This document shows positions 1-64,000 of a stretch of DNA of 64,000 nucleotides, one piece after another. Each line of letters begins with the position of its first letter. Within the stretch, counting starts at the first letter, position 1. This DNA is from Smithella sp. (lineage in GTDB: Bacteria > Desulfobacterota > Syntrophia > Syntrophales > Smithellaceae): NCBI GenBank assembly GCA_052139735.1, contig JBKQWB010000038.1, forward strand, positions 37,766 to 101,765. The letters run 5' to 3'. The notes beneath the pieces were generated by a model, which searched no databases, was not told the DNA's origin, and worked only from the letters and a program-made list of their open reading frames with translations. The position numbers and the translations under genes are program-made.

Positions 1-372
1 ATTGACAACGATCACGATGGGTATTTTACGCTTTTGAGCTTTGGCCAAAACCGTATCTTCGTATTTTGTCCAGATATCCGGTTCAACGACAAGAATGATA
101 ATGTCGGCGCGGTCGAAAATTTTAGCCGTTTTCTTGAGTCTTGCGCCGGAAAGTTCTGAAACATCATCAAGGCCTGCCGTGTCCAGAAATAGAACAGGCC
201 CGATCGGCAGTAACTCCATGGCCTTTTCCACAACATCGGTTGTTGTTCCGGCCACAGGGGAGGTAATGGCAATATCCTGGCCGAGCATTAAATTAAGCAG
301 ACTGGATTTGCCAACGTTGGTGCGTCCCATTAACGCGATGTGCAGCCGGTTTCCTTTAGGCGTATTATCCAT
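1..372 (-). CDS. hydF: [FeFe]-hydrogenase maturation GTPase HydF, N-terminal 124 aa (continues past the left edge)
   Basis: Hand translation of the reverse strand from the ATG at 372 gives MDNTPKGNRLHIALMGRTNVGKSSLLNLMLGQDIAITSPVAGTTTDVVEKAMELLPIGPVLFLDTAGLDDVSELSGARLKKTAKIFDRADIIILVVEPD...IPIVIVVN. The frame stays open to base 1. GTPase motifs G1 GRTNVGKSS, G2 GTTTD and G3 DTAG are present. It is absent from the ORF track because the ORF is open at the edge. Its ATG overlaps the stop of the upstream lyase gene. Confidence 0.8.
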   Translation of the reverse strand, partial: MDNTPKGNRLHIALMGRTNVGKSSLLNLMLGQDIAITSPVAGTTTDVVEKAMELLPIGPVLFLDTAGLDDVSELSGARLKKTAKIFDRADIIILVVEPDIWTKYEDTVLAKAQKRKIPIVIVVN

Positions 373-1747
373 TATTTTTGTAACCCAGTGCTGTTAATTG
401 ATAAGGGGATAAATATTTATCCACGATTTCTTTACCCAGTTTCTGTTCTAAAAAGAGCCGCATGTTTTTATCTGAGCACGTAGAAAATTCGGCGATCAGT
501 TGCGTTGCTCTTTCATAACCGATCGCGGGCAGAAGCGCTGTTATGATCATGGGGCTGTGGTCAAAATATTGCCCGCATTTTTTTTGATCGGCGGCGATGC
601 CTTTTACATATTTTACCAAAAGGTTGTCAATGTTAATCAGTAAATCCAGTGATTCCAAAAGCGCCTGCGCCAACAGCGGCAGAAATTCATTAATCTGAAG
701 CGTTCCACGGGCTGCGGTATCGGTGATGACACCGTCGTTGGCAATAACTTTCATGCCGACTTGAATGGCTGCTTCCGCTAAAACAGGATTTACTTTGCCG
801 GGCATGATGGATGAGCCTGCTTGAAGTTGCGGCAGACGAATTTCTCCCAGAAGATTCATCAGGCGCAGATCGCCCGCAATTTTTATCAGATTAACGGCGT
901 GGGCTTTGAGGATGCCGGAAACTTCGACATAAGTATCGGCGTTTGCCGTTTCTCCCATGATATTTTCTCCACGGGAAAGACCTAAACCCGTTACATCCCT
1001 CAATTTTTCAATAACGGAAAAAATATAGTTGCGCGGCGCGGTAAGGCCGGTGCCGACGGCTGTGCCGCCCAGATTAACCACGCGTAGACGTTCCTCGCAT
1101 TTGAATGTCCGCCAGCGGTCGCGTGAAAAAGCTTCGGCAAACGCCGAAAATTCCGCGCCCAATGTAATGGGAACCGCTTCCTGCCACTCTGTTCGTCCTA
1201 ATTTAACTATTTCGCCGAAGGCCTTTTCTTTTTCCTGAAACGCGCCTTGCAGATGGGCGATGCCTTGCGCGAGTTCACGCAAGGCAAGAGTTCCGGCAAT
1301 TTTAATAGCTGTGGGGAAAACATCATTGGTGGACTGATGCAGATTTACGTCTTCCAGTGGATGAACAATCGTGTAATCGCCTTTGTTGCCGCCTTGCAGT
1401 TCAATGGCGCGGTTGGCGATCACTTCATTGAGATTCATGTTGGTTGATGTTCCCGCGCCGCCTTGAAAAGCATCAACCGGAAATTGATCGGCAAGTTTGC
1501 CCGCAATAATTTCTTCGCAGGCGGCAGTTATGGCTTTTGCTTGATCCGTCGAAAGATAGCCGTTTTCGGCATTAGCCAGACAAGATGCTTTTTTGACCAT
1601 CGCCAGTCCCCGAATCAATCGGCTGTTGACTTTTATGCCGCTGATCTGGAAATTATGGATGGCTCTTTGTGTGTGAATACCCCAGTAGGCATCGCGCGGG
1701 ACTTCCATCTTGCCTAAGAAATCTTTTTCTATTCTTTGATCGGTCAT
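365..1747 (-). CDS. aspA: Aspartate ammonia-lyase family protein (class II fumarase/aspartase superfamily)
   Basis: 460 aa. It has the superfamily signature GSSIMPGKVNP and the AspA-like FPVDAFQGGAGTSTNMNLNEVIAN rather than the fumarase QTGSGTQ. The N-terminus RIEKDFLGKMEVPRDAYWGIHTQRAIHNF resembles AspA. Confidence 0.85.
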   Translation of the reverse strand: MTDQRIEKDFLGKMEVPRDAYWGIHTQRAIHNFQISGIKVNSRLIRGLAMVKKASCLANAENGYLSTDQAKAITAACEEIIAGKLADQFPVDAFQGGAGTSTNMNLNEVIANRAIELQGGNKGDYTIVHPLEDVNLHQSTNDVFPTAIKIAGTLALRELAQGIAHLQGAFQEKEKAFGEIVKLGRTEWQEAVPITLGAEFSAFAEAFSRDRWRTFKCEERLRVVNLGGTAVGTGLTAPRNYIFSVIEKLRDVTGLGLSRGENIMGETANADTYVEVSGILKAHAVNLIKIAGDLRLMNLLGEIRLPQLQAGSSIMPGKVNPVLAEAAIQVGMKVIANDGVITDTAARGTLQINEFLPLLAQALLESLDLLINIDNLLVKYVKGIAADQKKCGQYFDHSPMIITALLPAIGYERATQLIAEFSTCSDKNMRLFLEQKLGKEIVDKYLSPYQLTALGYKNNG

Positions 1748-1774
1748 CGTCTTATTCCAACCATGAAAGCATCA

Positions 1775-1811
1775 ACAAAAAAGAGGTTTGTCCGTAATGG
1801 ACAAACCTCTT
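1775..1811 (-). terminator. Rho-independent terminator after hndD
   Basis: A 12 bp perfect stem, agaggtttgtcc / ggacaaacctct, closes a short loop (about 5 nt) at 1782-1810. On the minus strand it is followed by a T6 run (complement of 1776-1781). Confidence 0.65.
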
Positions 1812-1843
1812 TATACATGATTTTCAGTTAACAGCAAAGCTTC

Positions 1844-3604
1844 TTATTCATCTTTTCCGTGAGGCAAATCCGTGCCTCTTTTCGTGTATTTGGTGTGCAG
1901 AAGCTTGTGCGACTTGTGTCCCAAAGGTTCCTTCAGGAAGTTGGCATACAGTTTCTTAACCGATTCATTTTCATGGGATTGACGGTTCTTCTGAACTTTT
2001 CCGTCATCTTTATAAAGAGCGGAGGAACGAAGTACTCTGATTTCGTTGTTAGTGGGGATGGGCTCGCCGCCGCCGGCGATGCAGCCGCCCGGACAGCACA
2101 TTACTTCAATGAAGGCGTAACCGCCTTTACCTTCGCGAATCAGATCCATCAGTTTGCGGGCATTTCCCAGACCATGAGCAACGGCAATCTTGACATCTCC
2201 AAGAGCGCCAACCTTGACAGTGGCTTCTTTGACGCCTTCCAGACCGCGAACAGGTGTGATATCCAGACTCGGCAGGTTTTCGCCGGTGACAACTGCGTAA
2301 ACCGTGCGCAGAGCGGCTTCCATAACGCCGCCGGTCGCGCCGAAAATGGTGGCTGCGCCGCTGTATTCACCCATCGGGGCGTCATAATCTTCATCCTGCA
2401 GATTGACAAAGTCAAGGCCGCCTTCATGAATCATACGGCCTAATTCTCTCGTTGTGAGAACATAATCAACATCTTGATAGCCGCTGCTGTTCATTTCGGG
2501 GCGCTGGGCTTCAAACTTTTTAGCGGTGCAGGGCATGATGGAAACCGAAACGATATCTTTCGGATCGACGCCCGCTGTTTCCGCGTAATAGGTTTTGGCC
2601 AGCGCGCCGAACATTTGCTGCGGCGATTTGCAGGTGGAAAGATGACCGAGCATATCGGGATAGAAATGTTCGCAGAACTTGATCCATCCGGGGCTGCACG
2701 AAGTAATCATCGGCAGTGTTCCCCCTTCTTTAACTCTTTTGAGTAATTCGTTGCCTTCTTCAATGATGGTGAGGTCGGCAGTAAAATTGGTGTCGAAAAC
2801 TTTATCAAAACCTAGACGGCGCAGCGCAGCGATCATCTTGCCTGTGACAAGGCTTCCCGGAGGCATGCCGAATTCTTCACCAAGAGCCGCGCGGATAGCC
2901 GGAGCTTCCTGCACGATGACATGTTTGGTCGGATCCTGCAGAGCTTTCCATACCAAATCAACGTCATCCTTTTCATATAAAGCGCCTACCGGGCAAACCA
3001 TGATGCACTGGCCGCAGGCGATGCAGTTGGATTCAATCAAAGGCAAATCAAAAGCAGGAACGACTTTTACTTTGCTGCCGCGATTAGCCGGTGTCAAAAC
3101 GCTGACAGTCTGAACTTCATCGCAGACGGTTACGCAGCGATGACATTCAATACATTTGCGGCTGTCCCGTACGATAGAAGGACTGGAATGGTCGATCATG
3201 CCTTCTTTCGGGAATTGTGTATAATCAAAACGAACTTCTTTAATGCCAACAAATTCGGCGACTTTCTGCAATTCGCAGCTGCCGTTTCTTACGCAGTAAT
3301 TGCACTCCTGCGGATGATTGGCCAACAGAAGTTCCACCACCATTTTTCTGGCTTTGCGTACTTTCTCCGTATTGGTGTGGACGACCATTCCCTCGGTTAC
3401 GGGAAAAACGCAGGCCGCGATCAGACTGCGCTGACCTACAACTTCCGTCATACACACACGGCAGGCGCCGGGAGTGTGATTTCTTTCCGTCCATGCACAA
3501 AGTGTGGGAATTACAATACCGGCACTGCGAGCGGCCTCCAGAACTGTGGAGCCGGCCTCTGCCGTCACTTTACGATTATCGATAGTCAAATTAACGGTTG
3601 ACAT
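1844..3604 (-). CDS. hndD: [FeFe]-hydrogenase catalytic subunit (HndD/HydA type, M3 architecture plus C-terminal small-subunit-like tail)
   Basis: 586 aa. The N-terminus has a 2Fe-2S site (CAW...GACRVC), a His-ligated cluster region (HPQECNYCVRNGSC) and two ferredoxin motifs (CIECHRCVTVC, CIACGQCIMVCP). H-cluster motifs are L2 MPCTAKKFE and L3 EVMCCPGGCIAGGGEP. L1 reads TSCSPGW, which is non-canonical (see findings). Confidence 0.92.
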   Translation of the reverse strand: MSTVNLTIDNRKVTAEAGSTVLEAARSAGIVIPTLCAWTERNHTPGACRVCMTEVVGQRSLIAACVFPVTEGMVVHTNTEKVRKARKMVVELLLANHPQECNYCVRNGSCELQKVAEFVGIKEVRFDYTQFPKEGMIDHSSPSIVRDSRKCIECHRCVTVCDEVQTVSVLTPANRGSKVKVVPAFDLPLIESNCIACGQCIMVCPVGALYEKDDVDLVWKALQDPTKHVIVQEAPAIRAALGEEFGMPPGSLVTGKMIAALRRLGFDKVFDTNFTADLTIIEEGNELLKRVKEGGTLPMITSCSPGWIKFCEHFYPDMLGHLSTCKSPQQMFGALAKTYYAETAGVDPKDIVSVSIMPCTAKKFEAQRPEMNSSGYQDVDYVLTTRELGRMIHEGGLDFVNLQDEDYDAPMGEYSGAATIFGATGGVMEAALRTVYAVVTGENLPSLDITPVRGLEGVKEATVKVGALGDVKIAVAHGLGNARKLMDLIREGKGGYAFIEVMCCPGGCIAGGGEPIPTNNEIRVLRSSALYKDDGKVQKNRQSHENESVKKLYANFLKEPLGHKSHKLLHTKYTKRGTDLPHGKDE

Positions 3605-3637
3605 GAAATATTTCTCCTTATCGTTAAAAAATATAAA

Positions 3638-6600
3638 TTAAATAGCCGCGTCGCAACGCAAACAACGACAGGCTTCTTTAATAGCATCTTCAGGTTTGAA
3701 GCCAAGTTCCACTTCTGCAAAGCTCATCTTGCGGGTGCCATGATGCATTTCCGGCATTGCCATCTGAGGTATTTCCTCCGTGTCTTCATCAATGACCAGA
3801 GGCACATCAATTTTCTCTTTCGCCGGGTTCTCGTAAGCAGGTTCGCCATTGGCTATGCGGATAGCTGCATCGATATCGTCGGCAGCCTGATGTCCGTAGC
3901 CGATAGCCGCGATGACAGTGTCAGGTCCTGTGACAGCATCGCCGCCCGCGAAATAACGGGAATTGGCTGTACGGGTTTTATATCCCTTACCGACATTGAA
4001 GCAATCCCACTTGTTGATTTCCACGCCGTTCTTTTTATCGATGAAGCTCATATCGGGAACCTGGCCGATGGCGGCAATGACCGCATCAACATTTAAAGTA
4101 AATTCTGAACCTTCTATGACAACAGGTTTCTTGCGTCCGCTGTTGTCAAAGTCGCCCAGTTTCATGCGATTGCAGGTAATGGAAGATACTTTTCCCTTTG
4201 CGCCGTCAATTTTCAACGGGGCAACCAGATAATCAATCTTGATTCCCTCGTCTTCAGCCGCTTTAATTTCCTCTTCGGCTGCCGGCATATCTTGTCTCAA
4301 ACGGCGATACAGAATGGTGACATCTGAACCGAGTCTTAATGCTACGCGAGCAGCGTCAATAGCCGAATTGCCACCGCCGATGACAGCCACTTTCTTGCCC
4401 AGGGTCTTTTCGCCTTTGAGCCATTTGTCTTCATTGTTGTTGAAGTCGCGCAGGAATTCAACGCCGCCGAAAACATTCTTCATATCTTCACCGGGCACGC
4501 CCATTTTCTGGCTCTTGTGCGCGCCTGTTGCCAAATAGATAAAGTCGAAATCTTTTTCCAGTTTGGCAAATGTAATATCCTTGCCCACGCGGGTGTTGAG
4601 GCGAATTTCCACGCCGAGAGCGCGGATATCATCAATTTCACTATCCAGAATGTTGCGAGGCAGACGATATGAGGGAATGCCCCAATAAAGCATTCCACCG
4701 GCTTTATTGAGTTCTTCAAAAACGGTTACTTTGTAACCGCGTAATGCCAGATCACGCGCGGCGGTAAGACCGGCAGGGCCTCCGCCCACAACAGCTATCT
4801 TTTCTTTGCGTGTGACAGGCACAACATCGATCTTCGGACGAGGCGCGTTATCTGTAATGAAACGCTTCAGGAACTTAATGGCAATGGGTTCATCCATGTT
4901 GCCGCGGCGGCATTTGCTCTGGCATTTGTGATCGCAGACTCTTCCGCAAACGGAGGGGAAGGGGTTGCTTTGCAGCAGTATTTTGTATGCGTCGTCAAAT
5001 CGTTCGGCCCGAATAAGCGCTATATAGGAAGGAATATCCATTTCGATCGGGCAGGTATGCTGACACGGTGATTTGAACATGGCCGAGCATACTGCTGCTA
5101 CGCATTTATGCTCGCGGATGTGCTGTTCATACTCTTTACGGAAATAACGGATGGTGCTTAAAATAGGATTTGGCGCTGTTTGTCCCAATCCGCAAAGGGC
5201 CGCATTTTTGATAATTTCGGCCATTTCTTCCAGAAGTTCAATATCGCCTTCCTTGCCTTTGCCCTGGGTGATATTGGTCAATATATCCAGCATGCGTTTC
5301 GTGCCCTCGCGGCAGGGTGTACATTTGCCGCAGGATTCATCCTGGCAGAAATCCATGAAGAATCTGGCCATATCGACGGCGCATTTGTCTTCATTCATTA
5401 CGATTAAACCGCCGGAGCCCATAATGGCGCCGAGTTCAACTACTTTTTCATAATCAACTGGAGCGTTTAAATGCTGAATGGGAATACAGCCGCCGGAGGG
5501 CCCGCCTAACTGTGCTGCTTTGAATTTCTTGCCTTTGGGAATACCGCCGCCGATATCATAAACGATGGTGCCCAGTTTTGTTCCCATGGGAACTTCCACA
5601 AGACCGACGTTGTTAACGTCACCGGTAAGCGCGAATACTTTTGTGCCTTTGCTCTTTTCCGTGCCGATGGATGCGTACCATTTTCCTCCGCGCAGAAGAA
5701 TCTGACCGATGTTAGCCAATGTTTCCACGTTATTCAGAATACTCGGTTTCTGCCACAGACCGGCAACAGCGGGGAAGGGCGGTCTTGGCCGGGGCATGCC
5801 TCTTTTCCCTTCAATGGAGGTCATCAGGGCCGTTTCTTCACCGCAGACAAAAGCGCCTGCGCCCTGGTAAATTTCCAGATCGAAATCAAAGCCCGTGCCC
5901 AGAATATCCTTACCCAGCAAACCGGCATTATGCGCTTGGTCTATGGCTACGTTTAAACGATGAATAGCCAACGGATACTCAGCGCGGCAATAAATGTAAC
6001 CTTGCTTGGAACCTATGGCTTTGGCGGCGATAACCATTCCTTCAAGAACGGCGTGTGGATCAGCTTCCAGAACGCTTCTGTCCATAAAGGCACCGGGATC
6101 TCCTTCATCAGCATTGCATAAAACGTATTTAATATCACTTTTGGACTGAGCGGCAAATTTCCATTTCAGGCCTGTAGGGAAGCCCGCTCCGCCGCGCCCT
6201 CTTAATCCTGAATCGAGGATTTCCTGAACGATTTGTTCCGGTTTCATTTCAGTCAGGGCTTTAGCCATGCCGGCATAGCCGTCACGCGCGATATATTCAT
6301 CAATTTTTTCGGGATCGATCAGACCACGATTCTTCAAAACTCTCAACTCCTGATGAGCGAAGAAGGGGATGTCCTGCATGGTCGGAATAATTTCATCTGT
6401 TGAGGGCTCATGATATAAGAGACGCTCTAAAGTTCTTCCCTTGATTAAATGTTCTTCAACCAGTTCCGGTATATCTTGCGGCTTCAAGCTGACGTAAATT
6501 ATACCTTCCGGATAAACGACCATGATCGGTCCCAGAGCGCAAAATCCGTTACATCCTGTTTCCACAACCTTTATTTCTTCAGTCAATCCTCTTTTGTCAA

Positions 6601-6694
6601 GCTCTTCCAATAAAGCTTTTTTTACTGCAGGTTGGCCGGAAGCCTGACAGCCGGTGCCTCCACAGATTAATAAATGCGAACGAAAAACTTTCAT
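3638..6694 (-). CDS. hndC: NuoF-like flavoprotein subunit of the hydrogenase (HndC/HydB) fused to a GltD/NfnB-like NADPH-dependent FAD oxidoreductase module
   Basis: 1018 aa. Domains in order:
- N-terminal thioredoxin-like 2Fe-2S domain (LLICGGTGCQASG...CNGFCALGP).
- NuoF FMN/NADH region (GLRGRGGAGFPTGLKWKF, NADEGDPGAFMDR).
- N3 cluster motif ESCGKCTPCREG.
- From about aa 530, a GltD-like part: CGRVCDHKCQSKC, the FAD fold VVGGGPAGLTAARDL, and the NADPH fold VIGGGNSAIDAARVALRLGSDVTILYRR.
- C-terminus ...EACRCLRCDAAI. Confidence 0.88.
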   Translation of the reverse strand: MKVFRSHLLICGGTGCQASGQPAVKKALLEELDKRGLTEEIKVVETGCNGFCALGPIMVVYPEGIIYVSLKPQDIPELVEEHLIKGRTLERLLYHEPSTDEIIPTMQDIPFFAHQELRVLKNRGLIDPEKIDEYIARDGYAGMAKALTEMKPEQIVQEILDSGLRGRGGAGFPTGLKWKFAAQSKSDIKYVLCNADEGDPGAFMDRSVLEADPHAVLEGMVIAAKAIGSKQGYIYCRAEYPLAIHRLNVAIDQAHNAGLLGKDILGTGFDFDLEIYQGAGAFVCGEETALMTSIEGKRGMPRPRPPFPAVAGLWQKPSILNNVETLANIGQILLRGGKWYASIGTEKSKGTKVFALTGDVNNVGLVEVPMGTKLGTIVYDIGGGIPKGKKFKAAQLGGPSGGCIPIQHLNAPVDYEKVVELGAIMGSGGLIVMNEDKCAVDMARFFMDFCQDESCGKCTPCREGTKRMLDILTNITQGKGKEGDIELLEEMAEIIKNAALCGLGQTAPNPILSTIRYFRKEYEQHIREHKCVAAVCSAMFKSPCQHTCPIEMDIPSYIALIRAERFDDAYKILLQSNPFPSVCGRVCDHKCQSKCRRGNMDEPIAIKFLKRFITDNAPRPKIDVVPVTRKEKIAVVGGGPAGLTAARDLALRGYKVTVFEELNKAGGMLYWGIPSYRLPRNILDSEIDDIRALGVEIRLNTRVGKDITFAKLEKDFDFIYLATGAHKSQKMGVPGEDMKNVFGGVEFLRDFNNNEDKWLKGEKTLGKKVAVIGGGNSAIDAARVALRLGSDVTILYRRLRQDMPAAEEEIKAAEDEGIKIDYLVAPLKIDGAKGKVSSITCNRMKLGDFDNSGRKKPVVIEGSEFTLNVDAVIAAIGQVPDMSFIDKKNGVEINKWDCFNVGKGYKTRTANSRYFAGGDAVTGPDTVIAAIGYGHQAADDIDAAIRIANGEPAYENPAKEKIDVPLVIDEDTEEIPQMAMPEMHHGTRKMSFAEVELGFKPEDAIKEACRCLRCDAAI

Positions 6695-6760
6695 TTAGCC
6701 TATATCCTCCTTAAGAAATCATCATGCCGTGCAACAATAAGCATGTTAGAGCGAAAAAAA

Positions 6761-7144
6761 TTATCTGGTTACTTCAGATCCTCTGGCCAGAACAAAAGGA
6801 GTCTGAATTTCTCCCTCCATGATGTGTCTTTTGAAAACCTGTCTCATTTTGTTGGAATTCATATATTCATATTTTATCGGTTCCTGATTCAGGACTTCAA
6901 CAGTAACAAGAGGTTCGCGGCTGCATAATCCCATGCAACCGGAAGTGGTTATGACAACATCATTTGCGCCGGCAGCTTCAATTTCCTGAAGCAATGTATC
7001 CATAACTTCTTTGGCTCCCGAAGCGATACCGCAGGTTCCCATGTGGACGGTAACTTTGACGCGACGCTCGCCATCCCGCAGGGACATTTCCTTGTGCACT
7101 TTATCCTTTATTTTTTTTAAATCATCTATTGTTAATTTCGCCAT
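6761..7144 (-). CDS. hndB: Small thioredoxin-like [2Fe-2S] ferredoxin subunit (HndB-like)
   Basis: 127 aa with HMGTCGIASGA...TSGCMGLCSREP, a four-Cys pattern typical of the 2Fe-2S thioredoxin-like fold. It lies between the NuoE-like and NuoF-like genes, as in hndABCD. Confidence 0.75.
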   Translation of the reverse strand: MAKLTIDDLKKIKDKVHKEMSLRDGERRVKVTVHMGTCGIASGAKEVMDTLLQEIEAAGANDVVITTSGCMGLCSREPLVTVEVLNQEPIKYEYMNSNKMRQVFKRHIMEGEIQTPFVLARGSEVTR

Positions 7145-7175
7145 TGGCGTTTCCTCCCGGCTTTAAATTATTTTA

Positions 7176-7673
7176 TTATGTATATTGAGCTAATATCTCT
7201 TTTACCTTGCCCGGCTTGACACGGCCGTGCACGTCTTCATTCACAACAACTACCGGCCCCAAACCGCAGGCGCCTAAACAACGAACGCTTTCCAGAGTAA
7301 ACATTCTGTCGGGAGTGGTCTCGCCTTCCTTAATGCCGAATTCCTTCTCCATGGCTTCAGTGAGTGCTTTTCCGCCGCGCACATAGCAGGCAGTTCCCAG
7401 ACAAACGCGAACAGTATGCTTGCCTCGCGGTGTCATGGTAAAAAACGAGTAAAACGTGACAACACCGTAAACCCGGCTTAAAGGCAAATTCAAGTCTTTG
7501 GCAATCTTTTTCTGCGCTGATAGGGGCAGGTATTCCAGACACACCTGCGCTTCTTCCAGTACGGGAATTAAACTTCCCGGTTTGCCTTTGTGTTTGCTGA
7601 TAATCTTGTTTAGTTTATCAACTTGTGCTGATGTAAATTCTTTTAAAAGTTCAGTATCTTCTGCCTTCATCAA
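7176..7673 (-). CDS. hndA: NuoE-like [2Fe-2S] subunit of the hydrogenase (HndA/HydC)
   Basis: 165 aa with VRVCLGTACYVRGG...VRCLGACGLGPVVVVN, the NuoE/24 kDa-type cluster motif. Confidence 0.87.
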   Translation of the reverse strand: MMKAEDTELLKEFTSAQVDKLNKIISKHKGKPGSLIPVLEEAQVCLEYLPLSAQKKIAKDLNLPLSRVYGVVTFYSFFTMTPRGKHTVRVCLGTACYVRGGKALTEAMEKEFGIKEGETTPDRMFTLESVRCLGACGLGPVVVVNEDVHGRVKPGKVKEILAQYT

Positions 7674-7701
7674 ATTCCTCCTTACGTAATCTTCGTGTTT
7701 G

Positions 7702-8250
7702 TTATGCCCGGGGTTTAATTTCGCTTAAACCTTCGTCAATGACGCCACGAATATATTTTAATATTTCAAAATGATTTATCGGTAAATCATCGATTTCTTT
7801 GCGGATTTCACGCGTGTCCACTGAGAACCGTTGGTCATTATGCCTATGTTTGTAAATAAAGTCAACAAAAGAATTTCCGGCAATAAGATTGATAATAGTT
7901 GCTGAAATATCACCCATAGGCTGCCTGTCCAGATGGTCGAGTTGAAAAGTTGCCTTAAGCCTTGTTCCCTTACCTTTTTCTGATTTCAAATCAAGATTGC
8001 CGCCGGCCATTTGAGCGGCATTGGTCAGAAGAGGAATTCCCAATCCGAATCGTCTCACTTTTTTTGTTGTGTAAAAAGGGTCAAAGGCTCTTTTGATTTC
8101 CTCTTTGGTCATTCCGCAGCCGTCGTCATTTATTTCTATGGAGAGCAAATTATTAGCCGAATCTTCATTTATATTTATTTCGACTGTTTTAGCTCCTGCA
8201 CGAACAGAGTTTTCAGCAATATCCAGAATATGTTCGGCAAGCTCCAGCAT
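7702..8250 (-). CDS. Stand-alone GHKL/histidine-kinase-like ATPase domain protein
   Basis: 182 aa. N-box EHILDIAENSVRAGA, G1 NDDGCGM, G2 RRFGLGIPLL. No DHp or sensor domain is visible. Confidence 0.7.
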   Translation of the reverse strand: MLELAEHILDIAENSVRAGAKTVEININEDSANNLLSIEINDDGCGMTKEEIKRAFDPFYTTKKVRRFGLGIPLLTNAAQMAGGNLDLKSEKGKGTRLKATFQLDHLDRQPMGDISATIINLIAGNSFVDFIYKHRHNDQRFSVDTREIRKEIDDLPINHFEILKYIRGVIDEGLSEIKPRA

Positions 8251-8252
8251 TT

Positions 8253-8990
8253 CTACTCCAATACACGACGACCGTTTTGCCCGGTGAAAGCCATTTTTAA
8301 TTCCGCCAGAGTTGGTTTTTCAAGCATAATCTTTGTCAGTGCCGTTCCAATGTCTTTTAAGTAATGGGCATCGGAGGAAGTTATAAATGAATAATTATTC
8401 AACTCCCTGTATTTAATTCGTGCCTGTTGAAGACCTGTTAAGGACGATATTTCCAACGCGTCAAAATGAATGCTTTCGTCAATAAAGCCGAGTTGGCTCA
8501 ATACACTGAAACTTTCTCTGTCTATATGAGAGGCAACTGCTAATCCGTTTTGCTCATGTACGTGGTTCAATAAATCATTTAATGGAATATCAGTGGCTCC
8601 GATTAATAATTTATCGTTTATTCCCTCGACCTCGCCATTTTCATTTACAATGGCCTGAACGCCGAAACGGTCTTCATCATTTTTTCCCGGCAGATGCTGA
8701 TAAACAATTTCCTGCAGCCTGGCTAAATCCGGCAAAGAATCGAATAGAGCTAAAAAATGCACTTCTTCACTTGTTGTTATTTCCATTCCGGGAAATATCT
8801 TTAAATTTTTTCCCCGGGCGGCATTGATGACGTAAGAAACATTTTCAGAAGAGTTGTGATCGCAAATGGCAAGAATATCGAGACCGGCGGCGATGGCTCT
8901 TTCTACCAGAGCTTTGGGATGCATATCCAATTCGGCGCAAGGTGAGAGACAAGTGTGAATGTGAAAATCACAATTAAAAACTTTAAGCAT
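8253..8990 (-). CDS. PHP-domain (polymerase/histidinol phosphatase-like) metal-dependent phosphoesterase
   Basis: 245 aa. It has the N-terminal CDFHIHTCLSPCA motif, then ILAICDHNS and SSDAHYL, which are typical PHP metal ligands. Confidence 0.75.
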   Translation of the reverse strand: MLKVFNCDFHIHTCLSPCAELDMHPKALVERAIAAGLDILAICDHNSSENVSYVINAARGKNLKIFPGMEITTSEEVHFLALFDSLPDLARLQEIVYQHLPGKNDEDRFGVQAIVNENGEVEGINDKLLIGATDIPLNDLLNHVHEQNGLAVASHIDRESFSVLSQLGFIDESIHFDALEISSLTGLQQARIKYRELNNYSFITSSDAHYLKDIGTALTKIMLEKPTLAELKMAFTGQNGRRVLE

Positions 8991-9053
8991 CGTCTTTTGG
9001 GGGAATTAAACAGACATGGCCAAAAGTCTGCGGCAGTTATAAAAACATTTCTG

Positions 9054-9398
9054 TTATTTTTCCGTTCTCAACAAGTTATAAATTCTACCTGTTAATTCGA
9101 ATGCGGACAAATTTGAAATCAGTATGGGGACATTCTCCTGAATGGCCTTTTCCAGAGTGTCTTTAGCCGGTTCGCAAGAATTAACCAGAATAACAGCCGC
9201 GTGCTCTTTCAAGGTGGCTATGGCAACGATATTTTGGTGCACCTGTCGTGTTATCCAGATATCTCCTTCGTGAGAATTTGCCATTACATCGCTTAAGAGA
9301 TCTCCCGTATAACCTCCTTTAACATTATTATTCTTAATTCTGTCTAATGCAGATACTACTTTTAAATTTAATTCTTTTGCTATGGTTGCGATGTCCAT
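9054..9398 (-). CDS. DRTGG-domain protein (short, divergent copy)
   Basis: 114 aa. Core YTGDLLSDVMAN...AAVILVNSCEP...ENVPILIS aligns with the two other DRTGG-like ORFs in this locus. Confidence 0.6.
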   Translation of the reverse strand: MDIATIAKELNLKVVSALDRIKNNNVKGGYTGDLLSDVMANSHEGDIWITRQVHQNIVAIATLKEHAAVILVNSCEPAKDTLEKAIQENVPILISNLSAFELTGRIYNLLRTEK

Positions 9399-9408
9399 TA
9401 TATATCCT

Positions 9409-9876
9409 TTATATATCCTTTGTTAATTGAGTAGCGTTAATGATCATTCTTAAAGAAGTTCCTTTGTTCACTTCCGATGAGATATCGAATTTGTCAGAGT
9501 AGAAATTGATATTGTGAAGTCCCATGCCGGCGCCGAACCCCATTTCTCTTATTTGCTGACTGGCAGTAGAATAACCTTGTTCCATTGCCTGTTCAATATT
9601 GGGTATTCCGGGCCCTTCATCAGCTGCTTCAATCTCGACATTTTCCGGGGTGACTGTAAGATTGATAAATCCTTTTCTGGCGTAAGAAACGATATTGATT
9701 TCGGCTTCATAAGACACAATGGCGGACTTTCGAACAACATCGCTCGGCAGTCCTTTTTCTTTTAGGATAGCTTTTATGCGCATAGAAACTGTCCCAGCGA
9801 CATTAAAATTACCGCCCTCAATATTAAAGCTATACTTATTAAAAGTGTTTTCAGGTTTGTTCACTACCGGTATCAA
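9409..9876 (-). CDS. Anti-sigma-factor-type Ser/Thr kinase-like ATPase (SpoIIAB/RsbW-like HATPase)
   Basis: 155 aa with YEAEINIVSYA (N-box-like), DEGPGIP (G1) and GFGAGMGLHNI (G2). It overlaps the upstream DRTGG gene by 26 nt. Confidence 0.65.
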   Translation of the reverse strand: MIPVVNKPENTFNKYSFNIEGGNFNVAGTVSMRIKAILKEKGLPSDVVRKSAIVSYEAEINIVSYARKGFINLTVTPENVEIEAADEGPGIPNIEQAMEQGYSTASQQIREMGFGAGMGLHNINFYSDKFDISSEVNKGTSLRMIINATQLTKDI

Positions 9877-10225
9877 CTTTTTCCAGACAGCCGACTATGC
9901 CTTTTGCGTAAAGACGGCCCGCCGTTTCGAATAAAATGTATTTTGTCGTTAAAATGGGAATTTGAAGACTCTTAGCCATAGATATGGTTTCTGCAGGCGG
10001 TTTTTTACCGCGAACTAAAATTATCGCGGCCATATCGAGAACATTGGCGATTCTCACAACCTGCGTATTAGTCAAGCCGGTCAACAAAAGACAGCCCGCC
10101 TTCGCAAAGGAAAGGACATCGCTCATTAAGTCTGCTCCAAAAGCGGTTGTGACTTCAATATCTAGTTTTTCATCACCAACAATAACGTCGGCATCTAATA
10201 TTTCTTTAACTTCTCTTAGTTTCAA
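9851..10225 (-). CDS. DRTGG-domain protein, paralog A
   Basis: 124 aa, TTG start behind GAGGAA. Motifs FGADLMSDVL, LLLTGLTN and AAIILVRGKKP...IPILTT. About three quarters of residues match the ORF at 10485-10862. Confidence 0.6.
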   Translation of the reverse strand: MKLREVKEILDADVIVGDEKLDIEVTTAFGADLMSDVLSFAKAGCLLLTGLTNTQVVRIANVLDMAAIILVRGKKPPAETISMAKSLQIPILTTKYILFETAGRLYAKGIVGCLEKVDTGSEQT

Positions 10226-10484
10226 TACCCATTCCTCATACAGAAAAAATCCGGCGATTTCTTTTTAAAATATAGAAAACATTTTATTTTCCACTATCAT
10301 ATATTAAACTTTATTGTCAATGAAATCATTTTGGTAACTGGATTATACATTCAGTAAATGAATCGCCGTATTGTCCGCGTTCGATGAATTTTAAATCCAA
10401 CTTACTGAAGATGTTTTAGCGGCATTAGCAAAAAATATAATTTCCCAATTAATCCTCTTTAGTTCATCAAAAGAGTTCCGATAT

Positions 10485-10862
10485 TTATTTGTTGTGAAAA
10501 CTGTCACTGTCGACTTTTTTCAGGCAACCAACAATACCTTTACTATAAAGGATACCGGCTGTTTCAAATAAAATATATCGCGTAGTTAAAATCGGAATTT
10601 GAAGTTCTTTAGCCATGTCGATAGCTTCAGTAGAGGGTTCTTTTCCTCTAACGATGATAATAGCGGCAATATGCTTGGCCGCAGCCGTTTTAATGACCTG
10701 AGCATTTGTTAAGCCGGTCAATAAAAGACTTCCCGCTTTGGCAAAAGCCATTACATCGCTCATCAAATCAGCTCCAAAAGCCGTAGAAACCTCAATATCT
10801 AATTGCCCCTTGCCGACGATTAAATCAGCATCCAATACTTCTTTAACTTCTCTTAGCTTCAA
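10485..10862 (-). CDS. DRTGG-domain protein, paralog B
   Basis: 125 aa, TTG start behind GGAG. It is colinear with paralog A over its full length (MKLREVKE[IV]LDAD...ILFETAG.LY.KGIVGCL.KVD). Confidence 0.6.
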   Translation of the reverse strand: MKLREVKEVLDADLIVGKGQLDIEVSTAFGADLMSDVMAFAKAGSLLLTGLTNAQVIKTAAAKHIAAIIIVRGKEPSTEAIDMAKELQIPILTTRYILFETAGILYSKGIVGCLKKVDSDSFHNK

Positions 10863-11099
10863 ATAAACTCCTTATAGATAAGAAACTTGACGTTTATTGT
10901 TTGGGATGTACAAAGTGTTTGATTATATTAAAAATGTCGTATTAATCAATACTTACTTAAGTATATCCTACCATAAATTAATATTCAATGTCAATGAGAT
11001 TATTATGGGAAATGAACGATGTTCAATTTGTGACCGCCAGTTTTTTTTCTTAAAAAAATTAATTGTGAGATTATAGTAAAAATACGGCTGCATTTACCC

Positions 11100-11127
11100 T
11101 TGACATGGTTTTACTGTAATGATAATG
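11100..11127 (+). promoter_or_regulatory. Sigma70-type promoter for tRNA-Pro
   Basis: TTGACA at 11100-11105, a 16 nt spacer, then ATAATG at 11122-11127, about 20 nt upstream of the tRNA. Confidence 0.5.
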
Positions 11128-11147
11128 ACCTGCACACTTTAGCATGT

Positions 11148-11224
11148 CGGGGCGTGGCGCAGTCTGGTAGCGTATCTGAATGGGGTTCAGAGGGCCGGTG
11201 GTTCAAATCCACTCGCCCCGACCA
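11148..11224 (+). tRNA. tRNA-Pro (anticodon GGG)
   Basis: Hand-folded cloverleaf, 77 nt. Acceptor cggggcg/cgccccg, anticodon stem tctga/tcaga, loop atGGGgt, T-loop ttcaaat, encoded CCA. Confidence 0.9.
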
Positions 11225-11476
11225 GTAAAATCAAGGGGTTAGCCAATAGTTTGGTTACCCCTTTATCTTTAACTACATTTTTTTCAATCTTTTAAGTCCA
11301 TAAAGAAATTATATTTTACCAGGTTAATCTATTTTCGATTAGCGTTTATGGCAGGCATAATATTCATGAAGACATTTTTCTTGCATAAAAGCGGATAATC
11401 AAATACATAAAATCCCCTAAAGCTTCAAAAAGCTTAATCTGACTGGTTTTGTTAGTAATTTCAAAAATAATCCGCG

Positions 11477-11506
11477 TTGACATTCTTATGCGTAATGAAT
11501 TATAAA
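11477..11506 (+). promoter_or_regulatory. Sigma70-type promoter for tRNA-Leu (and possibly tig)
   Basis: TTGACA at 11477-11482, a 17-18 nt spacer, then TTATAA/TATAAA at 11500-11506, about 10 nt before the tRNA. Confidence 0.55.
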
Positions 11507-11515
11507 AGTCCAGGA

Positions 11516-11602
11516 GCGAGAGTGGCGGAATTGGCAGACGCACTGGACTTAGGATCCAGCCCGCTATGCGGAATAGGGGTTCAAGTCCCCTCTCTCGCAC
11601 CA
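11516..11602 (+). tRNA. tRNA-Leu (anticodon TAG)
   Basis: 87 nt class II tRNA. Acceptor gcgagag/ctctcgc, anticodon stem ctgga/tccag, loop ctTAGga, long variable arm cccgctatgcggaat, T arm agggg-ttcaagt-cccct, encoded CCA. Confidence 0.9.
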
Positions 11603-11652
11603 GTCTTAAAGAAGAGTTTTGTAAATATTTCAATGAAAAAGGAGATATTATC

Positions 11653-12975
11653 GTGAGTCAGGTTCAGATCAAGATGGAAGAATTGAGTCCAGTTAAGAAA
11701 AAATTATCATTTGAAATACCCTGGAGTGAGGTTAAAAATGAACTGGATGCTGTATATCATGAGGTTAATAAGAAAGCTAAAATTAAAGGTTTTCGTCCGG
11801 GCAAAATTCCACGCAAGATTTTAGAAACTTATTATAAGGATCATGCCCAGGAAGAAGCGACAACCAATATTGTGAACAAATATTACTGGCAAGCGTTGGA
11901 AGACAAGGGAATTGTTGCTGTTTCGCGACCCGAAATAAGTCAGGAAGGAATAAAAGAAAATACAGATTTTTCTTTTTCTGCTTCGTTCGAAATGGAACCG
12001 GAGTTTGAACCTAAAGGTTATAAAGGAATCGAATTAGAAAAAGAAGAACTTAAAGTAACCGATAATGATGTTAAAAAAAGAATTAACGAAATAAGAGAAA
12101 TGTTTGCGACGATGGAGGAGGTCAAAGATGATCGACCCGTTGTCAATGCTGATTTTGTTGTGATTGATTTTGCAGGGAGTTTAAACGGAGAATTATACAA
12201 AGAATTAAAAACGGAAGACTATTTACTGGAAATCGGATCACAGAGATTTGTTCCGGGTTTTGAGGAACAATTGATTGGTATGAAAAACGGGGAAATAAAG
12301 GAAATTAAAGTAACTTTCCCTGCTGACTATCACGAAAATAAATTTGCCGGCAAAGAGATAATTTTCAATGTAACATTGAAAGGCATAAAGGAGAAGAAAT
12401 TACCTGAAACGGATGATAACTTTATCAAAAATTTCGACAGGTACAATTCTTTGGAAGATTTAAAAAACGATGTGCGTAAAACTTTGGAAGAAAAATTTCA
12501 CCGCCAGGCGGAAATTAATCTGCAAAACAGAATTACAGAAATATTGATAAAAGAAAATGATTTTGAAGTTCCCTCTTCGCTTGTTGAAAGGCAGATTTAT
12601 TATATGATGACTGATACTCAAAAAAGAATGGTTTCTGCCGGTATGGATGAAAAAAATGCTCTGGAATTAAGCTTTAAGATGCATGATAAATTCAAAGATG
12701 ACGCGGCTAAAATCGTCAAATCTTTTTTACTTTTAAAAAAAATAGCCCAAAAAGAGTCATTTGTCGTTGAAGAAAACGATGTAGATAAATATATTCAGGA
12801 ATTAGCTGTTCAGAATGGCCAGGATTACGAATTATTAAAGAAAATGTACGATAGTGAAGAACGTAAAGACAGTCTTAAAATGGAGTTGATTCAAAAAAAG
12901 ACATTTGACTTTATAGAGCACAATGCCAATATTAAGACCGTAGAAAACAATGGTATGAATGCGGAGGTTAAATAG
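11653..12975 (+). CDS. tig: Trigger factor
   Basis: I chose the GTG start at 11653 behind AAAGGAGA. The ORF-track start at 11566 lies inside tRNA-Leu. The product has an N-terminal ribosome-binding region ([13 protein letters not shown]) and an FKBP PPIase region ([18 protein letters not shown]). Confidence 0.9.
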
Positions 12976-13589
12976 TGACTTTGATTCCCATGGTGGTTGA
13001 GCAAGACGGGCGAGGCGAACGGGCGTACGATATTTATTCACGTTTGTTGAAAGATCGCATAGTTTTTCTGGGTACAGCGATTGATGATAATGTGGCCAAT
13101 TTAATTGTTGCTCAAATGCTGTATCTGGAAGCTGACAACCCGGATAAGGAGATCTTTTTTTATTTAAATTCTCCCGGAGGGAGTGTGAGTGCCGGGATGG
13201 CCATTTATGATACAATGCAGTACATTAAATCACCGATTTCGACTGTTTGCATGGGACAATCAGCCAGCATGGCCGCGTTACTTTTAGCAGCAGGAGAAAA
13301 GAAAAAAAGATTTGCCCTGCCTCACTCGAGAATTTTAATCCATCAACCGTTGGGAGGGTTTCAGGGACAGGCGACGGACATTGACATTCAGGCAAGAGAA
13401 ATATTAAGATTAAAGGATGAGTTAAACAAAATACTGGCTGATTTAACAGGACAGCCGCTTCCCAAGATTATTAATGACACGGAACGCGATTATTATATGA
13501 CTGGTGAACAAGCTAAAGAATATGGTTTGATCGATGAAATCATAGTTCGCAAGCCGACTTCTTCAGGTAACACAAAAAAGGAGATTTAA
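12975..13589 (+). CDS. clpP: ATP-dependent Clp protease proteolytic subunit
   Basis: 204 aa with [19 protein letters not shown] and the catalytic Ser context [14 protein letters not shown], plus RILIHQP. Confidence 0.95.
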
Positions 13590-14852
13590 GTGATAAAAAA
13601 AGGCAAAAATAATAGAATGGATGATGGAATGCTTTTTTGTTCTTTTTGCGGAAAAATGCAAAGTGAAGTGCGAAAACTGGTTGCCGGTCCGACAGCCTAT
13701 ATTTGCGATGAATGCATTGAACTTTGCCGGTATATTGTTGAGGAAGAAGAAGATAAACTTGTAGAAAAAGATTCCCCGAAGGGTTTGCCCTATCCGAAAG
13801 AAATTAAAAAATTTTTAGACCAGTATGTAATTGGTCAGGAAAAAACAAAGAAAATATTGTCGGTTGCCGTTTATAATCATTATAAAAGATTATTTTCTCA
13901 TATTGAGGCCGATGGGATAGAAATTCAAAAAAGCAATGTGCTTTTAATCGGTCCCACAGGTTCGGGTAAAACATTGCTGGCTAAAACTCTGGCAAAATTT
14001 CTTAATGTTCCTTTCACAATCGCTGATGCTACAACTTTGACTGAAGCCGGATATGTTGGGGAAGATGTAGAAAATATTATTTTAAGCTTGCTGCAAAATG
14101 CCGATTATGATGTTGCCAGAGCGTCAAAAGGAATTGTTTACATTGATGAGATAGACAAGATTGCGAAAAAATCGGGAAATCCTTCCATAACCAGAGATGT
14201 TTCCGGTGAAGGAGTCCAACAGGCCTTGTTGAAGATTATGGAAGGAACAATGGCCAATATACCCCCCAAAGGCGGCCGTAAACATCCTCAACAAGAGTTT
14301 ATTCAGGTAGATACAACAAATATATTATTTATTTGCGGCGGCGCTTTTAATGATCTGGAAAACATCATTTCCAAACGATTGGGAGTTAATGCGATGGGTT
14401 TCGGCGCCGAAATAAAAAGTAAGAAAGAAAAAAGGGTTGGTGAATTGCTGGCCGAAGTACGATCGGAAGATTTATTGAAAGTCGGATTAATACCTGAATT
14501 TATCGGACGATTGCCGGTTATTGCCACGCTCGATGAGTTGGATGAATCGGCATTAATCAAAATTCTGGTTGAGCCGAAAGACGCTATTATAAAACAATAT
14601 AAAAAATTGTTTGCTTTGGAAAATGTATCCCTGAAATTTACAGACGGGGCCCTGAGAGCTGTAGCCGGTTTATCAACGGAAAGAAAATCCGGCGCCCGCG
14701 GTTTGCGATCAATTCTGGAAAACACAATGTTAGAAGTTATGTATGATATTCCTTCACAAAATAATATTAAGGAATGTGTTATTAGTGAAGAAGTCGTATT
14801 AAAAAAAGAAAAACCAATTTTGATTTACGAAACTAAATCTGAATCTGCTTAA
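13590..14852 (+). CDS. clpX: ATP-dependent Clp protease ATP-binding subunit ClpX
   Basis: 420 aa. Zinc-binding CSFCGK...CDEC, Walker A GPTGSGKT, Walker [12 protein letters not shown] start behind AAGGAG. Confidence 0.95.
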
Positions 14853-14872
14853 AGGAATAAACAAGGAAAAAT

Positions 14873-17278
14873 ATGTTTAATGAAAATAAAGACAATGATC
14901 AGGATAAAACAATAACGATTCCTCTCCTGCCGCTGAGAGATGTTGTTATGTTTCCACATATGATTGTGCCTCTGTTTGTCGGGCGCGAAAAATCTATTGC
15001 CGCGCTGGAATCAGCGATGAAATACGAAAAAAGTATTTTCATGGTTGCCCAGAAGAATGCCAAAGATGATGACCCCAAACAGGAAGATATTTATCATATC
15101 GGCACAATCGGCATAATCATTCAACTTTTGCGTTTGCCTGATGGGACAGTCAAGGTGCTTGTCGAAGGGAAAACTCGCGGCGTCATAAAAGAATATTTAC
15201 CCAACAATGATTTTTTCCTGGTTAAAGTAAATGAGATTGAGGATATTGATGATAAAAATGACGTGAAAAAGCAAGCTCTGATACGAAGCATTAAAGAATC
15301 TTTTGAGCTTTATCTGAAACTCAGTAAAAAAATCCATGTTGAAATGCTGGGGACAATTGCCGCTATTGAAGATGGCTCAAAGCTGGCCGATGTCGTTATT
15401 ACTCACCTTAATGTGAAACTTGAAGATAAGCAGAAAATTATAGAGGTGTTTGACATCGGCGAACGACTGGAAGCAATTTATTCTCTGATGCTTTCAGAAA
15501 TCGAAATCCTGCAGGTTGAAGAAAAGATCAAGAGACGCGTTAAAAAGCAGATGGAAAAGACGCAAAAAGATTATTATCTCAACGAACAAATGCGGGCCAT
15601 TCAGAAGGAAATGGGAGACAAAGATGATTTCCGCAACGAGATAAACGATTTAGAAAAACGTTTGAAGCAAAAGAAAATGTCGGAAGAGGCAGTGAAAAAG
15701 GTCCGGCAGGAAATTAAAAAATTACAAATGATGACCCCCATGTCCGCAGAAGCTACGGTAGTCAGAAATTATATTGACTGGATACTGGACATGCCGTGGT
15801 CGGAAAAAACAGAAAATAAAAACACACTGAAGGAATCCGAGGCGATTCTGGATGAAGATCATTTTGGATTGAAAAATGTAAAAGAACGCATTATCGAGTA
15901 CCTTGCCGTACAATCTCTGGTTAAGAAAAATAAAGGTTCGATTTTGTGTCTTGTTGGTCCTCCGGGCGTAGGAAAGACTTCTATCGCTAAATCGGTTGCC
16001 AGGGCTACAAATAGGAAATTTGTTCGTATCTCTCTGGGAGGTGTTCATGATGAAGCGGAAATTCGAGGCCATCGTAGAACTTATATCGGAGCTATGCCCG
16101 GGAAGATTATTCAGTTGTTAAAAAAAGCCGGTTCCAACAATCCTGTTTTTTGTCTGGATGAAGTAGATAAGGTCAGCTCTGATTTTAGAGGAGATCCTTC
16201 ATCCGCTCTGCTGGAAGTTCTGGATCCGGAACAGAACTTTGCGTTTAATGATAATTATCTTGATGTTGATTATGATTTGTCGGAAATCATGTTTATTACG
16301 ACGGCAAATATTTTGCAGACAATACCGGCTCCGTTGCAGGACAGAATGGAAGTAATCAGGATTGCCGGATACACGGAACCGGAGAAACTGCAAATAGCGA
16401 AAAAATTTCTAATCACCAAGCAGGTAGAAGCTAATGGTCTGAAAATTGAAAATATCGAATTCACTAATGGAGCGTTGCTGAAAATTATCCGTCAATACAC
16501 ACGGGAAGCCGGCGTGCGCAATCTTGATCGGGAGATTGCCTCCATTTGCCGGAAAGTGGCCAAAGAAATAGTGAGCAATGATAATAAAAAAAGAGTGTTT
16601 ATCAGTTCAACATCCATATCCAAGTATTTGGGCGTGCCCAAATATCATCATGGCGAAATGGAAGAAAAAAGCAAGATTGGCCTGACAGTCGGATTGGCCT
16701 GGACAGAAGTCGGCGGAGAACTTTTATCAATTGAAGCCTCAATTATGGAAGGTACCGGCAAGATGATAATGACAGGTAAATTAGGCGATGTGATGCAGGA
16801 ATCGGTTCAGGCTGCACTGAGTTATATTCGCGCCCGCGCCGAACAATTCGGGCTGGCAAAGAATTTTTATAAAAAAATTGATATTCATGTGCATGTTCCG
16901 GAAGGAGCAATTCCCAAGGATGGCCCCTCTGCAGGCATTGCCATGACTACTTCCATAGCGTCAGTTCTCATGCAGAAAAAAGTGCGTGCGGATATCGCTA
17001 TGACCGGTGAAATTACATTAAGAGGTAGAATTTTGCCGATTGGCGGACTCAAGGAAAAAATCCTTGCGGCTCACAGGGGTAATATTAAAACAGTGATCAT
17101 TCCGAAAGATAATGAAAGGGACCTGGCGGAAGTTCCCAAAAATGTGCAGAATGCGCTGAAAATTATTTTTGTCGAGCATATTGATGAAGTTATGAAAATT
17201 GCATTTGTTCAGGATGAAGAGGATATTAGGCCACCAAGTCCGGCAGATGTTCCCATAAGTTCCCAATCAGTGAATTAA
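14873..17278 (+). CDS. lon: Lon protease
   Basis: 801 aa. Walker [10 protein letters not shown], Walker B FCLDEVDK, and the protease active-site context [14 protein letters not shown]. Confidence 0.95.
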
Positions 17279-17355
17279 AAGGTTTTAAGAGCTTTTATGA
17301 CTTGACAAGCAATATCAATGTTGCTAGAAGCCTCACAGCGTTTTTGGTGTATTAC

Positions 17356-17431
17356 GGGCGGGTAGCTCAGCTGGGAGAGCGCCACGCTTACACCGTGGAT
17401 GTCACAGGTTCGATCCCTGTTCCGCCTACCA
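17356..17431 (+). tRNA. tRNA-Val (anticodon TAC)
   Basis: 76 nt. D arm gctc-agctggga-gagc, anticodon stem ccacg/cgtgg, loop ctTACac, T arm acagg-ttcgatc-cctgt, encoded CCA. A possible TTGACA lies at 17302-17307 upstream. Confidence 0.9.
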
Positions 17432-17476
17432 ATTATGCTGAATTGAAAAAGTGACATAAAATTAAAATGATTTTTT

Positions 17477-17553
17477 GGGGTCGTAGTTAAGTTGGTTATA
17501 ACGCCGGCCTGTCACGCCGGAGGGCGTGGGTTCAAGTCCCATCGGCCCCGCCA
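17477..17553 (+). tRNA. tRNA-Asp (anticodon GTC)
   Basis: 77 nt. Acceptor ggggtcg/cggcccc, anticodon stem ccggc/gccgg, loop ctGTCac, T arm gtggg-ttcaagt-cccat, encoded CCA. Confidence 0.9.
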
Positions 17554-17563
17554 GAAAATCTAA

Positions 17564-17595
17564 GGGAGCCATTAATAATGGCTCCCTTTTTATTT
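17564..17595 (+). terminator. Rho-independent terminator after the tRNA pair
   Basis: Stem gggagccatt / aatggctccc with a 3 nt loop, followed by TTTTTATTTT. Confidence 0.8.
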
Positions 17596-17687
17596 TAGGC
17601 TTTTGAGCCTTGCTTTTTGTCAGGCTCTGATATAAAAATAATCCTATAGATTATTATAAATTTTAAAAGGAAAACAAAGATCATACT

Positions 17688-18560
17688 ATGGATTATGAAG
17701 GATTAATAATAAGGCCGCCGAGTGAAGCTTATAGTTTACTTTTGCAGGTGACTACTGGCTGTTCACATAATAAATGCACATTTTGCGGAACTTACCGGCA
17801 GAAAAAGTTAAAGATTAAACCCCTGGAACAAATAAAAAAAGATCTGCGTGAAGCCAGTTCCTATGATGATGTGGATAAAGTATTTTTATGTGATGGCGAT
17901 GCTTTGATTATACCGCAGCCACGACTTGAAGAAATACTTAAACTAATTAATGATAACCTACCGAATATAAATAGAATAGGAACTTATGCCAATGCCAAGA
18001 GCATATTAAGAAAAAGCGTTGATGAATTAAAGACGCTCAGGTCACTGGGCTTAAAGATAATTTATTTAGGTGTAGAGACAGGTAACGTCGAATTACTTAA
18101 AAAAATCAATAAGGGCGTAACTTACGAACAAATGGTAACGGCAGCGCGTCGTGTTAAAGAAGCCGGCATTATACTTTCTGTAACGGTAATATTGGGGCTG
18201 GGTGGTATTGAGAAAAGCATTGAACATGCGCGTGATACGGCAAAAATTTTAACAGATATTGATCCGGACTACGCTGGCGCTCTTACTTTAATGTTCGTGC
18301 CGGAAACAGAATTATATGAAGATTATCTTGCGGGCCGTTTTGTTTTACCTGATAAGTTTGGTTTTATCCGTGAGCTTTATTTGATGATCGCCGAATCCAA
18401 TTTTACAAATTGCTATTTCACTTCTAACCATGCGTCTAATTATTTATCGGTAAAAGCCCATCTGCCCCGGGAAAAAGAAAAAATCTTAAAAATGATCAGT
18501 TCAGTAATCAAGGAAGAAGACTTAAGCCGGATCAGACCGGAGTATTTACGCGGCTTATAA
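17688..18560 (+). CDS. Radical SAM domain protein (Elp3-like core), function unknown
   Basis: 290 aa with the Cys triad GCSHNKCTFCG near the N-terminus (spacing C-x4-C-x2-C as read from the DNA), then DGDALII and YLGVETGN, typical of the radical SAM TIM barrel. Confidence 0.7.
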   Translation: MDYEGLIIRPPSEAYSLLLQVTTGCSHNKCTFCGTYRQKKLKIKPLEQIKKDLREASSYDDVDKVFLCDGDALIIPQPRLEEILKLINDNLPNINRIGTYANAKSILRKSVDELKTLRSLGLKIIYLGVETGNVELLKKINKGVTYEQMVTAARRVKEAGIILSVTVILGLGGIEKSIEHARDTAKILTDIDPDYAGALTLMFVPETELYEDYLAGRFVLPDKFGFIRELYLMIAESNFTNCYFTSNHASNYLSVKAHLPREKEKILKMISSVIKEEDLSRIRPEYLRGL

Positions 18561-18577
18561 TTCGGGGAGAAGTATTT

Positions 18578-19408
18578 TTGAATATCACAAAAATTATTCT
18601 CAAGCTTTTTTTCTGGCGCGACAATAAATATATGAAAAATAAAATTGACGCCGTATTGGTTAGAGCGCAGAAAAGCGGTCTGGTAGATCCTTCCTCGCGG
18701 GAAATAATTGAAAATATTTTAGAGTTTACCCATACTTTAGTACGTGAAATAATGATTCCACGTACGGAGATCGTTGCTGTAAGCACGGAGGCGGCGATTG
18801 ATGAAATTATCAATGAAGTAATCGCATCAAGACATACGCGTATTCCTGTATATAGGGATACTATTGATAATATTATCGGCATCTTAAATGTTAAAGACGT
18901 CCTTAAATTCTGGTCGAAGCAAATTACCAAAGAAGATATATTAGCTTGTTTAAGTAACCCGTATTATATTCCTGAGACAAAAAATACCCATTTATTGTTT
19001 TATGAATTAAAAGAAAATAAAAAACATATGGCAATCGTTATTGATGAGTATGGTGGAACAGCCGGTTTGGTAACATTGGAGGATCTACTCGAAGAAATTG
19101 TCGGAGAAATCCGTGATGAACACGAAACGAATACGGCTACCGATGGAATTTTCCAATCACCGGATGGATCATTAATATTCGATGGCCGGATGGAAATCGA
19201 GAAAATTGAAGAGCACTTAAATATTAACTTGAAAAAAGGCAGATATGAGACGCTAAGTGGTTTAATCCTGAATTCGACTAAAAGAATTCCTCTATCCGGA
19301 GAAAAATTTCAAATAGAAAACATGGAAATTACAATCGAAAATGCTGATGAACGCAGTATTAAAAGAGTAAAAATTAAGAAAATAAAGACAAATGGTATGA
19401 ATGAATAA
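18578..19408 (+). CDS. corC: CBS-pair plus CorC/HlyC C-terminal domain protein (Mg/Co efflux-associated, YbeX/CorC family)
   Basis: 276 aa with [43 protein letters not shown] and a C-terminal transporter-associated domain. It is followed by lnt, as in the enterobacterial ybeX-lnt arrangement. The start could be the ATG 17 codons downstream. Confidence 0.8.
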
Positions 19409-20999
19409 TAACACCAAAACCATCAATGCTTTTCAATCAGGTTCAAACAGTTTATTCACACGCAATACGGTTTTTTTAGCTGTTTTAAGCGGCATGTTCT
19501 TATTTTTATCTTTTCCAAAGTACGGTTCCGGCCTGCTTGCCTGGATAGCTTTCATTCCTCTTTTTTTCTCTCTAAAGAAAGCTGCCACATTTACTCAGGG
19601 ATTGCTTTTAGGTTTTATCACTGGAATTGTCAGCTATACCGGAATAATTTATTGGATTGCATTTGTACTTGTAAATTATGGTTATCTTCCTTTATATACC
19701 GCTATTGTTTTAATGTTGCTTCTTGCCTGCTATCTAAGTATTTATATTGCTTTGTTTGCCGGATGCATTGTATATTTCCGGGAGAGATTACCTCTTTATT
19801 TAACTGCGCCAGTTTTGTGGGTTTGTTTTGAGTATGGTAAATCATTTCTGCTTACAGGTTTTCCCTGGGAAAATCTTGGTTATTCCCAGTATCTGAATAC
19901 TTACCTTCTTCAATTTGCCGATGTTGCCGGTGTGTTTGGTTTATCTTTTTTAATAGTTTTAATTAATGCAACTGTATTTGAAGTTATCGATAAAAGATCC
20001 AAGAAAGAATATATAATAGCTAGTGTTGTTTTTCTTATATTGGCCGGAGCATATGCTTATGGTATTTGCCGTTTAGATCAAGTTAATAAATCCGTACAAA
20101 ATTCGCCTGGCATGGAAGTATCGTTAATACAGGGCAACATAGATCAGTCTATAAAATGGGATGAAAATTTCAAGAGAGAAACATTAAACAAATATGAGCA
20201 ACTTTCTTTAAATAGTTTACCGGGAAATGGAAGTTTAATTGTCTGGCCGGAAACGGCGGCTCCATTTTATTTTCAAGATATAAATAGTTTGCACAATCAG
20301 ATTATAAATTTGTCGCGTAAAACGAAAAGCTGGTTATTATTTGGTTCTGTAAGTAGTTCGCAAAAGAAAAACACTAATGATAGTTTCAACAGCGCGTATT
20401 TGGTTTCTCCGGAAGGTGATGTTAAAGGCAGGTATGATAAAGTTCATCTTGTTCCCTATGGCGAATATGTGCCGTATCGAGATATTTTCCCGTTCGTTAA
20501 GAAATTAACTGCCGGTATCGGTGACTTGGGACGAGGAGCCGGATTTAATCCGTTATCTTTGGATAATAAAAAAATTGGAATTTTGATATGTTACGAAAGT
20601 GTATTGCCGTTTGCCGCCAGAATGTATAAAAACAATTCTGCCGGTTTATTGGTTAATATTACCAATGATGCCTGGTTCGGTACAACCTCAGCGCCTTTTC
20701 AGCATTTCTCCATGGCAGTTTTTAGATCAGTGGAGACGCGACTCTATTTGGTAAGAGCTGCCAATACCGGAATTTCCGGAATTATTGATCCCGGTGGTCA
20801 TATCGTTGCAGAAACAAAAATTTTTCAAAATGATGCCTTGAAAGGTTACGTAAAATTTGTCAACATACCAACTTTTTACGCCAAACATGGTGATATCTTA
20901 GTAACAGTCTGTTTTGTGTTAATTATCTTTTATTTTTTAATTAGTTTAAAAGGGAGGGTCAGAAATGTCAGTCGAAAATATGCAGGAAGCAGTAATTAA
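19401..20999 (+). CDS. lnt: Apolipoprotein N-acyltransferase
   Basis: 532 aa. It has a polytopic N-terminal membrane part and a C-terminal nitrilase-fold domain (WPETA, ILICYES, NITNDAWFG). Confidence 0.9.
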   Translation: MNNNTKTINAFQSGSNSLFTRNTVFLAVLSGMFLFLSFPKYGSGLLAWIAFIPLFFSLKKAATFTQGLLLGFITGIVSYTGIIYWIAFVLVNYGYLPLYTAIVLMLLLACYLSIYIALFAGCIVYFRERLPLYLTAPVLWVCFEYGKSFLLTGFPWENLGYSQYLNTYLLQFADVAGVFGLSFLIVLINATVFEVIDKRSKKEYIIASVVFLILAGAYAYGICRLDQVNKSVQNSPGMEVSLIQGNIDQSIKWDENFKRETLNKYEQLSLNSLPGNGSLIVWPETAAPFYFQDINSLHNQIINLSRKTKSWLLFGSVSSSQKKNTNDSFNSAYLVSPEGDVKGRYDKVHLVPYGEYVPYRDIFPFVKKLTAGIGDLGRGAGFNPLSLDNKKIGILICYESVLPFAARMYKNNSAGLLVNITNDAWFGTTSAPFQHFSMAVFRSVETRLYLVRAANTGISGIIDPGGHIVAETKIFQNDALKGYVKFVNIPTFYAKHGDILVTVCFVLIIFYFLISLKGRVRNVSRKYAGSSN

Positions 21000-22090
21000 T
21001 TTGAAAAAAAGAATAAAGTACATAGGGGACTGTCTTTGACGTTTCTGAAATGAAACTTAAAATAAAAGATTTAGAAGATTTGTCTTTAAAAAAAGACTTT
21101 TGGAATGATCAGGATAAAGCTCGTGAAGTTTTGCAAAAAAAGGCAAAACTTGCAGAAGCAGTGGATAAATGGGAAAAGTTTAATAACGAAATAAACGATA
21201 TCGAAAATATCGGAAGCATTGCCCTTCAGGAAAAAGATGAGCAAGTCCTGAATGATCTGACCGCTGAATTGGAGCAATTGAATTTGGCTGTTAATCAGGA
21301 AGAACTTAAAATGATGCTTAACAGCGATCAGGATTCCATGAATGCTATTGTTTCCATACATGCCGGAGCAGGTGGAACAGAAGCGCAGGATTGGGCGGAA
21401 ATGTTGTTACGCATGTACTTACGCTGGGCGGAAAAAAAGAAATTTATTACAAAAATAATCGATTCTCTTGCCGGAGATGAAGCCGGTATTAAAAGTGTAT
21501 CATTTACTATGGAGGGAGAATATGCTTACGGTTATGCTAAAGCGGAAATAGGCATTCACCGGTTGGTCCGTATTTCTCCTTTCGATGCCAGCGCGCGTCG
21601 TCATACATCATTTGCATCTGTTTTTGTTTATCCTGAAGTAGATGACGAAATTAAAATTGAAATTAACGAAGATGATCTGCGCATTGATACTTTTCGCGCG
21701 GGCGGCAAAGGCGGTCAGCATGTAAATAAAACTGATTCGGCCGTAAGAATTACCCACTTGCCTACAGGTATAGTTGTGCAATGTCAAAACGAGCGTTCCC
21801 AGTATCAAAATAAAGCAATGGCCATGAAGTTTTTAAAATCACGGCTTTATGAGAGGGAACTCCAGTTGAAAAATGAAAAGATTGATGAAGAAAATAAATT
21901 GAAAAAAGATATTGCATGGGGAAGCCAAATCAGATCTTACATTCTGCATCCTTATAAAATGGTTAAAGATCACCGGACAAATCTGGAAAATAACAATGCC
22001 AATAAAGTCCTGGATGGTGATATTGATGAATTTATTCAAGCCTATCTCATGAATACAACAAATCATTCTTCAATTAACAGAGGCGACTGA
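20965..22090 (+). CDS. prfB: Peptide chain release factor 2, with programmed +1 frameshift
   Basis: Frame 0 starts at the ATG at 20965 (RBS AGGGAGGG) and encodes MSVENMQEAVINLKKRIKYIGDCL up to CTT TGA C at 21034-21040, preceded by the SD-like AGGGGA. The +1 frame continues DVSEMKLKIKDL... and contains SPF and GGQHVNKTDSAVR (GGQ motif). Confidence 0.93.
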
Positions 22091-22260
22091 TCAATAGATT
22101 AATTTACAGGATGATTGTATCTGATAATTGATAATCATTTAGTTTTGGGAAAAAATAAAAACTATGCTATATGATAATGTGCGTGTATTTTATTAATGCG
22201 ACTATGAAATTTGAACATGGAAATTTGAACATGTTTTGAAAAAACAAAGGAGTTGTTTCA

Positions 22261-24192
22261 ATGGTTAGAACCAAAAGCGACTGTGTTGCTTATATTATTA
22301 TATTTAGTTTGATTTTTGCTCTTCCTCTGTTTGGTTGTGCGGAAAATATTGCTGATAAAAGAGCTGATAGAAATATTGTAGTCGCCACAAGCGCCGAGAT
22401 TACAAAACAAACAGTAAAAGAAGATCCATCTATAAAAGCAGATAGTGATGTTAATGATCAAGATGAAGAAAATAAATTGGTGAATTTAAAATCGGACACC
22501 GACTCAACACAACAAAACCAAATCAGCGAAGAGAAACAAGATCTAATGGAAAAAGCATTGGAACTGCTGGATCTTGCCGATAAACTCTGGGAGAAGGGAG
22601 ATATAGAAAAAACTTTAGATACTCTGGACGAGGCTTATTCTTTGCTCCTTGACGCTAATGGTGATGTGAGCATTGCTCAGGAGAAAGATGATTTGCGTCT
22701 TTTAATTTCCAGACGCATTCTGGCTGTTTATTCGTCCAAGCATACGATCATTAGCGGGAAGAATAGTGAAATACCGTTAACCATGAATGCTGATGTGGAA
22801 AAAGAAATCAAATCTTTTCAAGGGCTGGAACGTGATAACTTTATTGCTGCTTATCAGCGTTCGGGCATATACCGTTCTGCTATATTGAAAGAATTAAAAA
22901 AAGCAGGAATTCCGGAAGAGTTTTTATGGCTTCCACTGGTTGAGAGTTTTTTCAAAATTAATGCTTATTCCCGTGCCCGTGCGTTAGGTTTATGGCAATT
23001 TATACCGTCAACGGGATATAAATTTGGTCTCACTCGCGATGAGTGGGTTGATGAACGTATGGATGTGCAAGAATCTACTAAAGCGGCTATTGCTTACTTA
23101 AAAGAATTGCATAGCATGTTTGGCGACTGGCTTACAGTTCTGGCTGCTTATAATTGCGGAGAGGGAAGGGTGCTCAGGGTTATATCCATGCAGCATATTA
23201 ATTACATGGATGGGTTTTGGGATTTATACAGACAACTGCCAAATGAAACGGCTCGCTATGTTCCTCGATTTCTCGCAACATTGCATATAGTCAAAAATCC
23301 GCAAAAGTATGGATTTGATGATTTAAGCAATACAGAAAAACCAATTGCCTTTGAGACCGTCAAAGTTAATAAAATGATGAAACTTAAAGATATTGCGGAA
23401 AAAATTGAAATATCGGAAGATGTATTAAATTTACTTAATTCAGAGTTAAGATATAAGATAACTCCGGATCATGAATATAATTTAAAACTTCCCGAAAAAT
23501 CTCTGGATAAGTTCAATTTGGTCGCCAATGACATTCCCCAGGCTGAAAAGCCTCATTTTGTGTCTGATCGTCCTGATTTTGTAAAACATAAGGTAAAAAG
23601 GGGTGAGACGATTTATTCGATTGCCAAAAAATACGATGTTTCTGTTTCCATGATAGCATCATGTAACAGATTAGGTTCTAAAAGGAAACTGGTCAGGGGA
23701 AGAAGAATTACAATTCCAATAACAAAGAAAAGAAACTATGCGGAAGGCAAATCACATCAAAAAAATTATCGGAAAGAAATTGCATCTTCAGGGCGATACA
23801 AGGTTAAAAAAGGAGAAACCCTTTCAATGATTTCCCGCCGTTTTTCAATTCCATTGGTTGAATTGAAGGAAATTAACAACTTAAAGACCGGGAAAATCGC
23901 TGCCGGCCAAATGTTGAAGCTTTCACAAAACAAAATCAAAGCTAATTTAGAAGATGAAGATGACAACGAAAAGAATGTAAAAAAGTCAGTTAAAAAATCC
24001 AAGATAAAAAAACGGGTACTATCTGCAAGTGATGTAGATAAATTAGGAACGAACAAATATATTGTCACTAAGAATGATAATTTACATAGTATTGCCAAAA
24101 AGAATAATATAAATGAAGCCAAGCTCTTGGAATTAAATAAGATATCCATTCATGAGAAAATTGTTCCGGGACAAATATTGGTTGTTAAATAA
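22261..24192 (+). CDS. mltD: Membrane-bound lytic murein transglycosylase D-like lipoprotein with three LysM domains
   Basis: 643 aa. Lipobox LPLFGC, the SLT catalytic region VESFFKINAYSRARALGLWQFIPSTG, and three C-terminal LysM repeats (HKVKRGETIYSIAKKY, YKVKKGETLSMISRRF, YIVTKNDNLHSIAKKN). Confidence 0.85.
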   Translation: MVRTKSDCVAYIIIFSLIFALPLFGCAENIADKRADRNIVVATSAEITKQTVKEDPSIKADSDVNDQDEENKLVNLKSDTDSTQQNQISEEKQDLMEKALELLDLADKLWEKGDIEKTLDTLDEAYSLLLDANGDVSIAQEKDDLRLLISRRILAVYSSKHTIISGKNSEIPLTMNADVEKEIKSFQGLERDNFIAAYQRSGIYRSAILKELKKAGIPEEFLWLPLVESFFKINAYSRARALGLWQFIPSTGYKFGLTRDEWVDERMDVQESTKAAIAYLKELHSMFGDWLTVLAAYNCGEGRVLRVISMQHINYMDGFWDLYRQLPNETARYVPRFLATLHIVKNPQKYGFDDLSNTEKPIAFETVKVNKMMKLKDIAEKIEISEDVLNLLNSELRYKITPDHEYNLKLPEKSLDKFNLVANDIPQAEKPHFVSDRPDFVKHKVKRGETIYSIAKKYDVSVSMIASCNRLGSKRKLVRGRRITIPITKKRNYAEGKSHQKNYRKEIASSGRYKVKKGETLSMISRRFSIPLVELKEINNLKTGKIAAGQMLKLSQNKIKANLEDEDDNEKNVKKSVKKSKIKKRVLSASDVDKLGTNKYIVTKNDNLHSIAKKNNINEAKLLELNKISIHEKIVPGQILVVK

Positions 24193-24242
24193 ATATTATG
24201 GAGAATAGAGTCTATTTTGGAAAACAGGTTAATTAATTTTTC

Positions 24243-24365
24243 TTGACAATTTAGTTGTGTTTGTGTTAAAAAGGGCTAAATTCGCTTGGATCTGAAAGGA
24301 CTGAGACGAAAGGAAAACTTAGAGAACATTTTAAAACCTTTCGTCTTCCGACGGAAGGTTTTTTT
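24243..24365 (+). promoter_or_regulatory. Promoter plus attenuator-like leader upstream of panCD
   Basis: TTGACA at 24243-24248 with an extended -10 (TGtTAAAAA around 24264-24272). An intrinsic terminator, cctttcgtc-ttcc-gacggaagg plus T7 (24337-24365), ends 8 nt before the panC ATG. The upstream segment agacgaaagg (24304-24313) is exactly complementary to the 5' terminator arm, giving an alternative pairing. Confidence 0.55.
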
Positions 24366-24373
24366 AGTTTAAG

Positions 24374-25231
24374 ATGAGAATTATTAATTCAATAAAACAA
24401 ATGCAATCTTTTTCAAAAAGTCTCAGGATGGATGGGAAAAAAATAGCATTTGTTCCCACCATGGGTTACTTTCACGAAGGTCATCTTTCCCTTATGAAAG
24501 AAGCGAAAAAAATGGCTGATTGCTTAGTCGTCAGCATTTACGTGAATCCCACGCAATTCGGTCCCAAGGAAGATTTCTCAAAATATCCCCGCGATTTAGA
24601 TCGTGATTTGAAAATGGCTGAAAGTGTAAATGTTGATGTGATATTTTATCCGCCGGATAAGGAAATGTATCCCGCGAATTATCAAACCTATGTTGATGTG
24701 GAAAAAGTAACTCAGAACCTGTGTGGAATGTCACGTCCGAGACATTTTCGCGGCGTTGCCACTGTCTGTAATAAATTATTCAACATTGTTAAACCTGATT
24801 TTGCCATTTTCGGAAAGAAAGATTTTCAACAGTTTGTTACTATAAAAAGAATGGTTGACGATCTCAATATAGACATTCAAATAGTAGGTTCACCCACAGT
24901 GCGCGAGTCAGACGGACTGGCAATGAGTTCCCGTAATAAATACCTTAACAAAGATGAAAGAAAGTCCGCCTTAACTTTATTCAAGGCTCTAAAATTGGCC
25001 CAAAAACTTTATTCAAATGGAGAAAAAAAATCATCAGTAATCATAACTGAAGTGGAGAAATTAATTAAAAGAGCTTCATTTACCGCAATCGATTATATTA
25101 AAATATGCGACACCAGGACGCTTAAAGATGCTGATAAAATTAAAAATCAGTCCGTTATAGCGTTGGCCGTAAAAGTTGGTAATACAAGACTGATCGATAA
25201 CCATGTTTTTGGTGAAAAACTGGATAGATAA
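24374..25231 (+). CDS. panC: Pantoate--beta-alanine ligase
   Basis: 285 aa with [19 protein letters not shown], the HIGH-type motif of PanC, and GLAMSSRN. Confidence 0.93.
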
Positions 25232-25257
25232 TATTTAGCAAGGAGAAATTAATTACT

Positions 25258-25617
25258 ATGCAGAGATTTATGTTAAAATCAAAAATTCATCGCGCCACGG
25301 TAACGGATGCCGATTTGCATTATGAAGGAAGCATTTCTATTGATGAAAAGCTTATGGAGGAAGCACAAATAGTTCCTTATGAACAAGTTGCGATATACGA
25401 CGTAGACAATGGAGAAAGGTTTACGACTTACGCCATTAAAGGCAAACGCAATTCCGGAACAATTTGTCTCAATGGAGCGGCTGCCCGTAAAGTGGCTAAA
25501 GGAGATTTAATCATCATTGCCTGTTATGTTCTTGCCGAAGACGAAGAGGCAGTTAAATGGACGCCTAAATGTGTTTTTGTTGATAGTAAAAACAAAATAA
25601 AGAAATTAAAAAAGTAA
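25258..25617 (+). CDS. panD: Aspartate 1-decarboxylase
   Basis: 119 aa. [25 protein letters not shown] contains the G-S self-cleavage site. Confidence 0.93.
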
Positions 25618-25813
25618 CCGATAATTTAGCAGTATTAAATTAAGCATTTGATATTTTTCAAAAATAATTGAAAAATATTTGTCCGTCATTTTCATTTTAT
25701 CAATCAATATTACAGCAATAATAAAAAGGTTAGACTCATTTAAGCAGATGTGTTAATCACACAATTTAAATTTAAGTTGTTTAAATATAAAATAGGCACA
25801 AGGAGATTAACGA

Positions 25814-27001
25814 ATGCAAATTACTTCCGAGAGTGTAAAGGTTGGACATCCTGATATAGTTTCCGATTCAATCGCCGCAAACATTATTGCGGAAATATTG
25901 AAAGAAGAGCATAAAATAGGCATGGATATAAATTCCATGCCGCACTGCGGCCTGGAAATATTTCTGGGTAAAGGTCTTTGCGTTATCGGCGGAGAAATTT
26001 CCACGCGGGTTTACATCGATGTTGAAAAAGTCGCTCGGCAGACAGTTTTAAATATAGGTTATAACGATTATGCGCTTGGTCTCAACGGCAATTCAATGGG
26101 TATACTCAATGCTATCATTCCACAGTCGCCTGATATCAACATCGGGAGCAGAGCTGATTTAGGTAAACACAAAGAAATCGGAGCGGGTGATCAGGGAATT
26201 ATTTATGGATTTGCCTGTGATGAAACACCTGAATTGCTGCCGCTGCCTTACGTTTTAGTTAACAGAATGATGCGCGCGTTTGAAGATTGCGGAAATTTAT
26301 TTTTCGCGCCCGATGGAAAAGGGCAGGTAACAGTGGATTATGACAGTAACTGGCGGCCCCAAAGAGTAGCGACGGTGCTTATGTCGAACGCAATAGACTA
26401 TAGACATGTTCCCGCTAAATCCCGTTTTGTGGTTGAAAAAGAGGCACGCAAAATCGCCATGAATTGCCTGAGCGATTGGACTGATGATAAAACAAAATTC
26501 CTTTTTAACCCGACCGGCGAATGGCAGGCGATTAATTCATGTTCGGCCGCGGATTCCGGAGTTACGGGACGCAAGCTGGTTGTGCAGCTCTATGGAGGTT
26601 ATCCGGGGGCTCAGCTGGGCGGAGGCGCGATAGTAAATAAAACACCGGAGAAGGTCGATTGTTCCGCTGCTTTCGGTTCACGCTATGTGGCTAAAAACAT
26701 TGTCGCCGCGGGATTGGCGACAAAGTGTTCCGTGCAACTTGCTTACGCAATTGGTATCGCAAAGCCAATTTCTATTTACATAAACACATTCGGTACGGGT
26801 AAGGTTTCTGATGAAAAAATTGCTTCGGTTGTAAACAAAGTATTTAATTTAACTCCCGAGGGTATGATTAAAAAATTCGATCTGCTCAATAGTGAACGAT
26901 TCAGAAAATTACCCAAGACATTCTTTTTGGATATGAGTTATCCCTGGGAAAAAACAGATAAGGCTAAAGAACTTAAAGCGGCGTTGGCAATTAAAAAATA
27001 A
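25814..27001 (+). CDS. metK: S-adenosylmethionine synthetase (divergent bacterial-type MetK)
   Basis: 395 aa with [27 protein letters not shown], and [34 protein letters not shown], which aligns to the E. coli [34 protein letters not shown]. Confidence 0.85.
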   Translation: [395 protein letters not shown]

Positions 27002-27013
27002 ACAGTTATCTTG

Positions 27014-27050
27014 CCGGTATAATTAAAATCGCTTGTTTTAATTATATTGG
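27014..27050 (+). other. Long AT-rich hairpin between metK and ahcY
   Basis: ccggtataattaaaa (27014-27028) pairs with ttttaattatattgg (27036-27050) over 15 bp including two G-U pairs. The loop is tcgcttg. No T-tract follows. Confidence 0.5.
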
Positions 27051-27084
27051 CTTTAATGAATCGGTAAATTGATCTGGAGGCAAA

Positions 27085-28509
27085 ATGGCTTTTCTGGAAA
27101 TTAACCCGGCTTTGAAATATAAAGTAGCGGATATTTCACTGGCATCGTGGGGTAGAAAAGAAATACAACTGGCGGAAAACGAAATGCCCGGTCTTATGGC
27201 TGTACGCAAAAAATACGGACAGAGGAAGCCATTAAAGGGATTGAAGATCATGGGCAGTCTGCATATGACTATTCAGACCGCGATGCTTATTGAAACGCTC
27301 AAGGTATTGGGCGCTGATATTCGCTGGGCGTCCTGCAATATATTTTCCACTCAGGATCATGCGGCGGCCGCGATAGCAAAAAACGGTTCGGCGGCTGTTT
27401 TCGCGTGGAAAGGCGAATCGCTGGAAGAATACTGGTGGTGCACAGAACAGGCTCTTATCTGGCCGGATGGCTCAGGTCCTGATTTAATAGTTGACGACGG
27501 CGGCGATGCGACATTATTTATTCATCGGGGAGTAAAGTTTGAAAGAAATCCCAAACTGCTTAAAGAAAAAATTGACAATAAGGAATTTAAAATTATTGTT
27601 TCGCGTCTGGAAAAATCGGTAAAACGTGATGCGGATAGATGGCAAAAAATAGCCGCTAAAATTCGCGGAGTTTCCGAGGAGACAACCACAGGCGTGCACA
27701 GGCTTTATCAGATGCAGGCTGCCGGGGAGCTTTTATTTCCGGCAATAAACGTTAACGATTCGGTTACTAAATCAAAATTCGATAATTTATATGGTTGCCG
27801 TGAATCGCTTGCCGATGGGATCAAGAGAGCTACCGATATCATGATTTCGGGGAAAGTCGTTGTTGTTTGCGGTTATGGAGATGTCGGTAAAGGCTGCGCC
27901 CAATCCATGAGGGGATTTGGCGCACGGGTGATTATCAGTGAAATTGATCCCATCTGTGCCCTGCAGGCGGCAATGGAAGGATATGAAGTTAGAGCCCCGG
28001 AAGAAGTGGCGTCTACAGGAGATATCTTTGTTACGGCGACCGGCTGTTGCGATGTCATTACCGGCTGGCATATGGAAAAAATGAAAAATGAAGCTATCGT
28101 CTGTAATATCGGCCATTTTGACAGCGAAATAGACATGCACTACCTGGAAACAAGTAAAATTTGTAAGAAAGAAAATATCAAACCGCAGGTTGATAAATGG
28201 AAGCTCAAATCAGGGCGTTTCATAATAATTTTGGCCGAAGGCCGTCTGGTTAATTTAGGTTGCGCCACAGGTCATCCCAGCTTTGTCATGAGCAACAGTT
28301 TTACCAATCAGTGTCTGGCGCAAATTGAATTAGCCACTAAAAAACATAAAGCAGGGGTGTTTACTCTTCCCAAAATACTTGATGAAGAAGTCGCGCGTCT
28401 GCATCTGGAAAGACTGGATGCAAGATTGACCAAACTTACGAAAAAACAGGCCGATTACCTGGGAATTTCCGTGGGAGGTCCGTTTAAACCGGACTACTAC
28501 AGATACTGA
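27085..28509 (+). CDS. ahcY: Adenosylhomocysteinase
   Basis: 474 aa with [27 protein letters not shown], the NAD fold [14 protein letters not shown], and the C-terminal [10 protein letters not shown]. Confidence 0.95.
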
Positions 28510-28565
28510 TACCAATAGCCGGCTCAATAACATCTTTGATTTGAAATTGGTATATGTTGTAAAAT

Positions 28566-29645
28566 TTAAGTGTGAACCCTATAGAAAAGAACTGCCGCTA
28601 GAGCGGCAAATAATATATTTGCCCCCCAGGCGGCAAGGAATACCGGTAGTATTTCCGACCTGCCCAAAGACATGCAAAAAGCATGAACTATCCAATAAGA
28701 AAATCCTATAAAAATACCTAATCCGATGCTTTGCATTGCTCCGCCGCTTCGCTCCGAGCGCAAAGAAAAAGGCACAGCGATAAAAACCATAATCAGGATT
28801 ACCATTGGAAAAGCAATTTTCCCCTGTAATTCTACCAGATATTTAGTGACGTCATATCCTTCCAGACGTATTTTTTTAACATATTTACTAAGTTCAAAGT
28901 AACCCATTTTTTCCACATCTTTTTGCATTACTTTAAAGTCATTCGGCTTTTCCGGAATATTTATTACTTTTTCTTTAGACCATTCCAGGACTGGGTTGTT
29001 ATTATTATCAAAATGCGTGATCAGCAAATTGTAAAAAACCCATTGATTGTTTTTCCATTCAGCACTTTGAGCATCAATGCGGCTCATTAGAGTAAAATCG
29101 GGGTTTAAGTAATTAATAGTTACACCACGGATGGTATTTTTATCTACATCAAACATTTTAAAGTTATAAACCGCATTTTCTCCATGATACCAGATTTCAT
29201 TTTGTTTGAAGAATCCCAGTGTCTTTTGTTTCTGCACATCGACTTTCACAATGTATTCTGTTTTTTGAACCGATGCAGGTGAGATTAACTCGCTGAAATA
29301 AAATAAAAAAACAGCCGCTATCGCGGCAAAAATGATAAGGGGCAGAGAAATCCGGTAAATATTGATTCCATTGGCTTTCATTGCTGTAATTTCGTTAAAT
29401 TTTGATAATGAGCTGAATGTCATTAATGTTGCCAGAAGAACGGCGGGCGGAAAAATATAGGATATGATCATAGGTATAGAATAAACGAAATATGATGCCA
29501 TTTGACCGACAGAGGCATTATTGCTCAGAAACATCCTGATTTTATCAAAGAAATCGACGATTAAAAAAAGCGCAATAAAAGATAAAACAGTGATGACTAG
29601 AATTTTTAAAAACTCTTTCAGAATATATTTATCCAGAAGTTTCAA
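28566..29645 (-). CDS. lptG: LPS export ABC transporter permease LptG
   Basis: 359 aa YjgP/YjgQ-family permease. It is the second gene of the pair, as in the lptF-lptG operon order. Confidence 0.8.
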   Translation of the reverse strand: MKLLDKYILKEFLKILVITVLSFIALFLIVDFFDKIRMFLSNNASVGQMASYFVYSIPMIISYIFPPAVLLATLMTFSSLSKFNEITAMKANGINIYRISLPLIIFAAIAAVFLFYFSELISPASVQKTEYIVKVDVQKQKTLGFFKQNEIWYHGENAVYNFKMFDVDKNTIRGVTINYLNPDFTLMSRIDAQSAEWKNNQWVFYNLLITHFDNNNNPVLEWSKEKVINIPEKPNDFKVMQKDVEKMGYFELSKYVKKIRLEGYDVTKYLVELQGKIAFPMVILIMVFIAVPFSLRSERSGGAMQSIGLGIFIGFSYWIVHAFCMSLGRSEILPVFLAAWGANILFAALAAVLFYRVHT

Positions 29646-29655
29646 TGTATAAACC

Positions 29656-30813
29656 TCAATTGTTTTTGTTTCCGCGCGTTAAAAAATCATTTGCTTTTTG
29701 AAAAAAAGAAATTTCTTTATTGGCCATATAAAGAAGACAGGTTCCCATTAAAGCAAATATTAAACTTGGCACCCAAACACCTAATGCAGGAGAAATATAG
29801 CCTGTTTCCGCAAACGCTTCTCCGCCGATACGCAATAAGTAATATAAAGAAACAACGATAAGGCCAACGGCAAATCCTCTCGATTTTACAGAGCGATGAC
29901 TTCTTATGCCCAGCGGCAGGGCAAGCATACCAAAAAAAATACAGGAAAGAGGTATTGTAATTTTCTTGTGAACTTCAATGGCCAATTCCCGAATGGCTGC
30001 CGGATCCAAGCCGGGTTTTTTCATCTTCGCCAGAAGCTCGCGAACAGTCATTTCCGTACTGGATTTGGAAGACTCATCAATACTGGCTAAAGCTGTGGAT
30101 AAATCAAGATTAATGTCATAACTTTTAAAATCAATTTTGCGGTAATTCTTTAAATCGGCACTTACCGTGTGAATGGAACCGTCTTCCAGTGTAAGTTTTA
30201 CCTTCATTGATTCAGGATCGGAAACCAAATAAGCTCTTTTGGCCAGTATGGTATTTTGTTCACCGATTATACGGTTATCGGAAACAATAATGCCCTCCAT
30301 ATAATTTTTATTGTCGGGAATTTTTTCCGCGTAAAAAAGAAAACCCTTAAAGTCGGCATTGAAAACTTTTTCTTTAATGCCAATAGTGGCATTTTGTTGT
30401 ACGATATTAAAAAGCAGGCGCTTGGTAGCGAAATTGCTCTGCGGTACGAGAAAATAACTGGTAAAGATTGTAAATGCAAAAGTAATCAATGAAGCAACCG
30501 CTACAGGATAATATATTTGCATCAGGCTGATACCGGAAGTCTTAAGAGCCGTTATTTCGTTGTCTGCAGACAGCCTGCCCATGGCAATAAGTATGGCTAT
30601 CAAAAGGGCAATCGGAACAGTGAACAACATAAAAGAAGGCAAGAGAAAAAAAATAATCTTTAATATGGAAAAAACATTGACGCCCTTATTGATAACCAGA
30701 TCCATGATCTGAAGGATTTTCCCCATAAGCAGAACAAAAGTCAGAATGAATAAAATAATTATAAAAGGATATGCAATTTCTTTGAATATATATCGGTTAA
30801 TGATTTTGCGCAT
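29656..30813 (-). CDS. lptF: LPS export ABC transporter permease LptF
   Basis: 385 aa YjgP/YjgQ-family permease (six TM segments plus a periplasmic beta-jellyroll region). It is the first gene of the pair. Confidence 0.8.
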   Translation of the reverse strand: MRKIINRYIFKEIAYPFIIILFILTFVLLMGKILQIMDLVINKGVNVFSILKIIFFLLPSFMLFTVPIALLIAILIAMGRLSADNEITALKTSGISLMQIYYPVAVASLITFAFTIFTSYFLVPQSNFATKRLLFNIVQQNATIGIKEKVFNADFKGFLFYAEKIPDNKNYMEGIIVSDNRIIGEQNTILAKRAYLVSDPESMKVKLTLEDGSIHTVSADLKNYRKIDFKSYDINLDLSTALASIDESSKSSTEMTVRELLAKMKKPGLDPAAIRELAIEVHKKITIPLSCIFFGMLALPLGIRSHRSVKSRGFAVGLIVVSLYYLLRIGGEAFAETGYISPALGVWVPSLIFALMGTCLLYMANKEISFFQKANDFLTRGNKNN

Positions 30814-30988
30814 TTAATTATCAACTTTTTCTTTTAAAAGTAACACGTATTGATAAATTTTCTCAAGTAAAACATAAATGGCCTGATAAAAAAGTTATTT
30901 TAATTAAATGCGGAATAGAATATGGTTTTGTTCATTTTTAAGAAAAATATCGCGAATAATTATTTTTAACTCAAAAAGCATTCATTTA

Positions 30989-31017
30989 TTGACAGTTGCA
31001 GCCATTTTCCCTATATT
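30989..31017 (+). promoter_or_regulatory. Strong sigma70-type promoter for the LPS-modification cluster
   Basis: TTGACA at 30989-30994, an exact 17 nt spacer, then TATATT at 31012-31017, about 45 nt upstream of the GT9 gene. Confidence 0.6.
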
Positions 31018-31059
31018 AAACCACTATTTTTATTCTCCCTTTTTAAGAAGGATAAGTTT

Positions 31060-32292
31060 ATGAAAGTTGATACAATGCGGCATGTTGATTATTATGTCGG
31101 TGTTCCTCTTTGTTTTCTTGGTTCCTTGTGTCAAAAAGCTATGAAATTGTTGGTCAGGCGCGATAAAAAAACGCCGAAGAACGTTTTGTTTATCGAATTA
31201 TCGGAAATGGGCAGCGCCATTTTGGTTGATCCGGCGATGAGAAAATTGCAGAAAGAAGGGGGGGCTAACCTTCATTTTGCAATTTTTAAGAAAAATAAAC
31301 CCAGCCTCGATTTATTGGGCACAGTTCCTCAGGAAAATATTTATACAATCCGCGAAGACAGCTTTCTTTCATTGGCGCTGGACGGTATAAAATTCTTTTA
31401 CTGGACAAGAAAAAGAAAAATCGATGCAGTAATTGATCTGGAACTTTTTTCACGGGTCACGGCTTTGCTTACCGGTTTCAGCGGCGCTCCGTTAAAGGTC
31501 GGCTTTCATGCCTATTACAATGAAGGGCTTTACCGGGGAGATTTTTTGTCGCACAAAGTCGCCTATAATCCTCATATTCATATCGCGAAAAATTTTATTG
31601 CCCTGGTAAATGCCTTATTGTCATCAAAAGAAGAAATTCCCTATTCGAAGACAATGATTTCCGACGATGAAATCCGTCTAGCCAAAGTTAAATTCTCCGT
31701 GGACGAGAAAAAAACAGTCATGGACATTGTTCGCGAATGTTTTGAAAAATATAATGCTGAAAAACACAAAATAATATTAATCAATCCCAACGCCAGCGAA
31801 CTTCTTATCCAGCGCCGCTGGCCGCAGGAAAATTATACGCAATTAATAAAAATGATTCTGGATAATTGCTCAAAAGCAATTGTCTTAATTACGGGCGATC
31901 CACGCGAAAGGGAAGAAGCCGGGCACCTCAAAGAGCAGGTGCAAGATGAAAGATGTGTTAATTTTGCGGGGAAAGTAAAATTTGCCCAGCTTCCATTGCT
32001 CTACAGTATTTCCGAATTCATGGTGACCAATGATTCAGGTCCTCCGCATTTTGCCGCAGTAACCGATATGCCGACATTTGTAATTTTTGGTCCGGAAACA
32101 CCGGCACTATATGGATCACTGGGAAAAACCACGCCTATTTATGCCGGATTGGCTTGCTCACCCTGTGTAAGCGCGGCAAACCACCGTAAAACGGCATGCA
32201 GGGATAATGTCTGCCTGAAAATTATAAAACCTTCGCAGGTCTTTGAAATTATCCGGCCTGACTTAGAGAAAATTAATGCCGAAAGCGAATAA
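31060..32292 (+). CDS. Glycosyltransferase family 9 (heptosyltransferase-like)
   Basis: 410 aa. The C-terminal region FMVTNDSGPPHFAAVTDMPTFVIFGPETP is typical of ADP-heptose:LPS heptosyltransferase-type GT-B enzymes. Confidence 0.7.
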   Translation: MKVDTMRHVDYYVGVPLCFLGSLCQKAMKLLVRRDKKTPKNVLFIELSEMGSAILVDPAMRKLQKEGGANLHFAIFKKNKPSLDLLGTVPQENIYTIREDSFLSLALDGIKFFYWTRKRKIDAVIDLELFSRVTALLTGFSGAPLKVGFHAYYNEGLYRGDFLSHKVAYNPHIHIAKNFIALVNALLSSKEEIPYSKTMISDDEIRLAKVKFSVDEKKTVMDIVRECFEKYNAEKHKIILINPNASELLIQRRWPQENYTQLIKMILDNCSKAIVLITGDPREREEAGHLKEQVQDERCVNFAGKVKFAQLPLLYSISEFMVTNDSGPPHFAAVTDMPTFVIFGPETPALYGSLGKTTPIYAGLACSPCVSAANHRKTACRDNVCLKIIKPSQVFEIIRPDLEKINAESE

Positions 32293-33721
32293 ACACATAT
32301 TTTTCTTGATTGGTTTCTTCACTTTAATCCGTCTTGTTGCAGCGCCATTATTCGGATTGGGTGTTGATGAAGCCCATTATGTTTTATACGCGAAATATCT
32401 CGACTGGAGTTACGTTGATCATCCGCCGCTTGTGGGCTGGGTGCACGCGCCGTTATTTTATATTTTCGGAACAAATGAGTTTCTTGCCCGTCTGCCGGCG
32501 ATTTTAATCTTTGCCGCCGCTTCTTACTGTGCCTATTTATTTATATTAAGAATCACTCAATCGATACGGTTGTCATTGCTGTCCGTTCTGGCGTTGAATT
32601 GTTCTTTTATGCTCAATGCTTTGGGGCTGATGCTTCTGCCGGATTCTTTTCTGTTGCTGTTTGTTTTTCTGCTGATATTTGTTTCCGAAAAGATACTTCG
32701 TGAAAAGAAACCGCTGGATTTTATTTTACTGGGAGTTTTATTTGGTTTAATGGGATTGGCCAAATATACTTCGATCTTACTTGTGCCGCCGCTGGTAATA
32801 TTTTTTCTCATGAAAAAGAGATACGATATACTTTTCTCTCCTTACATGTTTCTGGCGGCGTTCATCGCCTTCATTTTCATTACCCCGGTAATCTATTGGA
32901 ACATGACGCATGACTTTATCAGTTTCCGCTATCAGGGCGGGCATGTTTTCGGAACTTTTGCCTCAAGTTTCAAAAATTTTGCCGAATCGCTGGCCGCGCA
33001 GTTCGGCGCTTACAACCCCTTATTATTTATAATTGCCTTTTACGGATTTTTTAAAACACTGCGCTCGTCTGATGTTTATCTGCGGCTGGCCATTTTATTT
33101 GGTGGAACGATCATGGTTTTTTTCCTGTTCACATCGTTTTATGAAAGAACTCTTCCGCACTGGCCCAGTATTTTTTATCTGCTCTTTATTCCGGTGGGAA
33201 CCTATACTCTTATACAGGCTAAAGAAAAATGGAAAAGAAACTTTCTTTATTTTTCCATCGGATTTGGCCTTGTTTTAACTTTATTTATGTATGTGGAACT
33301 TGCCGGTAAATATTTTATTTTTCCCGATTACAAATCGCCATTTCGTGATATTTATGGATTTCCCTCAATTCTCAAACAGGCCGATGAAATTATGAAAAAA
33401 AATATATCATCGGCGCCAAAAGCAATCGCGGTGAGCAATTGGACTATGGGCAGCCGGACGATGTATTATAACCTGCCATATAAAAATGAAGTATTCGTCA
33501 TTGATAACCGACAAGATCAATTTGATGTCTGGCGGAAGAAATCACCCCGGGGCTATGATCTTCTTTTCCTTAATACTCATTTTAATAATCTAGATATTGA
33601 AAAGAATGTTCGCTGCGAACGAACTGATATTGCCGGGAAGACGGATGTGTTGCTCAACGGCGCTAAAGTAGATACCGTCGACTTTGTGTGGTGTCATAAT
33701 TATCAGGGAGTGAAACCGTGA
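32276..33721 (+). CDS. Glycosyltransferase family 39 / ArnT-like polytopic membrane glycosyltransferase
   Basis: 481 aa. The N-terminal loop motif GVDEAHYVLYAKYLDWSYVDHPPLVGW is followed by multiple TM segments. Confidence 0.7.
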   Translation: MPKANKHIFFLIGFFTLIRLVAAPLFGLGVDEAHYVLYAKYLDWSYVDHPPLVGWVHAPLFYIFGTNEFLARLPAILIFAAASYCAYLFILRITQSIRLSLLSVLALNCSFMLNALGLMLLPDSFLLLFVFLLIFVSEKILREKKPLDFILLGVLFGLMGLAKYTSILLVPPLVIFFLMKKRYDILFSPYMFLAAFIAFIFITPVIYWNMTHDFISFRYQGGHVFGTFASSFKNFAESLAAQFGAYNPLLFIIAFYGFFKTLRSSDVYLRLAILFGGTIMVFFLFTSFYERTLPHWPSIFYLLFIPVGTYTLIQAKEKWKRNFLYFSIGFGLVLTLFMYVELAGKYFIFPDYKSPFRDIYGFPSILKQADEIMKKNISSAPKAIAVSNWTMGSRTMYYNLPYKNEVFVIDNRQDQFDVWRKKSPRGYDLLFLNTHFNNLDIEKNVRCERTDIAGKTDVLLNGAKVDTVDFVWCHNYQGVKP

Positions 33722-34500
33722 AAAATAAACAGACGTCAAGGCTGTTGAAAAACGCTCATCTGCTGCGTTGCGCTGCAAACCGCCCCGCTCAACGTAAATC
33801 TATATACGCCTCGCGGTTCAGTTTTTTACGCGCCTTGCATCTGAACATTTTTGAACAGCCTTCAAACGCTGGTTTTTTCAGAAACCATACTGTTATTATT
33901 GTGTTTATCCTTTCTCTAATAATGACGGTTGTTTCTTATTTATTCTGGGATGTTCCCCTGGCGGAGTATTGCCGTTATTTAAGTCCCGCTGTAAAAAATA
34001 TTGCCGATGTAATCACGCGTTTGGGAATTTCAACCTGGTATATAGTTGCCAGCATAATTTTATTTTTGTTTTTTCGTTATATTTACAAAAATGATCTGAA
34101 TGCTTCACGCTCTTTTTTTGTTTTTCTATCAGTGAGTCTTTCAGGAATTATCATCGATGTAGTGAAATGGATTGCCGGACGTTACCGGCCGATTGAATTA
34201 TTTAATCATGGCTATTTTGGATTTGAATTCTTCCGCAACGGTTATGAATGGACATCCTTTCCATCGGGTCACGCTCAAACCTCTTTTGCGCTTGCGACAG
34301 CCTTGACGATACTTTTTCCGCGTTGGGGAATACCGTTATTTATTATCGCGGGCGCGGTGGGCATCAGCAGGATAATTTTAACTTCGCATTATTTGAGTGA
34401 TGTGATTGCAGGAGCCGGTATAGGCATATTATTCACACTGGCTATAAAATATTATTTTGACCGGAAGCAAATCAAATTAACTAAAAAAATAAAAATATAA
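33718..34500 (+). CDS. PAP2-family phosphatase (lipid A phosphatase LpxE/LpxF-like)
   Basis: 260 aa with PAP2 motifs KWIAGRYRP, PSGH and SRIILTSHYLSDV. The GTG start overlaps the upstream stop (GTGA). The first ~50 codons are occupied by a GC-rich palindromic element (see findings), so the true start is uncertain. Confidence 0.7.
   Translation: MKNKQTSRLLKNAHLLRCAANRPAQRKSIYASRFSFLRALHLNIFEQPSNAGFFRNHTVIIVFILSLIMTVVSYLFWDVPLAEYCRYLSPAVKNIADVITRLGISTWYIVASIILFLFFRYIYKNDLNASRSFFVFLSVSLSGIIIDVVKWIAGRYRPIELFNHGYFGFEFFRNGYEWTSFPSGHAQTSFALATALTILFPRWGIPLFIIAGAVGISRIILTSHYLSDVIAGAGIGILFTLAIKYYFDRKQIKLTKKIKI
33738..33862. repeat. GC-rich imperfect palindromic element (REP/MITE-like) inside the 5' end of the PAP2 ORF
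   Basis: Terminal inverted arms aaggctgttgaaaaa (33738-33752) and tttttgaacagcctt (33848-33862) match at 14 of 15 positions. There is inner pairing aaccgc/gcggtt. The composition is visibly more GC-rich than the flanks. Confidence 0.45.
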
Positions 34501-34511
34501 AGAGTATTATT

Positions 34512-36182
34512 ATGCAAAAAATATATATATTATATTTGATACCTTTTATTCTTTATATCGGTTTGCTTTCTGTCATGCCGCAAATGGAACCCGACGAAGC
34601 CCGCTACAGCCTGATTTCCAGCGCCATGAATCAATCCGGAAATTATGTGACGCCTCATATTAAAAATGTAATTTACCTGGAAAAACCTCCATTGGTCTGC
34701 TGGGTGACGGCAATATTTTTTAAGATATTTGGAGAAAACGATTTTCCCGCACGTCTTTTTACTGCTTTATGCACCTGGGGATGTATTTTGCTTGCTTATT
34801 TCATGGGCAGGCATTTTCGCGATCAGGAGACGGGATTATACGCGGCAATGTTGCTAACCATTTCTCTTTATCCTTTTATCATAGGCCGTATGAATATATT
34901 AGACATGCCTCTTGCCTTTTTCGTATGTCTTTCTATCTGGCTGGGCTATCTCGCATTACAGAAACAAAACAAAAAACATCTTCTTTATTTATTTTATTTT
35001 ACCTGCGCTCTTGCCTTTTTAACAAAAGGTCTTATCGGCGTTCTCTTCCCATTCGGTATTTTGATTATCTGGCTCATTTGGGCCGGGCGGTGGCGGCAAA
35101 TATGGAGGCTGTTTTCGCCCATCGGCATATTAATATTTTCAGCGGTTGCCTGTCCCTGGTTGATTCTGGCGCAGAAGGAAAATTCCGATTTCCTGTGGTT
35201 TTTCTTTGTCCGTGAACATTTCCTGCGTTTTACAACGAAAATGCACGGCAAGACGGAACCTTTCTATTTCTATCTGCCGATAATCATTGGCGGCATGGTG
35301 CCATGGATTTTCTATTTGATAAAAGCCTGGAACAATAATTATATTAAGAAATCGTTGTTTGAGAGAGATGAAAATAAATTACTGATTGTCTGGTTTTTAT
35401 TCATTTTCATTTTTTATACTCTCTCTTCGTCCAAACTTGTGACTTACATTACCCCGCTATTTTTACCGATAGCTCTTTTCGCAGGATGTATTTTTAAAAG
35501 ATATGAAGAAGAAATATCAATGAAGCAAAATGATGGGCGGTATGTAATTTATCGCCTGGCAATTATCTTCCAGTCTTTAATATTGTTTATTGCTCTGATT
35601 CTGCCGCCTATTTTTAAAAAATATTCCGACGCAGAAAAGGGCCTGATTATAATGATTTCCGACAGATGGTGGTTATATATCTTCATACCGGTAATAGTCC
35701 TGTTTCTTATGACTTTCCTGCCGGACTTAATATATAAAAAATTCAAGAGGGGCTGGTTTTTTAGCATATATGTTCTATGCGCAATATTATTGGGCGCCAT
35801 GCTTTTCCCGATTAATGACTTTTTGTCGCCATATCGAAGCGCTAAAGTAACAAAAGAGGCAATTGCCCTCTATGTTCCTCCTGGCCGTGATTTATATCAA
35901 TACAAAGTGAATTTTTACGGCATTGACTTTTATAATAAAATAAGGACTCCGGTTGTGTCGGATTTTGGCGAACTGTCGGAAGGTATCGCCAAAATGCCCG
36001 AAAAAGAAAGAAAACATTACTTTCTTTCTCAGGATGAATTTTTTAATTTGTGCGCGGAGAAAAAAGATATATATTGCATTACTCAACACACTGAAAAATT
36101 AAGGCAAATTACGCAAAGATTTCCCCGGACGGAAGTGCTCTGGGATAATAAGGCGTTTTATCTGCTTCATATTAAAAATTAG
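34512..36182 (+). CDS. arnT: Undecaprenyl phosphate-alpha-L-Ara4N:lipid A arabinosyltransferase (ArnT family)
   Basis: 556 aa. EPDEARYSLISSAMNQSGNYVTPHIKNVIYLEKPPLVCW matches the ArnT N-terminal periplasmic-loop signature. The protein is polytopic. Confidence 0.8.
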   Translation: MQKIYILYLIPFILYIGLLSVMPQMEPDEARYSLISSAMNQSGNYVTPHIKNVIYLEKPPLVCWVTAIFFKIFGENDFPARLFTALCTWGCILLAYFMGRHFRDQETGLYAAMLLTISLYPFIIGRMNILDMPLAFFVCLSIWLGYLALQKQNKKHLLYLFYFTCALAFLTKGLIGVLFPFGILIIWLIWAGRWRQIWRLFSPIGILIFSAVACPWLILAQKENSDFLWFFFVREHFLRFTTKMHGKTEPFYFYLPIIIGGMVPWIFYLIKAWNNNYIKKSLFERDENKLLIVWFLFIFIFYTLSSSKLVTYITPLFLPIALFAGCIFKRYEEEISMKQNDGRYVIYRLAIIFQSLILFIALILPPIFKKYSDAEKGLIIMISDRWWLYIFIPVIVLFLMTFLPDLIYKKFKRGWFFSIYVLCAILLGAMLFPINDFLSPYRSAKVTKEAIALYVPPGRDLYQYKVNFYGIDFYNKIRTPVVSDFGELSEGIAKMPEKERKHYFLSQDEFFNLCAEKKDIYCITQHTEKLRQITQRFPRTEVLWDNKAFYLLHIKN

Positions 36183-36194
36183 AAAGAAGAATAA

Positions 36195-37346
36195 ATGAAA
36201 ATCAGAAAAGAGTTTCTTCCTTTTAGCCGTCCCTCCATCGGGAAGGACGAAATAAATAGAGTGACAGCCTGTTTGAAATCGGGATGGATTACGACAGGCG
36301 CGCTTTGCAAGGAATTTGAAGATAATTTCTGTCAGCTAACCGGCTCGGGGCAGGCAATATCTGTTAATTCTGCCACAGCCGGAATGCATATAGCTCTGTC
36401 GGCGCAAAACATCGGTCCGGGAGATGAAATAATAACGCCGTCCATGACGTTTGCCTCTACGGTAAACATGATTGCCCTGCGCAATGCCAAGCCGGTATTT
36501 GTTGATATTGATTATGGCACACTCAATATTAATCCGGATTTGATAGAGGAAAAAATTACAAAGAAGACAAGGGCTATTATTCCGGTGCATTTCGCGGGCG
36601 CTCCCGCGGATATGGATAAAATCAATAATCTGGCGCGCAAATATAATCTGACTGTCATTGAAGATGCCGCTCATGCCGTGGGAACTTATTATAAAGGAAT
36701 TCACGCCGGCGGTTTTGGTCATATCGCCATTTTCTCTTTTCACCCGATTAAAAATATAACCACAGCGGAAGGTGGGATGATCACGTTAAACGATGCCGTT
36801 TTAGAGAAAAAGTTGCGGTTGCTTCGATTCCATGGAATAGAAAGAGACGCTTGGAAAAGATACGGCAAGGGCGGCAATCCGGCGTATGATATTGCAGAGC
36901 CCGGTTATAAATATAATATGCCGGACATTCTGGCAGCGCTGGGATTGGCGCAATTGGAGCGCTGGCAGGAATTGAATCTGAACCGCGCAAGACTGGCGGA
37001 ACTTTATTTGGCAGGGCTTAAAGATATTTCCGGTATGGATTTGCCTGAAATTCCGGAATATGATCACACCCATGCCTGGCATCTTTTCGTGATTAAGGTA
37101 TTGGCGATAAATCGGGAGGAGTTCATGAGCAGATTATCGGATTATAATATTGGGTACGGTCTGCATTTTCCTCCGGCTCATACCTTAAGCTATGTAAAAG
37201 AAAAATACCCAGAAAGTGTCGGCATGCTTCGGGAAACTGATCGCGCGGCGGAAAAGATACTGTCGTTGCCTTTGTTTCCTGATATGCAGGAAAAAGACGT
37301 ACAGTATGTTTGTACAGCAATAAAGGAGATTATTAAGCATGGATAA
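36195..37346 (+). CDS. arnB: UDP-4-amino-4-deoxy-L-arabinose--oxoglutarate aminotransferase (DegT/DnrJ/EryC1 family)
   Basis: 383 aa with FLPFSRPSIG, the PLP-lysine context FSFHPIKNITTAEGGM, and its position in the arn cluster. Confidence 0.85.
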   Translation: MKIRKEFLPFSRPSIGKDEINRVTACLKSGWITTGALCKEFEDNFCQLTGSGQAISVNSATAGMHIALSAQNIGPGDEIITPSMTFASTVNMIALRNAKPVFVDIDYGTLNINPDLIEEKITKKTRAIIPVHFAGAPADMDKINNLARKYNLTVIEDAAHAVGTYYKGIHAGGFGHIAIFSFHPIKNITTAEGGMITLNDAVLEKKLRLLRFHGIERDAWKRYGKGGNPAYDIAEPGYKYNMPDILAALGLAQLERWQELNLNRARLAELYLAGLKDISGMDLPEIPEYDHTHAWHLFVIKVLAINREEFMSRLSDYNIGYGLHFPPAHTLSYVKEKYPESVGMLRETDRAAEKILSLPLFPDMQEKDVQYVCTAIKEIIKHG

Positions 37347-38280
37347 TGTGAAGGTGGGAGTAGTTATCCCCGTTTATAATGAAGAAGAAAACTTATCGGC
37401 ATTGATGCAGCGTCTTATGCCGGTAATGCAGGGATTGGGAAAAAGCTTCGAGATAATACTCATCGATGACGGAAGCCATGATAAATCTCTGGAAATTCTC
37501 AAAAGCTTTACGAGCGACAACCATGTTAAGGTAGTAGAGCTAACTCGCAATTACGGCCAGCACGCGGCCATTATGGCCGGTTTTACCGTTACACAGGCTG
37601 AAATTATTATTACAATGGATGCTGATTTACAAAATCCTCCAGAAGAAATACCTAAACTGGTTGGGGTCATGGAAGAGGGCAACTATGATGTTGTCGGTTC
37701 GATCAGAAGGGGACGCAAAGATTCTTTTCTGCGTATTCTGCCGTCGAAAATAATTAATGTCGTCGCCAGAAAGATTACAGGAGTCAGCATGCGTGATTGG
37801 GGATGCATGTTGCGGGCATACCGGCGTTCTGTTATTGAACGCATGATTCAATGTCATGAGCATGCTACTTTTATTCCGGCGTTAGCGACAGTATTTGCCA
37901 AACGGATCACGGAAATCGAAGTTAATCATGAAGAGCGTCATGGCGGCAAGTCCAGCTATCCTCTTGGAAAATTGATCAATCTTCAGTTTGATCTTGTGGC
38001 GTCATTTTCCGATTTTCCAATGAAGCTGATAATGTACGGCGGAATTCTGATGTCTTTTCTGGGTGTCTGCTTCGGTATATTTCTGGCAATTGCCAGACTG
38101 GTTTACGGCGCTCGATGGGCGGCGGAAGGAATATTTACACTGTTTGCCATATTGTTTGTGTTTGTCGGTCTTCAATTTTTTGCCCTGGGAGTGATCGGCG
38201 AATATATCGGCCGTATTTATGTGGAGGCCCGCAAACGGCCGGAATACGTCATTGAAAAAGTTCATGCGAAATCATCGTAA
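37339..38280 (+). CDS. arnC: Undecaprenyl-phosphate 4-deoxy-4-formamido-L-arabinose transferase (GT2)
   Basis: 313 aa with VVIPVYNEEENL, ILIDDGSHD, MDADLQNPPEEIP and two C-terminal TM helices. Confidence 0.85.
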   Translation: MDNVKVGVVIPVYNEEENLSALMQRLMPVMQGLGKSFEIILIDDGSHDKSLEILKSFTSDNHVKVVELTRNYGQHAAIMAGFTVTQAEIIITMDADLQNPPEEIPKLVGVMEEGNYDVVGSIRRGRKDSFLRILPSKIINVVARKITGVSMRDWGCMLRAYRRSVIERMIQCHEHATFIPALATVFAKRITEIEVNHEERHGGKSSYPLGKLINLQFDLVASFSDFPMKLIMYGGILMSFLGVCFGIFLAIARLVYGARWAAEGIFTLFAILFVFVGLQFFALGVIGEYIGRIYVEARKRPEYVIEKVHAKSS

Positions 38281-38335
38281 ATTAATTTAAGAGATTCAGG
38301 CTATATCCCTGCGGTTTAAAGGAGAAGTTATAAAT

Positions 38336-39256
38336 TTGAAAACGGTTGTATTTGCCTATCATAATATGGGGCTTACCGGTCTGGATGCATTGGCCCGGCA
38401 TGATTACGACATAGCGGCTGTGTTCACTCATGAAGATGATCCGGATGAAAAATGCTGGTTCGGTTCAGTAAAAAACTGGGCGATACAGAGAAACATTACG
38501 GTACATACAACTGAAGAAGTCAATTCACCTCCGTGGATTGCAAAAATAGCGGCCATTGATCCTGATATAATTTTCTCTTTTTATTATCGCAAAATGATTA
38601 GCCGTGAAATTCTTAGTTTGCCCCGCGTCGGAGCCTTTAATTTACACGGTTCTTTTTTGCCCGCTTATCGGGGACGATGTCCGGTCAACTGGGTAATAAT
38701 CAACGGTGAAAAAACAACCGGCGTTACCCTTCATTATATGATTGATAAACCTGATGCCGGAGACATTGTCGGTCAAAAAGCTGTGAAAATAGACGTATCC
38801 GATACCGCGAAAACTTTGTACGATAAACTCTGCGGGGCTGCACGTGATCTTCTGGACGAACTACTGCCTTTGATTAAGAAAGGTCAGATTCCGCGGCAGA
38901 GGCAGGATTTAACTCAGGGCAGTTATTACGGCGGAAGGCGTCCGGAGGATGGGTGCATTCATTGGGAAAAATCCGCCGATGAAATTTACAATTTGATTCG
39001 CGGCGTCACCGATCCTTATCCCGGCGCTTTCGCGTTTTTAGATAATAATGAGAAAATTATTATCTGGTGGGCCCAACCGGCAGTGATGATTCAAGCCGCT
39101 ATTCCGGGAGAGTTGATTATTAAAGATAAAGAAGCTCTTGTACAAACGGGTAGAAATGCTATAAAGCTAATTGATATTGAAATTCAGGGAAAGCGCCTCA
39201 AAGGCGAACAGATCAGCAGCTATTTTGAAAACAGGAAGGTAATAAGACTGAAATGA
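38336..39256 (+). CDS. arnA: UDP-Ara4N formyltransferase (ArnA N-terminal domain as a separate protein)
   Basis: 306 aa, TTG start. MKTVVFAYHNMGLTGLDAL...FNLHGSFLPAYRGRCPVNWVIINGE closely parallels the N-terminal half of E. coli ArnA. Confidence 0.85.
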   Translation: MKTVVFAYHNMGLTGLDALARHDYDIAAVFTHEDDPDEKCWFGSVKNWAIQRNITVHTTEEVNSPPWIAKIAAIDPDIIFSFYYRKMISREILSLPRVGAFNLHGSFLPAYRGRCPVNWVIINGEKTTGVTLHYMIDKPDAGDIVGQKAVKIDVSDTAKTLYDKLCGAARDLLDELLPLIKKGQIPRQRQDLTQGSYYGGRRPEDGCIHWEKSADEIYNLIRGVTDPYPGAFAFLDNNEKIIIWWAQPAVMIQAAIPGELIIKDKEALVQTGRNAIKLIDIEIQGKRLKGEQISSYFENRKVIRLK

Positions 39257-40287
39257 AAATACTAATTCTAGGTGTGAACGGATTCATCGGACATCATCTT
39301 GTCAACACAATACTGGCGAAAAAGAAAGACTGGATAGTTTACGGCATGGATTTAGGGACAGACCGGCTTGGCAAGGCTCTTGATAATCCGCGTTTTTACT
39401 TTAATGAAGGCGATATTGCCATCAATAGAGAATGGATTGAACTGCAAATTAAAAAATGCGACGTTATCATGCCGCTTGTGGCTATTGCCACTCCAAAGCT
39501 TTACGTGGAAGATCCCATTGCCGTGTATAATCTTGATTTTGAGATGAACGTGGATATCATCAAGAAATGTGTCAAATATCATAAGAGGGTTGTTTTCCCA
39601 TCAACATCGGAAGTATATGGCGCCTGCTCTGATCCGGAATTCAAAGAAGATGAAAGCTTTCTTGTAGTAGGTCCCATCAATAAGGAACGCTGGATATATT
39701 CATGCTGCAAACAACTTCTTGATCGGGTGATTTACGGATACGGAACACGGGGACATTTGGAATTTACTTTGTTTAGGCCTTTTAACTGGATAGGTCCAAG
39801 GCTTGATTCGCTATACACTGCAAAGGAAGGCAGTTCTCGCGTTGTTACGCAGTTTATCGCGGAATTGTTCATGAAGAGGCCGATAAATCTTGTTGATGGC
39901 GGAAAACAAAAGCGCTGTTTTACTTATGTTGATGACGGAATTTCCGCCCTGATGAAAATACTGGAAAATAAAAACGATGTCTGTAAAAATCAGATTATCA
40001 ACATCGGCAATCCTGAAAATGAATGTTCGATACAAGAACTGGCCAACATATTAAAGAAACTGTTTAAAGAACATCCCGATCATAAAAACGATAAAAGTTA
40101 TTCGAAAATAATTGATACTTCCGCGGATACTTTTTACGGCAAGGGTTATCAGGATATTTACACGCGCAAGCCCAGCATTGAAAAAGCAAGAAAGCTTTTG
40201 AACTGGGAACCGAAAATAGGATTGAAAGAATCAATGCGGCTAACGCTTAATTCTTTTCTCAAAGAAAACAAAGACGCTAAAATATAA
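39253..40287 (+). CDS. arnA: UDP-glucuronate decarboxylase/4''-dehydrogenase (ArnA C-terminal domain as a separate protein)
   Basis: 344 aa SDR with ILILGVNGFIGHHL, PSTSEVYG and YSCCKQLLD (the YxxxK catalytic motif). It overlaps the formyltransferase gene by 4 nt. Confidence 0.85.
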   Translation: MKILILGVNGFIGHHLVNTILAKKKDWIVYGMDLGTDRLGKALDNPRFYFNEGDIAINREWIELQIKKCDVIMPLVAIATPKLYVEDPIAVYNLDFEMNVDIIKKCVKYHKRVVFPSTSEVYGACSDPEFKEDESFLVVGPINKERWIYSCCKQLLDRVIYGYGTRGHLEFTLFRPFNWIGPRLDSLYTAKEGSSRVVTQFIAELFMKRPINLVDGGKQKRCFTYVDDGISALMKILENKNDVCKNQIINIGNPENECSIQELANILKKLFKEHPDHKNDKSYSKIIDTSADTFYGKGYQDIYTRKPSIEKARKLLNWEPKIGLKESMRLTLNSFLKENKDAKI

Positions 40288-40316
40288 TCTCAAGCCTTTT
40301 TCGGGAATAAATCCTT

Positions 40317-41174
40317 ATGCCAATGCTCGGGTTAAAAATTGATGTTGATACTTACTGGGGCATGAAAAATGGCGTGCCTTCCGTATTACAAACATTAAAA
40401 GAATTCAATTTAAAGGGGACTTTTTTCCTAAGCATCGGGCCGGATAATTCCGGCAGGGCGGCATTGCAGTTAATCAGAAATCCGCTTTTTTTTAAAAAGA
40501 TGATGCGCACAAACGCGGCTGCCCTTTATGGCTGGAGGACAGCTCTATATGGCACTGTGCTTCCCGCGCCCATGATTGCGCTTTCTTTTCCGCAAATCGT
40601 AAAAGAGATAATTGCCGAAGGTCATGAAGTCCAATTCCACGCGTGGGATCATCGCCGCTGGCAGGACGAACTATCACGCAAATCGGAAAATTGGATTAGA
40701 GACTGGTTTGCCAAAGGCATTGCCGGTTTTGAAAAATTAACAGAAAACAAACCAACAGCGTTTGGGGCTCCTTCCTGGCTTATAGATGATCGGGTGCTGG
40801 AAATCCTTAAGGAATATAAATTCGATTATGTAAGCTGCACAAGAGCTAAAGCGCCATTCATCCACGAAGCAATAAATATCCTGGAAATACCGTCCGACCT
40901 GCCTTGTTTTGAAGAAATTGATGCGAAAAATGGAGTATCAGTCATTACTGATTTACTTAAAGACGGGGGAACACATGTATTGCCGGTTCACGCCGAGGTA
41001 GAAGGGGGAATATTTGAAAATCAATTCAGAGAGCTTTTAAAAAAAGCGCTCAGCATGAAAATAGAAATTATGCCGATGAAGACAATCAAAGATAAACTGA
41101 ATATTAAAACCCTGTCTGTAAGAAAATACAAAATGGAATTACTTCCCGGCCGCCACTCAGCATGCGCTGTATAG
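40317..41174 (+). CDS. arnD: 4-deoxy-4-formamido-L-arabinose-phosphoundecaprenol deformylase
   Basis: 285 aa polysaccharide-deacetylase fold. GLKIDVDTYWGMKNGVPSVLQTLKEFNLKGTFFLSIGPDNSGRA parallels the ArnD N-terminus. Confidence 0.85.
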   Translation: MPMLGLKIDVDTYWGMKNGVPSVLQTLKEFNLKGTFFLSIGPDNSGRAALQLIRNPLFFKKMMRTNAAALYGWRTALYGTVLPAPMIALSFPQIVKEIIAEGHEVQFHAWDHRRWQDELSRKSENWIRDWFAKGIAGFEKLTENKPTAFGAPSWLIDDRVLEILKEYKFDYVSCTRAKAPFIHEAINILEIPSDLPCFEEIDAKNGVSVITDLLKDGGTHVLPVHAEVEGGIFENQFRELLKKALSMKIEIMPMKTIKDKLNIKTLSVRKYKMELLPGRHSACAV

Positions 41175-41195
41175 ATAATTTATAAGAAACTATTG

Positions 41196-41483
41196 TTAGG
41201 AACTTTTCTTAAATAGATATTCCAGCTTGTTTTTAGTTCCTGAGCCGGCTTTGCCGGTCATTCTCTGCGTTTGTTTAAATCTGAAGAAATCACAAAAATT
41301 AGAGCGGGTTTTGTCCAGAACTCTTTCAGCTTGAGGTTCGCGGCAGTCGTTATAAGCGCCAAGCTCAGAGAAAGAGCAATTGAGACAGCAATGTAAATCA
41401 GATCCACAGGACGGGCATTGCGATTGCCGTCCGACAAAAAAATCCTCCGCGATTTCTTTTTCGCATTTGTGGCAGATGTTCAT
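41196..41483 (-). CDS. Small Cys-rich zinc-ribbon protein, function unknown
   Basis: 95 aa with CHKC...CPSCGSDLHCCLNC...C...C. No further assignment is possible from sequence alone. Confidence 0.5.
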   Translation of the reverse strand: MNICHKCEKEIAEDFFVGRQSQCPSCGSDLHCCLNCSFSELGAYNDCREPQAERVLDKTRSNFCDFFRFKQTQRMTGKAGSGTKNKLEYLFKKSS

Positions 41484-41539
41484 TTGTTAAAAATATACAT
41501 TGTGAATTATTTGAATTCATTATCTTATGAGGCGCCAAG

Positions 41540-42112
41540 CTAAGGTTTTTTCTTTTTTTGTGCTGTGAAATTCAACATAAAATTATTTACTCGATCTAAG
41601 ACAGGGTCTAAGAAATTTTCGTTTTCTTTGAGATCACCACGTTTTGATTCTGCTTTTACCTTTTCCCATTCTTCTTTCAAAAGTAGCTGAGTTGTTTTGA
41701 TGAGATCGTTTAGGGAATTTTTGAGTTCAATCCTTTTCGATATATGCGTCAATTCAGGGATTGTCTCTATCAAATCTTCTATTGTACGTTCTAACTTGCT
41801 TTCAGGATCAGGGTTTAGTTGAAGTCTAATCAAATGTCTTAATTTATCAATTTCTTTTAACACTTCGCTCTCTTCAGGTTTGTTTTGAAGGTTTGAACAA
41901 CACCAATTGTATGTTAGTCCACAAAAAGAAGATATATTCTGTCTCAGGGTTTCAATCCATTTAACGCGTTCGCTAGTGACAGTGTTTATAAAAACAGTAC
42001 GGCGGCTTTGTCTATAGTTCATTAAAATGTTCCAAAAGCCAATAATCAAGGTGAGAATTATACCCACTTCGTAGATAAGATCTTTCATAATATCACCATT
42101 TAATTCTAACAA
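41540..42112 (-). CDS. Hypothetical single-pass membrane protein with helical C-terminal domain
   Basis: 190 aa from the ORF track. The more likely start is the ATG at 42088 (MKDLIYEV...) behind GGTGAT. It has one N-terminal TM helix (VGIILTLIIGFWNILM) and sits in a visibly AT-rich stretch. I recognise no motif. Confidence 0.4.
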   Translation of the reverse strand: MLELNGDIMKDLIYEVGIILTLIIGFWNILMNYRQSRRTVFINTVTSERVKWIETLRQNISSFCGLTYNWCCSNLQNKPEESEVLKEIDKLRHLIRLQLNPDPESKLERTIEDLIETIPELTHISKRIELKNSLNDLIKTTQLLLKEEWEKVKAESKRGDLKENENFLDPVLDRVNNFMLNFTAQKKKKP

Positions 42113-42182
42113 TTAAGATACAAACTTTAATTTTACTGATATTTTAAATATCTTCATAAAGCAAATAAATATTTTTAATAAT

Positions 42183-43415
42183 CTAAACTTCTCTCATCCA
42201 GTTTTTTCCGCCCAGAATTCTTGCAACCAGAAGGCTTGCCACATTATCACCAACGGCGTTGACCATTGTCGCGGGAGCGTCAACCAGCGTGCCGATTACC
42301 GTGATCAATGGAAATGCTTCAGGCGGAAAGCCGTAAAGAGAGATAATCAGCAGTTCTCCAATAGTGCCGCCGCCCGGTATGCCGCTTACGACCATTCCCG
42401 TCAGCATGCCGATTCCGATTGCTGTCAATATAGTTCCGGCACCGGTAAAATCCATGTGGAAAACGCCGAAAAGGAAAGCTATTTTTAAGACGGCGGCGAG
42501 GCACGATCCCTCCATGTGCAGTGTAGCGCCAACGGGAATGACAATCTCGCTGATTTCCCGTGGAACGCCCATTTTATCAGCAGCATCCAGGTTGGATGGT
42601 ATTGTAACCATGCTGCTTCCCGTAGCCAGAGCTGTGATTGATGGAGGAATAATGTTTTTCCAGAATGCCTTCACGCCCGGACCTTTTGCCGCGATGTATA
42701 CATAAAGTGTAAAGGCGACAAAAAAGTATAAGATGGCAAGAGGGAAATACAGGATGATAACCCTGGCATAGGAACCGAGCAGTTCAGTGCCGAAAGATCC
42801 TGTAATGTACGCGAAATACGCGCATAAACCGATCGGCGCATAGAGCATGATATAGCCGATAACCTTCATCATCACTTCAGTTCCCGCACTCAGGAAATCA
42901 GTAAAAGCCTTTCCTTTTTTACCGGCTGAGGAGGCGCCCAGACCTACGAGAATAGAAAAAATAATCAGCACCAGCATGTTATTTTTGCTCATGATATCGC
43001 GGAAGTCTGATACGGTCAGCGCCTTTGCAATTTGTTCGGCGGTATTGAAATGCTCTATCTTCAGGTATGAACCTAAATTGATATTAATGCCCGGCGCGGG
43101 AGGGTATATCTTTACGCCGATCATCATGACGCAGGCGGCAATAAAACCTGCAATGGTAAAGACGACGATCATGGCTGTCAATATTTTACCCAGGCGCTTC
43201 ATGTCGGACATCCCCGCGACAGCTGATGAAATGGAGAAAAAAACCAGGGGAATTACGATTGTAAAAAGAAGATTGAGGAATATGTCTCCGAGCGGTTTGA
43301 AAACAGCCGCATCCTTTTTGAAGCTGATCCCCAGAATGGAACCGATAGCGATAGATATAATCAAGATTAACGAGAAACCATAGGATTTTAAAAAAGCCGG
43401 TAATTTAATTTTCAT
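42183..43415 (-). CDS. Dicarboxylate/amino acid:cation symporter (DAACS) family transporter
   Basis: 410 aa polytopic protein with the reentrant-loop regions SSMVTIPS and VDAPATMVNAVGDN, typical of GltP/SstT-type carriers. Confidence 0.75.
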   Translation of the reverse strand: MKIKLPAFLKSYGFSLILIISIAIGSILGISFKKDAAVFKPLGDIFLNLLFTIVIPLVFFSISSAVAGMSDMKRLGKILTAMIVVFTIAGFIAACVMMIGVKIYPPAPGININLGSYLKIEHFNTAEQIAKALTVSDFRDIMSKNNMLVLIIFSILVGLGASSAGKKGKAFTDFLSAGTEVMMKVIGYIMLYAPIGLCAYFAYITGSFGTELLGSYARVIILYFPLAILYFFVAFTLYVYIAAKGPGVKAFWKNIIPPSITALATGSSMVTIPSNLDAADKMGVPREISEIVIPVGATLHMEGSCLAAVLKIAFLFGVFHMDFTGAGTILTAIGIGMLTGMVVSGIPGGGTIGELLIISLYGFPPEAFPLITVIGTLVDAPATMVNAVGDNVASLLVARILGGKNWMREV

Positions 43416-43419
43416 AGTT

Positions 43420-44184
43420 TCACTCTATGGGGAAATCGAAATAAGTGTCGGGATAAGGTTCGTTCTTCAGCGTAAAATGCCACCACTCCATATCATAATT
43501 TTTAAAGCCGTGCTTTTCCATCAGCGATTTGAGAAGAAGCCTGTTGATTTTTTGCTGATGGCTTATATTTGGATTTGCGGTGTGCGAGAGTTCGTGAAAA
43601 CAATCAAAGCCGGTTCCCATATCGATGCTGTTATCCGCAAAGCGTTTTACCGCGGGAAGATAGCATTCGTAAAGTTTTTGTCCCGGCGTATATTGCGGCT
43701 GCGCAGAAACAGGCAGGGGGACAATGGTCAGATCAAGCGTGCTGCCGCGGCTGTGGCCGGACTTGTCGGCAATGTAGCCGTCCCTGAATAAATTTCGCTT
43801 ATCTACTGTAGGATAGAACTCTTTCATTGTTTTGGTATTTTCAATTTCAGTTGCCCAGCGGGCAAAATGATTAACAGCTCTTTGAGGCCTGTAGCAATCA
43901 TAAATCTTCAGTGACAGGGAAAACGGTTCCATATCTTTCTGAACTTTGGAAAGCGCTTCGGCTGCTTCTTTGGTTAAAAAACATTTAGGCGCCAGGTAAC
44001 CGTCAACCCTTTCTCCAACAAAATTGTGTACGCTGTAATAACGAATGTCCAGAACAATCTCCGGAATTACTTTTTGTATATCTACAAAGCCGTCCGGTAT
44101 TTTATCAGCATCGGCGGTATGAGCAACTTGAGGGAAACATAAACAGGTAAAGATCAACAGTATGAGTACAATTTTTGATTTCAT
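43420..44184 (-). CDS. Secreted D-alanyl-D-alanine dipeptidase (M15D, VanX/DdpX type)
   Basis: 254 aa. It has a signal peptide (ILLIFTCLCFPQVAHTA), the zinc/catalytic motifs SGHSRGSTLDLTI and EWWHF, and YDCYRP. Confidence 0.8.
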   Translation of the reverse strand: MKSKIVLILLIFTCLCFPQVAHTADADKIPDGFVDIQKVIPEIVLDIRYYSVHNFVGERVDGYLAPKCFLTKEAAEALSKVQKDMEPFSLSLKIYDCYRPQRAVNHFARWATEIENTKTMKEFYPTVDKRNLFRDGYIADKSGHSRGSTLDLTIVPLPVSAQPQYTPGQKLYECYLPAVKRFADNSIDMGTGFDCFHELSHTANPNISHQQKINRLLLKSLMEKHGFKNYDMEWWHFTLKNEPYPDTYFDFPIE

Positions 44185-44199
44185 AATAATAGCCTCCGT

Positions 44200-44928
44200 C
44201 TAATTTCTGATGCCTGTAATAATAATCGGTGATGCCGCTGGATCAAGCCAGTCAAGAATTTTAAGAATGTTTTCTTCGGACATTGCCACACAACCTGCTG
44301 TAGGCACATTTTCACCCTTCCAGATATGCATAAAAATAGCGCTGCCATTTCCTTCGATAACAGGATTGGTATTATATTCTATGATAATTCCGTATTTGTA
44401 AAGGTTGTCGTCACGTTTCATTATTTCGTACGAAGCCGCGCCGGATTCCTGTTTTTTTGTCCAGTGATTATAATCGTCGGCGTTAGGATCATCAACCCAT
44501 ATGTCATCGGCTAATGCCTGGCGGTAAGGCATTTTTGTTCTTATTGTTGCATCATAGCCAAAAGTCATTTTAAGGGAATAGATGCCGGAAGGCGTTTTAC
44601 CATCGCCTTCTCTTTTTTCTCCAGGAGGCGCAAACCCCTTTTCCCCGATTACAATGTTGAAGGGTTCCAATGCCATTTGCCAGGTATCTTCGCGCTTCTC
44701 CATCGCGTAAAGTGTTGTTCTGGTAAAGAAAAATGAACTATTGTCCACTGCTAAAAGAATTTGGGCGGATTTATCAATCTGATTTGTTTGTAATTTTAAA
44801 AACGTTGAGGTATCGAATTTATGTGCTGCTGGGGAAATGAAGCATGCCGTCACTGATAAAAGTATCAGCATCATGGAAAATAACCGGATAAAACTGTAAT
44901 ATTTCTTTATCTGCATAGAATTATTCAA
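44200..44928 (-). CDS. L,D-transpeptidase-fold (YkuD-like) protein
   Basis: 242 aa with an N-terminal signal/anchor and the C-terminal catalytic context GSAIFMHIWKGENVPTAGCVAM (His...Thr-x-Gly-Cys). Confidence 0.7.
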   Translation of the reverse strand: MNNSMQIKKYYSFIRLFSMMLILLSVTACFISPAAHKFDTSTFLKLQTNQIDKSAQILLAVDNSSFFFTRTTLYAMEKREDTWQMALEPFNIVIGEKGFAPPGEKREGDGKTPSGIYSLKMTFGYDATIRTKMPYRQALADDIWVDDPNADDYNHWTKKQESGAASYEIMKRDDNLYKYGIIIEYNTNPVIEGNGSAIFMHIWKGENVPTAGCVAMSEENILKILDWLDPAASPIIITGIRN

Positions 44929-45094
44929 CTCTTTTTATCTTTCAGGTAAAGACAATATGGCATTAATATAAAAAATTCAAGCTATAACGTTAAATCAAGT
45001 TATCCTTGACTTTAATTCTTTTTTTATGGTAGCTAAAGCAACCTATAATTAAAAAACTTGCTAATCTTAAGTTAAACCTCAAGGGAAAGAATAA

Positions 45095-45991
45095 ATGTCT
45101 GATCATTTTACATTGATGATTATTCCTAACAGAAAGAGTGGAGTCAAAAAAATATCTGTTCCAAAAACTTTTATTCGTTATATTATTATTGCTTCCGTTG
45201 TGGTCACTCTTGTAACCCTTTATGTTATTTACGATTATGCCAGTATTAAAAGAGACAGAGCTGAACTGGCAAGGCTAAGAGCACAAACTAAAGAACAATC
45301 TCAACAATTCCGGGATTTGGCTATGAGAATAGATGAGTTTTCCAGCCGTATGGAAGAGCTCAGACAAACTGATAAAAAAATCAGAGTATTAGCATATGAA
45401 ACAAGCAAGGATAAAAAACTGCCGCTGGCTATTGGCGGGTCTGATCCTGAAACTAGAATAAAGGATTTATTAAATCAAGATCATGATAAATTAATAACGG
45501 GCATGCATAAGGGAATTGAAAAGCTTAATGAGGATGCTAAAGATAGGGAAAAGAGCTTTGACGAATTACTGGCTTTCTTACATGAACAAAAATCAATCCT
45601 TGCTTCCACACCTTCTATATGGCCGGTAACAGGCTGGATAACGTCGGAATTCGGCATAAGGCAATCACCTTTCGGTTCAGGGCTTGAATTTCATAAAGGG
45701 GTGGATATATCTACACGATTCGGTAAAGAAGTCGTTGCGCCGGCTGATGGGCTTGTCGTTACGAGTGCTTTTGATTCCTCGGATGGTAATTATATAAAAA
45801 TAGACCACGGCCATGGCCTGGCTACCGGTTTTGCACATTTATCGAGGATGGCTGTGAAACAGGGAGTTAGAGTTAAAAAGGGTCAGATAATAGGTTATGT
45901 CGGCGATACCGGACGCAGCACAGGTTCGCATCTCCACTATGCCGTTTTTGTAAATAATATTCCGGTTAATCCCAAAAGATATTTGAATTAA
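45095..45991 (+). CDS. M23-family murein endopeptidase with N-terminal anchor and coiled coil
   Basis: 298 aa with FHKGVDI, DHGHG and GSHLHYAV zinc-site motifs. Confidence 0.85.
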   Translation: MSDHFTLMIIPNRKSGVKKISVPKTFIRYIIIASVVVTLVTLYVIYDYASIKRDRAELARLRAQTKEQSQQFRDLAMRIDEFSSRMEELRQTDKKIRVLAYETSKDKKLPLAIGGSDPETRIKDLLNQDHDKLITGMHKGIEKLNEDAKDREKSFDELLAFLHEQKSILASTPSIWPVTGWITSEFGIRQSPFGSGLEFHKGVDISTRFGKEVVAPADGLVVTSAFDSSDGNYIKIDHGHGLATGFAHLSRMAVKQGVRVKKGQIIGYVGDTGRSTGSHLHYAVFVNNIPVNPKRYLN

Positions 45992-46147
45992 ATGATTGGG
46001 AATGAAAAGCAAAGTTACTGAATAAAAATTAAAATCAGTTTTCTTTGTGAAAAAGATCTACGTTGGAGATTGGGGTTTTATTATTAATAAAATCAATTTA
46101 TTTAAATTCACCGGTTAGTTCGCCGGTTTTTTTTTAAAAGGTAATCC

Positions 46148-48670
46148 ATGCTGGAAAGTATACTGAGAAAGATTGTAGGAACAAAAAATGATCGGGAGTT
46201 AAAACGATTATCGCTGCTTTTAAACGAAGTCAATAATTTTGAACCAACGATGATGTCTTTAACTGATGAAGAATTACGCGCGAAAACTCCATATTTTAAA
46301 GAAAGGTTAAAAAGCGGCTTTTCTGTAGATGATATTTTAACCGAAGCTTTTGCCGTAGTGCGGGAAGTTTCGCGCCGGACTTTGTTGATGAGGCCCTTTG
46401 ATGTTCAGGTAATCGGCGGAATAGTTTTGCATGAAGGCAAGATCGCTGAAATGAAAACAGGCGAAGGAAAAACACTGGCCGCGACAATGCCTCTCTATCT
46501 TAATGCGCTGGAAGAAAAAGGATGCCATGTCGTAACCGTGAATGATTATCTGGCCGGAAGAGATTCGGAATGGATGGGGCCGATCTATAAATACTTGGGT
46601 TTAAGTGTTGGTGTTGTTATTCATGGTATGGATGATGATGAACGCAGAGAGGCATACCATGCCGACATCACCTATGGAACTAATAATGAATTTGGGTTCG
46701 ATTATCTCCGTGACAATATGAAATTTACTTTAAATGATTACGTTCAGCGCGAGTTCAATTATGCTATTGTTGACGAAGTTGACAGCATTTTAATTGATGA
46801 AGCCAGGACTCCGCTTATTATTTCCGGCTCATCCGAAGAATCAACAGATAAATACCATAAAATAAATCAAATAATTCCCAGATTAAAAAGGGATACCGAT
46901 TATTCAATAGACGAAAAAAGCCGCACGGTAGTTCTTACGGAAGAAGGGGTCGCGCATGTAGAGGGATATTTAAATGTGCAGAATCTTTACGAACCGCGCA
47001 ACATTGAACTCGTTCATTATGTCAATCAGGCTCTCCGCGCCCATACCTTGTTTAAAAGAGATGTGGATTATCTGGTTAAAGAAGGAGAAGTTATAATTGT
47101 TGATGAATTCACGGGCAGAGTAATGCCCGGCAGGCGTTACAGTGATGGCCTTCATCAGGCCCTTGAAGCAAAAGAAAAAGTAAAAATTGAAAAAGAAAAT
47201 CAAACTCTGGCTTCAATTACATTTCAAAATTATTTCAGGATGTACAAAAAGCTGGCCGGTATGACGGGAACCGCCGATACGGAAGCGTCTGAATTCAAGA
47301 AAATTTATAATCTGGATGTTTTAGTTATTCCAACCAACATGCCGATGATACGCGAAGACCGCAATGATTTAATCTATAAATCAGAAAAGGAAAAATTTAA
47401 TGCTGTCATTAAAGACGTTAAAGATTTAAACCAAAAAAAACGGCCGGTTTTGATTGGAACTATTTCTATCGAAAAGTCGGAACTCTTGAGCAAATATTTA
47501 ACTCGTGCCGGCGTAAAGCATCATGTCCTGAATGCGAAAAATCATGAAAGAGAAGCGGAGATAGTTGCTCAGGCCGGTCAGCCGGGCATGGTTACTATAT
47601 CCACTAATATGGCTGGCCGCGGCACTGATATTAAGTTGGGAGAGGGTGTGGCGGAACTGGGAGGCCTGCACATTTTAGGCACCGAACGTCATGAAAGCCG
47701 CCGCATTGACAATCAATTAAGAGGACGATCCGGCCGGCAGGGAGATAAAGGTTCTTCCCACTTTTATCTTTCTTTAGAAGATGATCTTTTGCGAATATTC
47801 GGCGCTGAGAGAATATCGGGGATTATGGACAAAATAGGGATAGAAGAAGATCAGCCCATTGAACATAAATATATTTCCCGCGCTATAGAAAATGCCCAGA
47901 AGCGCGTTGAAGGACAAAACTTTGATATCCGCAAACATCTGCTTGATTATGATGACGTAATGAACAGGCAGCGTAAAGTGATTTATGAGCAACGTAAAAA
48001 AGTATTGCGTGGTGATAGTTTATGGACAGATATTGAGGAAATGGTTGATGAAATTGTTGACGATCTTTTGTCTGAGTTTGTTAATGAAAAAGCGCATAAA
48101 GAGGAGTGGAACCTCAAAGGGCTTGACGATGCTTTATTTAAGCAGTTCAATGTAAAACTCGATTTAAATAATCCGGATAAAAAAATTCCGGATCAGTTGT
48201 CCATTCGTGAGTTTATAATTCAAAATGTTCAGAAATTTCTACATGATAAAGAAAATGAATTTGGCAAAGAACTCATGGATTACTTGATAAAAGTGATTAT
48301 GTTGCAGGCAATAGATACTCAATGGAAAGAACATTTGCTGGCAATGGATCATTTAAGAGAAGGTATCGGTTTGCGCGGCTATGCCCAGAAAGATCCTGTG
48401 CGGGAATATCAGCGTGAAGGGTATGAAATGTTTATGGAAATGATTTCCCGCATTAAGATGGATGTGTTGGAAAAGTTATGTTTGATTAGAATACAAAGAG
48501 AAGAAGAAGTAGAAGAAATACGGCAGAAACAAAAACAGGATTACATTATGAGCCGTGGAGAAGATGTGCCGGAAGCGAAAACAATTAAGCATGAGGGCGC
48601 CAAGACCGGACGGAATGATCCTTGTCCCTGTGGAAGCGGCAAGAAATATAAAAAGTGTTGCGGTGCTTAA
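46148..48670 (+). CDS. secA: Preprotein translocase ATPase SecA
   Basis: 840 aa with MKTGEGKTL (Walker A), [30 protein letters not shown] and the C-terminal zinc finger [13 protein letters not shown]. Confidence 0.97.
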
Positions 48671-48686
48671 GTTATATTAGAAGGAG

Positions 48687-49895
48687 TTGGTTTCAATGGT
48701 TAAAAACAAAACAAAATATAGCGTACCTGGTTTTTTGGCCAATGGAATTTCTGTCGGAATTAAAAAGCAAGATCAAAAAGACCTTGGCTTAATTTATTCG
48801 ACTGTTCCCGCGAGAGTATCGGCTGTATTCACAAAAAATACCTTTAAAGCGCCGTCATTATTAATTAATGAGGAACGCGTTAAAAAAGGGATGGCTCAGG
48901 CAATAATCACCAACAGCGGTTGCGCCAATGCAGCAACGGGAAAAGAAGGTTACAGGGACGCATTAGTAATTTCAGATGTTTTGTCTAAACAATTGAATAT
49001 AAGGGATGAACTTGTATTGATGGGTTCGACAGGGGTTATTGGAAAGAGGCTTCCCGTAAAAAAGATAGAAAGCGGCATAGGCAAACTGGTCAAGGGATTA
49101 AATGACGCAGGCATTGAAGACGCGGAAACTGCGATGATGACGACAGATAAATATCCCAAGATTGCTATACGTAAAGGAGTAGTCGGGGCAAAAGATATTA
49201 CAATTTGCGGTATAGCCAAAGGAGCCGGCATGATTGAACCCAATATGGCCACTCTGTTGACTTATGTAATGACTGATGCTTTAATCGATTACAAAGCTCT
49301 CAACACGGTTTTCCATCAGGCGATTAATTCTACCTTCAATTCCATCAGTGTCGACGGTTGTATGAGCACTAATGATATGGCAATTATTTTAGCCAATGGT
49401 TTAGCCGGCAACAATCCACTGGAAAAGGTGCAAGCCCGCCTGCAGCATTTTCGTGAAATGTTGACGGACGTTTTAATGGAACTTTGCCAGGGAGTTGTTA
49501 AGGATGGCGAAGGGGCTACAAAATTTATTTCCATAACGGTAAATGGCGCCAAATCAAAATCGGATGCACGGTGCGCCGCTTATTCTATTGCTAACTCTAA
49601 TTTAGTAAAAACCGCATTTTTCGGAGAGGACCCTAATTGGGGCAGAATAATTGCCGCACTCGGCGCGTCCGGAATAACTATGGAAAAAGAAAAAATTAGC
49701 TTATCTATAGGAGATATATTGATATTTTCCCAAAATTCACCACTCGATTTTAATGTAAATAAATTGAAAGAAATATTTCAGAGGGATCGAATTGAGGTGC
49801 AGGTTGACTTGGGAGGGGGAGATAAATCGTATTATGTTTATACGTCGGACCTTTCTTGTGATTATGTAAAAATAAACTCTGAATATTCAACTTAA
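48687..49895 (+). CDS. argJ: Bifunctional ornithine acetyltransferase / N-acetylglutamate synthase
   Basis: 402 aa with the autoproteolytic site context PNMATLLTYVMTDA and FFGEDPNWGRI. The start could be the ATG at 48696. Confidence 0.9.
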   Translation: MVSMVKNKTKYSVPGFLANGISVGIKKQDQKDLGLIYSTVPARVSAVFTKNTFKAPSLLINEERVKKGMAQAIITNSGCANAATGKEGYRDALVISDVLSKQLNIRDELVLMGSTGVIGKRLPVKKIESGIGKLVKGLNDAGIEDAETAMMTTDKYPKIAIRKGVVGAKDITICGIAKGAGMIEPNMATLLTYVMTDALIDYKALNTVFHQAINSTFNSISVDGCMSTNDMAIILANGLAGNNPLEKVQARLQHFREMLTDVLMELCQGVVKDGEGATKFISITVNGAKSKSDARCAAYSIANSNLVKTAFFGEDPNWGRIIAALGASGITMEKEKISLSIGDILIFSQNSPLDFNVNKLKEIFQRDRIEVQVDLGGGDKSYYVYTSDLSCDYVKINSEYST

Positions 49896-50069
49896 ACGAT
49901 AGATAAAATATATTAAATTACAGTTATTTAAACTTGATTATTTAGCTTGTTTATGTTAATTGCCGCCAAATAATTTCACACATTCTTGGATTACCGGTAT
50001 GTTGCTTAAAATTTAAGTTTACCGTGTAAGTTGAAGAGGATGGAGGAAAAAACAAATAAGGAGAAAAAA

Positions 50070-50873
50070 ATGTCAGCAATTTCAATGAAACTTTTACTGG
50101 AAGCCGGTGTCCATTTCGGGCATCAGACAAACAAATGGAATCCCAAGATGAAACCATACATTTTTGGGGCGAGAAACAATATCTACATTATTGACTTACA
50201 GCAAACAGTCGGTCTGTTTCAGGCGGCGTACAACTTCGTTATTGAGACTGTAAGCCAGGGCAAAGAGGTTCTTTTTGTCGGAACAAAAAAGCAATCGCAG
50301 GAAGCCATTAAAGAAGAAGCCGTGCGTTGCGGCATGCCTTATGTCAATCAGCGCTGGCTCGGCGGTATGTTGACTAATTTCATTACCATTAAAAAAAGCA
50401 TAGACCGTTTAAACACTTTGACTAATATGTTTGCTGATGATTCCATCAATGCTTTTCCGAAAAAAGAAATAACCAAAATGCAAAAAGAAAAGGAAAAACT
50501 GGAAAATGTTTTAGGCGGAATTAGAAATATGAAGTCTGCGCCGGCGGCGGTGTTTATTGTTGATCCCAGCAGAGAACATATAACGGTTAATGAAGCGAAA
50601 AAATTAAGGATTCCCATAGCGGCTATCGTTGATACTAATTGTAATCCTGACAATATTGATTATGTTATCCCGGGAAATGATGACGCTATCAGAGCTATTA
50701 AATTATTCACGTCTAAATTTGCTGATGCGGTTTTGGAAGGGAAAAAACGTTTTGAAGAAAAAATGACAGCAGAATCAAATAAAGAAACAGAGCCGGTTGC
50801 GGAAGTAAAGCCGGTGGAAACGGATATTCCGGAAAGTGTAGAAATGGATAATAGTATTGAAAAGTCGGAATAA
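50070..50873 (+). CDS. rpsB: 30S ribosomal protein S2
   Basis: ATG at 50070 behind AAGGAGA. The product begins [27 protein letters not shown]. The ORF-track TTG start at 50031 looks like an artefactual extension. Confidence 0.95.
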
Positions 50874-50945
50874 ATGCATGAAAATCATTTAAACAGCTTT
50901 TATGCTATTTTGGATTTATTAAAGTATTAAGGGAGGAAAATTAAA

Positions 50946-51551
50946 TTGGAAATATCTTCAGCAATGGTTAAAGAATTGAGAACAAAAACCGGTGCGGGTA
51001 TGATGGATTGCAAAGAAGCGCTTGCAGCGGTGGATGGTGATTTTGAAAAAGCGATTGATTTCTTAAGAAAAAAAGGACTCTCCGCGGCAACAAAGAGATC
51101 GTCCAAAGCCGCTAAAGACGGTACTGTAGCTTCATACATTCATATGGGCGGTAAAATAGGCGTAATGGCCGAAATAAATTGTGAAACTGATTTTGTCGCT
51201 AAAACGGCCGATTTCCAGACAATGGCCAGAGATATTGCCATGCACATTGCCGCATCTAATCCGTTGTATGTGCGTCCTGATGAGATTCCGGAAGTTGCGA
51301 TGGAAAGAGAGAAGGAAATTTACCGCAGTCAATTACGCGAAGAAAAGAAACCGGAAAAAATTTGGGATAAGATTATCGAAGGAAAACTTAAAAAATATTA
51401 CGAGGATGTTTGCCTGACTGAACAGAAATTTGTTAAGAATCAGGACATCACCGTCGGAACTCTGATCAGCAATATGATTGCAAAAACAGGAGAAAATATT
51501 ATTATCCGTCGTTTTGCCCGCTTCCAGCTTGGCGAGGAAATAAAGCAATAA
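50946..51551 (+). CDS. tsf: Elongation factor Ts (short form)
   Basis: 201 aa, TTG start behind [25 protein letters not shown] is the EF-Ts UBA-like N-terminus. Confidence 0.93.
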
Positions 51552-52276
51552 TGATTGTAAAGCAAAAAGTTGCTTATAAAAGAATTCTTTTAAAGATCAG
51601 CGGCGAAGCGCTGTTAGGAAAACAATCCGCCGGTGTTGATCCGATTGTGGCCAATTATATAGCGAGTGAAATAAAGTCTCTGTCCGGGTTTCATATCCAA
51701 TTGGGAATTGTTATCGGTGGGGGCAATATTTTTCGCGGCATAGAGGCCAGTGCAAAAGGAATGGATCGGACAACAGCGGATTATATGGGAATGCTGGCAA
51801 CTGTCATCAACAGTCTTGCTCTTCAAAGCGCACTGGAGGAACGAGGTCTGCCTACTCGTGTTCAGTCCTCTATTGAGATGAGAGAGATAGCAGAGCCGTT
51901 TATTCAGCGGCGGGCTGTTCGTCATCTGGAGAAGGGAAGAATTGTTATCTTTGCCGGTGGTACGGGAAATCCTTATTTTTCAACGGATACAGCGGCGGCG
52001 CTCAGAGCTGTGGAAATGAAGGCTGACGTAATCATGAAAGCAACCAAGGTGGATGGTGTTTACAATGCCGATCCAATAAAAGACAAAACAGCAGTGATGT
52101 TTAATAAAATAAGTTATATTGATGTGTTAACAAAAAACCTTAAAGTAATGGATGCAACCGCGATATCGCTTTGTCGTGATAATTTGTTACCAATTATTAT
52201 TTTTAATTTGCAAAAGAAGGGGAATATTCGCAGAGCAATTTGTGGTCAAAAAATTGGTACTTATGTAGGAGAATGA
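51551..52276 (+). CDS. pyrH: UMP kinase
   Basis: 241 aa with [19 protein letters not shown] and [20 protein letters not shown]. Confidence 0.95.
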
Positions 52277-52277
52277 T

Positions 52278-52835
52278 ATGAAAGAAGTTGTTTTTCAGAA
52301 GTTTAAAGAAGATATGGAAAAAACGATAGGCGGTTTAAGCAAATCTTTCAGCAGGGTAAGAACAGGCAGAGCGTCAATTTCATTATTGGATGGTATCAAA
52401 GTTGATTATTACGATGTTCCTACCCCCATTGCGCAGGTAGCTAATATTTCTATTCCGGAAGGCCGTTTAATTCTGATTGTTCCCTGGGATGCTTCAATAA
52501 TTGGCGCAATCGAGAAAGCTATCCAGAAGTCGGATTTAGGGTTAACTCCATCAAACGACGGAAAAGCAGTGCGTCTTTCTATTCCTCAATTAACAGAAGA
52601 ACGGCGCAAAGAAATTGCCAAGGTTGTAAAGAAGATGGCCGAAGAAGGAAAAATCAAGTTACGCAATGCACGTAGAGACGCCAACGAAGAACTAAAAGGT
52701 CTAAAGAAGAACAATAAAATATCTGAAGATGAACTTTTTACCGCTCAAGAAGAAGTTCAAAAACTAGTTGATCAATATATTGAAAAAACAGATAAAATAC
52801 TGGTGGCAAAAGAAAAAGAAATAATGGAGGTTTAA
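52278..52835 (+). CDS. frr: Ribosome recycling factor
   Basis: 185 aa with [19 protein letters not shown] and [11 protein letters not shown]. Confidence 0.95.
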
Positions 52836-52858
52836 ACCGGATTTTACATAAATATAAA

Positions 52859-52892
52859 AATGGGGGGTCATGGAACTCCCCATTTGTTTTTT
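52859..52892 (+). terminator. Rho-independent terminator after frr
   Basis: Stem aatgggg (52859-52865) / ccccatt (52878-52884), followed by tgTTTTTT. Confidence 0.65.
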
Positions 52893-52916
52893 GGCTGACA
52901 CCCATTTGCTTTTAAA

Positions 52917-53091
52917 GGCGACTTTGTTGATATCATCGCCGGATTTCTCAACGTCAGGATACCGGAGTGTATCTCCGAAAGGGAACACAATATAAATAGA
53001 TTACTTCCTTACCGATCAGCCATCTCATTATGGTGTGGATCAGATACGCCTGCACAAGCCTTCTCTTTTCCGCTCCGTTATCCTTTAGAGG
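52917..53091 (+). repeat. Dispersed intergenic repeat, copy A (between frr and uppS)
   Basis: It aligns by eye over about 175 nt with 57870-58044, in the same orientation. Shared blocks are actttgttg, tcgccgg, ccgaa(a)ggg.acacaatataaatagat, ttcctt.ccgat, tggatca.a.atacgcctgc.caag and ttatccttt. Confidence 0.7.
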
Positions 53092-53217
53092 CAAAATGAT
53101 ATATTTTCAGTCAGTGTATTTTGCTGATTAATAAACTATTGAAGATATTCTTCATAAGATTGCCTGTTGAAAAAAATTGCTTTGTCAATTAGAGTAAAAT
53201 AAATTTGGAGATTATAA

Positions 53218-53982
53218 GTGATTAAAATTGACTTGAATAAATTACCTCAACACATAGCCATAATTCCGGATGGCAACGGCCGTTGGGCGGAAAAACACGC
53301 AATCGGTAGAATCAGGGGGCATAGAAAGGGATCCCAGACCGTAAGGACGGTAGTGCGCACATGTCGTGAAATCGGCATAAAATATCTTACTTTATTTGCA
53401 TTTTCCATAGAAAACTGGGAACGTCCGGCAAAAGAAGTTCAAGCTTTAATGTTATTACTCGAAGAATATTTAATCAAAGAAATAAAAGAATTGCAAAAAC
53501 AGGAAATAAGACTAACAACTATTGGAGAAATAAATCGATTATATCCATCAGTAAAAGAAAAACTCCTGAAGGCAAAAGAAAGCACATTAAAAAATGATAA
53601 GATGATTTTAAATCTCGCTTTAAGTTATGGAGGCAAAGATGAAATTATCTCCTCTGTCAAGAAAATCATTAAAGATAATGAAGATGGTAAAATTGACGTA
53701 AATAATATTAATAAAGAAACTTTTAACAGTTATTTATACACCTGCGGCATGCCGGATCCGGATCTGTTAATTCGTACCAGCGGCGAGTATCGCATCAGTA
53801 ATTTTTTGCTCTGGCAGATGGCCTATACAGAATTATATTTTACAAAAGTCCTCTGGCCCGACTTTACAAAGGATGATCTTTTCAAAGCGATTGCCAGCTA
53901 TCAGAAACGTGAAAGACGTTTTGGTCTAACCAGTGAACAGTTGATGGAAAGAAATTCTCGCTGCCAAACCATAGATATTTAA
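53218..53982 (+). CDS. uppS: Isoprenyl transferase (undecaprenyl diphosphate synthase)
   Basis: 254 aa, GTG start. HIAIIPDGNGRWA, LTLFAFSIENWERP and IRTSGEYRISNFLLWQMAYTELYF. Confidence 0.95.
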   Translation: MIKIDLNKLPQHIAIIPDGNGRWAEKHAIGRIRGHRKGSQTVRTVVRTCREIGIKYLTLFAFSIENWERPAKEVQALMLLLEEYLIKEIKELQKQEIRLTTIGEINRLYPSVKEKLLKAKESTLKNDKMILNLALSYGGKDEIISSVKKIIKDNEDGKIDVNNINKETFNSYLYTCGMPDPDLLIRTSGEYRISNFLLWQMAYTELYFTKVLWPDFTKDDLFKAIASYQKRERRFGLTSEQLMERNSRCQTIDI

Positions 53983-53991
53983 AATTGAAGG

Positions 53992-54819
53992 TTGGAATTA
54001 ATGTCAAAGACAGGGAATTCATTTATTACGAGATGGCTGACGGGTTTAATTCTGGCGCCTGTATTAGCTGTAATTATTTTATTCTGTTCGGAAAGAATTT
54101 TCGCGGCTGTGATTATTATAGTTACTCTGGGCGGAGTCTGGGAATATAATAAAATGGTTTTCGGAAATGGTTTTATAATAGAAAAAATTGAAAGCATGAT
54201 CTTTGCGATAGTAATTCCTTTGATTGTTTTATGTGGAAACAATCAGTATTTAACTGCCGTGCTGGCTTCTTCGGTATTGATTGTCTTTATTTTATTTATC
54301 CTGTCGATTAAAGAATCGAATTTCGATGCTTTATCAGTTGCCAAAGTAATCTTTGGCATAATGTATATCCCTTTTCTTATGTCGTATTTTATTGCATTGC
54401 GAATGATGGATAAAGGGTCATTGTGGATATTGTTTGTTTTGATCCTTGCCTTCATAGGGGATATATTCGCGCTGTATATCGGTAAATATTTCGGCAAAAG
54501 AAAATTAGCCCCTTTTGTAAGCCCCGGTAAAACTGTGGAGGGTTTGGCAGGATTGGTCTTCGGAAGCACAGTGGCTTGTCTGATTTTCAGTTATTATTTA
54601 TTTCCGGAAATACCGCTTACTAAAATAGCAATTCTCGCTTTTGCGGGCAGTATCATCGGGCAACTGGGAGATATTTGTGAATCTGCCATTAAAAGAACTT
54701 ACCACCTGAAGGATGCAAGTTCAATACTACCCGGTCATGGCGGAATCCTTGATCGTTTGGATTGCCTGCTTTTTATCACTCCTTTTGTTTATTACTACCG
54801 TATATTTGTGATTAACTAA
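53992..54819 (+). CDS. cdsA: Phosphatidate cytidylyltransferase
   Basis: 275 aa polytopic protein with the C-terminal signature SAIKRTYHLKDASSILPGHGGILDRLD. The start could be the ATG at 54001. Confidence 0.9.
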   Translation: MELMSKTGNSFITRWLTGLILAPVLAVIILFCSERIFAAVIIIVTLGGVWEYNKMVFGNGFIIEKIESMIFAIVIPLIVLCGNNQYLTAVLASSVLIVFILFILSIKESNFDALSVAKVIFGIMYIPFLMSYFIALRMMDKGSLWILFVLILAFIGDIFALYIGKYFGKRKLAPFVSPGKTVEGLAGLVFGSTVACLIFSYYLFPEIPLTKIAILAFAGSIIGQLGDICESAIKRTYHLKDASSILPGHGGILDRLDCLLFITPFVYYYRIFVIN

Positions 54820-55980
54820 ATGAAAAAGATATCAATTTTAGGTTCGACAGGTTCAATTGGATGCAGCGCGCTGAATGTTATTGAGAAAAATCCGGAACGT
54901 TTTGACGTCGTGGCCCTTGCCGCCGGGGAAAATATCAAACTACTCAAAAAGCAAATAGAAAAATTTCATCCAAAACTGGTTGCCGTAGGCAGTAAAGATA
55001 ACGCTCTAAAGCTTAGCGAAGCTTTGACCGCCAAAATCAAGGTTAAGATATTTTACGGTGAAGAAGGCTTAAGGGAGATTGCTTCATTTCCTTCAACCAT
55101 TGTTATCTCCGCCATATCGGGATCTGCCGGATTAGTGCCGACGCTTGCGGCAATTGAAGCGGGCAATGATATCGCATTGGCCAATAAAGAAACAATGGTT
55201 ATGGCCGGAGAAATTGTAACCAAAAGAGCGAATAAAAAAGGGGTGAAAATTATCCCTGTTGATAGTGAGCACAGCGCGATATTTCAGTGTCTGGAGGGAA
55301 GCAGGCGCGAAAATTTGCGGCGAATAATTTTGACAGCTTCAGGAGGTCCATTCTTAAATTTTACGCTAAATCAATTGAAGAGGGTCAGTCTTGATCAAAC
55401 ATTGCGCCATCCCAATTGGAAGATGGGAAAGAAAATAACCATCGATTCAGCTTCCATGATGAATAAGGGACTGGAAGTGATTGAAGCCAAGTGGTTGTTT
55501 AATGTGGATATCAGTGCTATAGATGTTTTAATTCACCCGCAAAGCATAGTTCACTCCATGGTTGAATTTATTGACGGCGCATATTTAGCGCAAATGGGTG
55601 TGCCGGATATGAAAATACCTATTGCTTACGCCTTGACTTATCCGGAAAGGATTATTAATGATCTTCCATCTCTAAATTTTATAAAAACAGGGAATCTGGA
55701 ATTTTATAAACCGGATACAAAGAAATTCCCCTGTCTGGATATTGCTTATAGAGCAGGTATTTGCGGCGGCACGGCTCCTGTTGTTCTCAATGCCGCGGAT
55801 GAAGTTGCCGTATCCGCGTTCATGAACAAGAAAATTCGTTTTGTTGATTTGCCGAAGATTGTAGAAAAAGTTCTTGCTCTTAATAACGTTATCTACAAAC
55901 CGTCTTTGGATGATATTCTACAAACCGATTTATGGGCCAGAAGAGAAACTGAAAAAATAATCGAAAGGATGATATCGTGA
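54820..55980 (+). CDS. dxr: 1-deoxy-D-xylulose 5-phosphate reductoisomerase
   Basis: 386 aa with ILGSTGSIGCSAL, LANKETMV, PVDSEHSAIFQCL and HPNWKMGKKITIDSASMMNKGLE. Confidence 0.95.
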   Translation: MKKISILGSTGSIGCSALNVIEKNPERFDVVALAAGENIKLLKKQIEKFHPKLVAVGSKDNALKLSEALTAKIKVKIFYGEEGLREIASFPSTIVISAISGSAGLVPTLAAIEAGNDIALANKETMVMAGEIVTKRANKKGVKIIPVDSEHSAIFQCLEGSRRENLRRIILTASGGPFLNFTLNQLKRVSLDQTLRHPNWKMGKKITIDSASMMNKGLEVIEAKWLFNVDISAIDVLIHPQSIVHSMVEFIDGAYLAQMGVPDMKIPIAYALTYPERIINDLPSLNFIKTGNLEFYKPDTKKFPCLDIAYRAGICGGTAPVVLNAADEVAVSAFMNKKIRFVDLPKIVEKVLALNNVIYKPSLDDILQTDLWARRETEKIIERMIS

Positions 55981-57068
55981 TTACTTTAATTTCATTTATA
56001 ATATTACTTAGCATTCTTATTTTTGTCCATGAATTTGGCCACTTTATAGCAGCCCGAATTGCGGGAGTAGGCGTGCTAAAGTTTTCTCTCGGTTTTGGAC
56101 CAAAGATAATTGGCAAAAAAATAGGGGAGACGGAGTATGCGCTTTCCTGGATTCCTTTAGGAGGATTTGTCAAACTTCTGGGTGAATCAGGCGATGAAGA
56201 ATTGCCGCCGGAAGATGAGAAAAGATCATTCTTTAAACAACCGGTTTGGAAAAGAATGTTGATAGTTTTGGCCGGCCCTGTTTTTAACTTTTTGCTTGCC
56301 ATTATAATTTTTACAATTGTTTTTATGTACGGTCTGCCGAGCCGAATGCCGGAAGTTGGTGAAGTACAAAAAGAATCTGCCGCTTTTGAAGCAGGTATGA
56401 TTACCGGAGATAAGATTGTCTCAATTGATGGAAAGAAAATTATTATTTGGGAAGATATAAGAAGAGTAATAGATGATACAAAAGGGAAAGAGGTTGAGGT
56501 TATCGTGGAGAGGGGTGGGACGAAAAAACCTCTTTTAATTAAACCAAGATTATCTAAATCAAAGAATATCTTTGGAGAAGAAGAACTCTCATACTTTATG
56601 GGAATAGCTTATTCCGGCAAGACGATAATAGAAAGAAAAAATCCATGGGATGCAGTTACAGACTCGGTATTCAAAACATGGGAGATTAGCAAGCTTACGA
56701 TTATTTCCGTTGTTAAAATGCTGAAAGGTGTAATTTCACCCAAAACTTTGGGCGGCCCGATCTTTATTGCTCAGGCATCTGGAGCAATGGCCAAGGAGGG
56801 AATCATACCCTTCATTCTTTTCATGGCATTTCTTTCTATTAATTTAGGTGTTGTAAATTTGTTTCCCATTCCCGTTCTCGATGGCGGACATATTTTATTT
56901 TACGTGATTGAAATTGTGATCCGAAGAGAGGTAAACATCAAATTCAAAGAAATGTCTCAACAAATAGGTTTCGTCATTTTATTGATGCTGATGCTTTTTG
57001 TGATTTTTATTGATATTGATCGTCTGAATATTCAGTGGATTAATGACATAATGAAAATATTTAAGTGA
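55977..57068 (+). CDS. rseP: RIP (site-2) zinc metalloprotease RseP
   Basis: 363 aa with HEFGHF, one PDZ domain and the C-terminal NLFPIPVLDGGH motif. The GTG start overlaps the dxr stop. Confidence 0.9.
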   Translation: MITLISFIILLSILIFVHEFGHFIAARIAGVGVLKFSLGFGPKIIGKKIGETEYALSWIPLGGFVKLLGESGDEELPPEDEKRSFFKQPVWKRMLIVLAGPVFNFLLAIIIFTIVFMYGLPSRMPEVGEVQKESAAFEAGMITGDKIVSIDGKKIIIWEDIRRVIDDTKGKEVEVIVERGGTKKPLLIKPRLSKSKNIFGEEELSYFMGIAYSGKTIIERKNPWDAVTDSVFKTWEISKLTIISVVKMLKGVISPKTLGGPIFIAQASGAMAKEGIIPFILFMAFLSINLGVVNLFPIPVLDGGHILFYVIEIVIRREVNIKFKEMSQQIGFVILLMLMLFVIFIDIDRLNIQWINDIMKIFK

Positions 57069-57071
57069 ACT

Positions 57072-57767
57072 ATGTTGACTTTAGCTTTTGATACCTCTTC
57101 CAAAACTGCCGCGGTTGCTGTATTAAGAGATGACATCATTCTATATGATGCTATCATCAATATTGATTTAAATCATTCTGAAGTGCTTTTACCGGTGATT
57201 GAACAGGCTTGCTTTCAAACGAGAATAAAAATTTCCGAAATTGATTTATTTGCCTTCACCATTGGTCCCGGATCATTTACGGGACTGCGTATTGGAGCCA
57301 GTACACTCAAAGGATTAATGCTGGCGACAGGAAAACCTGCCGTCGGGATTTCTTCTCTTGCTGCCCTTGCTTTGAATGCCGGAATTAGTTCAAAAATGAT
57401 TTGTTCTGTAATGGATGCGGGGCGTGGGCAGGTTTATATTGCGTATTTCCGGTATAAAAAAAACGGTCTTCCGGAACAAATTGGCATAGATGAAGTAATT
57501 GATCCGGAGAAAATTGCGCATGATTCCAGGCAAGAGATAATTTTTGTTGGTGACGGAGTCATCAAATATGCCGGTACAATAAGTAACAACAAAGATAAAA
57601 AGATCAGTATCGCATCAGAATTACAGCAATATATCAGGGCTTCATCTGTGGCTATTCTAGGCATGGAAAAATATAATCGCAACGAATTACTTGATGCCGA
57701 GACATTTGTTCCTGTCTATCTTCGTTCGGTAGACGCGCGTATTAAGAAATCATTATTTCAGAATTGA
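57072..57767 (+). CDS. tsaB: tRNA threonylcarbamoyladenosine biosynthesis protein TsaB
   Basis: 231 aa with LAFDTSS and FTIGPGSFTGLRIGAST. Confidence 0.88.
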   Translation: MLTLAFDTSSKTAAVAVLRDDIILYDAIINIDLNHSEVLLPVIEQACFQTRIKISEIDLFAFTIGPGSFTGLRIGASTLKGLMLATGKPAVGISSLAALALNAGISSKMICSVMDAGRGQVYIAYFRYKKNGLPEQIGIDEVIDPEKIAHDSRQEIIFVGDGVIKYAGTISNNKDKKISIASELQQYIRASSVAILGMEKYNRNELLDAETFVPVYLRSVDARIKKSLFQN

Positions 57768-57869
57768 TACCATCTTGCTTGTAATCACCACCTTGCAGGC
57801 GGTAATTACCGGTAAGGTAAAGTTACGATTTATTATGCGCTCCCCTTCCGGGATGCGCTTCCGGTTTTC

Positions 57870-58080
57870 GGCTAACTTTGTTGGCATTGTCGCCGGCTTC
57901 CCAGAACGTATAAATACGGGAGTGTTCCCGAAGGGGACACAATATAAATAGATCATTTCCTTGCCGATGATCCGCGCCAGAATGGCGTGGATCACAAATA
58001 CGCCTGCCCAAGTCTCCTGGTTGCCGCCGCATTATCCTTTGACCGTGAGTGCAACCGAAGGGAGCACAATAAAATTGATT
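57870..58080 (+). repeat. Dispersed intergenic repeat, copy B (after tsaB), with an extra copy of the hairpin module at its 3' end
   Basis: 57870-58044 aligns with 52917-53091. The hairpin gtgttccc-gaa-ggggacac plus aatataaatag (57922-57951) recurs as gtgcaacc-gaa-gggagcac plus aataaaattg at 58049-58077. Confidence 0.7.
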
Positions 58081-58135
58081 TGTACCATAACGGGAATTGA
58101 CGCCGGATAGGCGGCAACTTCAAATCGAAATGGTA

Positions 58136-59014
58136 TTAAGACACTTTAACTTTGTTCAACAGTTCCCGGACTTTTTTATTGTTTGGATTTTGGGAAAGGA
58201 CAAATTGAAGACGTTCGACAATATCTTCAATGTTTACTATATTAGGATTTGATAAGAATACTGAAAAATAAGCATTAGCCAAATTATAGTTGGTTTCTTC
58301 GTTTAAAGGATTAATTTTAAGAGCTTTGCGATAAGCAGATATAGCTTGTATTACATTGTTAGTTATTTCATAAACAGAACCAAGATCGTTCAATGCATCA
58401 GTGTTTTCAGGATCAATTTTTAATACACTATGGAAATTTTTTGAGGCTTTGGCATAATCTCCGTTTTGAAAATGAATTCTGCCTAAATTGTGCAGAGCCT
58501 TCGTATGTTTTGGATTAATCTCAATAATATTTTCATATTCTTCCTCCGCTTCATCATACATATCATGTCTATCATACAGGGTCGCTAGACAAAAACGAGG
58601 TTCGGCATCCTGTGGAGCAATTTCAATAGCTCTTGTGTATTGTTCTAAAGCGTTGTGATAATCTCCTTGCAACTCCAATATATGGCCGATTTTGATAATG
58701 GCTTCGATATTACAAAAATCTGCTGCCAATGCTTTTTCGTAGCATTTTTTTGCAGAATCCAACATATCCATTCTTTCATAGATATATCCAAGATTTATAA
58801 AAGTTTTGGGATTGTTTGGTTCCAGTTCTGTTATTTTTTGAAAACATTCTAAAGCCTTGTCATAATCTCTATTATCCAGATGAAAAAGACCCAGATTGAC
58901 GTAATCATCGGAAGAATGCGTATCTTTTACAATAGATTTATTGCGACGAGCGATGATCAACTTTTTGTTATCTGAACGAGCATTAAACTGTTTTTCGGAT
59001 GTTATCTTTTCCAA
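58136..59014 (-). CDS. Tetratricopeptide repeat protein (MshN-like partner of the ExeA-type ATPase)
   Basis: 292 aa with about seven recognisable TPR units (for example YDKALECFQKITELEPNNPKTFINLGYIY and YAKASKNFHSVLKIDPENTDALNDLGSVY). It lies directly downstream of the ATPase gene. Confidence 0.75.
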   Translation of the reverse strand: MEKITSEKQFNARSDNKKLIIARRNKSIVKDTHSSDDYVNLGLFHLDNRDYDKALECFQKITELEPNNPKTFINLGYIYERMDMLDSAKKCYEKALAADFCNIEAIIKIGHILELQGDYHNALEQYTRAIEIAPQDAEPRFCLATLYDRHDMYDEAEEEYENIIEINPKHTKALHNLGRIHFQNGDYAKASKNFHSVLKIDPENTDALNDLGSVYEITNNVIQAISAYRKALKINPLNEETNYNLANAYFSVFLSNPNIVNIEDIVERLQFVLSQNPNNKKVRELLNKVKVS

Positions 59015-59064
59015 AATCGTTTATACCTGATTTTCATAATGATGTCATGATTTCAATTTGTATT

Positions 59065-60987
59065 TTAGGTGCTGTTGAATTTCTTTAAAATAACATTTTT
59101 GACTTCAAACCAAATAGCAACCGGATCAGAAATTGATGCATGCATCATTTGCGGATTTCCTTTAAGGATTTGTGCTGACCAATATCCCGCTAGTTTATTT
59201 TTGTTTTCAGCGCTTGCCGATTGCGCTTGTCTTATAGTATTAGCAGGTATAGCCAGTTTGATCTTCTGTTTGCCGATTAATACATCTTCGTAAACTTCTT
59301 CGTCCGCTTGTATGGGCTGCTCTTCCATTTCTTTTTGTTTTGTCTCAACGGGTCTGGATTCTCGTTGAGGAGGAATAGGCGCTACAGGAGGTTGGGGCAT
59401 TGCCGTTGCCGGCCCAACAGGTTTAGATTCTTCCTGTTGAGGAGGAATATTATTTGCAGAAGTTCTCGCGAGGGGTACACCCTGAACAGGGACATAATTT
59501 GTAGAAAGTTTTGCCAGTGGCACTGTTTTGGGTGGAACAGGTCTGGTTTCCCGTTGAGGAGGAATAGGCGCTGCGGAAGGTTGTTCCTGCATTTCCATTC
59601 CCGGTGGAACAGATCTATCTTCTTCCCATTGAGAAGGAATAGCTTCTGAAGAAGGTTGCTCCTGCATTTCCAATCCAGATTGAACAGGTCTATCTTCTTC
59701 CCATTGAGAAGGAATAGCTTCTGCAGAAGGTTGCTCCTGCATTTCCAATCCTGATTGAACAGGTCTACCTTCTTCCCATTGAGGAGGAATAGGCCCTACA
59801 GAAGGTTGCTCCTGCATTTCGATTCCCGATTGAACAGGTCTGGCTTCTTCCCGTTGAGGGGGAATAGGCCGCGCCGAAGGCTGACCCGGCATTTCCATTC
59901 CCGATGAAACAGGTCTGGCTTCCTCTCGTTGAGGAGGAATAGGCCGTGCTGCAGGAGGCTGCATCGGCATATCCATTCTCGGTGGAACAGGTCTGGCTTC
60001 TTCCCGTTGAGGAGGAATAGGCGCTGAAGGAACTTCTGTTTTAGGTGCCTCTTTCTTTGGAACTGAAGCTCTGGGTGTTTTTTCAGTTTCCGGTTCTTCA
60101 ATGCTTTCACCGGATGGCTCTGCCTCTGGACGGGTCTGCGGCTTGTGTTTTTTCAAAGAGGTTTTGCTTAATTTTTGAAAGCGATCGGCGATTTGCACAG
60201 CAATTTCACCGGATATGGATTCAAATTCGTTTGTTTCGCCTGCTTTTATACAAAGTTTGCATATCTTGTTAATCAGGCGGGGTACGCCGTGTTCGGAAAA
60301 TTCCCAGATTACAGGAATGGCGTCATCGTCGAATATTTTTCTTTGAGTGCCGGCAATCTTGAGTCTTGCTTCAATATAAGTTTTAACAGCTTCCTCTGAG
60401 GGCAGTTTTTCTAAATGACCATAAGTGCCAATCCGTTGAAATAAATTAGCCCGTTTAGGATGTTCTAATGTCTGAGCAAATTCCATCTGGCCGACAAGAA
60501 GCAAGGTGAAAAGATTACGATCATCATCCTGCATATTGGTTAAAAGTCGTAAATCATCTAAATTAGAGGTAGATAAAACATTGGCTTCATCAATAACAAT
60601 TACAATTTTTTTGCCCTGGTCCGCTGTTTCAAAAAGAAGACGATTAAACTTTTCCTGCAAATCGACCTTATTTTTTATTTCACATTGCTTACCTGTTATC
60701 TGTCCGATAATTTCTTTTAACAGTTGTACGAAAGAAAGAGCGGGATTGGTAATTAAAGCGACTTTGTATCTTTCCGGCTCCAATGAATCAATGATTACTC
60801 GCAGGGAAAGAGTTTTACCTAAACCTACTTCGCCAACAATGACTGTGAGACATTCATTGCCCTCTTTAATGGCATAAATCGTTTCAGCAATAACATTTTC
60901 CATAGATTCATGGCAGTCCACATACATTGAAGCATCAGGAACATTGTCGAAAGGTGGCTTAGTTAAATTCCAATATTCGCTATACAT
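59065..60987 (-). CDS. ExeA/MshM-like AAA ATPase with long Pro/Glu/Gln-rich tandem-repeat region
   Basis: 640 aa. The N-terminus YWNLTKPPFDNVPDASMYVDCHESMENVIAETIYAIKEG...VGEVGLGKT (Walker A) and IVIVIDEAN (Walker B) fit the ExeA/GspA pattern. Residues ~322-548 are repeats of PIPPQREEARPV.SG.EMQEQPS. I see no TM helix. Confidence 0.8.
   Translation of the reverse strand: MYSEYWNLTKPPFDNVPDASMYVDCHESMENVIAETIYAIKEGNECLTVIVGEVGLGKTLSLRVIIDSLEPERYKVALITNPALSFVQLLKEIIGQITGKQCEIKNKVDLQEKFNRLLFETADQGKKIVIVIDEANVLSTSNLDDLRLLTNMQDDDRNLFTLLLVGQMEFAQTLEHPKRANLFQRIGTYGHLEKLPSEEAVKTYIEARLKIAGTQRKIFDDDAIPVIWEFSEHGVPRLINKICKLCIKAGETNEFESISGEIAVQIADRFQKLSKTSLKKHKPQTRPEAEPSGESIEEPETEKTPRASVPKKEAPKTEVPSAPIPPQREEARPVPPRMDMPMQPPAARPIPPQREEARPVSSGMEMPGQPSARPIPPQREEARPVQSGIEMQEQPSVGPIPPQWEEGRPVQSGLEMQEQPSAEAIPSQWEEDRPVQSGLEMQEQPSSEAIPSQWEEDRSVPPGMEMQEQPSAAPIPPQRETRPVPPKTVPLAKLSTNYVPVQGVPLARTSANNIPPQQEESKPVGPATAMPQPPVAPIPPQRESRPVETKQKEMEEQPIQADEEVYEDVLIGKQKIKLAIPANTIRQAQSASAENKNKLAGYWSAQILKGNPQMMHASISDPVAIWFEVKNVILKKFNST
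59344..60024 (-). repeat. In-frame 75 bp tandem repeat array inside the ExeA-like gene
   Basis: The motif gaaggttgctcctgcatttcc recurs at 59651, 59726 and 59801 (period 75 bp). The motif aggtctgg.ttc..cgttgaggaggaatagg recurs about 8 times between 59350 and 60020. There are six well-conserved units plus degenerate flanking units. Confidence 0.85.
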
Positions 60988-61057
60988 CTTTCTTCTCCTA
61001 ATAAACCATTATAAAATATATAAAGTTTATCCTTCCGTATTAAATAATAAAACAAAT

Positions 61058-61792
61058 TTAATGTTCATTGTTGAGTTGAGCGAATTGAGCATCATTACTC
61101 AAATATTCCAGTATATCTTCCAGTAAAAAGCGTCTCATCCTTCCCAGTTTGTAACTCTTAATCTTATTCTCATGGACAAGTTTTTGCAAAAAGCTGCGGC
61201 TGACTTGGAGCATCTGACAAACTTGATTGGGAGCCAGCATTCTTATAAGCAAAGAATCATTAAAACGAAAATTGATAGCAAGTTGTCCATCAGCATTAAG
61301 TTTTATATCAAATGACGGATCATTTTTTGTTCCGCTCAATAATTCTTTTATATATTCTGATTGTTGCAAAAGCGTGGATTGTTCCTTTGTCATAATGATG
61401 GAAATAACAGAAGAGGAATTGTCGATGAATTCTTCTACTATTTTTTTATCTGGAAATTCCTTTTGGTTCTCCATGGCAACACTGCTGACAAATTCTTCCG
61501 CCGTTTCTTTATCTGGAAATTCGCTTTGGTTCTCCATGGCGAAGCTTCTTACAAATTCCTCTACCATTTTCTTATCTGGAGATTCGCTTTGGTTCTGCAT
61601 GTTGATGCTGTTGAGATATTCCTCTTCTATCTTTTTATCAGGTTTTTTATCAGGGAATGCGATGCGATTATCTATGGCGATGCTGCTGACAACGGCTTGG
61701 GTAGGAATAGTATCAATCTTTTCCGGTTGTGGAAGTTTAACTTCCGGTTGGGCGTATTGTTGACGCCTTCTTACAATGCAGATCTTTTCCAT
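61058..61792 (-). CDS. Excisionase/MerR-type helix-turn-helix protein with acidic tandem repeats
   Basis: I chose the ATG at 61792 (MEKICIVRRR...) behind CAGGAG. The ORF-track start at 61888 adds a hydrophobic junk-like extension. The C-terminal LAPNQVCQMLQVSRSFLQKLVHENKIKSYKLGRMRRFLLEDILEYL is an HTH_17-like motif. Confidence 0.7.
   Translation of the reverse strand: MEKICIVRRRQQYAQPEVKLPQPEKIDTIPTQAVVSSIAIDNRIAFPDKKPDKKIEEEYLNSINMQNQSESPDKKMVEEFVRSFAMENQSEFPDKETAEEFVSSVAMENQKEFPDKKIVEEFIDNSSSVISIIMTKEQSTLLQQSEYIKELLSGTKNDPSFDIKLNADGQLAINFRFNDSLLIRMLAPNQVCQMLQVSRSFLQKLVHENKIKSYKLGRMRRFLLEDILEYLSNDAQFAQLNNEH
61418..61654 (-). repeat. In-frame 63 bp tandem repeat array inside the HTH gene
   Basis: atctgga(a/g)attc(c/g)(t/c)tttggttct(c/g)catg recurs at 61448, 61511 and 61574 (period 63 bp). 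It encodes PDKK.VEEF..S.AMENQ.EF units, three good and one or two degenerate. Confidence 0.8.
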
Positions 61793-62034
61793 AGTACTCC
61801 TGATAATCTTTGTTGAACAAAAAACAATTATTGTTGGAAAAACTTGATAATAAAAAAGTCTTTCCAGTAGAAACCTAATTTCAGCCATTAATGCAAGGCT
61901 GCAAAATTTGGTTTAAATATATATTAATGTAGCTTATTTAGTAAGTAAAATCAAGATAATATTTTGCTCTGTAGACGTTAAAACCCCTGCTGTACGGGTG
62001 TGTAAAATTATCCGGATAATTGCAGCAGGAAGTT

Positions 62035-63729
62035 TTACTTGATAAGAAGACTTTTTTCCCCAAGATGTATTGTATAAAATATAGCCAAAAAACAAAGAAA
62101 AAGAGCAAGAGCAAAAGAGCAGATTATCCATGCCATCTGTATCAATGAAAGACTCTGTCCGCGCAATTGGGCCATAAAGATGTAATACACTGGTCCGGCT
62201 TCCAGAATTATAACCACAGCTATTAAACTGAAACTGAGAATCATGAAAAGCAATCCGCCAAAGCCGGTTACAACCTGCACCGGATTTTCCGATTTAAAAT
62301 CCGCGTAGATGGCTCCCAATCCGGTGGCCAGGCCAACCACAGCAGGAACGAGACAAAATATTGTTATGGTTGATAGAACCATCATGAAAGGAGAAACTTG
62401 CAGAAATAAGTTGGAAAAGATAACCAGAATTTCTGCCAAAATTATCAGAGGCATGTAATATAAAAAAAATTTAATCCAGAGAAATCTTTTTGTCGATACC
62501 GGTGCCGCCTGAACAATCCAGAAGGCTTCGCCTTCCATGCTTACTGCCGGGAAAACAAAACGGGCGGATATAGCCGAGAGCACAGAAGCCGCCAGTCCTA
62601 TATTTAAGAAAGAAAATAAATTTTGCAGATAAATAGTTTTAATTGGCAAATTGTTCAGAGGTAAAACAGAAAAGTTGTAGAGATAAATTGTAACCAGTGC
62701 GGCCATTAAAAATAATTGCGGCCATTGTGACGAATCTCTGAAAAAAGTCCGGATTTCCTTGATGGCAAAAGCCCTCGATTCGCGCGGAAGAAAATTTAAT
62801 AAACTTTCCCAATTGAAACCCTTATATTTCAGTGGAGCAAAGAGGCGCCGGGGAGTTGTTTGTGATTTAGAAAAACCTGAAAAGTATGCGACCGTCGCGG
62901 TAATGTTATTGATAAAAATAAGCATGAAAGCAAAAGTTCCGGTAAGCGCTAAATTGAACAGGCATGTTTTTGTTTCGTTATCGAGGGCTGCTTTAATGGT
63001 ATCGGTAATCCATGTTGTGGGCAGAAGCGGCGAGTTTGGTGTCTGCATGGAATTTAAATAAAGAACAACGGAAGCAAAACTGTCAGGATTAACTAATTGC
63101 TCCGGTCGCGTTAAACGCAAAATAAAAACAAGAATCATTACCATAATAACGCCCAGAAGAATAAGAATTGTTCTGATTCGTCCGGCAGGAAGTATTATAG
63201 CGCCAAATAAAACTAAAATGCCGCCAAGCGCTGCAGTGATGAGGCACATGAAAATCATCGCCATTAAAAAAGTCACGTAGTAAATGATGTTTGCTTTGTA
63301 TATTAATCCATAAGATAAAAATATCGGAAGACTGAAGGCGACAATCATCCAGCAACTGTCAAAGGCGCTGAAAAGCCATTTTGAGAGAAAGATATCTTTT
63401 GAGGAAACCGGCAACGAATGCAGAAACGGTAAATCATAGCTCAAATACAAATGAGAAAGACAATTAATGATGTTGCTGAAAAGTAAAAGCGTAAAGAAGG
63501 TCATGATGAGCATGGACAAAAGTTTCATTGCCAATATGTTTCCGAAATCCTGCACACTTTGAAAATATAACAATACATGATAAAAAATAATAAATGTGCC
63601 TATCCAGAAAACAATGCCAAGCGCGCTGTACATGAAAATGCGCCCCCAGTTATTTTTTTTATTGCCCTGCCGCAAGCTGTTGATGCCGGAAAGTATGCGC
63701 GGCCTTAATAAAGAAAAAATAGTATTCAT
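62035..63729 (-). CDS. Large polytopic permease of a putative ABC exporter
   Basis: 564 aa with more than 10 predicted hydrophobic helices by eye. Its start overlaps the stop of the upstream ABC ATPase gene by 4 nt. Confidence 0.6.
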   Translation of the reverse strand: MNTIFSLLRPRILSGINSLRQGNKKNNWGRIFMYSALGIVFWIGTFIIFYHVLLYFQSVQDFGNILAMKLLSMLIMTFFTLLLFSNIINCLSHLYLSYDLPFLHSLPVSSKDIFLSKWLFSAFDSCWMIVAFSLPIFLSYGLIYKANIIYYVTFLMAMIFMCLITAALGGILVLFGAIILPAGRIRTILILLGVIMVMILVFILRLTRPEQLVNPDSFASVVLYLNSMQTPNSPLLPTTWITDTIKAALDNETKTCLFNLALTGTFAFMLIFINNITATVAYFSGFSKSQTTPRRLFAPLKYKGFNWESLLNFLPRESRAFAIKEIRTFFRDSSQWPQLFLMAALVTIYLYNFSVLPLNNLPIKTIYLQNLFSFLNIGLAASVLSAISARFVFPAVSMEGEAFWIVQAAPVSTKRFLWIKFFLYYMPLIILAEILVIFSNLFLQVSPFMMVLSTITIFCLVPAVVGLATGLGAIYADFKSENPVQVVTGFGGLLFMILSFSLIAVVIILEAGPVYYIFMAQLRGQSLSLIQMAWIICSFALALFLCFLAIFYTIHLGEKSLLIK

Positions 63730-64000
63730 ATAAAAGTATTCTCTTTAATGATAGTCAGAAATACTTCTTCGAGCCTGGCCTCGCCGAGTTTCGCGATACG
63801 CTTTAATTCATCAAGGCTGCCCTGGGCCAACAGTGTTCCTTTGTGAATTAATCCTATTTTATGGCATAAATCCTCCGCTATGCTTAAAGTGTGCGTGGAA
63901 ATAAAAATAGTCGTTTTATTGGCGGCCAGTTCTTTTAAAATATCCTTAACCATATGCACTGCCTCCGGATCAAGGCCGACCATTGGCTCATCAACGATCA
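63726..64000 (-). CDS. ABC transporter ATP-binding protein, C-terminal part (continues past the right edge)
   Basis: Reverse-strand translation from the edge gives IVDEPMVGLDPEAVHMVKDILKELAANKTTIFISTHTLSIAEDLCHKIGLIHKGTL..., with Walker B, D-loop and H-loop. The ORF-track M at 63983 is internal. Confidence 0.85.
   Translation of the reverse strand, partial: IVDEPMVGLDPEAVHMVKDILKELAANKTTIFISTHTLSIAEDLCHKIGLIHKGTLLAQGSLDELKRIAKLGEARLEEVFLTIIKENTFI

Follow-up and report, generated by a model that had tools for sequence, protein, structure and literature searches.

The [FeFe]-hydrogenase catalytic subunit HydA encoded in the window, as we call the whole 64-kb stretch of DNA analysed, carries a serine, Ser304, at the L1 position that is occupied by a cysteine ligand of the [4Fe-4S]H cubane in the Clostridium pasteurianum enzyme CpI. 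The alignment of this residue with the ligand position and its conservation are established at the level of sequence. Very probably the protein is the HydA of an NAD(P)H-linked [FeFe]-hydrogenase of HydABC type from a Smithella-like syntroph, in which, by analogy with the Acetobacterium woodii enzyme, the lineage-fixed Ser304 would act as the fourth cubane ligand of an ordinary, active group-A enzyme. A serine at this position is not new; it is a documented natural variant that about one HydA-like sequence in five carries. Among close relatives TSCSPGW occurs in all 120 homologous protein clusters (83-93% identity) and in 80 of 80 orthologous loci (64-98% identity) from a scan with one genome per species, the sources being mostly MAGs of Smithella, Smithellaceae, Syntrophales and Desulfomonilia.

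Catalytic subunit and H-cluster motifs

The gene and its motifs lie on the reverse strand:

1844..3604, minus strand: hydA, 586-aa M3-type [FeFe]-hydrogenase catalytic subunit (Pfam, NCBIfam, PDB 7q4v_A)
2684..2704, minus strand: L1 (P1) H-cluster motif, variant TSCSPGW, residues T301-W307 (gapless alignment to CpI TSCCPGW and A. woodii TSCSPGW)
2693..2695, minus strand: AGC codon of Ser304, where CpI and T. kivui HydA1 have the [4Fe-4S]H ligand cysteine (direct read, alignment, numbering)
2696..2698, minus strand: TGC codon of Cys303, the conserved proton-relay cysteine equivalent to CpI C299 (direct read, numbering)
2510..2536, minus strand: L2 motif MPCTAKKFE, residues 357-365, with ligand Cys359 (CpI C355) and Lys362 (CpI K358)
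2060..2107, minus strand: L3 motif EVMCCPGGCIAGGGEP, residues 500-515, with Met502, an extra Cys503, ligand Cys504 and bridging Cys508

Read directly, the reverse strand of 2704-2684 is ACT TCG TGC AGC CCC GGA TGG and translates as TSCSPGW, which confirms the motif and the AGC serine codon at 2693-2695 given in the original prediction. The claim made there that L2 and L3 are intact holds as well (residues 357-365 and 500-515; the L2 coordinates follow from an ORF that starts at 3604). Both follow their consensus patterns, MPCxxKxxE and ExMxCxxGCxxGGGxP, and the three remaining cysteine ligands are present. In L3, Cys503, Cys504 and Cys508 stand opposite CpI A498, C499 and C503.

According to Pfam, HydA begins with a 2Fe-2S domain, a NuoG-like His-ligated 4Fe-4S domain and 2x[4Fe-4S] domains, and continues with the H-domain (Fe_hyd_lg_C, PF02906, 3.5e-101) followed by a small-subunit-like tail (Fe_hyd_SSU, PF02256, 5.5e-21), the combination by which group A HydA is recognized. 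The protein also scores above the cutoffs of NCBIfam NF040763 ('NADH-dependent [FeFe] hydrogenase, group A6'; 903 bits, cutoff 765) and TIGR02512 (550 bits, cutoff 406). The canonical TSCCPxW, with which four cysteines ligate [4Fe-4S]H, is absent from the window HydA, Ser304 standing at CpI C300. This variant does not exclude group A membership, and the motif is better defined as TSC[CS]PxW, because the same deviation is seen in members with established biochemical activity, A. woodii HydA1 among them, and in 22% of the aligned representatives.

Residue numbering was rebuilt from HMMER alignments to solved structures, in which the region is free of gaps. The relay cysteine and the ligand position correspond as follows:

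CpI: relay C299, ligand position C300
T. kivui HydA1: relay C298, ligand position C299
A. woodii HydA1: relay C300, ligand position S301
Window protein: relay C303, ligand position S304

The gapless match to CpI bears out the earlier assignment of the first cysteine as relay and the second position as ligand. The other cluster ligands, C359, C504 and C508, align opposite CpI C355, C499 and C503. The proton pathway is kept throughout (C303, E283, S323, E286 and R290, equivalent to CpI C299, E279, S319, E282 and R286), as are the second-sphere and active-site residues K362, M357, M502, A234, P235, P328, Q329 and F421. The sole second-sphere exception is Ala236 in place of CpI Ser232, and alanine is also found there in the HydA1 proteins of A. 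woodii and T. kivui. With Ser304 aligned by HMMER to A. woodii Ser301 and the adjacent relay cysteine retained, the protein has the two sequence traits of the Ser-ligated subtype (A. woodii HydA1 type). Sensory [FeFe]-hydrogenases (groups C and D, HydS-like) have lost the proton-relay cysteine, and their polypeptide includes a signalling domain such as PAS. The window HydA shows neither trait: the relay Cys303 is kept, and Pfam detected no PAS or other signalling or sensory domain on the polypeptide.

Operon and the fused HydB

The genes around hydA are encoded on the same strand:

7176..7673, minus strand: hydC, 165-aa NuoE-like [2Fe-2S] subunit (Pfam 2Fe-2S_thioredx, 3.7e-52)
6761..7144, minus strand: small 127-aa protein between hydC and hydB, with a weak resemblance to thioredoxin-like [2Fe-2S] ferredoxins that stays below threshold
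3638..6694, minus strand: hydB, 1018 aa (Pfam Complex1_51K, NADH_4Fe-4S, Fer4_20, Pyr_redox_2)
365..1747, minus strand: class-II lyase, aspartate ammonia-lyase-like, directly downstream of hydA (Pfam Lyase_1, 4.9e-81)

The neighbourhood is that of a Bfu-type HydABC, with a NuoF-like HydB (FMN/NAD(H) site) and a NuoE-like HydC beside hydA. All NCBIfam NuoE/HoxE matches of HydC fall below their cutoffs (e.g. NuoE NF005722, 139.1 versus 141 bits). The 127-aa protein, whose position is conserved across related loci, likewise stays below cutoff against both Pfam 2Fe-2S_thioredx (19.7 bits, cutoff 24.8, E = 8e-4) and the NCBIfam 2Fe-2S ferredoxin model (36.2, cutoff 150). A search of the 64-kb window located no second hydrogenase; a canonical TSCCPAW enzyme is encoded nearby in 8 related loci.

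HydB itself is a fusion of a Bfu/NuoF-like flavoprotein (residues 1-542) with an NfnB/GltD/StnC-like FAD/NAD(P)H module (541-1015). Residues 1-542 align to 7q4v_B and 7t2r_B, and further PDB alignments were obtained with 8oh5_C, 9n5u_A and 4ylf_B. The alignment with A. woodii HydB (599 aa) ends at query residue 540, and that protein has no counterpart of the fused module, which matches GltD, NfnB and StnC modules (Fer4_20 and Pyr_redox_2). In the Stn/Nfn-Bfu transhydrogenases (StnABC, 8OH5; NfnABC, 9N5U) the NADPH module of StnC and NfnA, to which HydB 541-1015 aligns, is part of the HydA-like subunit, whereas in the window it is carried by HydB and has a true hydrogenase as partner. The HydA-like subunit of the Stn type is not known to carry an H-cluster. 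Pfam and the PDB alignments revealed no C-terminal bacterial-ferredoxin-like 2x[4Fe-4S] domain on the window HydB; excerpts of Katsyv et al. 2023 (PMC10021017) place ferredoxin reduction at the HydB C-terminus (clusters B3/B4). The translation does contain a GGPSG motif ('AAQLGGPSGGCIP'), which Losey 2020 associated with bifurcating HydB.

The class-II lyase is probably linked to H-cluster maturation. In relatives a homologous lyase ORF follows hydA, and after it come HydF, HydG and HydE, recognized by N-terminal sequence and length only; the part that ammonia-lyases play is treated in PMC11736057.

The original prediction had proposed tabulating L1 in orthologues that share the fused HydB/HndC partner. 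A fused NuoF-GltD HydB lies upstream in about 58 of the 80 Ser-type loci, and about 20 gave no tblastn match to HydB or HydC. Six of the latter were inspected, and the five full-length ones are standalone hydA genes beside maturase-like and lyase-like ORFs. A link between the serine and the fused partner is rejected: all 80 loci read TSCSPGW with or without the fusion, and A. woodii combines the serine with an unfused HydB.

Serine enzymes and the proposed ligation of the cubane

The best PDB match of the window protein, over its full length and with E = 1e-194, is HydA1 of the electron-bifurcating HydABC(D) of A. woodii (7Q4V, 7Q4W, 8A5E). Both proteins share the M3 architecture, an identical L1 segment LPMITSCSPGWIKF with serine at the cubane-ligand position, a near-identical L2 (MPCTAKK[FY]E), the conserved proton pathway, and NuoF-like HydB and NuoE-like HydC partners. 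In excerpts of Katsyv et al. 2023 (PMC10021017) the A1-cluster ligand cysteine of the T. kivui enzyme, Cys299, is described as replaced by Ser301 in A. woodii HydABC. The same excerpts report a purified protein with a solved structure, a cryo-EM model with Ser301 and not the adjacent cysteine at the ligand position, and FTIR signatures and activities that match those of the all-Cys T. kivui enzyme. The A. woodii enzyme is a fast bidirectional hydrogenase. One of the readings offered in the original prediction, that a serine could ligate the cluster, thereby has an experimental precedent in an enzyme with the identical motif. The effect anticipated from such ligation did not show in A. woodii, and the excerpts give no redox potential, so that the shift in potential suggested in the original prediction is at most a possibility.

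The other structural relatives are of the all-cysteine type. HydA1 of Thermoanaerobacter kivui (8A6T) and CpI (4XDC) share with the window protein the fold, the F-domain clusters, L2, L3, the proton pathway and most second-sphere residues, but have TSCCPxW, with Cys299 and Cys300, respectively, corresponding to Ser304. TSCSPGW was reported earlier by Di Rienzi et al. 2013 (PMC3787301), from genome sequence, in the trimeric 'confurcating' hydrogenases of Melainabacteria ACD20. These have a HydABC-like trimeric context as in the window, where, in distinction to them, the L3 of HydA is intact; the authors separated two TSCSPGW enzymes from one with 'all the necessary residues'. The share of hydrogenase sequences with serine at the L1 ligand position was put at about 20% by Kertess et al. 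2017 (PMC5855289), with reference to an earlier alignment. A search of the review PMC8924675 for the motif found no discussion of the variant there. Given the reports of Di Rienzi 2013, Kertess 2017 and Katsyv 2023, the novelty implied by the original prediction finds no support.

Kertess et al. 2017 also made substitutions at every cubane cysteine of C. reinhardtii HydA1 (PMC5855289). The C115S variant makes the same exchange at the L1 cubane ligand, C115 being expressed-protein numbering that we map to native C170 and CpI C300 by an inferred constant offset of 55. Its [4Fe-4S] site was poorly occupied, [2Fe] was not inserted and activity was absent, and in the Ser, Ala and Asp variants at C115 alike most of the cubane was missing and no activity was left (PMC5855289). 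The algal C115S protein is inactive, with most of its [4Fe-4S] cluster lost and no [2Fe] taken up, whereas the natural A. woodii enzyme is fully active, so serine ligation needs a suitable protein context.

On the preferred reading the [4Fe-4S]H cubane would be held by the oxygen of Ser304 and the thiolates of Cys359, Cys504 and the bridging Cys508, and Cys303 would go on relaying protons to the bridgehead amine as usual. The enzyme would be normally active and bidirectional, neither crippled nor sensory. The serine oxygen on the cubane iron and the normal activity are both suggested by the analogy with A. woodii HydA1, and the transfer of the Fe-O(Ser) bond relies on the cryo-EM model of a homologue recognized by phmmer at E = 1e-194. 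Unlike A. woodii HydA1, which has an alanine before the L3 ligand cysteine (ELMACPGGC) and GGGQP, the window lineage has the extra Cys503 and GGGEP, and therefore the A. woodii result transfers inexactly; the hosts differ as well, an acetogenic Firmicute there and a syntrophic Smithella (Syntrophales) here.

A more unusual reading, which we regard as very unlikely, is that Ser304 together with the clade-enriched Cys503 (MCCPGGC) forms a distinct first-sphere arrangement in Smithella and other Syntrophales, in which ligation might switch between O and S or the potential of [4Fe-4S]H might be tuned. Either property could favour the evolution of H2 by the enzyme under the very small driving force on which syntrophs live. 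Such an arrangement might also explain why natural serine enzymes work and the engineered C-to-S algal enzyme does not.

The residue that binds iron is indistinguishable by sequence alone, and the original prediction had also considered that the single cysteine might be recruited as ligand. Cys303 would then bind the cubane, with the relay lost or taken over by Ser304, in a slow or sensor-like hydrogenase. Several observations make this very unlikely. The A. woodii model has serine at the ligand position in a fast enzyme with normal activity and FTIR states, E283, S323, E286 and R290 are all conserved alongside the relay cysteine, so that the relay appears to be in use, and the gene belongs to a HydABC operon and encodes a protein without a sensory domain detectable by Pfam.

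The extra L3 cysteine could instead supply the missing thiolate itself, Cys503 (CpI Ala498) being the fourth ligand and Ser304 remaining unbound. Of the 120 close homologues 117 have Cys503, as do 58 of the 80 loci, and a cysteine in column 498 occurs in 4 of 22 Ser-type versus 2 of 100 Cys-type representatives (Fisher p ~0.01, kinship ignored). However, alanine takes its place in A. woodii HydA1 and in 17 of the 80 loci, a few other loci have threonine or serine here, and all keep the L1 serine; therefore Cys503 is not required for the serine form. Among the established H-cluster contacts (CpI numbering), Met497 is turned towards the [2Fe] site and Cys499 towards the cubane. Since both flanking residues face inward, residue 498 should point away from the cluster, and we regard ligation by Cys503 as very unlikely.

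Distribution and significance of the serine

Serine is encoded in the 80 loci by AGC (44), AGT (12), TCG (11), TCT (8), TCA (3) and TCC (2), i.e. by 56 AGY and 24 TCN codons. The use of both codon families indicates long-term selection for serine and rules out a recurrent base-calling artefact. The best orthologue, from a Smithella MAG, is 98% identical and has the same 21-nt sequence. AGC is one base away from TGC, and a sequencing or assembly error hiding a canonical TSCCPGW had been considered; with serine in 200 of 200 orthologues (the 120 clusters and the 80 independently assembled genomes, that MAG included), with 24 loci whose TCN codons the same error cannot produce from TGC, and with the A. 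woodii serine protein purified and its structure solved, this reading is refuted and such an error practically inconceivable.

Beyond the immediate relatives, the family was surveyed with the best 150 representatives of 50%-identity clusters plus references. Of the 153 aligned sequences, 116 have cysteine and 34 serine (22%) in the ligand column, which agrees with the roughly 20% published by Kertess et al. 2017. When 118 representatives from 50% clustering were placed on a crude neighbour-joining tree, the serine state was scattered: it takes 17 parsimony changes to explain, where shuffled labels need 19.6 on average. The tree does not recover a single 'Ser clade', and the scatter may reflect either frequent Cys/Ser switching or poor deep resolution. 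A glycine at CpI position 302 accompanies 86% of Ser-type and 38% of Cys-type sequences, a weak and phylogenetically confounded enrichment. As co-varying compensators, neither this glycine nor the cysteine at position 498 is convincing, both enrichments being weak and confounded by phylogeny.

As a discovery the feature has limited weight, being a documented H-cluster motif variant in an otherwise standard hydrogenase, and it is a common natural alternative rather than a peculiarity of this genome. It does have a practical consequence for annotation, as motif screens that demand TSCCPxW would mistake about one in five catalytic [FeFe]-hydrogenases for a defective enzyme. It also highlights a puzzle, namely that natural Ser-ligated enzymes are fully active and the same substitution in the algal enzyme destroys cluster binding. 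In this respect the large, Ser-invariant Smithella/Syntrophales clade, in which some members have Cys503 and others lack it, lends itself to a comparative search for the compensating context.

The L3 motif and a second hydrogenase in relatives

The third H-cluster motif of HydA, read from its translation, carries an additional cysteine immediately before the ligand Cys504.

2060-2107, minus strand: L3 motif EVMCCPGGCIAGGGEP
2096-2098, minus strand: codon of Cys503

At this column the Clostridium pasteurianum enzyme CpI has Ala498 and the A. woodii protein likewise an alanine, whereas the window HydA has cysteine. The motif also ends in GGGEP instead of the usual GGGQP. Many members of the Smithella clade have cysteine at the 503 column, and Ser-type sequences are enriched in it, although it is not universal.

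In eight related genomes (loci L002, L008, L018, L022, L026, L049, L057 and L070), a canonical TSCCPAW [FeFe]-hydrogenase gene lies no more than about 5 kb from the Ser-type gene, and therefore both ligand types are kept in one organism. Seven of these eight second hydrogenases have EVMNCP[GA]GC in L3. No second L1 motif was found in the 64-kb window.

Genes flanking the hyd operon

Directly downstream of hydA, the window encodes a class-II lyase.

365-1747, minus strand: class-II lyase, aspartate ammonia-lyase-like (Pfam Lyase_1, 4.9e-81)

In two relatives with a standalone hydA (L035 and L036), a homologous lyase ORF is followed by putative hydF, hydG and hydE ORFs, assigned from N-terminal sequence and length only. 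A JBC 2024 paper (PMC11736057) reports that ammonia-lyases take part in making the dithiomethylamine bridge; the placement of the lyase by hydA and the putative maturase ORFs would fit the role described there.

Upstream of hydC, several small genes with putative regulatory roles, identified by domain matches, are clustered at 7702-10862 on the minus strand.

7702-8250, minus strand: HATPase_c protein
8253-8990, minus strand: PHP protein
9054-9398, minus strand: DRTGG, weak sub-threshold match
9409-9876, minus strand: HATPase_c_2 protein, anti-sigma-F-like
9851-10225, minus strand: DRTGG protein, paralogue 1
10485-10862, minus strand: DRTGG protein, paralogue 2

HATPase and PHP genes also adjoin the hyd operon in many related loci. 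Farther along, the plus strand carries a block of housekeeping genes and four tRNA genes at 11148-17553. Ahead of a release factor 2 gene, recognized by its domains, stands the sequence 'GGGGA ctgt CTT TGA C', the classical site of programmed +1 frameshifting.

11148-11224, plus strand: tRNA Pro-GGG
11516-11602, plus strand: tRNA Leu-TAG
11566-17278, plus strand: tig-clpP-clpX-lon
17356-17431, plus strand: tRNA Val-TAC
17477-17553, plus strand: tRNA Asp-GTC
21020-21060, plus strand: region of the frameshift site
21050-22090, plus strand: release factor 2 ORF (PCRF and RF-1 domains)

The trigger factor ORF as called from 11566 overlaps tRNA-Leu, so the gene probably starts downstream of that position.

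The HydB fusion

Pfam and PDB alignments divide HydB into two parts.

3638-6694, minus strand: HydB, 1018 aa

Residues 1-542 form a Bfu/NuoF-like core, which can be aligned with both A. woodii HydB (7q4v_B) and subunit B of NiFe-HydABCSL (7t2r_B). Whereas the usual HydB ends in a 2x[4Fe-4S] ferredoxin domain, here residues 541-1015, fused to the core, make up an FAD/NAD(P)H module that is NfnB/GltD/StnC-like, has two [4Fe-4S] sites and aligns to StnC (8oh5_C), NfnA (9n5u_A) and NfnB (4ylf_B). Of the 80 related loci, about 58 conserve this fusion upstream of hydA. The fusion suggests a second nucleotide site, perhaps for NADPH, and possibly a different bifurcation partner.

Follow-up and report, generated by a model that had tools for sequence, protein, structure and literature searches.

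The operon and its genes

The window, a stretch of 64,000 nucleotides of Smithella sp., carries on its minus strand an operon in the order HndA-HndB-fusion-HydA, with gaps of 31-66 nt between the genes. The following features, upstream neighbours included, were assigned:

10485-10862, minus strand: DRTGG gene (Pfam)
9851-10225, minus strand: DRTGG gene (Pfam)
9409-9876, minus strand: HATPase_c_2 gene (Pfam)
9054-9398, minus strand: DRTGG gene (Pfam)
8253-8990, minus strand: PHP gene (Pfam)
7702-8250, minus strand: HATPase_c gene (Pfam)
7176..7673, minus strand: HndA/HydC/NuoE-like subunit (BfuC), 165 aa (2Fe-2S_thioredx, 3.7e-52)
6761..7144, minus strand: HndB-like small thioredoxin-like protein, 127 aa, with three Cys (weak 2Fe-2S_thioredx match, 8e-4, under the gathering score)
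3638..6694, minus strand: fusion ORF, a HydB/HndC (BfuB) core followed by a GltD/NfnL-like FAD/NADPH module (Pfam, alignments, AF2)
1844..3604, minus strand: HydA/HndD, 586 aa, [FeFe]-hydrogenase catalytic subunit with NuoG-like N-terminus (Pfam, NCBIfam, 7q4v_A)
1780..1812, minus strand: terminator-like hairpin, a 14-bp stem and then a T run, 32 nt past the HydA stop codon

The catalytic subunit matches Fe_hyd_lg_C (3.5e-101), Fe_hyd_SSU, Fer2_4, NADH-G_4Fe-4S_3 and two Fer4 domains in Pfam, aligns over its full length with A. woodii HydA1 (7q4v_A, E 1e-194) and scores 903, against a cut-off of 765, for NCBIfam FeFe_hydrog_A6 (NF040763). Its H-cluster motifs L1-L3 are TSCSPGW, the same as in A. 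woodii HydA1, MPCTAKKFE and EVMCCPGGCIAGGG. HydDB assigns an enzyme to group A3 when its neighbouring protein has a NuoF domain, and to group A2 when that protein has a GltD domain without NuoF (PMC5037454); here an H-cluster HydA adjoins a NuoF-domain protein, as in group A3/A6, and HydA is a bona fide A3/A6-type enzyme. The partners of a BfuB subunit are also present: HndA, with its [2Fe-2S] cysteines at 91, 96, 132 and 136, corresponds to BfuC (C1 [2Fe-2S]), and the HydA N-terminus provides the NuoG-like clusters of BfuA.

The gene order, small HndB included, is that of Hnd of D. fructosovorans. The tetrameric hndA-hndB-hndC-hndD hydrogenase of that organism was used as comparison (PMC7483475), and both the subunit domains and the order on one strand bear out an earlier reading of the DNA, made from the sequence only, as an HndABCD-type [FeFe]-hydrogenase operon. 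The hairpin is likely the operon end. The upstream same-strand genes (7702..10862) are of types usual beside such operons, and synteny of the HATPase and PHP genes extends to most Smithellaceae loci.

Anatomy of the fusion protein

The fusion ORF starts with ATG and encodes 1018 aa; its strand had not been given in the sequence-only reading, whose quoted motifs are all present in the translation. As judged from its predicted domains, it is a complete HydB/HndC (BfuB) flavoprotein joined in one frame to a complete GltD/NfnL-like FAD/NADPH module. The HMM scan proposed earlier matched Complex1_51K, NADH_4Fe-4S, Fer4_20 and Pyr_redox_2 in this single ORF, and its parts, in the order of the protein, are:

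6395..6694, minus strand: aa 1-100, N-terminal thioredoxin-like [2Fe-2S] domain, the BfuB B5 site (Pfam 2Fe-2S_thioredx, 5-81)
5123..6394, minus strand: segment with the Complex1_51K and NADH_4Fe-4S matches (Pfam, BfuB alignments, Foldseek)
5087..5122, minus strand: aa 525-536, Zn-hinge ligands H525, C531 and C536 (with C438), the last BfuB element before the join (HydB alignment)
4820..5074, minus strand: aa 541-625, Fer4_20 domain with two-[4Fe-4S] cysteines and K610 (Pfam, alignments with 9bov_A, 4ylf_B, 5jca_L)
3845..4819, minus strand: aa 626-950, FAD fold and second dinucleotide fold (Pyr_redox_2; NfnA, NfnB and NfnI-L alignments)
3740..3844, minus strand: aa 951-985, linker returning the chain to the Fe-S domain (relatives alignment, AF2)
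3641..3739, minus strand: aa 986-1018, permuted tail F992..E1007-A-C-R1010-C1011-L-R-C1014 (alignment to 4ylf_B, 5jca_L, 9bov_A)

Conservation was evaluated in 121 close relatives and in a distant set of 13 fusions down to 34% identity; cofactor residues are kept in 120-121 of the 121 sequences. The AF2 model (pLDDT 93.1, pTM 0.90) was divided by Foldseek, one half matching BfuB and the other NfnA/StnC; in this search a solved chain covering both halves was not found.

The join, which had been placed around nt 5100, lies at aa 525-545 (nt ~5060-5122), directly behind the conserved Zn hinge. That the ORF could be two genes merged by an assembly join or a frameshift, the danger noted at the outset, is now refuted: the junction is crossed by a single open frame, more than 120 protein clusters have 1003-1021 aa (nearly all 1017-1018 aa), full-length matches occur in 80 independent Smithellaceae MAG loci, Mb-scale contigs included, the domain order is the same in fusions down to 34% identity, and no support for such an artefact was found.

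In the N-terminal half, the thioredoxin-like cysteines of the B5 site (C11, C16, C48, C52) are kept in 120-121 of the 121 relatives. Complex1_51K (aa 160-329, 5e-48), with GRGGAGFPTG at aa 166, and NADH_4Fe-4S (aa 441-525, 3e-37), with CGKCTPC at aa 455 plus C501, provide the NuoF-like FMN/NAD(H) fold and the B1 [4Fe-4S] ligands C455, C458, C461 and C501, and both fold and cluster are retained in 121/121 relatives. Residues 1-542 match 7t2r_B (E 1e-241) and 7q4v_B (E 1e-231), and Foldseek TM values to BfuB chains are 0.83-0.97. The HydB/HndC parts recognised in the first reading, the Trx-like 2Fe-2S domain and the FMN/NADH site, are therefore confirmed by Pfam, motifs and BfuB matches, and an intact NuoF-type FMN/NAD(H) site is supported at the level of both sequence and fold. 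The hinge (B2/Zn; one His and three Cys) is missing from non-bifurcating homologs, and its ligands in T. sibiricus NfnB are H524, C437, C529 and C534 (PMC12018979). In the fusion, HIREHKCVAAVC at aa 525-536 aligns with AHIRDKKCPAGVC of A. woodii HydB, and the hinge also aligns with A. mobile HydB; all four ligands are kept in 121/121 close relatives and, in the 13 distant fusions, H525, C438 and C531 are invariant and C536 nearly so.

Beyond the hinge, aa 537-1018 consist of Fer4_20 and Pyr_redox_2 instead of the two-[4Fe-4S] ferredoxin-like C-terminal domain (B3/B4). The latter is stated to be conserved across all Bfu complexes and serves every solved Bfu enzyme as its ferredoxin exit; together with the BfuC C-terminal domain it forms the ferredoxin site, the low-potential exit (PMC12018979, PMC11829005). 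The CX2CX2CX3CP ferredoxin motif, two copies of which mark B3/B4, was absent anywhere in the 1018-aa ORF, so that the lack of a two-ferredoxin tail, already remarked on, holds. Since the join directly follows the Zn hinge, the module stands in the place of B3/B4. This replacement of the ferredoxin exit by the module, which the first reading merely touched on, is in our view the key point.

The module itself has the complete GltD-like architecture that had been proposed, and aligns with 4ylf_B, 5jca_L and 6s6s_G. Fer4_20 (aa 530-617, 9e-27) bears six of the eight cysteines for two [4Fe-4S] clusters, namely C544 and C548 in SPCQHTCP (aa 542-549) and C583, C587, C591 and C595 in CGRVCDHKCQSKC (aa 583-595). 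Pyr_redox_2 (aa 632-932, 5e-33) comprises the FAD fold, with GGGPAG at 637, and the second fold, with GGGNSA at 773 and YRR at 796-798; YRR and both GxGxxG/A motifs are retained in 121/121 relatives, among which this segment has a mean identity of 85% to the window's ORF. In the GltD/NfnL family the Arg pair binds the 2'-phosphate. The YRR pair is identical to that of the NADPH-using NfnB, NfnI-L and NfnA, and NADPH specificity is predicted from this pair and from homology.

The remaining two cysteines of the Fe-S pair come from the tail. The F..E..A.RCLxC segment, N-terminal in the GltD/NfnL family, is here C-terminal (986-1018): the last 36 residues align with T. maritima NfnB 8-43 and P. 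furiosus NfnI-L 10-46, the module body with the same proteins from about residue 45 onward, and the HMMER match to 4ylf_B and 5jca_L is broken into two out-of-order stretches. The apparent permutation of the Cys motif is thus a real circular permutation. The tail (pLDDT 92-96) is in register with 9bov_A 532-567 and is preceded by a linker with the lowest conservation of all segments (73% mean identity; pLDDT 84-92). Of the CRCLRC originally quoted, RCLRC at aa 1010 stands, with R1010, C1011, L1012 and C1014 invariant in the 13 distant fusions, but its first Cys, C1009, does not; because it is Ser in 13 of the 121 relatives, the conserved motif is R-C1011-L-R-C1014.

At the FAD-proximal cluster, where the bifurcating NfnL form has a Glu ligand, the fusion has a lysine instead, K610 in FLKRF, with LKRF aligned opposite LERF of 4ylf_B and 5jca_L. 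K610 occupies the position of StnC K170 and is Lys in 121/121 relatives; StnC K170 has been described, and NfnSL has Glu at that place (PMC10482914).

Known relatives and distribution

The HydABC/HndABCD enzymes of A. woodii, T. kivui, T. maritima and D. fructosovorans have, like the fusion operon, NuoE-like, (HndB), NuoF-like and HydA subunits, and the HydB chains 8a6t_B and 7q4v_B are 55-60% identical to the fusion N-half, FMN/NAD site, B1, Zn hinge and [2Fe-2S] included. They keep the B3/B4 ferredoxin exit, whereas in the fusion its place is taken by an FAD/NADPH module of 480 aa that brings two [4Fe-4S] clusters of its own. A GltD module of the same kind is found in StnABC/NfnABC (S. ovata 8oh5, C. 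saccharolyticus 9bov, T. sibiricus 9n5u), which also share the BfuBC-type core: the fusion C-half matches C. saccharolyticus NfnA (9bov_A) 101-567 in the same permuted order (E 2e-113), is collinear with StnC (8oh5_C) 101-566, tail included, and has the same proximal-cluster Lys (PMC10482914). The permuted motif, body first and then F..E..A.RCL.C, is not peculiar to the fusion, as it is seen in the solved Stn (StnC) and NfnABC (NfnA) structures. In Stn/NfnABC, however, the A subunit, which has no H-cluster, houses the module (StnC 102-565) as an insertion serving a mid-potential path, while BfuB retains B3/B4 and reduces ferredoxin. In the fusion operon it is the B subunit that ends in the module, where B3/B4 would otherwise lie, and a true hydrogenase serves as A subunit.

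The NfnSL/NfnAB large subunit (T. maritima 4ylf, P. furiosus 5jca) has the same fold (E ~1e-103) and the same cofactors, namely FAD, two [4Fe-4S] clusters and, at the NADPH site, YRR. It carries RCLxC at the N-terminus and the proximal Glu, and bifurcation takes place in this subunit itself, which is paired with NfnS; in the fusion the tail is permuted, the Glu is a Lys, and an NfnS-like partner is lacking. The description of the module as NfnB-like is consequently right for fold and cofactors, but it is not of the bifurcating NfnSL type, sharing the permutation and the Lys of StnC/NfnA (PMC10482914).

A GltD-type domain on HydB has already been noticed in archaeal group F hybrid [FeFe]/[NiFe] complexes (Greening et al., Cell 2024, PMC11216029), in which HydB is a NuoF-like diaphorase with a 'GltA domain' modelled on 7MFM chain I. 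Like those of the fusion, these complexes, which we compared by description, include NuoE- and NuoG-like subunits; they have another catalytic subunit, a HydA-HyhS fusion, are known from AlphaFold models alone, and their GltA domain was read as a site for 'likely ferredoxin', with NADPH unmentioned (PMC11216029). The first reading, which knew of no characterised enzyme with this fusion, needs amending to this extent: the domain had been seen before, in proteins that are themselves uncharacterised, and the fusion is an uncharacterised variant. Other cytoplasmic, ferredoxin-independent H2 routes in syntrophic fatty-acid degraders resemble its proposed role (PMC7311640, PMC5626996); their beta subunits have a single nucleotide site and are without the hinge, the N-terminal [2Fe-2S] domain and the C-terminal clusters, whereas the fusion combines the bifurcation-type core with a second such site.

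The ortholog search suggested at the outset found the same fusion in about 120 clusters and 80 independent Smithellaceae assemblies. The HndA-HndB-fusion trio is kept in 80 Smithellaceae loci (the HndB-like neighbour being 74-98% identical across loci), with downstream partners of the FeFe (42), Fdh (4) and NiFe (2) types; in one variant, L069, the fusion is joined to a [NiFe] enzyme, a similarity to the archaeal hybrids. About 22 of the 70 loci having enough downstream DNA hold the trio without an adjacent catalytic gene, and for these orphan trios a stand-alone role, e.g. as a transhydrogenase, fits equally well, which counts against the reading preferred below. Stand-alone NuoF-GltD fusions occur in other lineages, and decay of the NuoF half is seen in more distant NuoF-GltD fusions, e.g. 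RERTH-EGLPVF for RGRGGAGFPTG.

Proposed role and competing readings

We propose as best reading, with about an even chance of being correct, that the trio is a ferredoxin-independent Bfu-type core through which NAD(H) and NADP(H) are coupled to either H2 or formate. HndA, HndB, the fusion and HydA would form a cytoplasmic Bfu-type [FeFe]-hydrogenase whose flavoprotein keeps the entire bifurcation core (FMN/NAD(H), B1, Zn hinge, N-terminal [2Fe-2S], partner [2Fe-2S] subunit), with a Stn-type NADPH:FAD:2x[4Fe-4S] module substituting for the ferredoxin-docking two-cluster domain. H2/H+ would be linked via the HydA clusters to B1-FMN, where NAD(H) would react; the mobile [2Fe-2S] domain of HndA would carry electrons one by one between the FMN site and the pair of GltD clusters, placed at the usual B3/B4 position, and these would be in redox exchange with FAD and NADP(H). 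Overall, the reaction would be 2 H2 + NAD+ + NADP+ <-> NADH + NADPH + 2 H+, with NADPH (~-380 mV in vivo) as the lower-potential partner in substitution for ferredoxin. Of the two nicotinamide sites on a bifurcating-type scaffold envisaged by the first reading, both appear intact by sequence and fold, but the ferredoxin exit is gone.

Unlikely, in our opinion, is that the use of the two nucleotides is energetically uncoupled, NADH via FMN and NADPH via FAD independently feeding or drawing H-cluster electrons, in a dual-specificity NAD(P)H hydrogenase with side NADPH:NAD+ transhydrogenase activity and no bifurcation or confurcation. The anatomy would be the same, the Stn-type Lys is the mark of a non-bifurcating FAD (PMC10482914), and both the orphan trios and the stand-alone fusions elsewhere fit a simple redox link between NAD(H) and NADP(H). 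A simple diaphorase, however, would have no need of the hinge His/Cys, the N-terminal [2Fe-2S] and the BfuC partner, all of them kept here and hallmarks that set bifurcating BfuB against non-bifurcating HydB/NuoF (PMC9304861, PMC7311640), and the position taken by the module is, in solved Bfu enzymes, accessible solely via the gated BfuC domain.

Distinctly unlikely is a still ferredoxin-dependent enzyme, in which ferredoxin would bind either at the distal GltD cluster, where it docks on NfnL in NfnSL, or at a site between the module and HndA, and in which FAD/NADPH would add a fourth place for a substrate or a second, NfnSL-like point of bifurcation. It corresponds to the 'built-in Nfn' of the sequence-only reading and to the reading given for the archaeal hybrid enzymes, and draws on the homologous NfnSL subunit, whose two [4Fe-4S] lead to ferredoxin (PMC10482914, PMC8097209), on the ferredoxin proposed at the archaeal GltA domain (PMC11216029) and on the Smithella M82 ortholog, annotated as an NADH+ferredoxin confurcating enzyme (PMC5606693). 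Yet the canonical ferredoxin-binding domain is missing from the ORF, the published annotations leave the NADPH site wholly out of account, and Lys instead of Glu and the Stn-type permutation both belong to a form that has been shown to lack bifurcation and to serve as a plain NADPH entry (PMC10482914). Because permutation and Lys match the non-bifurcating StnC/NfnA GltD, the built-in Nfn is the less likely of the two options first offered. With the B3/B4 exit replaced, the fusion enzyme probably does not belong among the ferredoxin-bifurcating hydrogenases.

We regard as very unlikely that the module is a degenerate or structural relay, its second site binding NADH or nothing, in an NADH-only hydrogenase: modules of this fusion family can degenerate, since distant fusions show decay, though in the NuoF half, but in the Smithella-type sequences the FAD, dinucleotide, Fe-S and tail residues are retained almost without exception, and the YRR pair and the high identity of the FAD/NADPH segment also speak against it.

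Under the coupled reading, the direction in a syntroph would be towards H2: NADPH oxidation would pull NADH oxidation, raising the tolerable H2 pressure from ~3 Pa to ~145 Pa without reduced ferredoxin, as we infer from the in vivo potentials tabulated in PMC9304861. That the Smithella M82_1 genome is without Rnf favours this reading; against it counts that the published description gives no oxidative branch of the pentose-phosphate pathway and is silent on a transhydrogenase as sources of NADPH (PMC5606693). The HndA-HndB-fusion core appears to be common to formate dehydrogenase and [NiFe]-hydrogenase modules in related genomes, and the loss of the ferredoxin-docking domain, with an NADPH/FAD module in its place, makes it probable that the [FeFe]-hydrogenase with the fusion ties hydrogen to both NADH and NADPH.

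The hydrogenase operon and the integrity of the fused gene

The hydrogenase genes lie on one strand in the order HndA, HndB, fusion and HydA, with gaps of 31-66 nt, and the third of them joins a HydB/HndC (BfuB) core to a GltD/NfnL-like FAD/NADPH module.

Features of the hydrogenase operon (coordinates; strand; feature)
7176-7673; -; HndA/NuoE-like protein with four Cys for a [2Fe-2S] cluster
6761-7144; -; HndB-like small protein, 127 aa, with three Cys only (38, 70, 74)
3638..6694; -; fusion ORF, ATG start, 1018 aa
1844-3604; -; HydA (Fe_hyd_lg_C, 3.5e-101; 7q4v_A, 1e-194)
1812-1780; hairpin of 14 bp with a T run, after HydA

The motifs quoted in the sequence-only reading are all present in the translation of the fusion. 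That reading had also allowed that two genes might have been joined by a frameshift or an assembly error near nt ~5100; a single open reading frame runs across the junction and this, together with more than 120 protein clusters and 80 independent loci, rules out such an artefact, so that the fusion is one gene. Among 5.8 billion proteins searched there were >120 clusters of homologues, 84-99% identical and almost all of 1017-1018 aa, which are labelled 'NuoF' and come from Smithella and Smithellaceae MAGs. A junction-spanning query found the 80 loci in GTDB species genomes (85-99% identity to the query, some on Mb-scale contigs), labelled Smithella, Syntrophaceae or deltaproteobacterial with the exception of four MAGs assigned to Spirochaetes, Leptospirales, Alphaproteobacteria or Thermodesulfobacteriota. 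In 121 aligned fusion sequences each of the Fe-S, Zn, flavin and nucleotide residues is retained in 120-121, and the mean identity to the window ORF is 93% in the NuoF core, 90% in Fer4_20, 85% in the FAD/NADPH part, 73% in the linker and 79% in the tail.

As for the partner proteins, HydA scored 903 against the NCBIfam model 'NADH-dependent [FeFe] hydrogenase group A6' (cut-off 765). Its L1 H-cluster motif reads TSCSPGW (residues 301-307, window 2690-2710, minus strand) where the textbook form is TSCCPxW; an abnormal H-cluster was considered and dropped, since the same string stands in the solved, functional HydA1 of A. woodii (7q4v_A), which makes it a feature of the clade and not a defect. 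The HndB-like protein reaches the thioredoxin-like [2Fe-2S] family of Pfam only below the gathering threshold and matches no NCBIfam model, yet it is conserved beside the fusion in nearly all loci (74-98% identity).

Directly 3' of the operon lies a Lyase_1 gene of the aspartate ammonia-lyase or class II fumarase type (365-1747, minus strand), which is syntenic in most HydA-bearing Smithellaceae loci. The genes upstream are of the HATPase, PHP and DRTGG types (Pfam); two adjacent DRTGG genes (9851-10225 and 10485-10862, minus strand) are close paralogs, apparently from a tandem duplication, and the former overlaps the HATPase_c_2 ORF (9409-9876) by 26 nt. Housekeeping genes make up the remainder of the window. 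The trigger-factor ORF (11566-12975, plus strand) overlaps tRNA-Leu(TAG) (11516-11602) at its listed start, 11566, and the true start is probably ~100 nt downstream, because the Trigger_N (Pfam) match begins at residue 34; tig-clpP-clpX-lon genes follow, with tRNA-Pro, tRNA-Val and tRNA-Asp close by. An Arn-like cluster for lipid A or undecaprenyl-sugar modification (31060-41174, plus strand) comprises GT9, two PMT_2 (ArnT-like), PAP2, DegT aminotransferase, GT2, formyltransferase, epimerase/dehydratase and polysaccharide deacetylase genes.

A BfuB core followed by a permuted GltD module

Pfam domains along the fusion (residues; domain)
5-81; 2Fe-2S_thioredx
160-329; Complex1_51K (5e-48)
between Complex1_51K and NADH_4Fe-4S; SLBB (weak match)
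441-525; NADH_4Fe-4S (3e-37)
530-617; Fer4_20 (9e-27)
632-932; Pyr_redox_2 (5e-33)

Residues 1-542 align over their whole length with solved BfuB subunits, namely the A. mobile NiFe-HydB (7t2r_B, 1e-241), A. woodii HydB (7q4v_B, 1e-231), T. kivui 8a6t_B, StnB (8oh5_B) and NfnB (9bov_B and 9n5u_B). The alignment to BfuB continues through EQHIREHKCVAAVC of the fusion, opposite EAHIRDKKCPAGVC. In T. sibiricus NfnB a Zn hinge, with H524, C437, C529 and C534 as ligands, separates the core from the ferredoxin-like C-terminal domain (PMC12018979); the equivalents in the fusion are H525, C438, C531 and C536, kept in 121/121 close relatives, and by this alignment C531 and C536 are part of the BfuB hinge rather than of the GltD clusters. 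The GltD module starts directly after the hinge, exactly where B3/B4, the two-[4Fe-4S] ferredoxin-like C-terminal domain of BfuB, usually begins, and a motif scan of the whole ORF found no CX2CX2CX3CP ferredoxin motif.

The C-terminal half (residues 541-1015) is collinear with NfnA of C. saccharolyticus (9bov_A, residues 101-567, 2e-113) and StnC of S. ovata (8oh5_C, residues 101-566), including the tail, where 'rkmsfaevelgfkpedaikeacrclrcd' is aligned with 'rknfreitstmtekeaiaeasrclecg'. Against the free-standing NfnB/NfnL (4ylf_B, 5jca_L), HMMER gave two separate matches, the body from their residue 45-50 on and the tail on their N-terminal residues 8-46. Collinear with the former and split on the latter, the module is a real circular permutation; the permuted Cys motif pointed out earlier at the extreme C-terminus was thus correctly recognised, but it is not peculiar to the fusion, being common to the solved A subunits of the Stn/NfnABC transhydrogenases. 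Eight Cys are available for two [4Fe-4S] clusters, namely C544, C548, C583, C587, C591 and C595 with C1011 and C1014 of the tail. C1009, which is Ser in 13/121 sequences, is no cluster ligand; R1010, C1011, L1012 and C1014 are invariant across 13 fusions with identity down to 34%.

It has been reported that a ligand of the FAD-proximal cluster is Lys (K170) in StnC, whose FAD does not bifurcate, and Glu in the bifurcating NfnB (PMC10482914). In the fusion this position is K610, in 'FLKRF', opposite 'LKRF' of NfnA and 'LERF' of NfnB and NfnI-L, and it is Lys in 121/121 sequences. Both the conserved Lys and the permutation speak against a second bifurcation site like that of NfnSL.

AlphaFold2 (61-row alignment) modelled the fusion with a mean pLDDT of 93.1 and a pTM of 0.90, and with pLDDT 92-96 in tail residues 981-1010. 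By Foldseek against the PDB, the N-terminal half matched BfuB chains (TM 0.83-0.97 by target), the C-terminal half matched 9bov_A, 8oh5_C, 9n5u_A, 5jca_L and 4ylf_B, and no solved chain spanned both halves.

Catalytic partners and distant relatives of the fusion

The HndA-HndB-fusion trio is constant in the 80 Smithellaceae loci, while the next gene differs; one example of each partner type was confirmed with Pfam.

Gene following the fusion (loci out of 80)
[FeFe] HydA; 42/80
formate dehydrogenase alpha, split as at a Sec codon; 4/80
NuoG-like protein with [NiFe] small and large subunits; 2/80
only a formate/nitrite transporter nearby; 8/80
other; 14/80
contig ends; 10/80

The fusion thus behaves as a shared core module for different catalytic partners. 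Alternative genes behind the trio are found in four Smithellaceae loci (L021:7728-10299, L025:7734-10434, L069:7734-11521 and L024:9439-12763) in three arrangements: split formate dehydrogenase alpha; a [NiFe] set of NuoG-like protein, small and large subunits and protease; and no catalytic gene, with FocA-type and MFS transporters close by. In Ca. Smithella cisternae M82_1 the ortholog (locus L027, scaffold 900) corresponds to published hydrogenase genes 900_60:63, followed by aspartate ammonia-lyase, 900_64, an arrangement as in the window, whose Lyase_1 gene is the counterpart of 900_64. That enzyme was described, by analogy with S. fumaroxidans, as an NADH- and ferredoxin-confurcating hydrogenase in a paper that does not mention NADP and that records the genome as being without Rnf (PMC5606693).

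Clustering at 50% identity gave about ten more families of full-length NuoF-GltD fusions, in the contexts NuoE, fusion and HydA (P0121, 55% identity); NuoE, fusion and a NuoG N-terminal protein; two fusions beside a glutamate synthase gene; molybdopterin oxidoreductase, 4Fe-4S protein and fusion; and several stand-alone. In the distant fusions the NuoF half is often degenerate and RCLRC is retained. On the metagenome contig L086 (5239-15156) two fusions (1051 and 1055 aa), both with a NuoE-like gene before them, are followed by a small Fer2_4 protein and the glutamate synthase (Glu_synthase) gene, and may form an NADH-coupled glutamate synthase using the NuoF-GltD module. The fusions behind molybdopterin oxidoreductase and 4Fe-4S protein (L083:3199-9393 and L088:3183-9117; 34-37% identity) have degenerate NuoF FMN-site motifs and an additional Cys-rich extension past RCLRC, and include one cluster from Desulfobaccales, the only assignment beyond Smithellaceae. 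Proteins of ~650 aa (L089:153-7460) contain only the NuoF four-helix-bundle (NADH_4Fe-4S) domain and the permuted GltD module, and one such protein is encoded in an operon that resembles complex I, beside NuoG-like, NuoJ and NuoK genes.

Proposed reaction and its meaning for Smithellaceae

The fusion is a real, strongly conserved and uncharacterised variant within a known enzyme family: it has two intact nucleotide/flavin sites on a bifurcation-type core, its B3/B4 domain is lost and replaced by a Stn-type NADPH module, and its partner is a true HydA. It differs from BfuB in one defining feature, the B3/B4 domain, and from Stn/NfnABC in the location of the module, which is in the A subunit there and in the B subunit here; neither name alone therefore fits it. 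That it might be a disguised Stn/Nfn complex is ruled out, the A subunit being a true hydrogenase and the module lying in the B subunit. The HydDB rule ('GltD but not NuoF' to A2, NuoF to A3) would assign the enzyme to A3. The only prior notice found concerns the archaeal group F hybrid hydrogenase, whose HydB was modelled with a 'GltA domain' taken as a ferredoxin site (PMC11216029); within the limited library of literature searched, no description of a bacterial HydB-GltD fusion was found.

In solved Bfu enzymes the low-potential electrons go from FMN/B1 (the NuoF-type [4Fe-4S] cluster) through the swinging [2Fe-2S] domain of BfuC, the HndA/NuoE-like partner, to B3/B4, the ferredoxin exit. 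In the fusion the two GltD clusters would stand in for B3/B4, presumably receiving electrons from HndA, and would hand them to FAD and NADP+. Most likely, H2/H+ would then be coupled to both NAD(H) and NADP(H), independently of ferredoxin. With in vivo potentials of ~-280 mV for NADH, ~-380 mV for NADPH and ~-500 mV for ferredoxin (PMC9304861), the equilibrium H2 pressure is computed as ~3 Pa with NADH alone, ~145 Pa with NADH plus NADPH and ~15 kPa with NADH plus ferredoxin; where a syntroph has no obvious means of reducing ferredoxin, 145 Pa against 3 Pa would be a useful gain.

More broadly, we tentatively suggest that Smithellaceae may possess a new flavin-based confurcation/bifurcation in which NADP(H), in place of ferredoxin, is the low-potential partner to NAD(H), on a shared HndA-HndB-fusion core serving [FeFe], [NiFe] and formate dehydrogenase modules. 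Uncoupled use of both nucleotides is rather unlikely, and the retained hinge, the N-terminal cluster and the BfuC partner speak against a plain diaphorase. Dependence on ferredoxin, retained via the GltD clusters as proposed for the archaeal enzymes (PMC11216029), seems decidedly unlikely, and an inert GltD-like module is highly improbable.

The Bfu family has been described as a constant BfuBC core with variation in the A subunit only (PMC9304861). This rule is broken, the B subunit itself being rebuilt where ferredoxin is reduced, and for annotation pipelines the protein name 'NuoF' conceals the GltD module. If NADPH takes the place of ferredoxin, the reaction would be a new bifurcation, with H2 or formate coupled to NAD+ and NADP+, and the invariance of BfuB/BfuC cofactors across the family would be broken as well. 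The functional prediction is directly testable, since recombinant [FeFe]-hydrogenases of related syntrophs, HydAB of S. aciditrophicus among them, have already been produced in E. coli (PMC7311640). The Smithella hydrogenase and formate dehydrogenase are now drawn as NADH+ferredoxin enzymes, in genomes without obvious ferredoxin reduction (PMC5606693). The proposed reaction, if true, would explain how these syntrophs, which lack Rnf, can reoxidise NADH with release of H2 or formate and no need for reduced ferredoxin, and metabolic models would change for Smithella, a key degrader of propionate and alkanes in digesters, oil reservoirs and peat.

Follow-up and report, generated by a model that had tools for sequence, protein, structure and literature searches.

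A conserved DRTGG, GHKL and PHP gene cassette abutting the hydrogenase operon of a Smithella sp. and its possible role as a switch for the NuoE/NuoF/HydD flavoprotein arm

Six genes abutting the hnd-type hydrogenase operon in a 64,000 nt stretch of Smithella sp. DNA (the window, which was analysed as a whole) are on balance best explained as a sensor-less version of a widespread and conserved signalling cassette, dedicated to the NuoE/NuoF/HydD (HydC/HydB/HydD) arm of flavin-based electron-bifurcating-type enzymes and working as a switch. The order of the cassette is DRTGG, SpoIIAB-like kinase, an optional group D HydS, DRTGG, PHP and GHKL. A preliminary description of this DNA had proposed a switch which controls or assembles the hydrogenase; a kinase, phosphatase and ligand-domain switch is still the best reading, but its partner appears to be the flavoprotein arm, and assembly is the weaker half of that proposal. 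A signalling switch is preferred to an assembly factor because of PHP-GHKL fusions, a first position that differs from locus to locus (CBS, receiver or histidine kinase) and the presence, in some loci, of two-component neighbours instead of NuoEF.

An open reading frame list confirmed all six genes at the minus strand positions where they had been placed (Table 1), and a Pfam profile search (gathering cut-offs: DRTGG 25.2, HATPase_c_2 27.4, PHP 26.4 and HATPase_c 26.4 bits) upheld the domains first assigned to them, the short DRTGG protein scoring below the cut-off and its homology being established by hhalign. The junctions had been described as gaps of 2-63 bp or overlaps, which is correct for DRTGG-A and the kinase gene (a 26 nt overlap) and for the spacings from kinase to short DRTGG (10 nt), on to PHP (63 nt), to GHKL (2 nt) and to hndA (28 nt), but not for the two DRTGG paralogs, which are 259 bp apart. 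No second copy of any module gene was found in the 64 kb window. Pfam found no DNA-binding domain in the six proteins, as had been claimed, but the claim that they also have no obvious sensor domain is too strong, as DRTGG is a regulatory domain in its own right.

In a consensus scan P_B matched at 10 of 12 positions, and P_A is its duplicate, a second copy of the promoter-like element TTGACA-N17-TATGATAG which, in the Smithellaceae loci L001-L007, is kept 5' of the leading gene of the module. From DRTGG-A to hydA the genes are closely packed, with sigma-70-like promoters 5' and the sole strong terminator-like hairpin after hydA, its stem being by far the longest among the terminator-like sites in a scan of positions 1-12000; weaker minus strand candidates, with stems of 5-6 pairs, occur within hndA (7266-7254) and at the NuoF-GltD 3' end (3661-3645). 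The view that the module is co-directional with and abuts the hnd genes holds, and nothing suggests a terminator before hydA. A promoter-like site within the GHKL gene (7865-7837) could uncouple hndA-D from the module. No Rex-type operator was found.

Table 1. Genes and promoter-like and terminator-like sites of the module and the hydrogenase operon, in window coordinates
Feature	Position	Strand	Details
Promoter-like site P_B	10965..10994	minus	TTGACA, 18 nt, TAGGAT, TG upstream; precedes DRTGG-B
DRTGG paralog B	10485-10862	minus	125 aa, position-1 type; Pfam DRTGG 47.3 bits
Promoter-like site P_A	10293..10320	minus	TTGACA, 16 nt, GATAGT; in 259-bp B-A spacer
DRTGG paralog A	9851-10225	minus	124 aa, position-1 type; Pfam DRTGG 42.1 bits
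SpoIIAB/RsbW-like GHKL protein kinase	9409-9876	minus	155 aa; HATPase_c_2 38.5 bits
Short DRTGG protein	9054-9398	minus	114 aa, position-2 type; Pfam DRTGG 22.2 bits
PHP phosphoesterase	8253-8990	minus	245 aa; PHP 36.1 bits and PHP_C
Stand-alone GHKL ATPase	7702-8250	minus	182 aa; HATPase_c 63.7 bits, HATPase_c_3 45.6 bits
HndA/HydC, NuoE-like [2Fe-2S] subunit	7176..7673	minus	2Fe-2S_thioredx E 4e-52
HndB/HydD, small thioredoxin-like	6761..7144	minus	weak 2Fe-2S_thioredx match
HydB (NuoF) fused to GltD/NfnB-like NAD(P)H flavoprotein	3638..6694	minus	1018 aa; Complex1_51K, NADH_4Fe-4S, Fer4_20, Pyr_redox_2
[FeFe] hydrogenase HydA, NADH-dependent group A type	1844..3604	minus	NF040763 FeFe_hydrog_A6 903 bits vs cut-off 765
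Intrinsic-terminator-like hairpin	1780..1812	minus	14 pairs and T run; closes operon after hydA

Within the operon, HydA has the H-cluster motifs L2 and L3, and the gene first named hndC was recognised by Pfam as encoding the NuoF-GltD fusion, which at the same length of 1018 aa also lies downstream of the module in about 20 Syntrophales loci. HydD is possibly the link between module and enzyme: it stays adjoining the GHKL gene in L057, L066, L067, L074 and L081, where HydC and NuoF are on the opposite strand, and its residues H34, C38, C70, C74, Y92 and H107 are invariant.

The DRTGG paralogs A and B are 73% identical, with pN at 0.16 and a saturated pS of 0.75, and therefore both copies are under purifying selection. 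A DRTGG gene lies 5' of the SpoIIAB-like gene at 62 junctions across the loci (median distance -4 nt), and the conserved residues of paralog A are D32, L33, S35, D36, T49, G50 and G103. The invariant serine of the DLxSDV segment is not specific evidence for a phosphorylation site, since this segment is presumably a general motif of the DRTGG family (GDRxD in the Pfam consensus). By profile comparison with the position-1 family (hhalign 99.8%, E 2e-30) the short DRTGG protein is clearly homologous to the long ones despite its low Pfam score; it has an invariant signature of its own (Y30, D33, L34, S36, V38, W48, Q52, H54 and N56) and is always encoded immediately 5' of PHP, this adjacency being seen at 73 junctions. 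The nearest solved DRTGG domain is the regulatory insert of CBS-pyrophosphatases (PDB 3l2b, 3l31), in which the DRTGG domains make dimer contacts and a response to diadenosine polyphosphates is seen only in forms with DRTGG. DRTGG goes with CBS domains there (CBS-DRTGG-CBS), and CBS-kinase fusions occur in the cassette, but what is an internal domain in those enzymes stands alone in the cassette as a protein of 114-125 aa, of which there are two conserved subtypes.

The kinase scored 51 bits against TIGR01925 (spIIAB), below the cut-off of 135, and its only PDB family match was the anti-sigma F factor (1til, E 1e-5). Across 62 orthologues its N box (E57, E59, N61), G1 (D86, G88, G90) and G2 (G113-L120) do not vary, and in several lineages it carries an N-terminal CBS pair. 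Like the kinases of the partner-switching modules SpoIIAA/SpoIIAB/SpoIIE and RsbV/RsbW/RsbU it keeps the ATP-binding motifs, and the small gene overlapping its start recalls their antagonist-kinase pairs, with a phosphoesterase gene downstream. Unlike in those modules, the small proteins of the cassette are DRTGG proteins and the phosphoesterase is of the PHP type; no STAS antagonist, PP2C phosphatase or sigma factor was found by Pfam among the cassette genes, and none was noticed nearby.

All metal ligands are kept in the PHP protein, the invariant residues of which are H10, H12, S16, C18, D44, H45, N46, E70, H155, D207 and H209. Endonuclease Q (EndoQ; COG1379, PHP plus Zn ribbon; PDB 5zb8, 7k30) was the top profile and structural match across the whole catalytic core (5zb8, E 3e-19; Foldseek E 1e-14), and the family, with 438 clusters (50% identity) at E<=1e-30, has EndoQ, RNase AM, pAp phosphatase (3',5'-bisphosphate nucleotidase) and TM0559 as its nearest relatives. 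Judged by sequence, the cassette protein is an EndoQ-like catalytic core; EndoQ has a Zn ribbon and a C-terminal DNA-binding part, whereas the cassette protein lacks both, and its family has its own invariant H-x-H-T-x-L-S-P-C signature and a gene context unlike that of EndoQ. That the protein is closest to nucleic-acid and nucleotide phosphodiesterases, and not to known protein phosphatases, counts against a protein-phosphorylation switch.

The stand-alone GHKL protein consists of a histidine-kinase-type ATP-binding domain and a small C-terminal domain, with the DHp/HisKA domain absent; its invariant elements are the N, G1, F and G2 boxes and the motif H106-x-D108-x-x-P111-x-G113. With its AF2 model (pLDDT 91, pTM 0.88) Foldseek returned MutL-N and Topo VI-B over the whole length and histidine kinases for the ATP-binding domain alone. 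The modelled fold of the 182 aa protein thus seems as much a MutL/Topo VI-B clamp as a kinase, which counts against the kinase reading. GHKL is fused to PHP in P0139, P0141, P0162 and P0188, and the AF2 model of the fusion reached a pTM of only 0.70, which is low for judging domain packing.

The PHP signature is encoded in at least 594 species-level genomes from many phyla, and the same ordered gene set was present in 80 fetched loci, also from many phyla, with junction medians of -4 to 26 nt, so that chance falls far short of explaining the arrangement. Of the 46 loci with ample flanking sequence, 46 have GHKL, 45 DRTGG, 43 the SpoIIAB-like kinase, 41 NuoF and 40 HydC. Similar small genes had been said to accompany HydABC operons in Thermotogae and Firmicutes, and the cassette does recur beside related redox operons of other phyla, Clostridia MAGs included. 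Their co-occurrence with HydABC/Hnd was borne out for the NuoE/NuoF/HydD flavoprotein arm, the partner in 62 of 82 loci, but not for [FeFe] group A HydA, present in only 6 of the 82; the other catalytic partners are formate dehydrogenase or NuoG-like subunits, NiFe/Hdr complexes, a nuo operon, or none. The order GHKL, HydC, HydD is found in 37 loci, and the linkage to NuoEF/HydD is kept over more than ten phyla, including positions within operons: between hydC and hydD (L034, L053, L071, L075), between hydB and the catalytic subunit (L038, L048, L052, L076) and between nuoD and nuoE (L043, L047). Position 1 is interchangeable, being occupied by DRTGG, a receiver (L001) or a HAMP-HisKA histidine kinase, and L066 has cNMP-binding proteins. 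The Nitrospirota copies are flanked by a histidine kinase/sigma-54 regulator and a receiver and have no same-strand NuoF, which is on the opposite strand in L040 and L077 and absent within 10 kb in L065, L072 and L073. In L006 and L009 second Hyd-like clusters are separate from the module. The function of such genes had been said not to be established, and in agreement with this we found no description of the cassette in the open-access full-text literature.

A putative sensory hydrogenase of group D (M2e, TamHydS-type) lies within the cassette in 28 loci. It is encoded between the SpoIIAB-like and short DRTGG genes and upstream of NuoEF-type enzymes, and has a Cx2Cx4Cx16C motif, no C299 and Thr in place of M353, which matches the M2e description (PMC8163306). 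Neither HydS, as had been noted, nor any further H-domain protein was found in the 64 kb window; given these 28 loci, the window module is a lineage-specific variant without the sensor HydS and is not evidence against a tie to H2 sensing. TamHydS of Thermoanaerobacter mathranii, the architecture and active-site substitutions of which are common to the 28 HydS, has a flanking histidine kinase-like ATPase and a bifurcating HydABC downstream (Land et al. 2020, PMC8163306), and the signalling partners of group D HydS are not yet identified in the literature up to 2026 (PMC8163306, PMC13104023). The DRTGG, PHP and second GHKL genes are not described in those papers, and unlike the TamHydS context the cassette is also found with FDH, NiFe/Hdr or nuo genes or with no hydrogenase at all. 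Group C HydS/HfsB systems (R. albus HydS; T. saccharolyticum hfsABCD), whose parts are a PAS-hydrogenase, a Ser/Thr kinase and a PP2C phosphatase, have regulatory phenotypes and genetic evidence for a regulatory role (PMC5707799). They share the logic of a hydrogenase-like sensor, kinase and phosphatase encoded with fermentative hydrogenase genes, but the cassette has PHP in the place of PP2C, adds DRTGG proteins and a further GHKL ATPase and lacks a PAS domain, and in the window it has no sensor.

Other explanations were weighed against a signalling switch for the flavoprotein arm. A nucleotide second-messenger device, in which a small phosphodiester (such as a diadenosine polyphosphate, pAp or some other (oligo)nucleotide) is the ligand that PHP hydrolyses and that DRTGG and CBS domains bind, and the GHKL proteins are ATP-dependent clamps reading the DRTGG state, is unlikely, though it overlaps with the favoured explanation instead of excluding it. 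It would suit the phosphodiesterase and nucleotidase relatives of PHP, the DRTGG-dependent response and dimer contacts of CBS-pyrophosphatases, the CBS pairs fused to the kinase and the clamp-like fold of the small GHKL protein, but there is no ligand to point to, a messenger synthase is absent from the cassette, and the SpoIIAB-like protein has retained all motifs of its protein kinase family, in which those members that have been characterised phosphorylate a protein partner. We give a distinctly low probability to assembly or maturation, with the GHKL proteins as chaperone-like ATPases and PHP processing a cofactor (flavin or another nucleotide) for the NuoEF/HydD arm. Many NuoEF enzymes occur without the cassette (in hnd, nuo and hox operons), which is therefore not a general requirement for them, and the separate second Hyd-like clusters, the swappable sensor-type parts (CBS, receiver, cNMP-binding, HAMP histidine kinase, HydS), the same-strand two-component neighbours in Nitrospirota and the regulatory family of the kinase speak against assembly as well, set against the siting of the genes within structural operons, sometimes between hydC and hydD, the Hsp90-type chaperones of the GHKL fold family and a flavin/FeS arm as partner irrespective of the catalytic subunit.

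A slightly lower probability still is given to transcriptional control, by which the SpoIIAB-like protein would be a true anti-sigma factor or a modulator of a nearby two-component/sigma-54 regulator, with DRTGG proteins as antagonists, and the cassette would set expression and not activity. The window and most Syntrophales loci are without a regulator or sigma factor gene nearby, the promoters are plain sigma-70-like sites, a Rex-type operator is absent, and transcription regulators are seldom inserted between structural genes; yet the closest characterised relative of the kinase is the anti-sigma F factor, and histidine kinase and sigma-54 activator pairs or receivers flank the cassette in many loci, namely L009, L038, L041, L044, L050, L065, L072 and L077. 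It is very unlikely that the genes are an unrelated DNA-repair or phage-defence pair (EndoQ-like nuclease and MutL-like ATPase) merely beside hyd genes: the PHP core and the GHKL fold resemble EndoQ and MutL-N, respectively, and PHP weakly matches the defence proteins Ppl and TrlF, but the PHP protein, at 245 aa, is missing the EndoQ Zn ribbon and DNA-binding domains, PADLOC yields only weak generic domain matches, and the NuoEF/HydD linkage is kept in more than ten phyla, within operons too.

For the favoured signalling switch, we infer a mechanism of phosphorylation, partner switching or nucleotide control, in which the two GHKL proteins and PHP would work together as a kinase/phosphoesterase pair, or as a switch driven by ATP, and so decide whether the small DRTGG proteins are phosphorylated, nucleotide-bound or partner-bound. 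By analogy, these may be dimerising adaptors in place of the STAS antagonists of RsbV/RsbW or SpoIIAA/SpoIIAB. The input would be metabolic, with adenine or diadenosine nucleotides or NAD(H) as candidate ligands acting through DRTGG, and through CBS domains in other lineages, and H2 would be an added input where HydS is present. No output domain was identified in the cassette; the target may be the flavoprotein arm, controlled most likely post-translationally through HydD/HydC, and in some lineages the output may pass through the adjacent two-component/sigma-54 regulators. We know of no report of such proteins in purified HydABC complexes, which counts against this reading. If it is true, this Smithella-like syntroph would use the switch to adjust its NAD(P)H-linked HydABC-GltD hydrogenase to redox and energy status.

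The six-gene module that the preliminary description had placed upstream of hndA is real, apart from small corrections, and Pfam and NCBIfam searches confirmed all of its domain calls. The short DRTGG protein scores 22.2 bits against DRTGG (PF07085), below the cut-off of 25.2 that the two longer paralogues exceed (47.3 for B and 42.1 for A), but comparison of its profile with that of the long family gives 99.8% in hhalign and shows it to be a DRTGG homologue. Paralogues A and B are 73% identical, with a saturated pS of 0.75 and a pN of 0.16, so that the duplication is old and both copies are under selection. A 259-bp spacer separates the two genes and a promoter-like element, TTGACA-N17-TATGATAG, lies upstream of each; related Smithellaceae loci keep this element in front of their first module gene too. 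Only one terminator-like hairpin in the region is strong (14 pairs), and it lies right behind hydA, the other minus-strand candidates being short (5-6 pairs). An operator search of the cassette promoters found no Rex-type operator, the number of matches being not above chance. A promoter-like site within the GHKL gene (TTGACT, 17 nt, CATAAT; 10/12 matches) could give a separate hndA-D transcript. The 64-kb window holds no second copy of any module gene and no H-domain protein besides HydA. Two divergent tRNA genes lie just upstream of the cassette promoter, before tig, clpP, clpX and lon, and the GC skew flips at the divergence of the strands near 11-12 kb. When positions 1-8000 were compared with 8000-26000, G+C was 0.44-0.51 in the hyd structural genes and about 0.40 in the cassette; it is 0.34-0.39 over most of the adjoining housekeeping region (tig, clpP, clpX, lon), with 0.41 at 16-18 kb.

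Features of the cassette and hydrogenase region (window positions)
Feature	Position	Strand	Basis or remark
tRNA-Leu(TAG)	11516-11602	plus	
tRNA-Pro(GGG)	11148-11224	plus	
DRTGG-B	10485-10862	minus	Pfam/NCBIfam
DRTGG-A	9851-10225	minus	Pfam/NCBIfam
SpoIIAB-like protein	9409-9876	minus	26-nt overlap with DRTGG-A
Short DRTGG protein	9054-9398	minus	Profile-profile comparison; below Pfam cut-off
PHP protein	8253-8990	minus	Pfam/NCBIfam
GHKL ATPase	7702-8250	minus	Pfam/NCBIfam
Promoter-like site in GHKL gene	7837-7865	minus	
hndA/hydC	7176-7673	minus	2Fe-2S_thioredx; starts 28 nt after GHKL gene
hndB/hydD	6761-7144	minus	
NuoF-GltD fusion (HydB)	3638-6694	minus	Complex1_51K
HydA	1844-3604	minus	NF040763
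HydA L1 motif	2690-2710	minus	Residues about 299-305
Terminator-like hairpin	1812-1780	minus	
Aspartate ammonia-lyase/fumarase-like gene	365-1747	minus	Lyase_1

The enzyme encoded downstream is a HydABC/Hnd-type NAD(P)H-linked [FeFe] hydrogenase, with a group A HydA carrying the H-cluster motifs (903 bits against NF040763, cut-off 765) and NuoF-like and NuoE-like subunits. Its HydB bears an extra GltD-like half, making a 1018-aa fusion of NuoF with a GltD/NfnB-like NAD(P)H flavoprotein. Such fusions follow the cassette in about 20 Syntrophales loci, together with HydA, a selenocysteine formate dehydrogenase (FDH) or no catalytic subunit, a pattern hinting at a family of NADH/NADPH-linked (Stn- or Nfn-like) enzymes. 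The textbook L1 motif of HydA is TSCCPxW; that of the window, TSCSPGW, is conserved in Syntrophales HydA and was rejected as an anomaly because the solved Acetobacterium woodii HydA1 (7q4v) has the identical motif, so that it is ordinary for this HydA clade. Beyond the terminator after hydA lies the Lyase_1 gene, and in one other cassette locus (L001, 17429-20741) the same gene precedes a HydF-domain gene, after which a gene with a Radical_SAM domain runs off the locus end; a hydrogenase maturation cluster may therefore sit just past the left edge of the window.

When one genome from each GTDB species was scanned for the PHP signature LH[IV]H[TS]xLSPC, at least 594 PHP relatives were confirmed among the 600 pattern matches listed; the family is a tight one, of 438 clusters at 50% identity (E<=1e-30). 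The PHP protein of the window has its closest relatives, up to 98% identical, in Smithella and Smithellaceae MAGs, which places the window in a syntrophic lineage of Desulfobacterota. The best 80 of these at least 594 loci, annotated using HMMs made from the proteins of the window, with Pfam as a cross-check, come from Desulfobacterota, Acidobacteriota (including Aminicenantes), Nitrospirota, Bacteroidota with Ignavibacteria, Cloacimonadota, Clostridia, Spirochaetota, Fidelibacterota, Zixibacteria and others. Among these loci the order DRTGG, SpoIIAB-like kinase, DRTGG, PHP, GHKL is kept almost everywhere, with median intergenic distances of -4 to 26 nt across all junctions. In the 46 loci with at least 4 kb of upstream and at least 6 kb of downstream sequence, GHKL was present in every one, DRTGG in 45, the SpoIIAB-like kinase in 43, NuoF in 41 and HydC in 40.

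The preliminary description had proposed to look for conservation of this neighbourhood with HydABC/Hnd across phyla, and while the ordered cassette is indeed widespread, what stays constant beside it is the NuoEF/HydD arm and not a hydrogenase. In 82 loci, counting the window, scored with domain-limited HMMs, motif checks and Pfam, NuoF was found in 62, HydC in 64 and HydD in 62, while a true group A H-domain HydA was found in only 6, all of them Syntrophales; a molybdopterin subunit (Sec-FDH or NuoG-like) occurred in 14/82, HdrB/C-like genes in 14/82, a NiFe large subunit in 10/82 (these loci additionally encoding MvhD and an HdrA-like Fer2_4 protein) and NuoD in 7/82. The idea that HydABC stands at every cassette was rejected, as HMMs not limited to domains had caught ferredoxin-like domains and marked several Fer2_4/HdrA-like or molybdopterin proteins as HydA. 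In several Syntrophales loci the NuoF-GltD fusion comes last with no catalytic subunit.

The cassette can also be found within the operons of its partners, lying between hydC and hydD (L034, L053, L071, L075) or between hydB and the last subunit (L038, L048, L052, L076), and in L043 (6905-16945) and L047 a trio made up of the short DRTGG, PHP and GHKL genes sits inside a complex-I-like nuo operon, after nuoD and before nuoE, hydD, nuoF and a NuoG-like gene. Immediately downstream of PHP-GHKL, 37 loci encode HydC followed by HydD and 12 start with HydD, and in some Desulfobacterales loci HydD is beside the cassette with HydC and NuoF on the other strand (L057, L066, L067, L074, L081). HydD, with invariant Y92, is a candidate for the contact point between cassette and arm. 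It has just three conserved cysteines (C38, C70 and C74, all invariant) together with invariant H34 and H107, and by eye H34 stands where the homologous N-terminal domain of HydB has its first Cys; these residues may form a His/Cys3-ligated [2Fe-2S] site.

No M2e/group D HydS, the putative sensory [FeFe] hydrogenase of the TamHydS type, was found in the 64-kb window, bearing out what the preliminary description had noted. In 28 related loci, however, the kinase gene and the short DRTGG gene flank a gene for an M2e hydrogenase of about 420-460 aa. These proteins have two N-terminal [4Fe-4S] motifs, an H-domain and the Cx2Cx4Cx16C motif with no PAS domain (Fer4, Fe_hyd_lg_C and the PF04060 Fe-S motif in domain searches), and Cx2Cx4Cx16C was present in 22/22 checked sequences; their L1 is SxxCPxVVR, without the proton-relay Cys, and their L2 is TPC in 19/22, i.e. 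M353 is replaced by Thr. The same features have been described by Land et al. for the M2e/group D enzyme TamHydS (PMC8163306). The accessory genes of the window are orthologous to, and syntenic with, those flanking the M2e gene (DRTGG, kinase, HydS, DRTGG, PHP, GHKL). The group D putative H2 sensor has this cassette as its accessory set, and the window carries a sensor-free version of the cassette, as do Syntrophales loci in general. Eight loci with group D HydS (L024, L028, L031, L033, L037, L042, L049, L056; e.g. L042:5152-18714) are operons with HdrC/B/A-like, NuoE/F, HdrA-like Fer2_4, MvhD and NiFe hydrogenase genes and contain no group A [FeFe] hydrogenase, so that the supposed sensor has no fixed link with HydABC, or may play a different part in these operons. 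According to a 2026 paper, the proteins with which group D HydS interacts are still to be identified, a task that it calls critical (PMC13104023), and searches of open-access full texts pairing hydrogenase with DRTGG or PHP turned up no account of the cassette.

The SpoIIAB-like kinase has Bergerat-fold motifs invariant in 62 orthologues (N box E57, E59, N61; G1 D86, G88, G90; G2 G113-L120), corroborated by alignment to SpoIIAB (1til), its sole PDB family match, and a CBS pair is joined to its N terminus in several lineages. Against the anti-sigma F factor equivalog TIGR01925 it scores 51 bits (cut-off 135), and by sequence it is a relative of that factor and not an orthologue. The GHKL protein (182 aa) has a histidine-kinase-type ATP-binding domain with invariant N, G1, F and G2 boxes. 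Sensor histidine kinases carry a DHp/HisKA domain with the phospho-acceptor His N-terminal to HATPase_c, whereas this protein starts directly with the ATP-binding domain and gave no Pfam match to DHp/HisKA; an invariant H106-x-D108-x-x-P111-x-G113 lies C-terminal to the domain. Its AF2 model (pLDDT 91, pTM 0.88) matched MutL-N and Topo VI-B over the whole length in Foldseek (TM 0.48-0.60) and histidine kinases over the ATP-binding half only, and no sequence-level membership was found of the MutL, Topo VI-B or Hsp90-type clamps, in which a second, transducer-like domain comes after the ATP-binding one.

The PHP protein has residues invariant across 86 sequences (H10, H12, S16, C18, D44, H45, N46, E70, H155, D207, H209), seven of which (H10, H12, H45, E70, H155, D207, H209) are the metal ligands of the PHP motif (PF02811). 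C18, within the signature H-x-H-T-x-L-S-P-C after the HxH motif, falls where, we presume, other PHP families carry an Asp or His metal ligand, and may be a redox- or metal-specific trait of this subfamily. Among solved structures its closest relative is the catalytic core of Endonuclease Q (profile E 3e-19; Foldseek E 1e-14), followed by TM0559, a pAp-phosphatase-like protein and RNase AM. Endonuclease Q (COG1379, about 400 aa) joins the PHP core to a Zn ribbon and C-terminal DNA-binding domains, but the window protein ends at 245 aa, without those parts, and so does not belong to that family. Natural PHP-GHKL fusions (P0139, P0141, P0162, P0188) argue that the two proteins act together, although a model of one fusion (pLDDT 92, pTM 0.70) left the packing of the domains unsettled. 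The DRTGG proteins fall into two conserved subtypes, one ahead of the kinase (position 1; D32, L33, S35, D36, T49, G50) and one ahead of PHP (position 2; Y30, D33, S36, W48, Q52, H54, N56). Their nearest structure is the regulatory insert of CBS-pyrophosphatase, where DRTGG makes dimer contacts and a response to diadenosine polyphosphates is seen only in the DRTGG-containing enzymes. The invariant serine of DLxSDV was rejected as evidence of a specific phospho-site, as it falls in a general family motif, which we take to be the GDRxD motif of the Pfam DRTGG consensus.

What stands at position 1 of the cassette can be exchanged, so that its inputs are modular. A receiver domain replaces the position 1 DRTGG gene in L001, and a HAMP-HisKA histidine kinase does so in Nitrospirota, with a receiver downstream of the GHKL gene there; cNMP-binding proteins are present in L066. 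The Nitrospirota copies are flanked by a histidine kinase/sigma-54 regulator pair on one side and a receiver on the other and have no NuoF on their own strand: L065, L072 and L073 lack NuoF within 10 kb, and in L040 and L077 NuoF, HydC and NuoD lie upstream in divergent orientation. Such exchangeable inputs, with HydS as an optional one, are typical of signalling systems and argue for signalling rather than assembly. A defence system was unsupported, PADLOC models giving weak generic matches only. The group C HydS/hfs systems, in which a PAS-hydrogenase, a Ser/Thr kinase and a phosphatase are combined and deletion mutants show regulatory phenotypes (PMC5707799), provide a precedent for a hydrogenase-like sensor working with a kinase and a phosphatase. 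In contrast to the RsbV/RsbW/RsbU partner-switching modules, with their STAS antagonist and PP2C phosphatase, the cassette has DRTGG and PHP proteins: Pfam searches of the window found no STAS antagonist beside the kinase, its small neighbours being DRTGG genes, and no PP2C (SpoIIE/RsbU) phosphatase, the PHP protein being the sole phosphoesterase.

Kinase/phosphoesterase signalling resembling partner switching is the best reading that the gene content suggests, and the switch put forward in the preliminary description stands as a putative one, which would work by protein phosphorylation or through a nucleotide ligand. Rather than the hydrogenase as such, however, its likeliest target is the NADH-binding flavoprotein arm, possibly reached via HydD. 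We offer only tentatively, as a rather unlikely extension, that this cassette would be the first regulatory machine dedicated to flavin-based electron-bifurcating enzymes, in which an ATP-driven, DRTGG-based partner switch with PHP as its reset enzyme would act post-translationally on the NuoE/NuoF/HydD arm and group D HydS would be a plug-in H2 input. If so, the cassette proteins would be the long-sought signalling partners of group D HydS, and in syntrophs such as this Smithella-like organism the sensor-free version would gate the NAD(P)H-dependent formation of H2 or formate by nucleotide or redox status.

To our knowledge, next to nothing is known of the on/off control of electron-bifurcating hydrogenases and related NADH-linked complexes. 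Five conserved protein families can now be named as candidate HydS partners, and they track the NuoEF/HydD arm in operons of the hydrogenase, formate dehydrogenase, NiFe/Hdr and complex-I types, so that an openly stated gap in HydS signalling becomes open to concrete experiments. In syntrophs, thermodynamics hinge on controlling the NADH-dependent release of H2 or formate.
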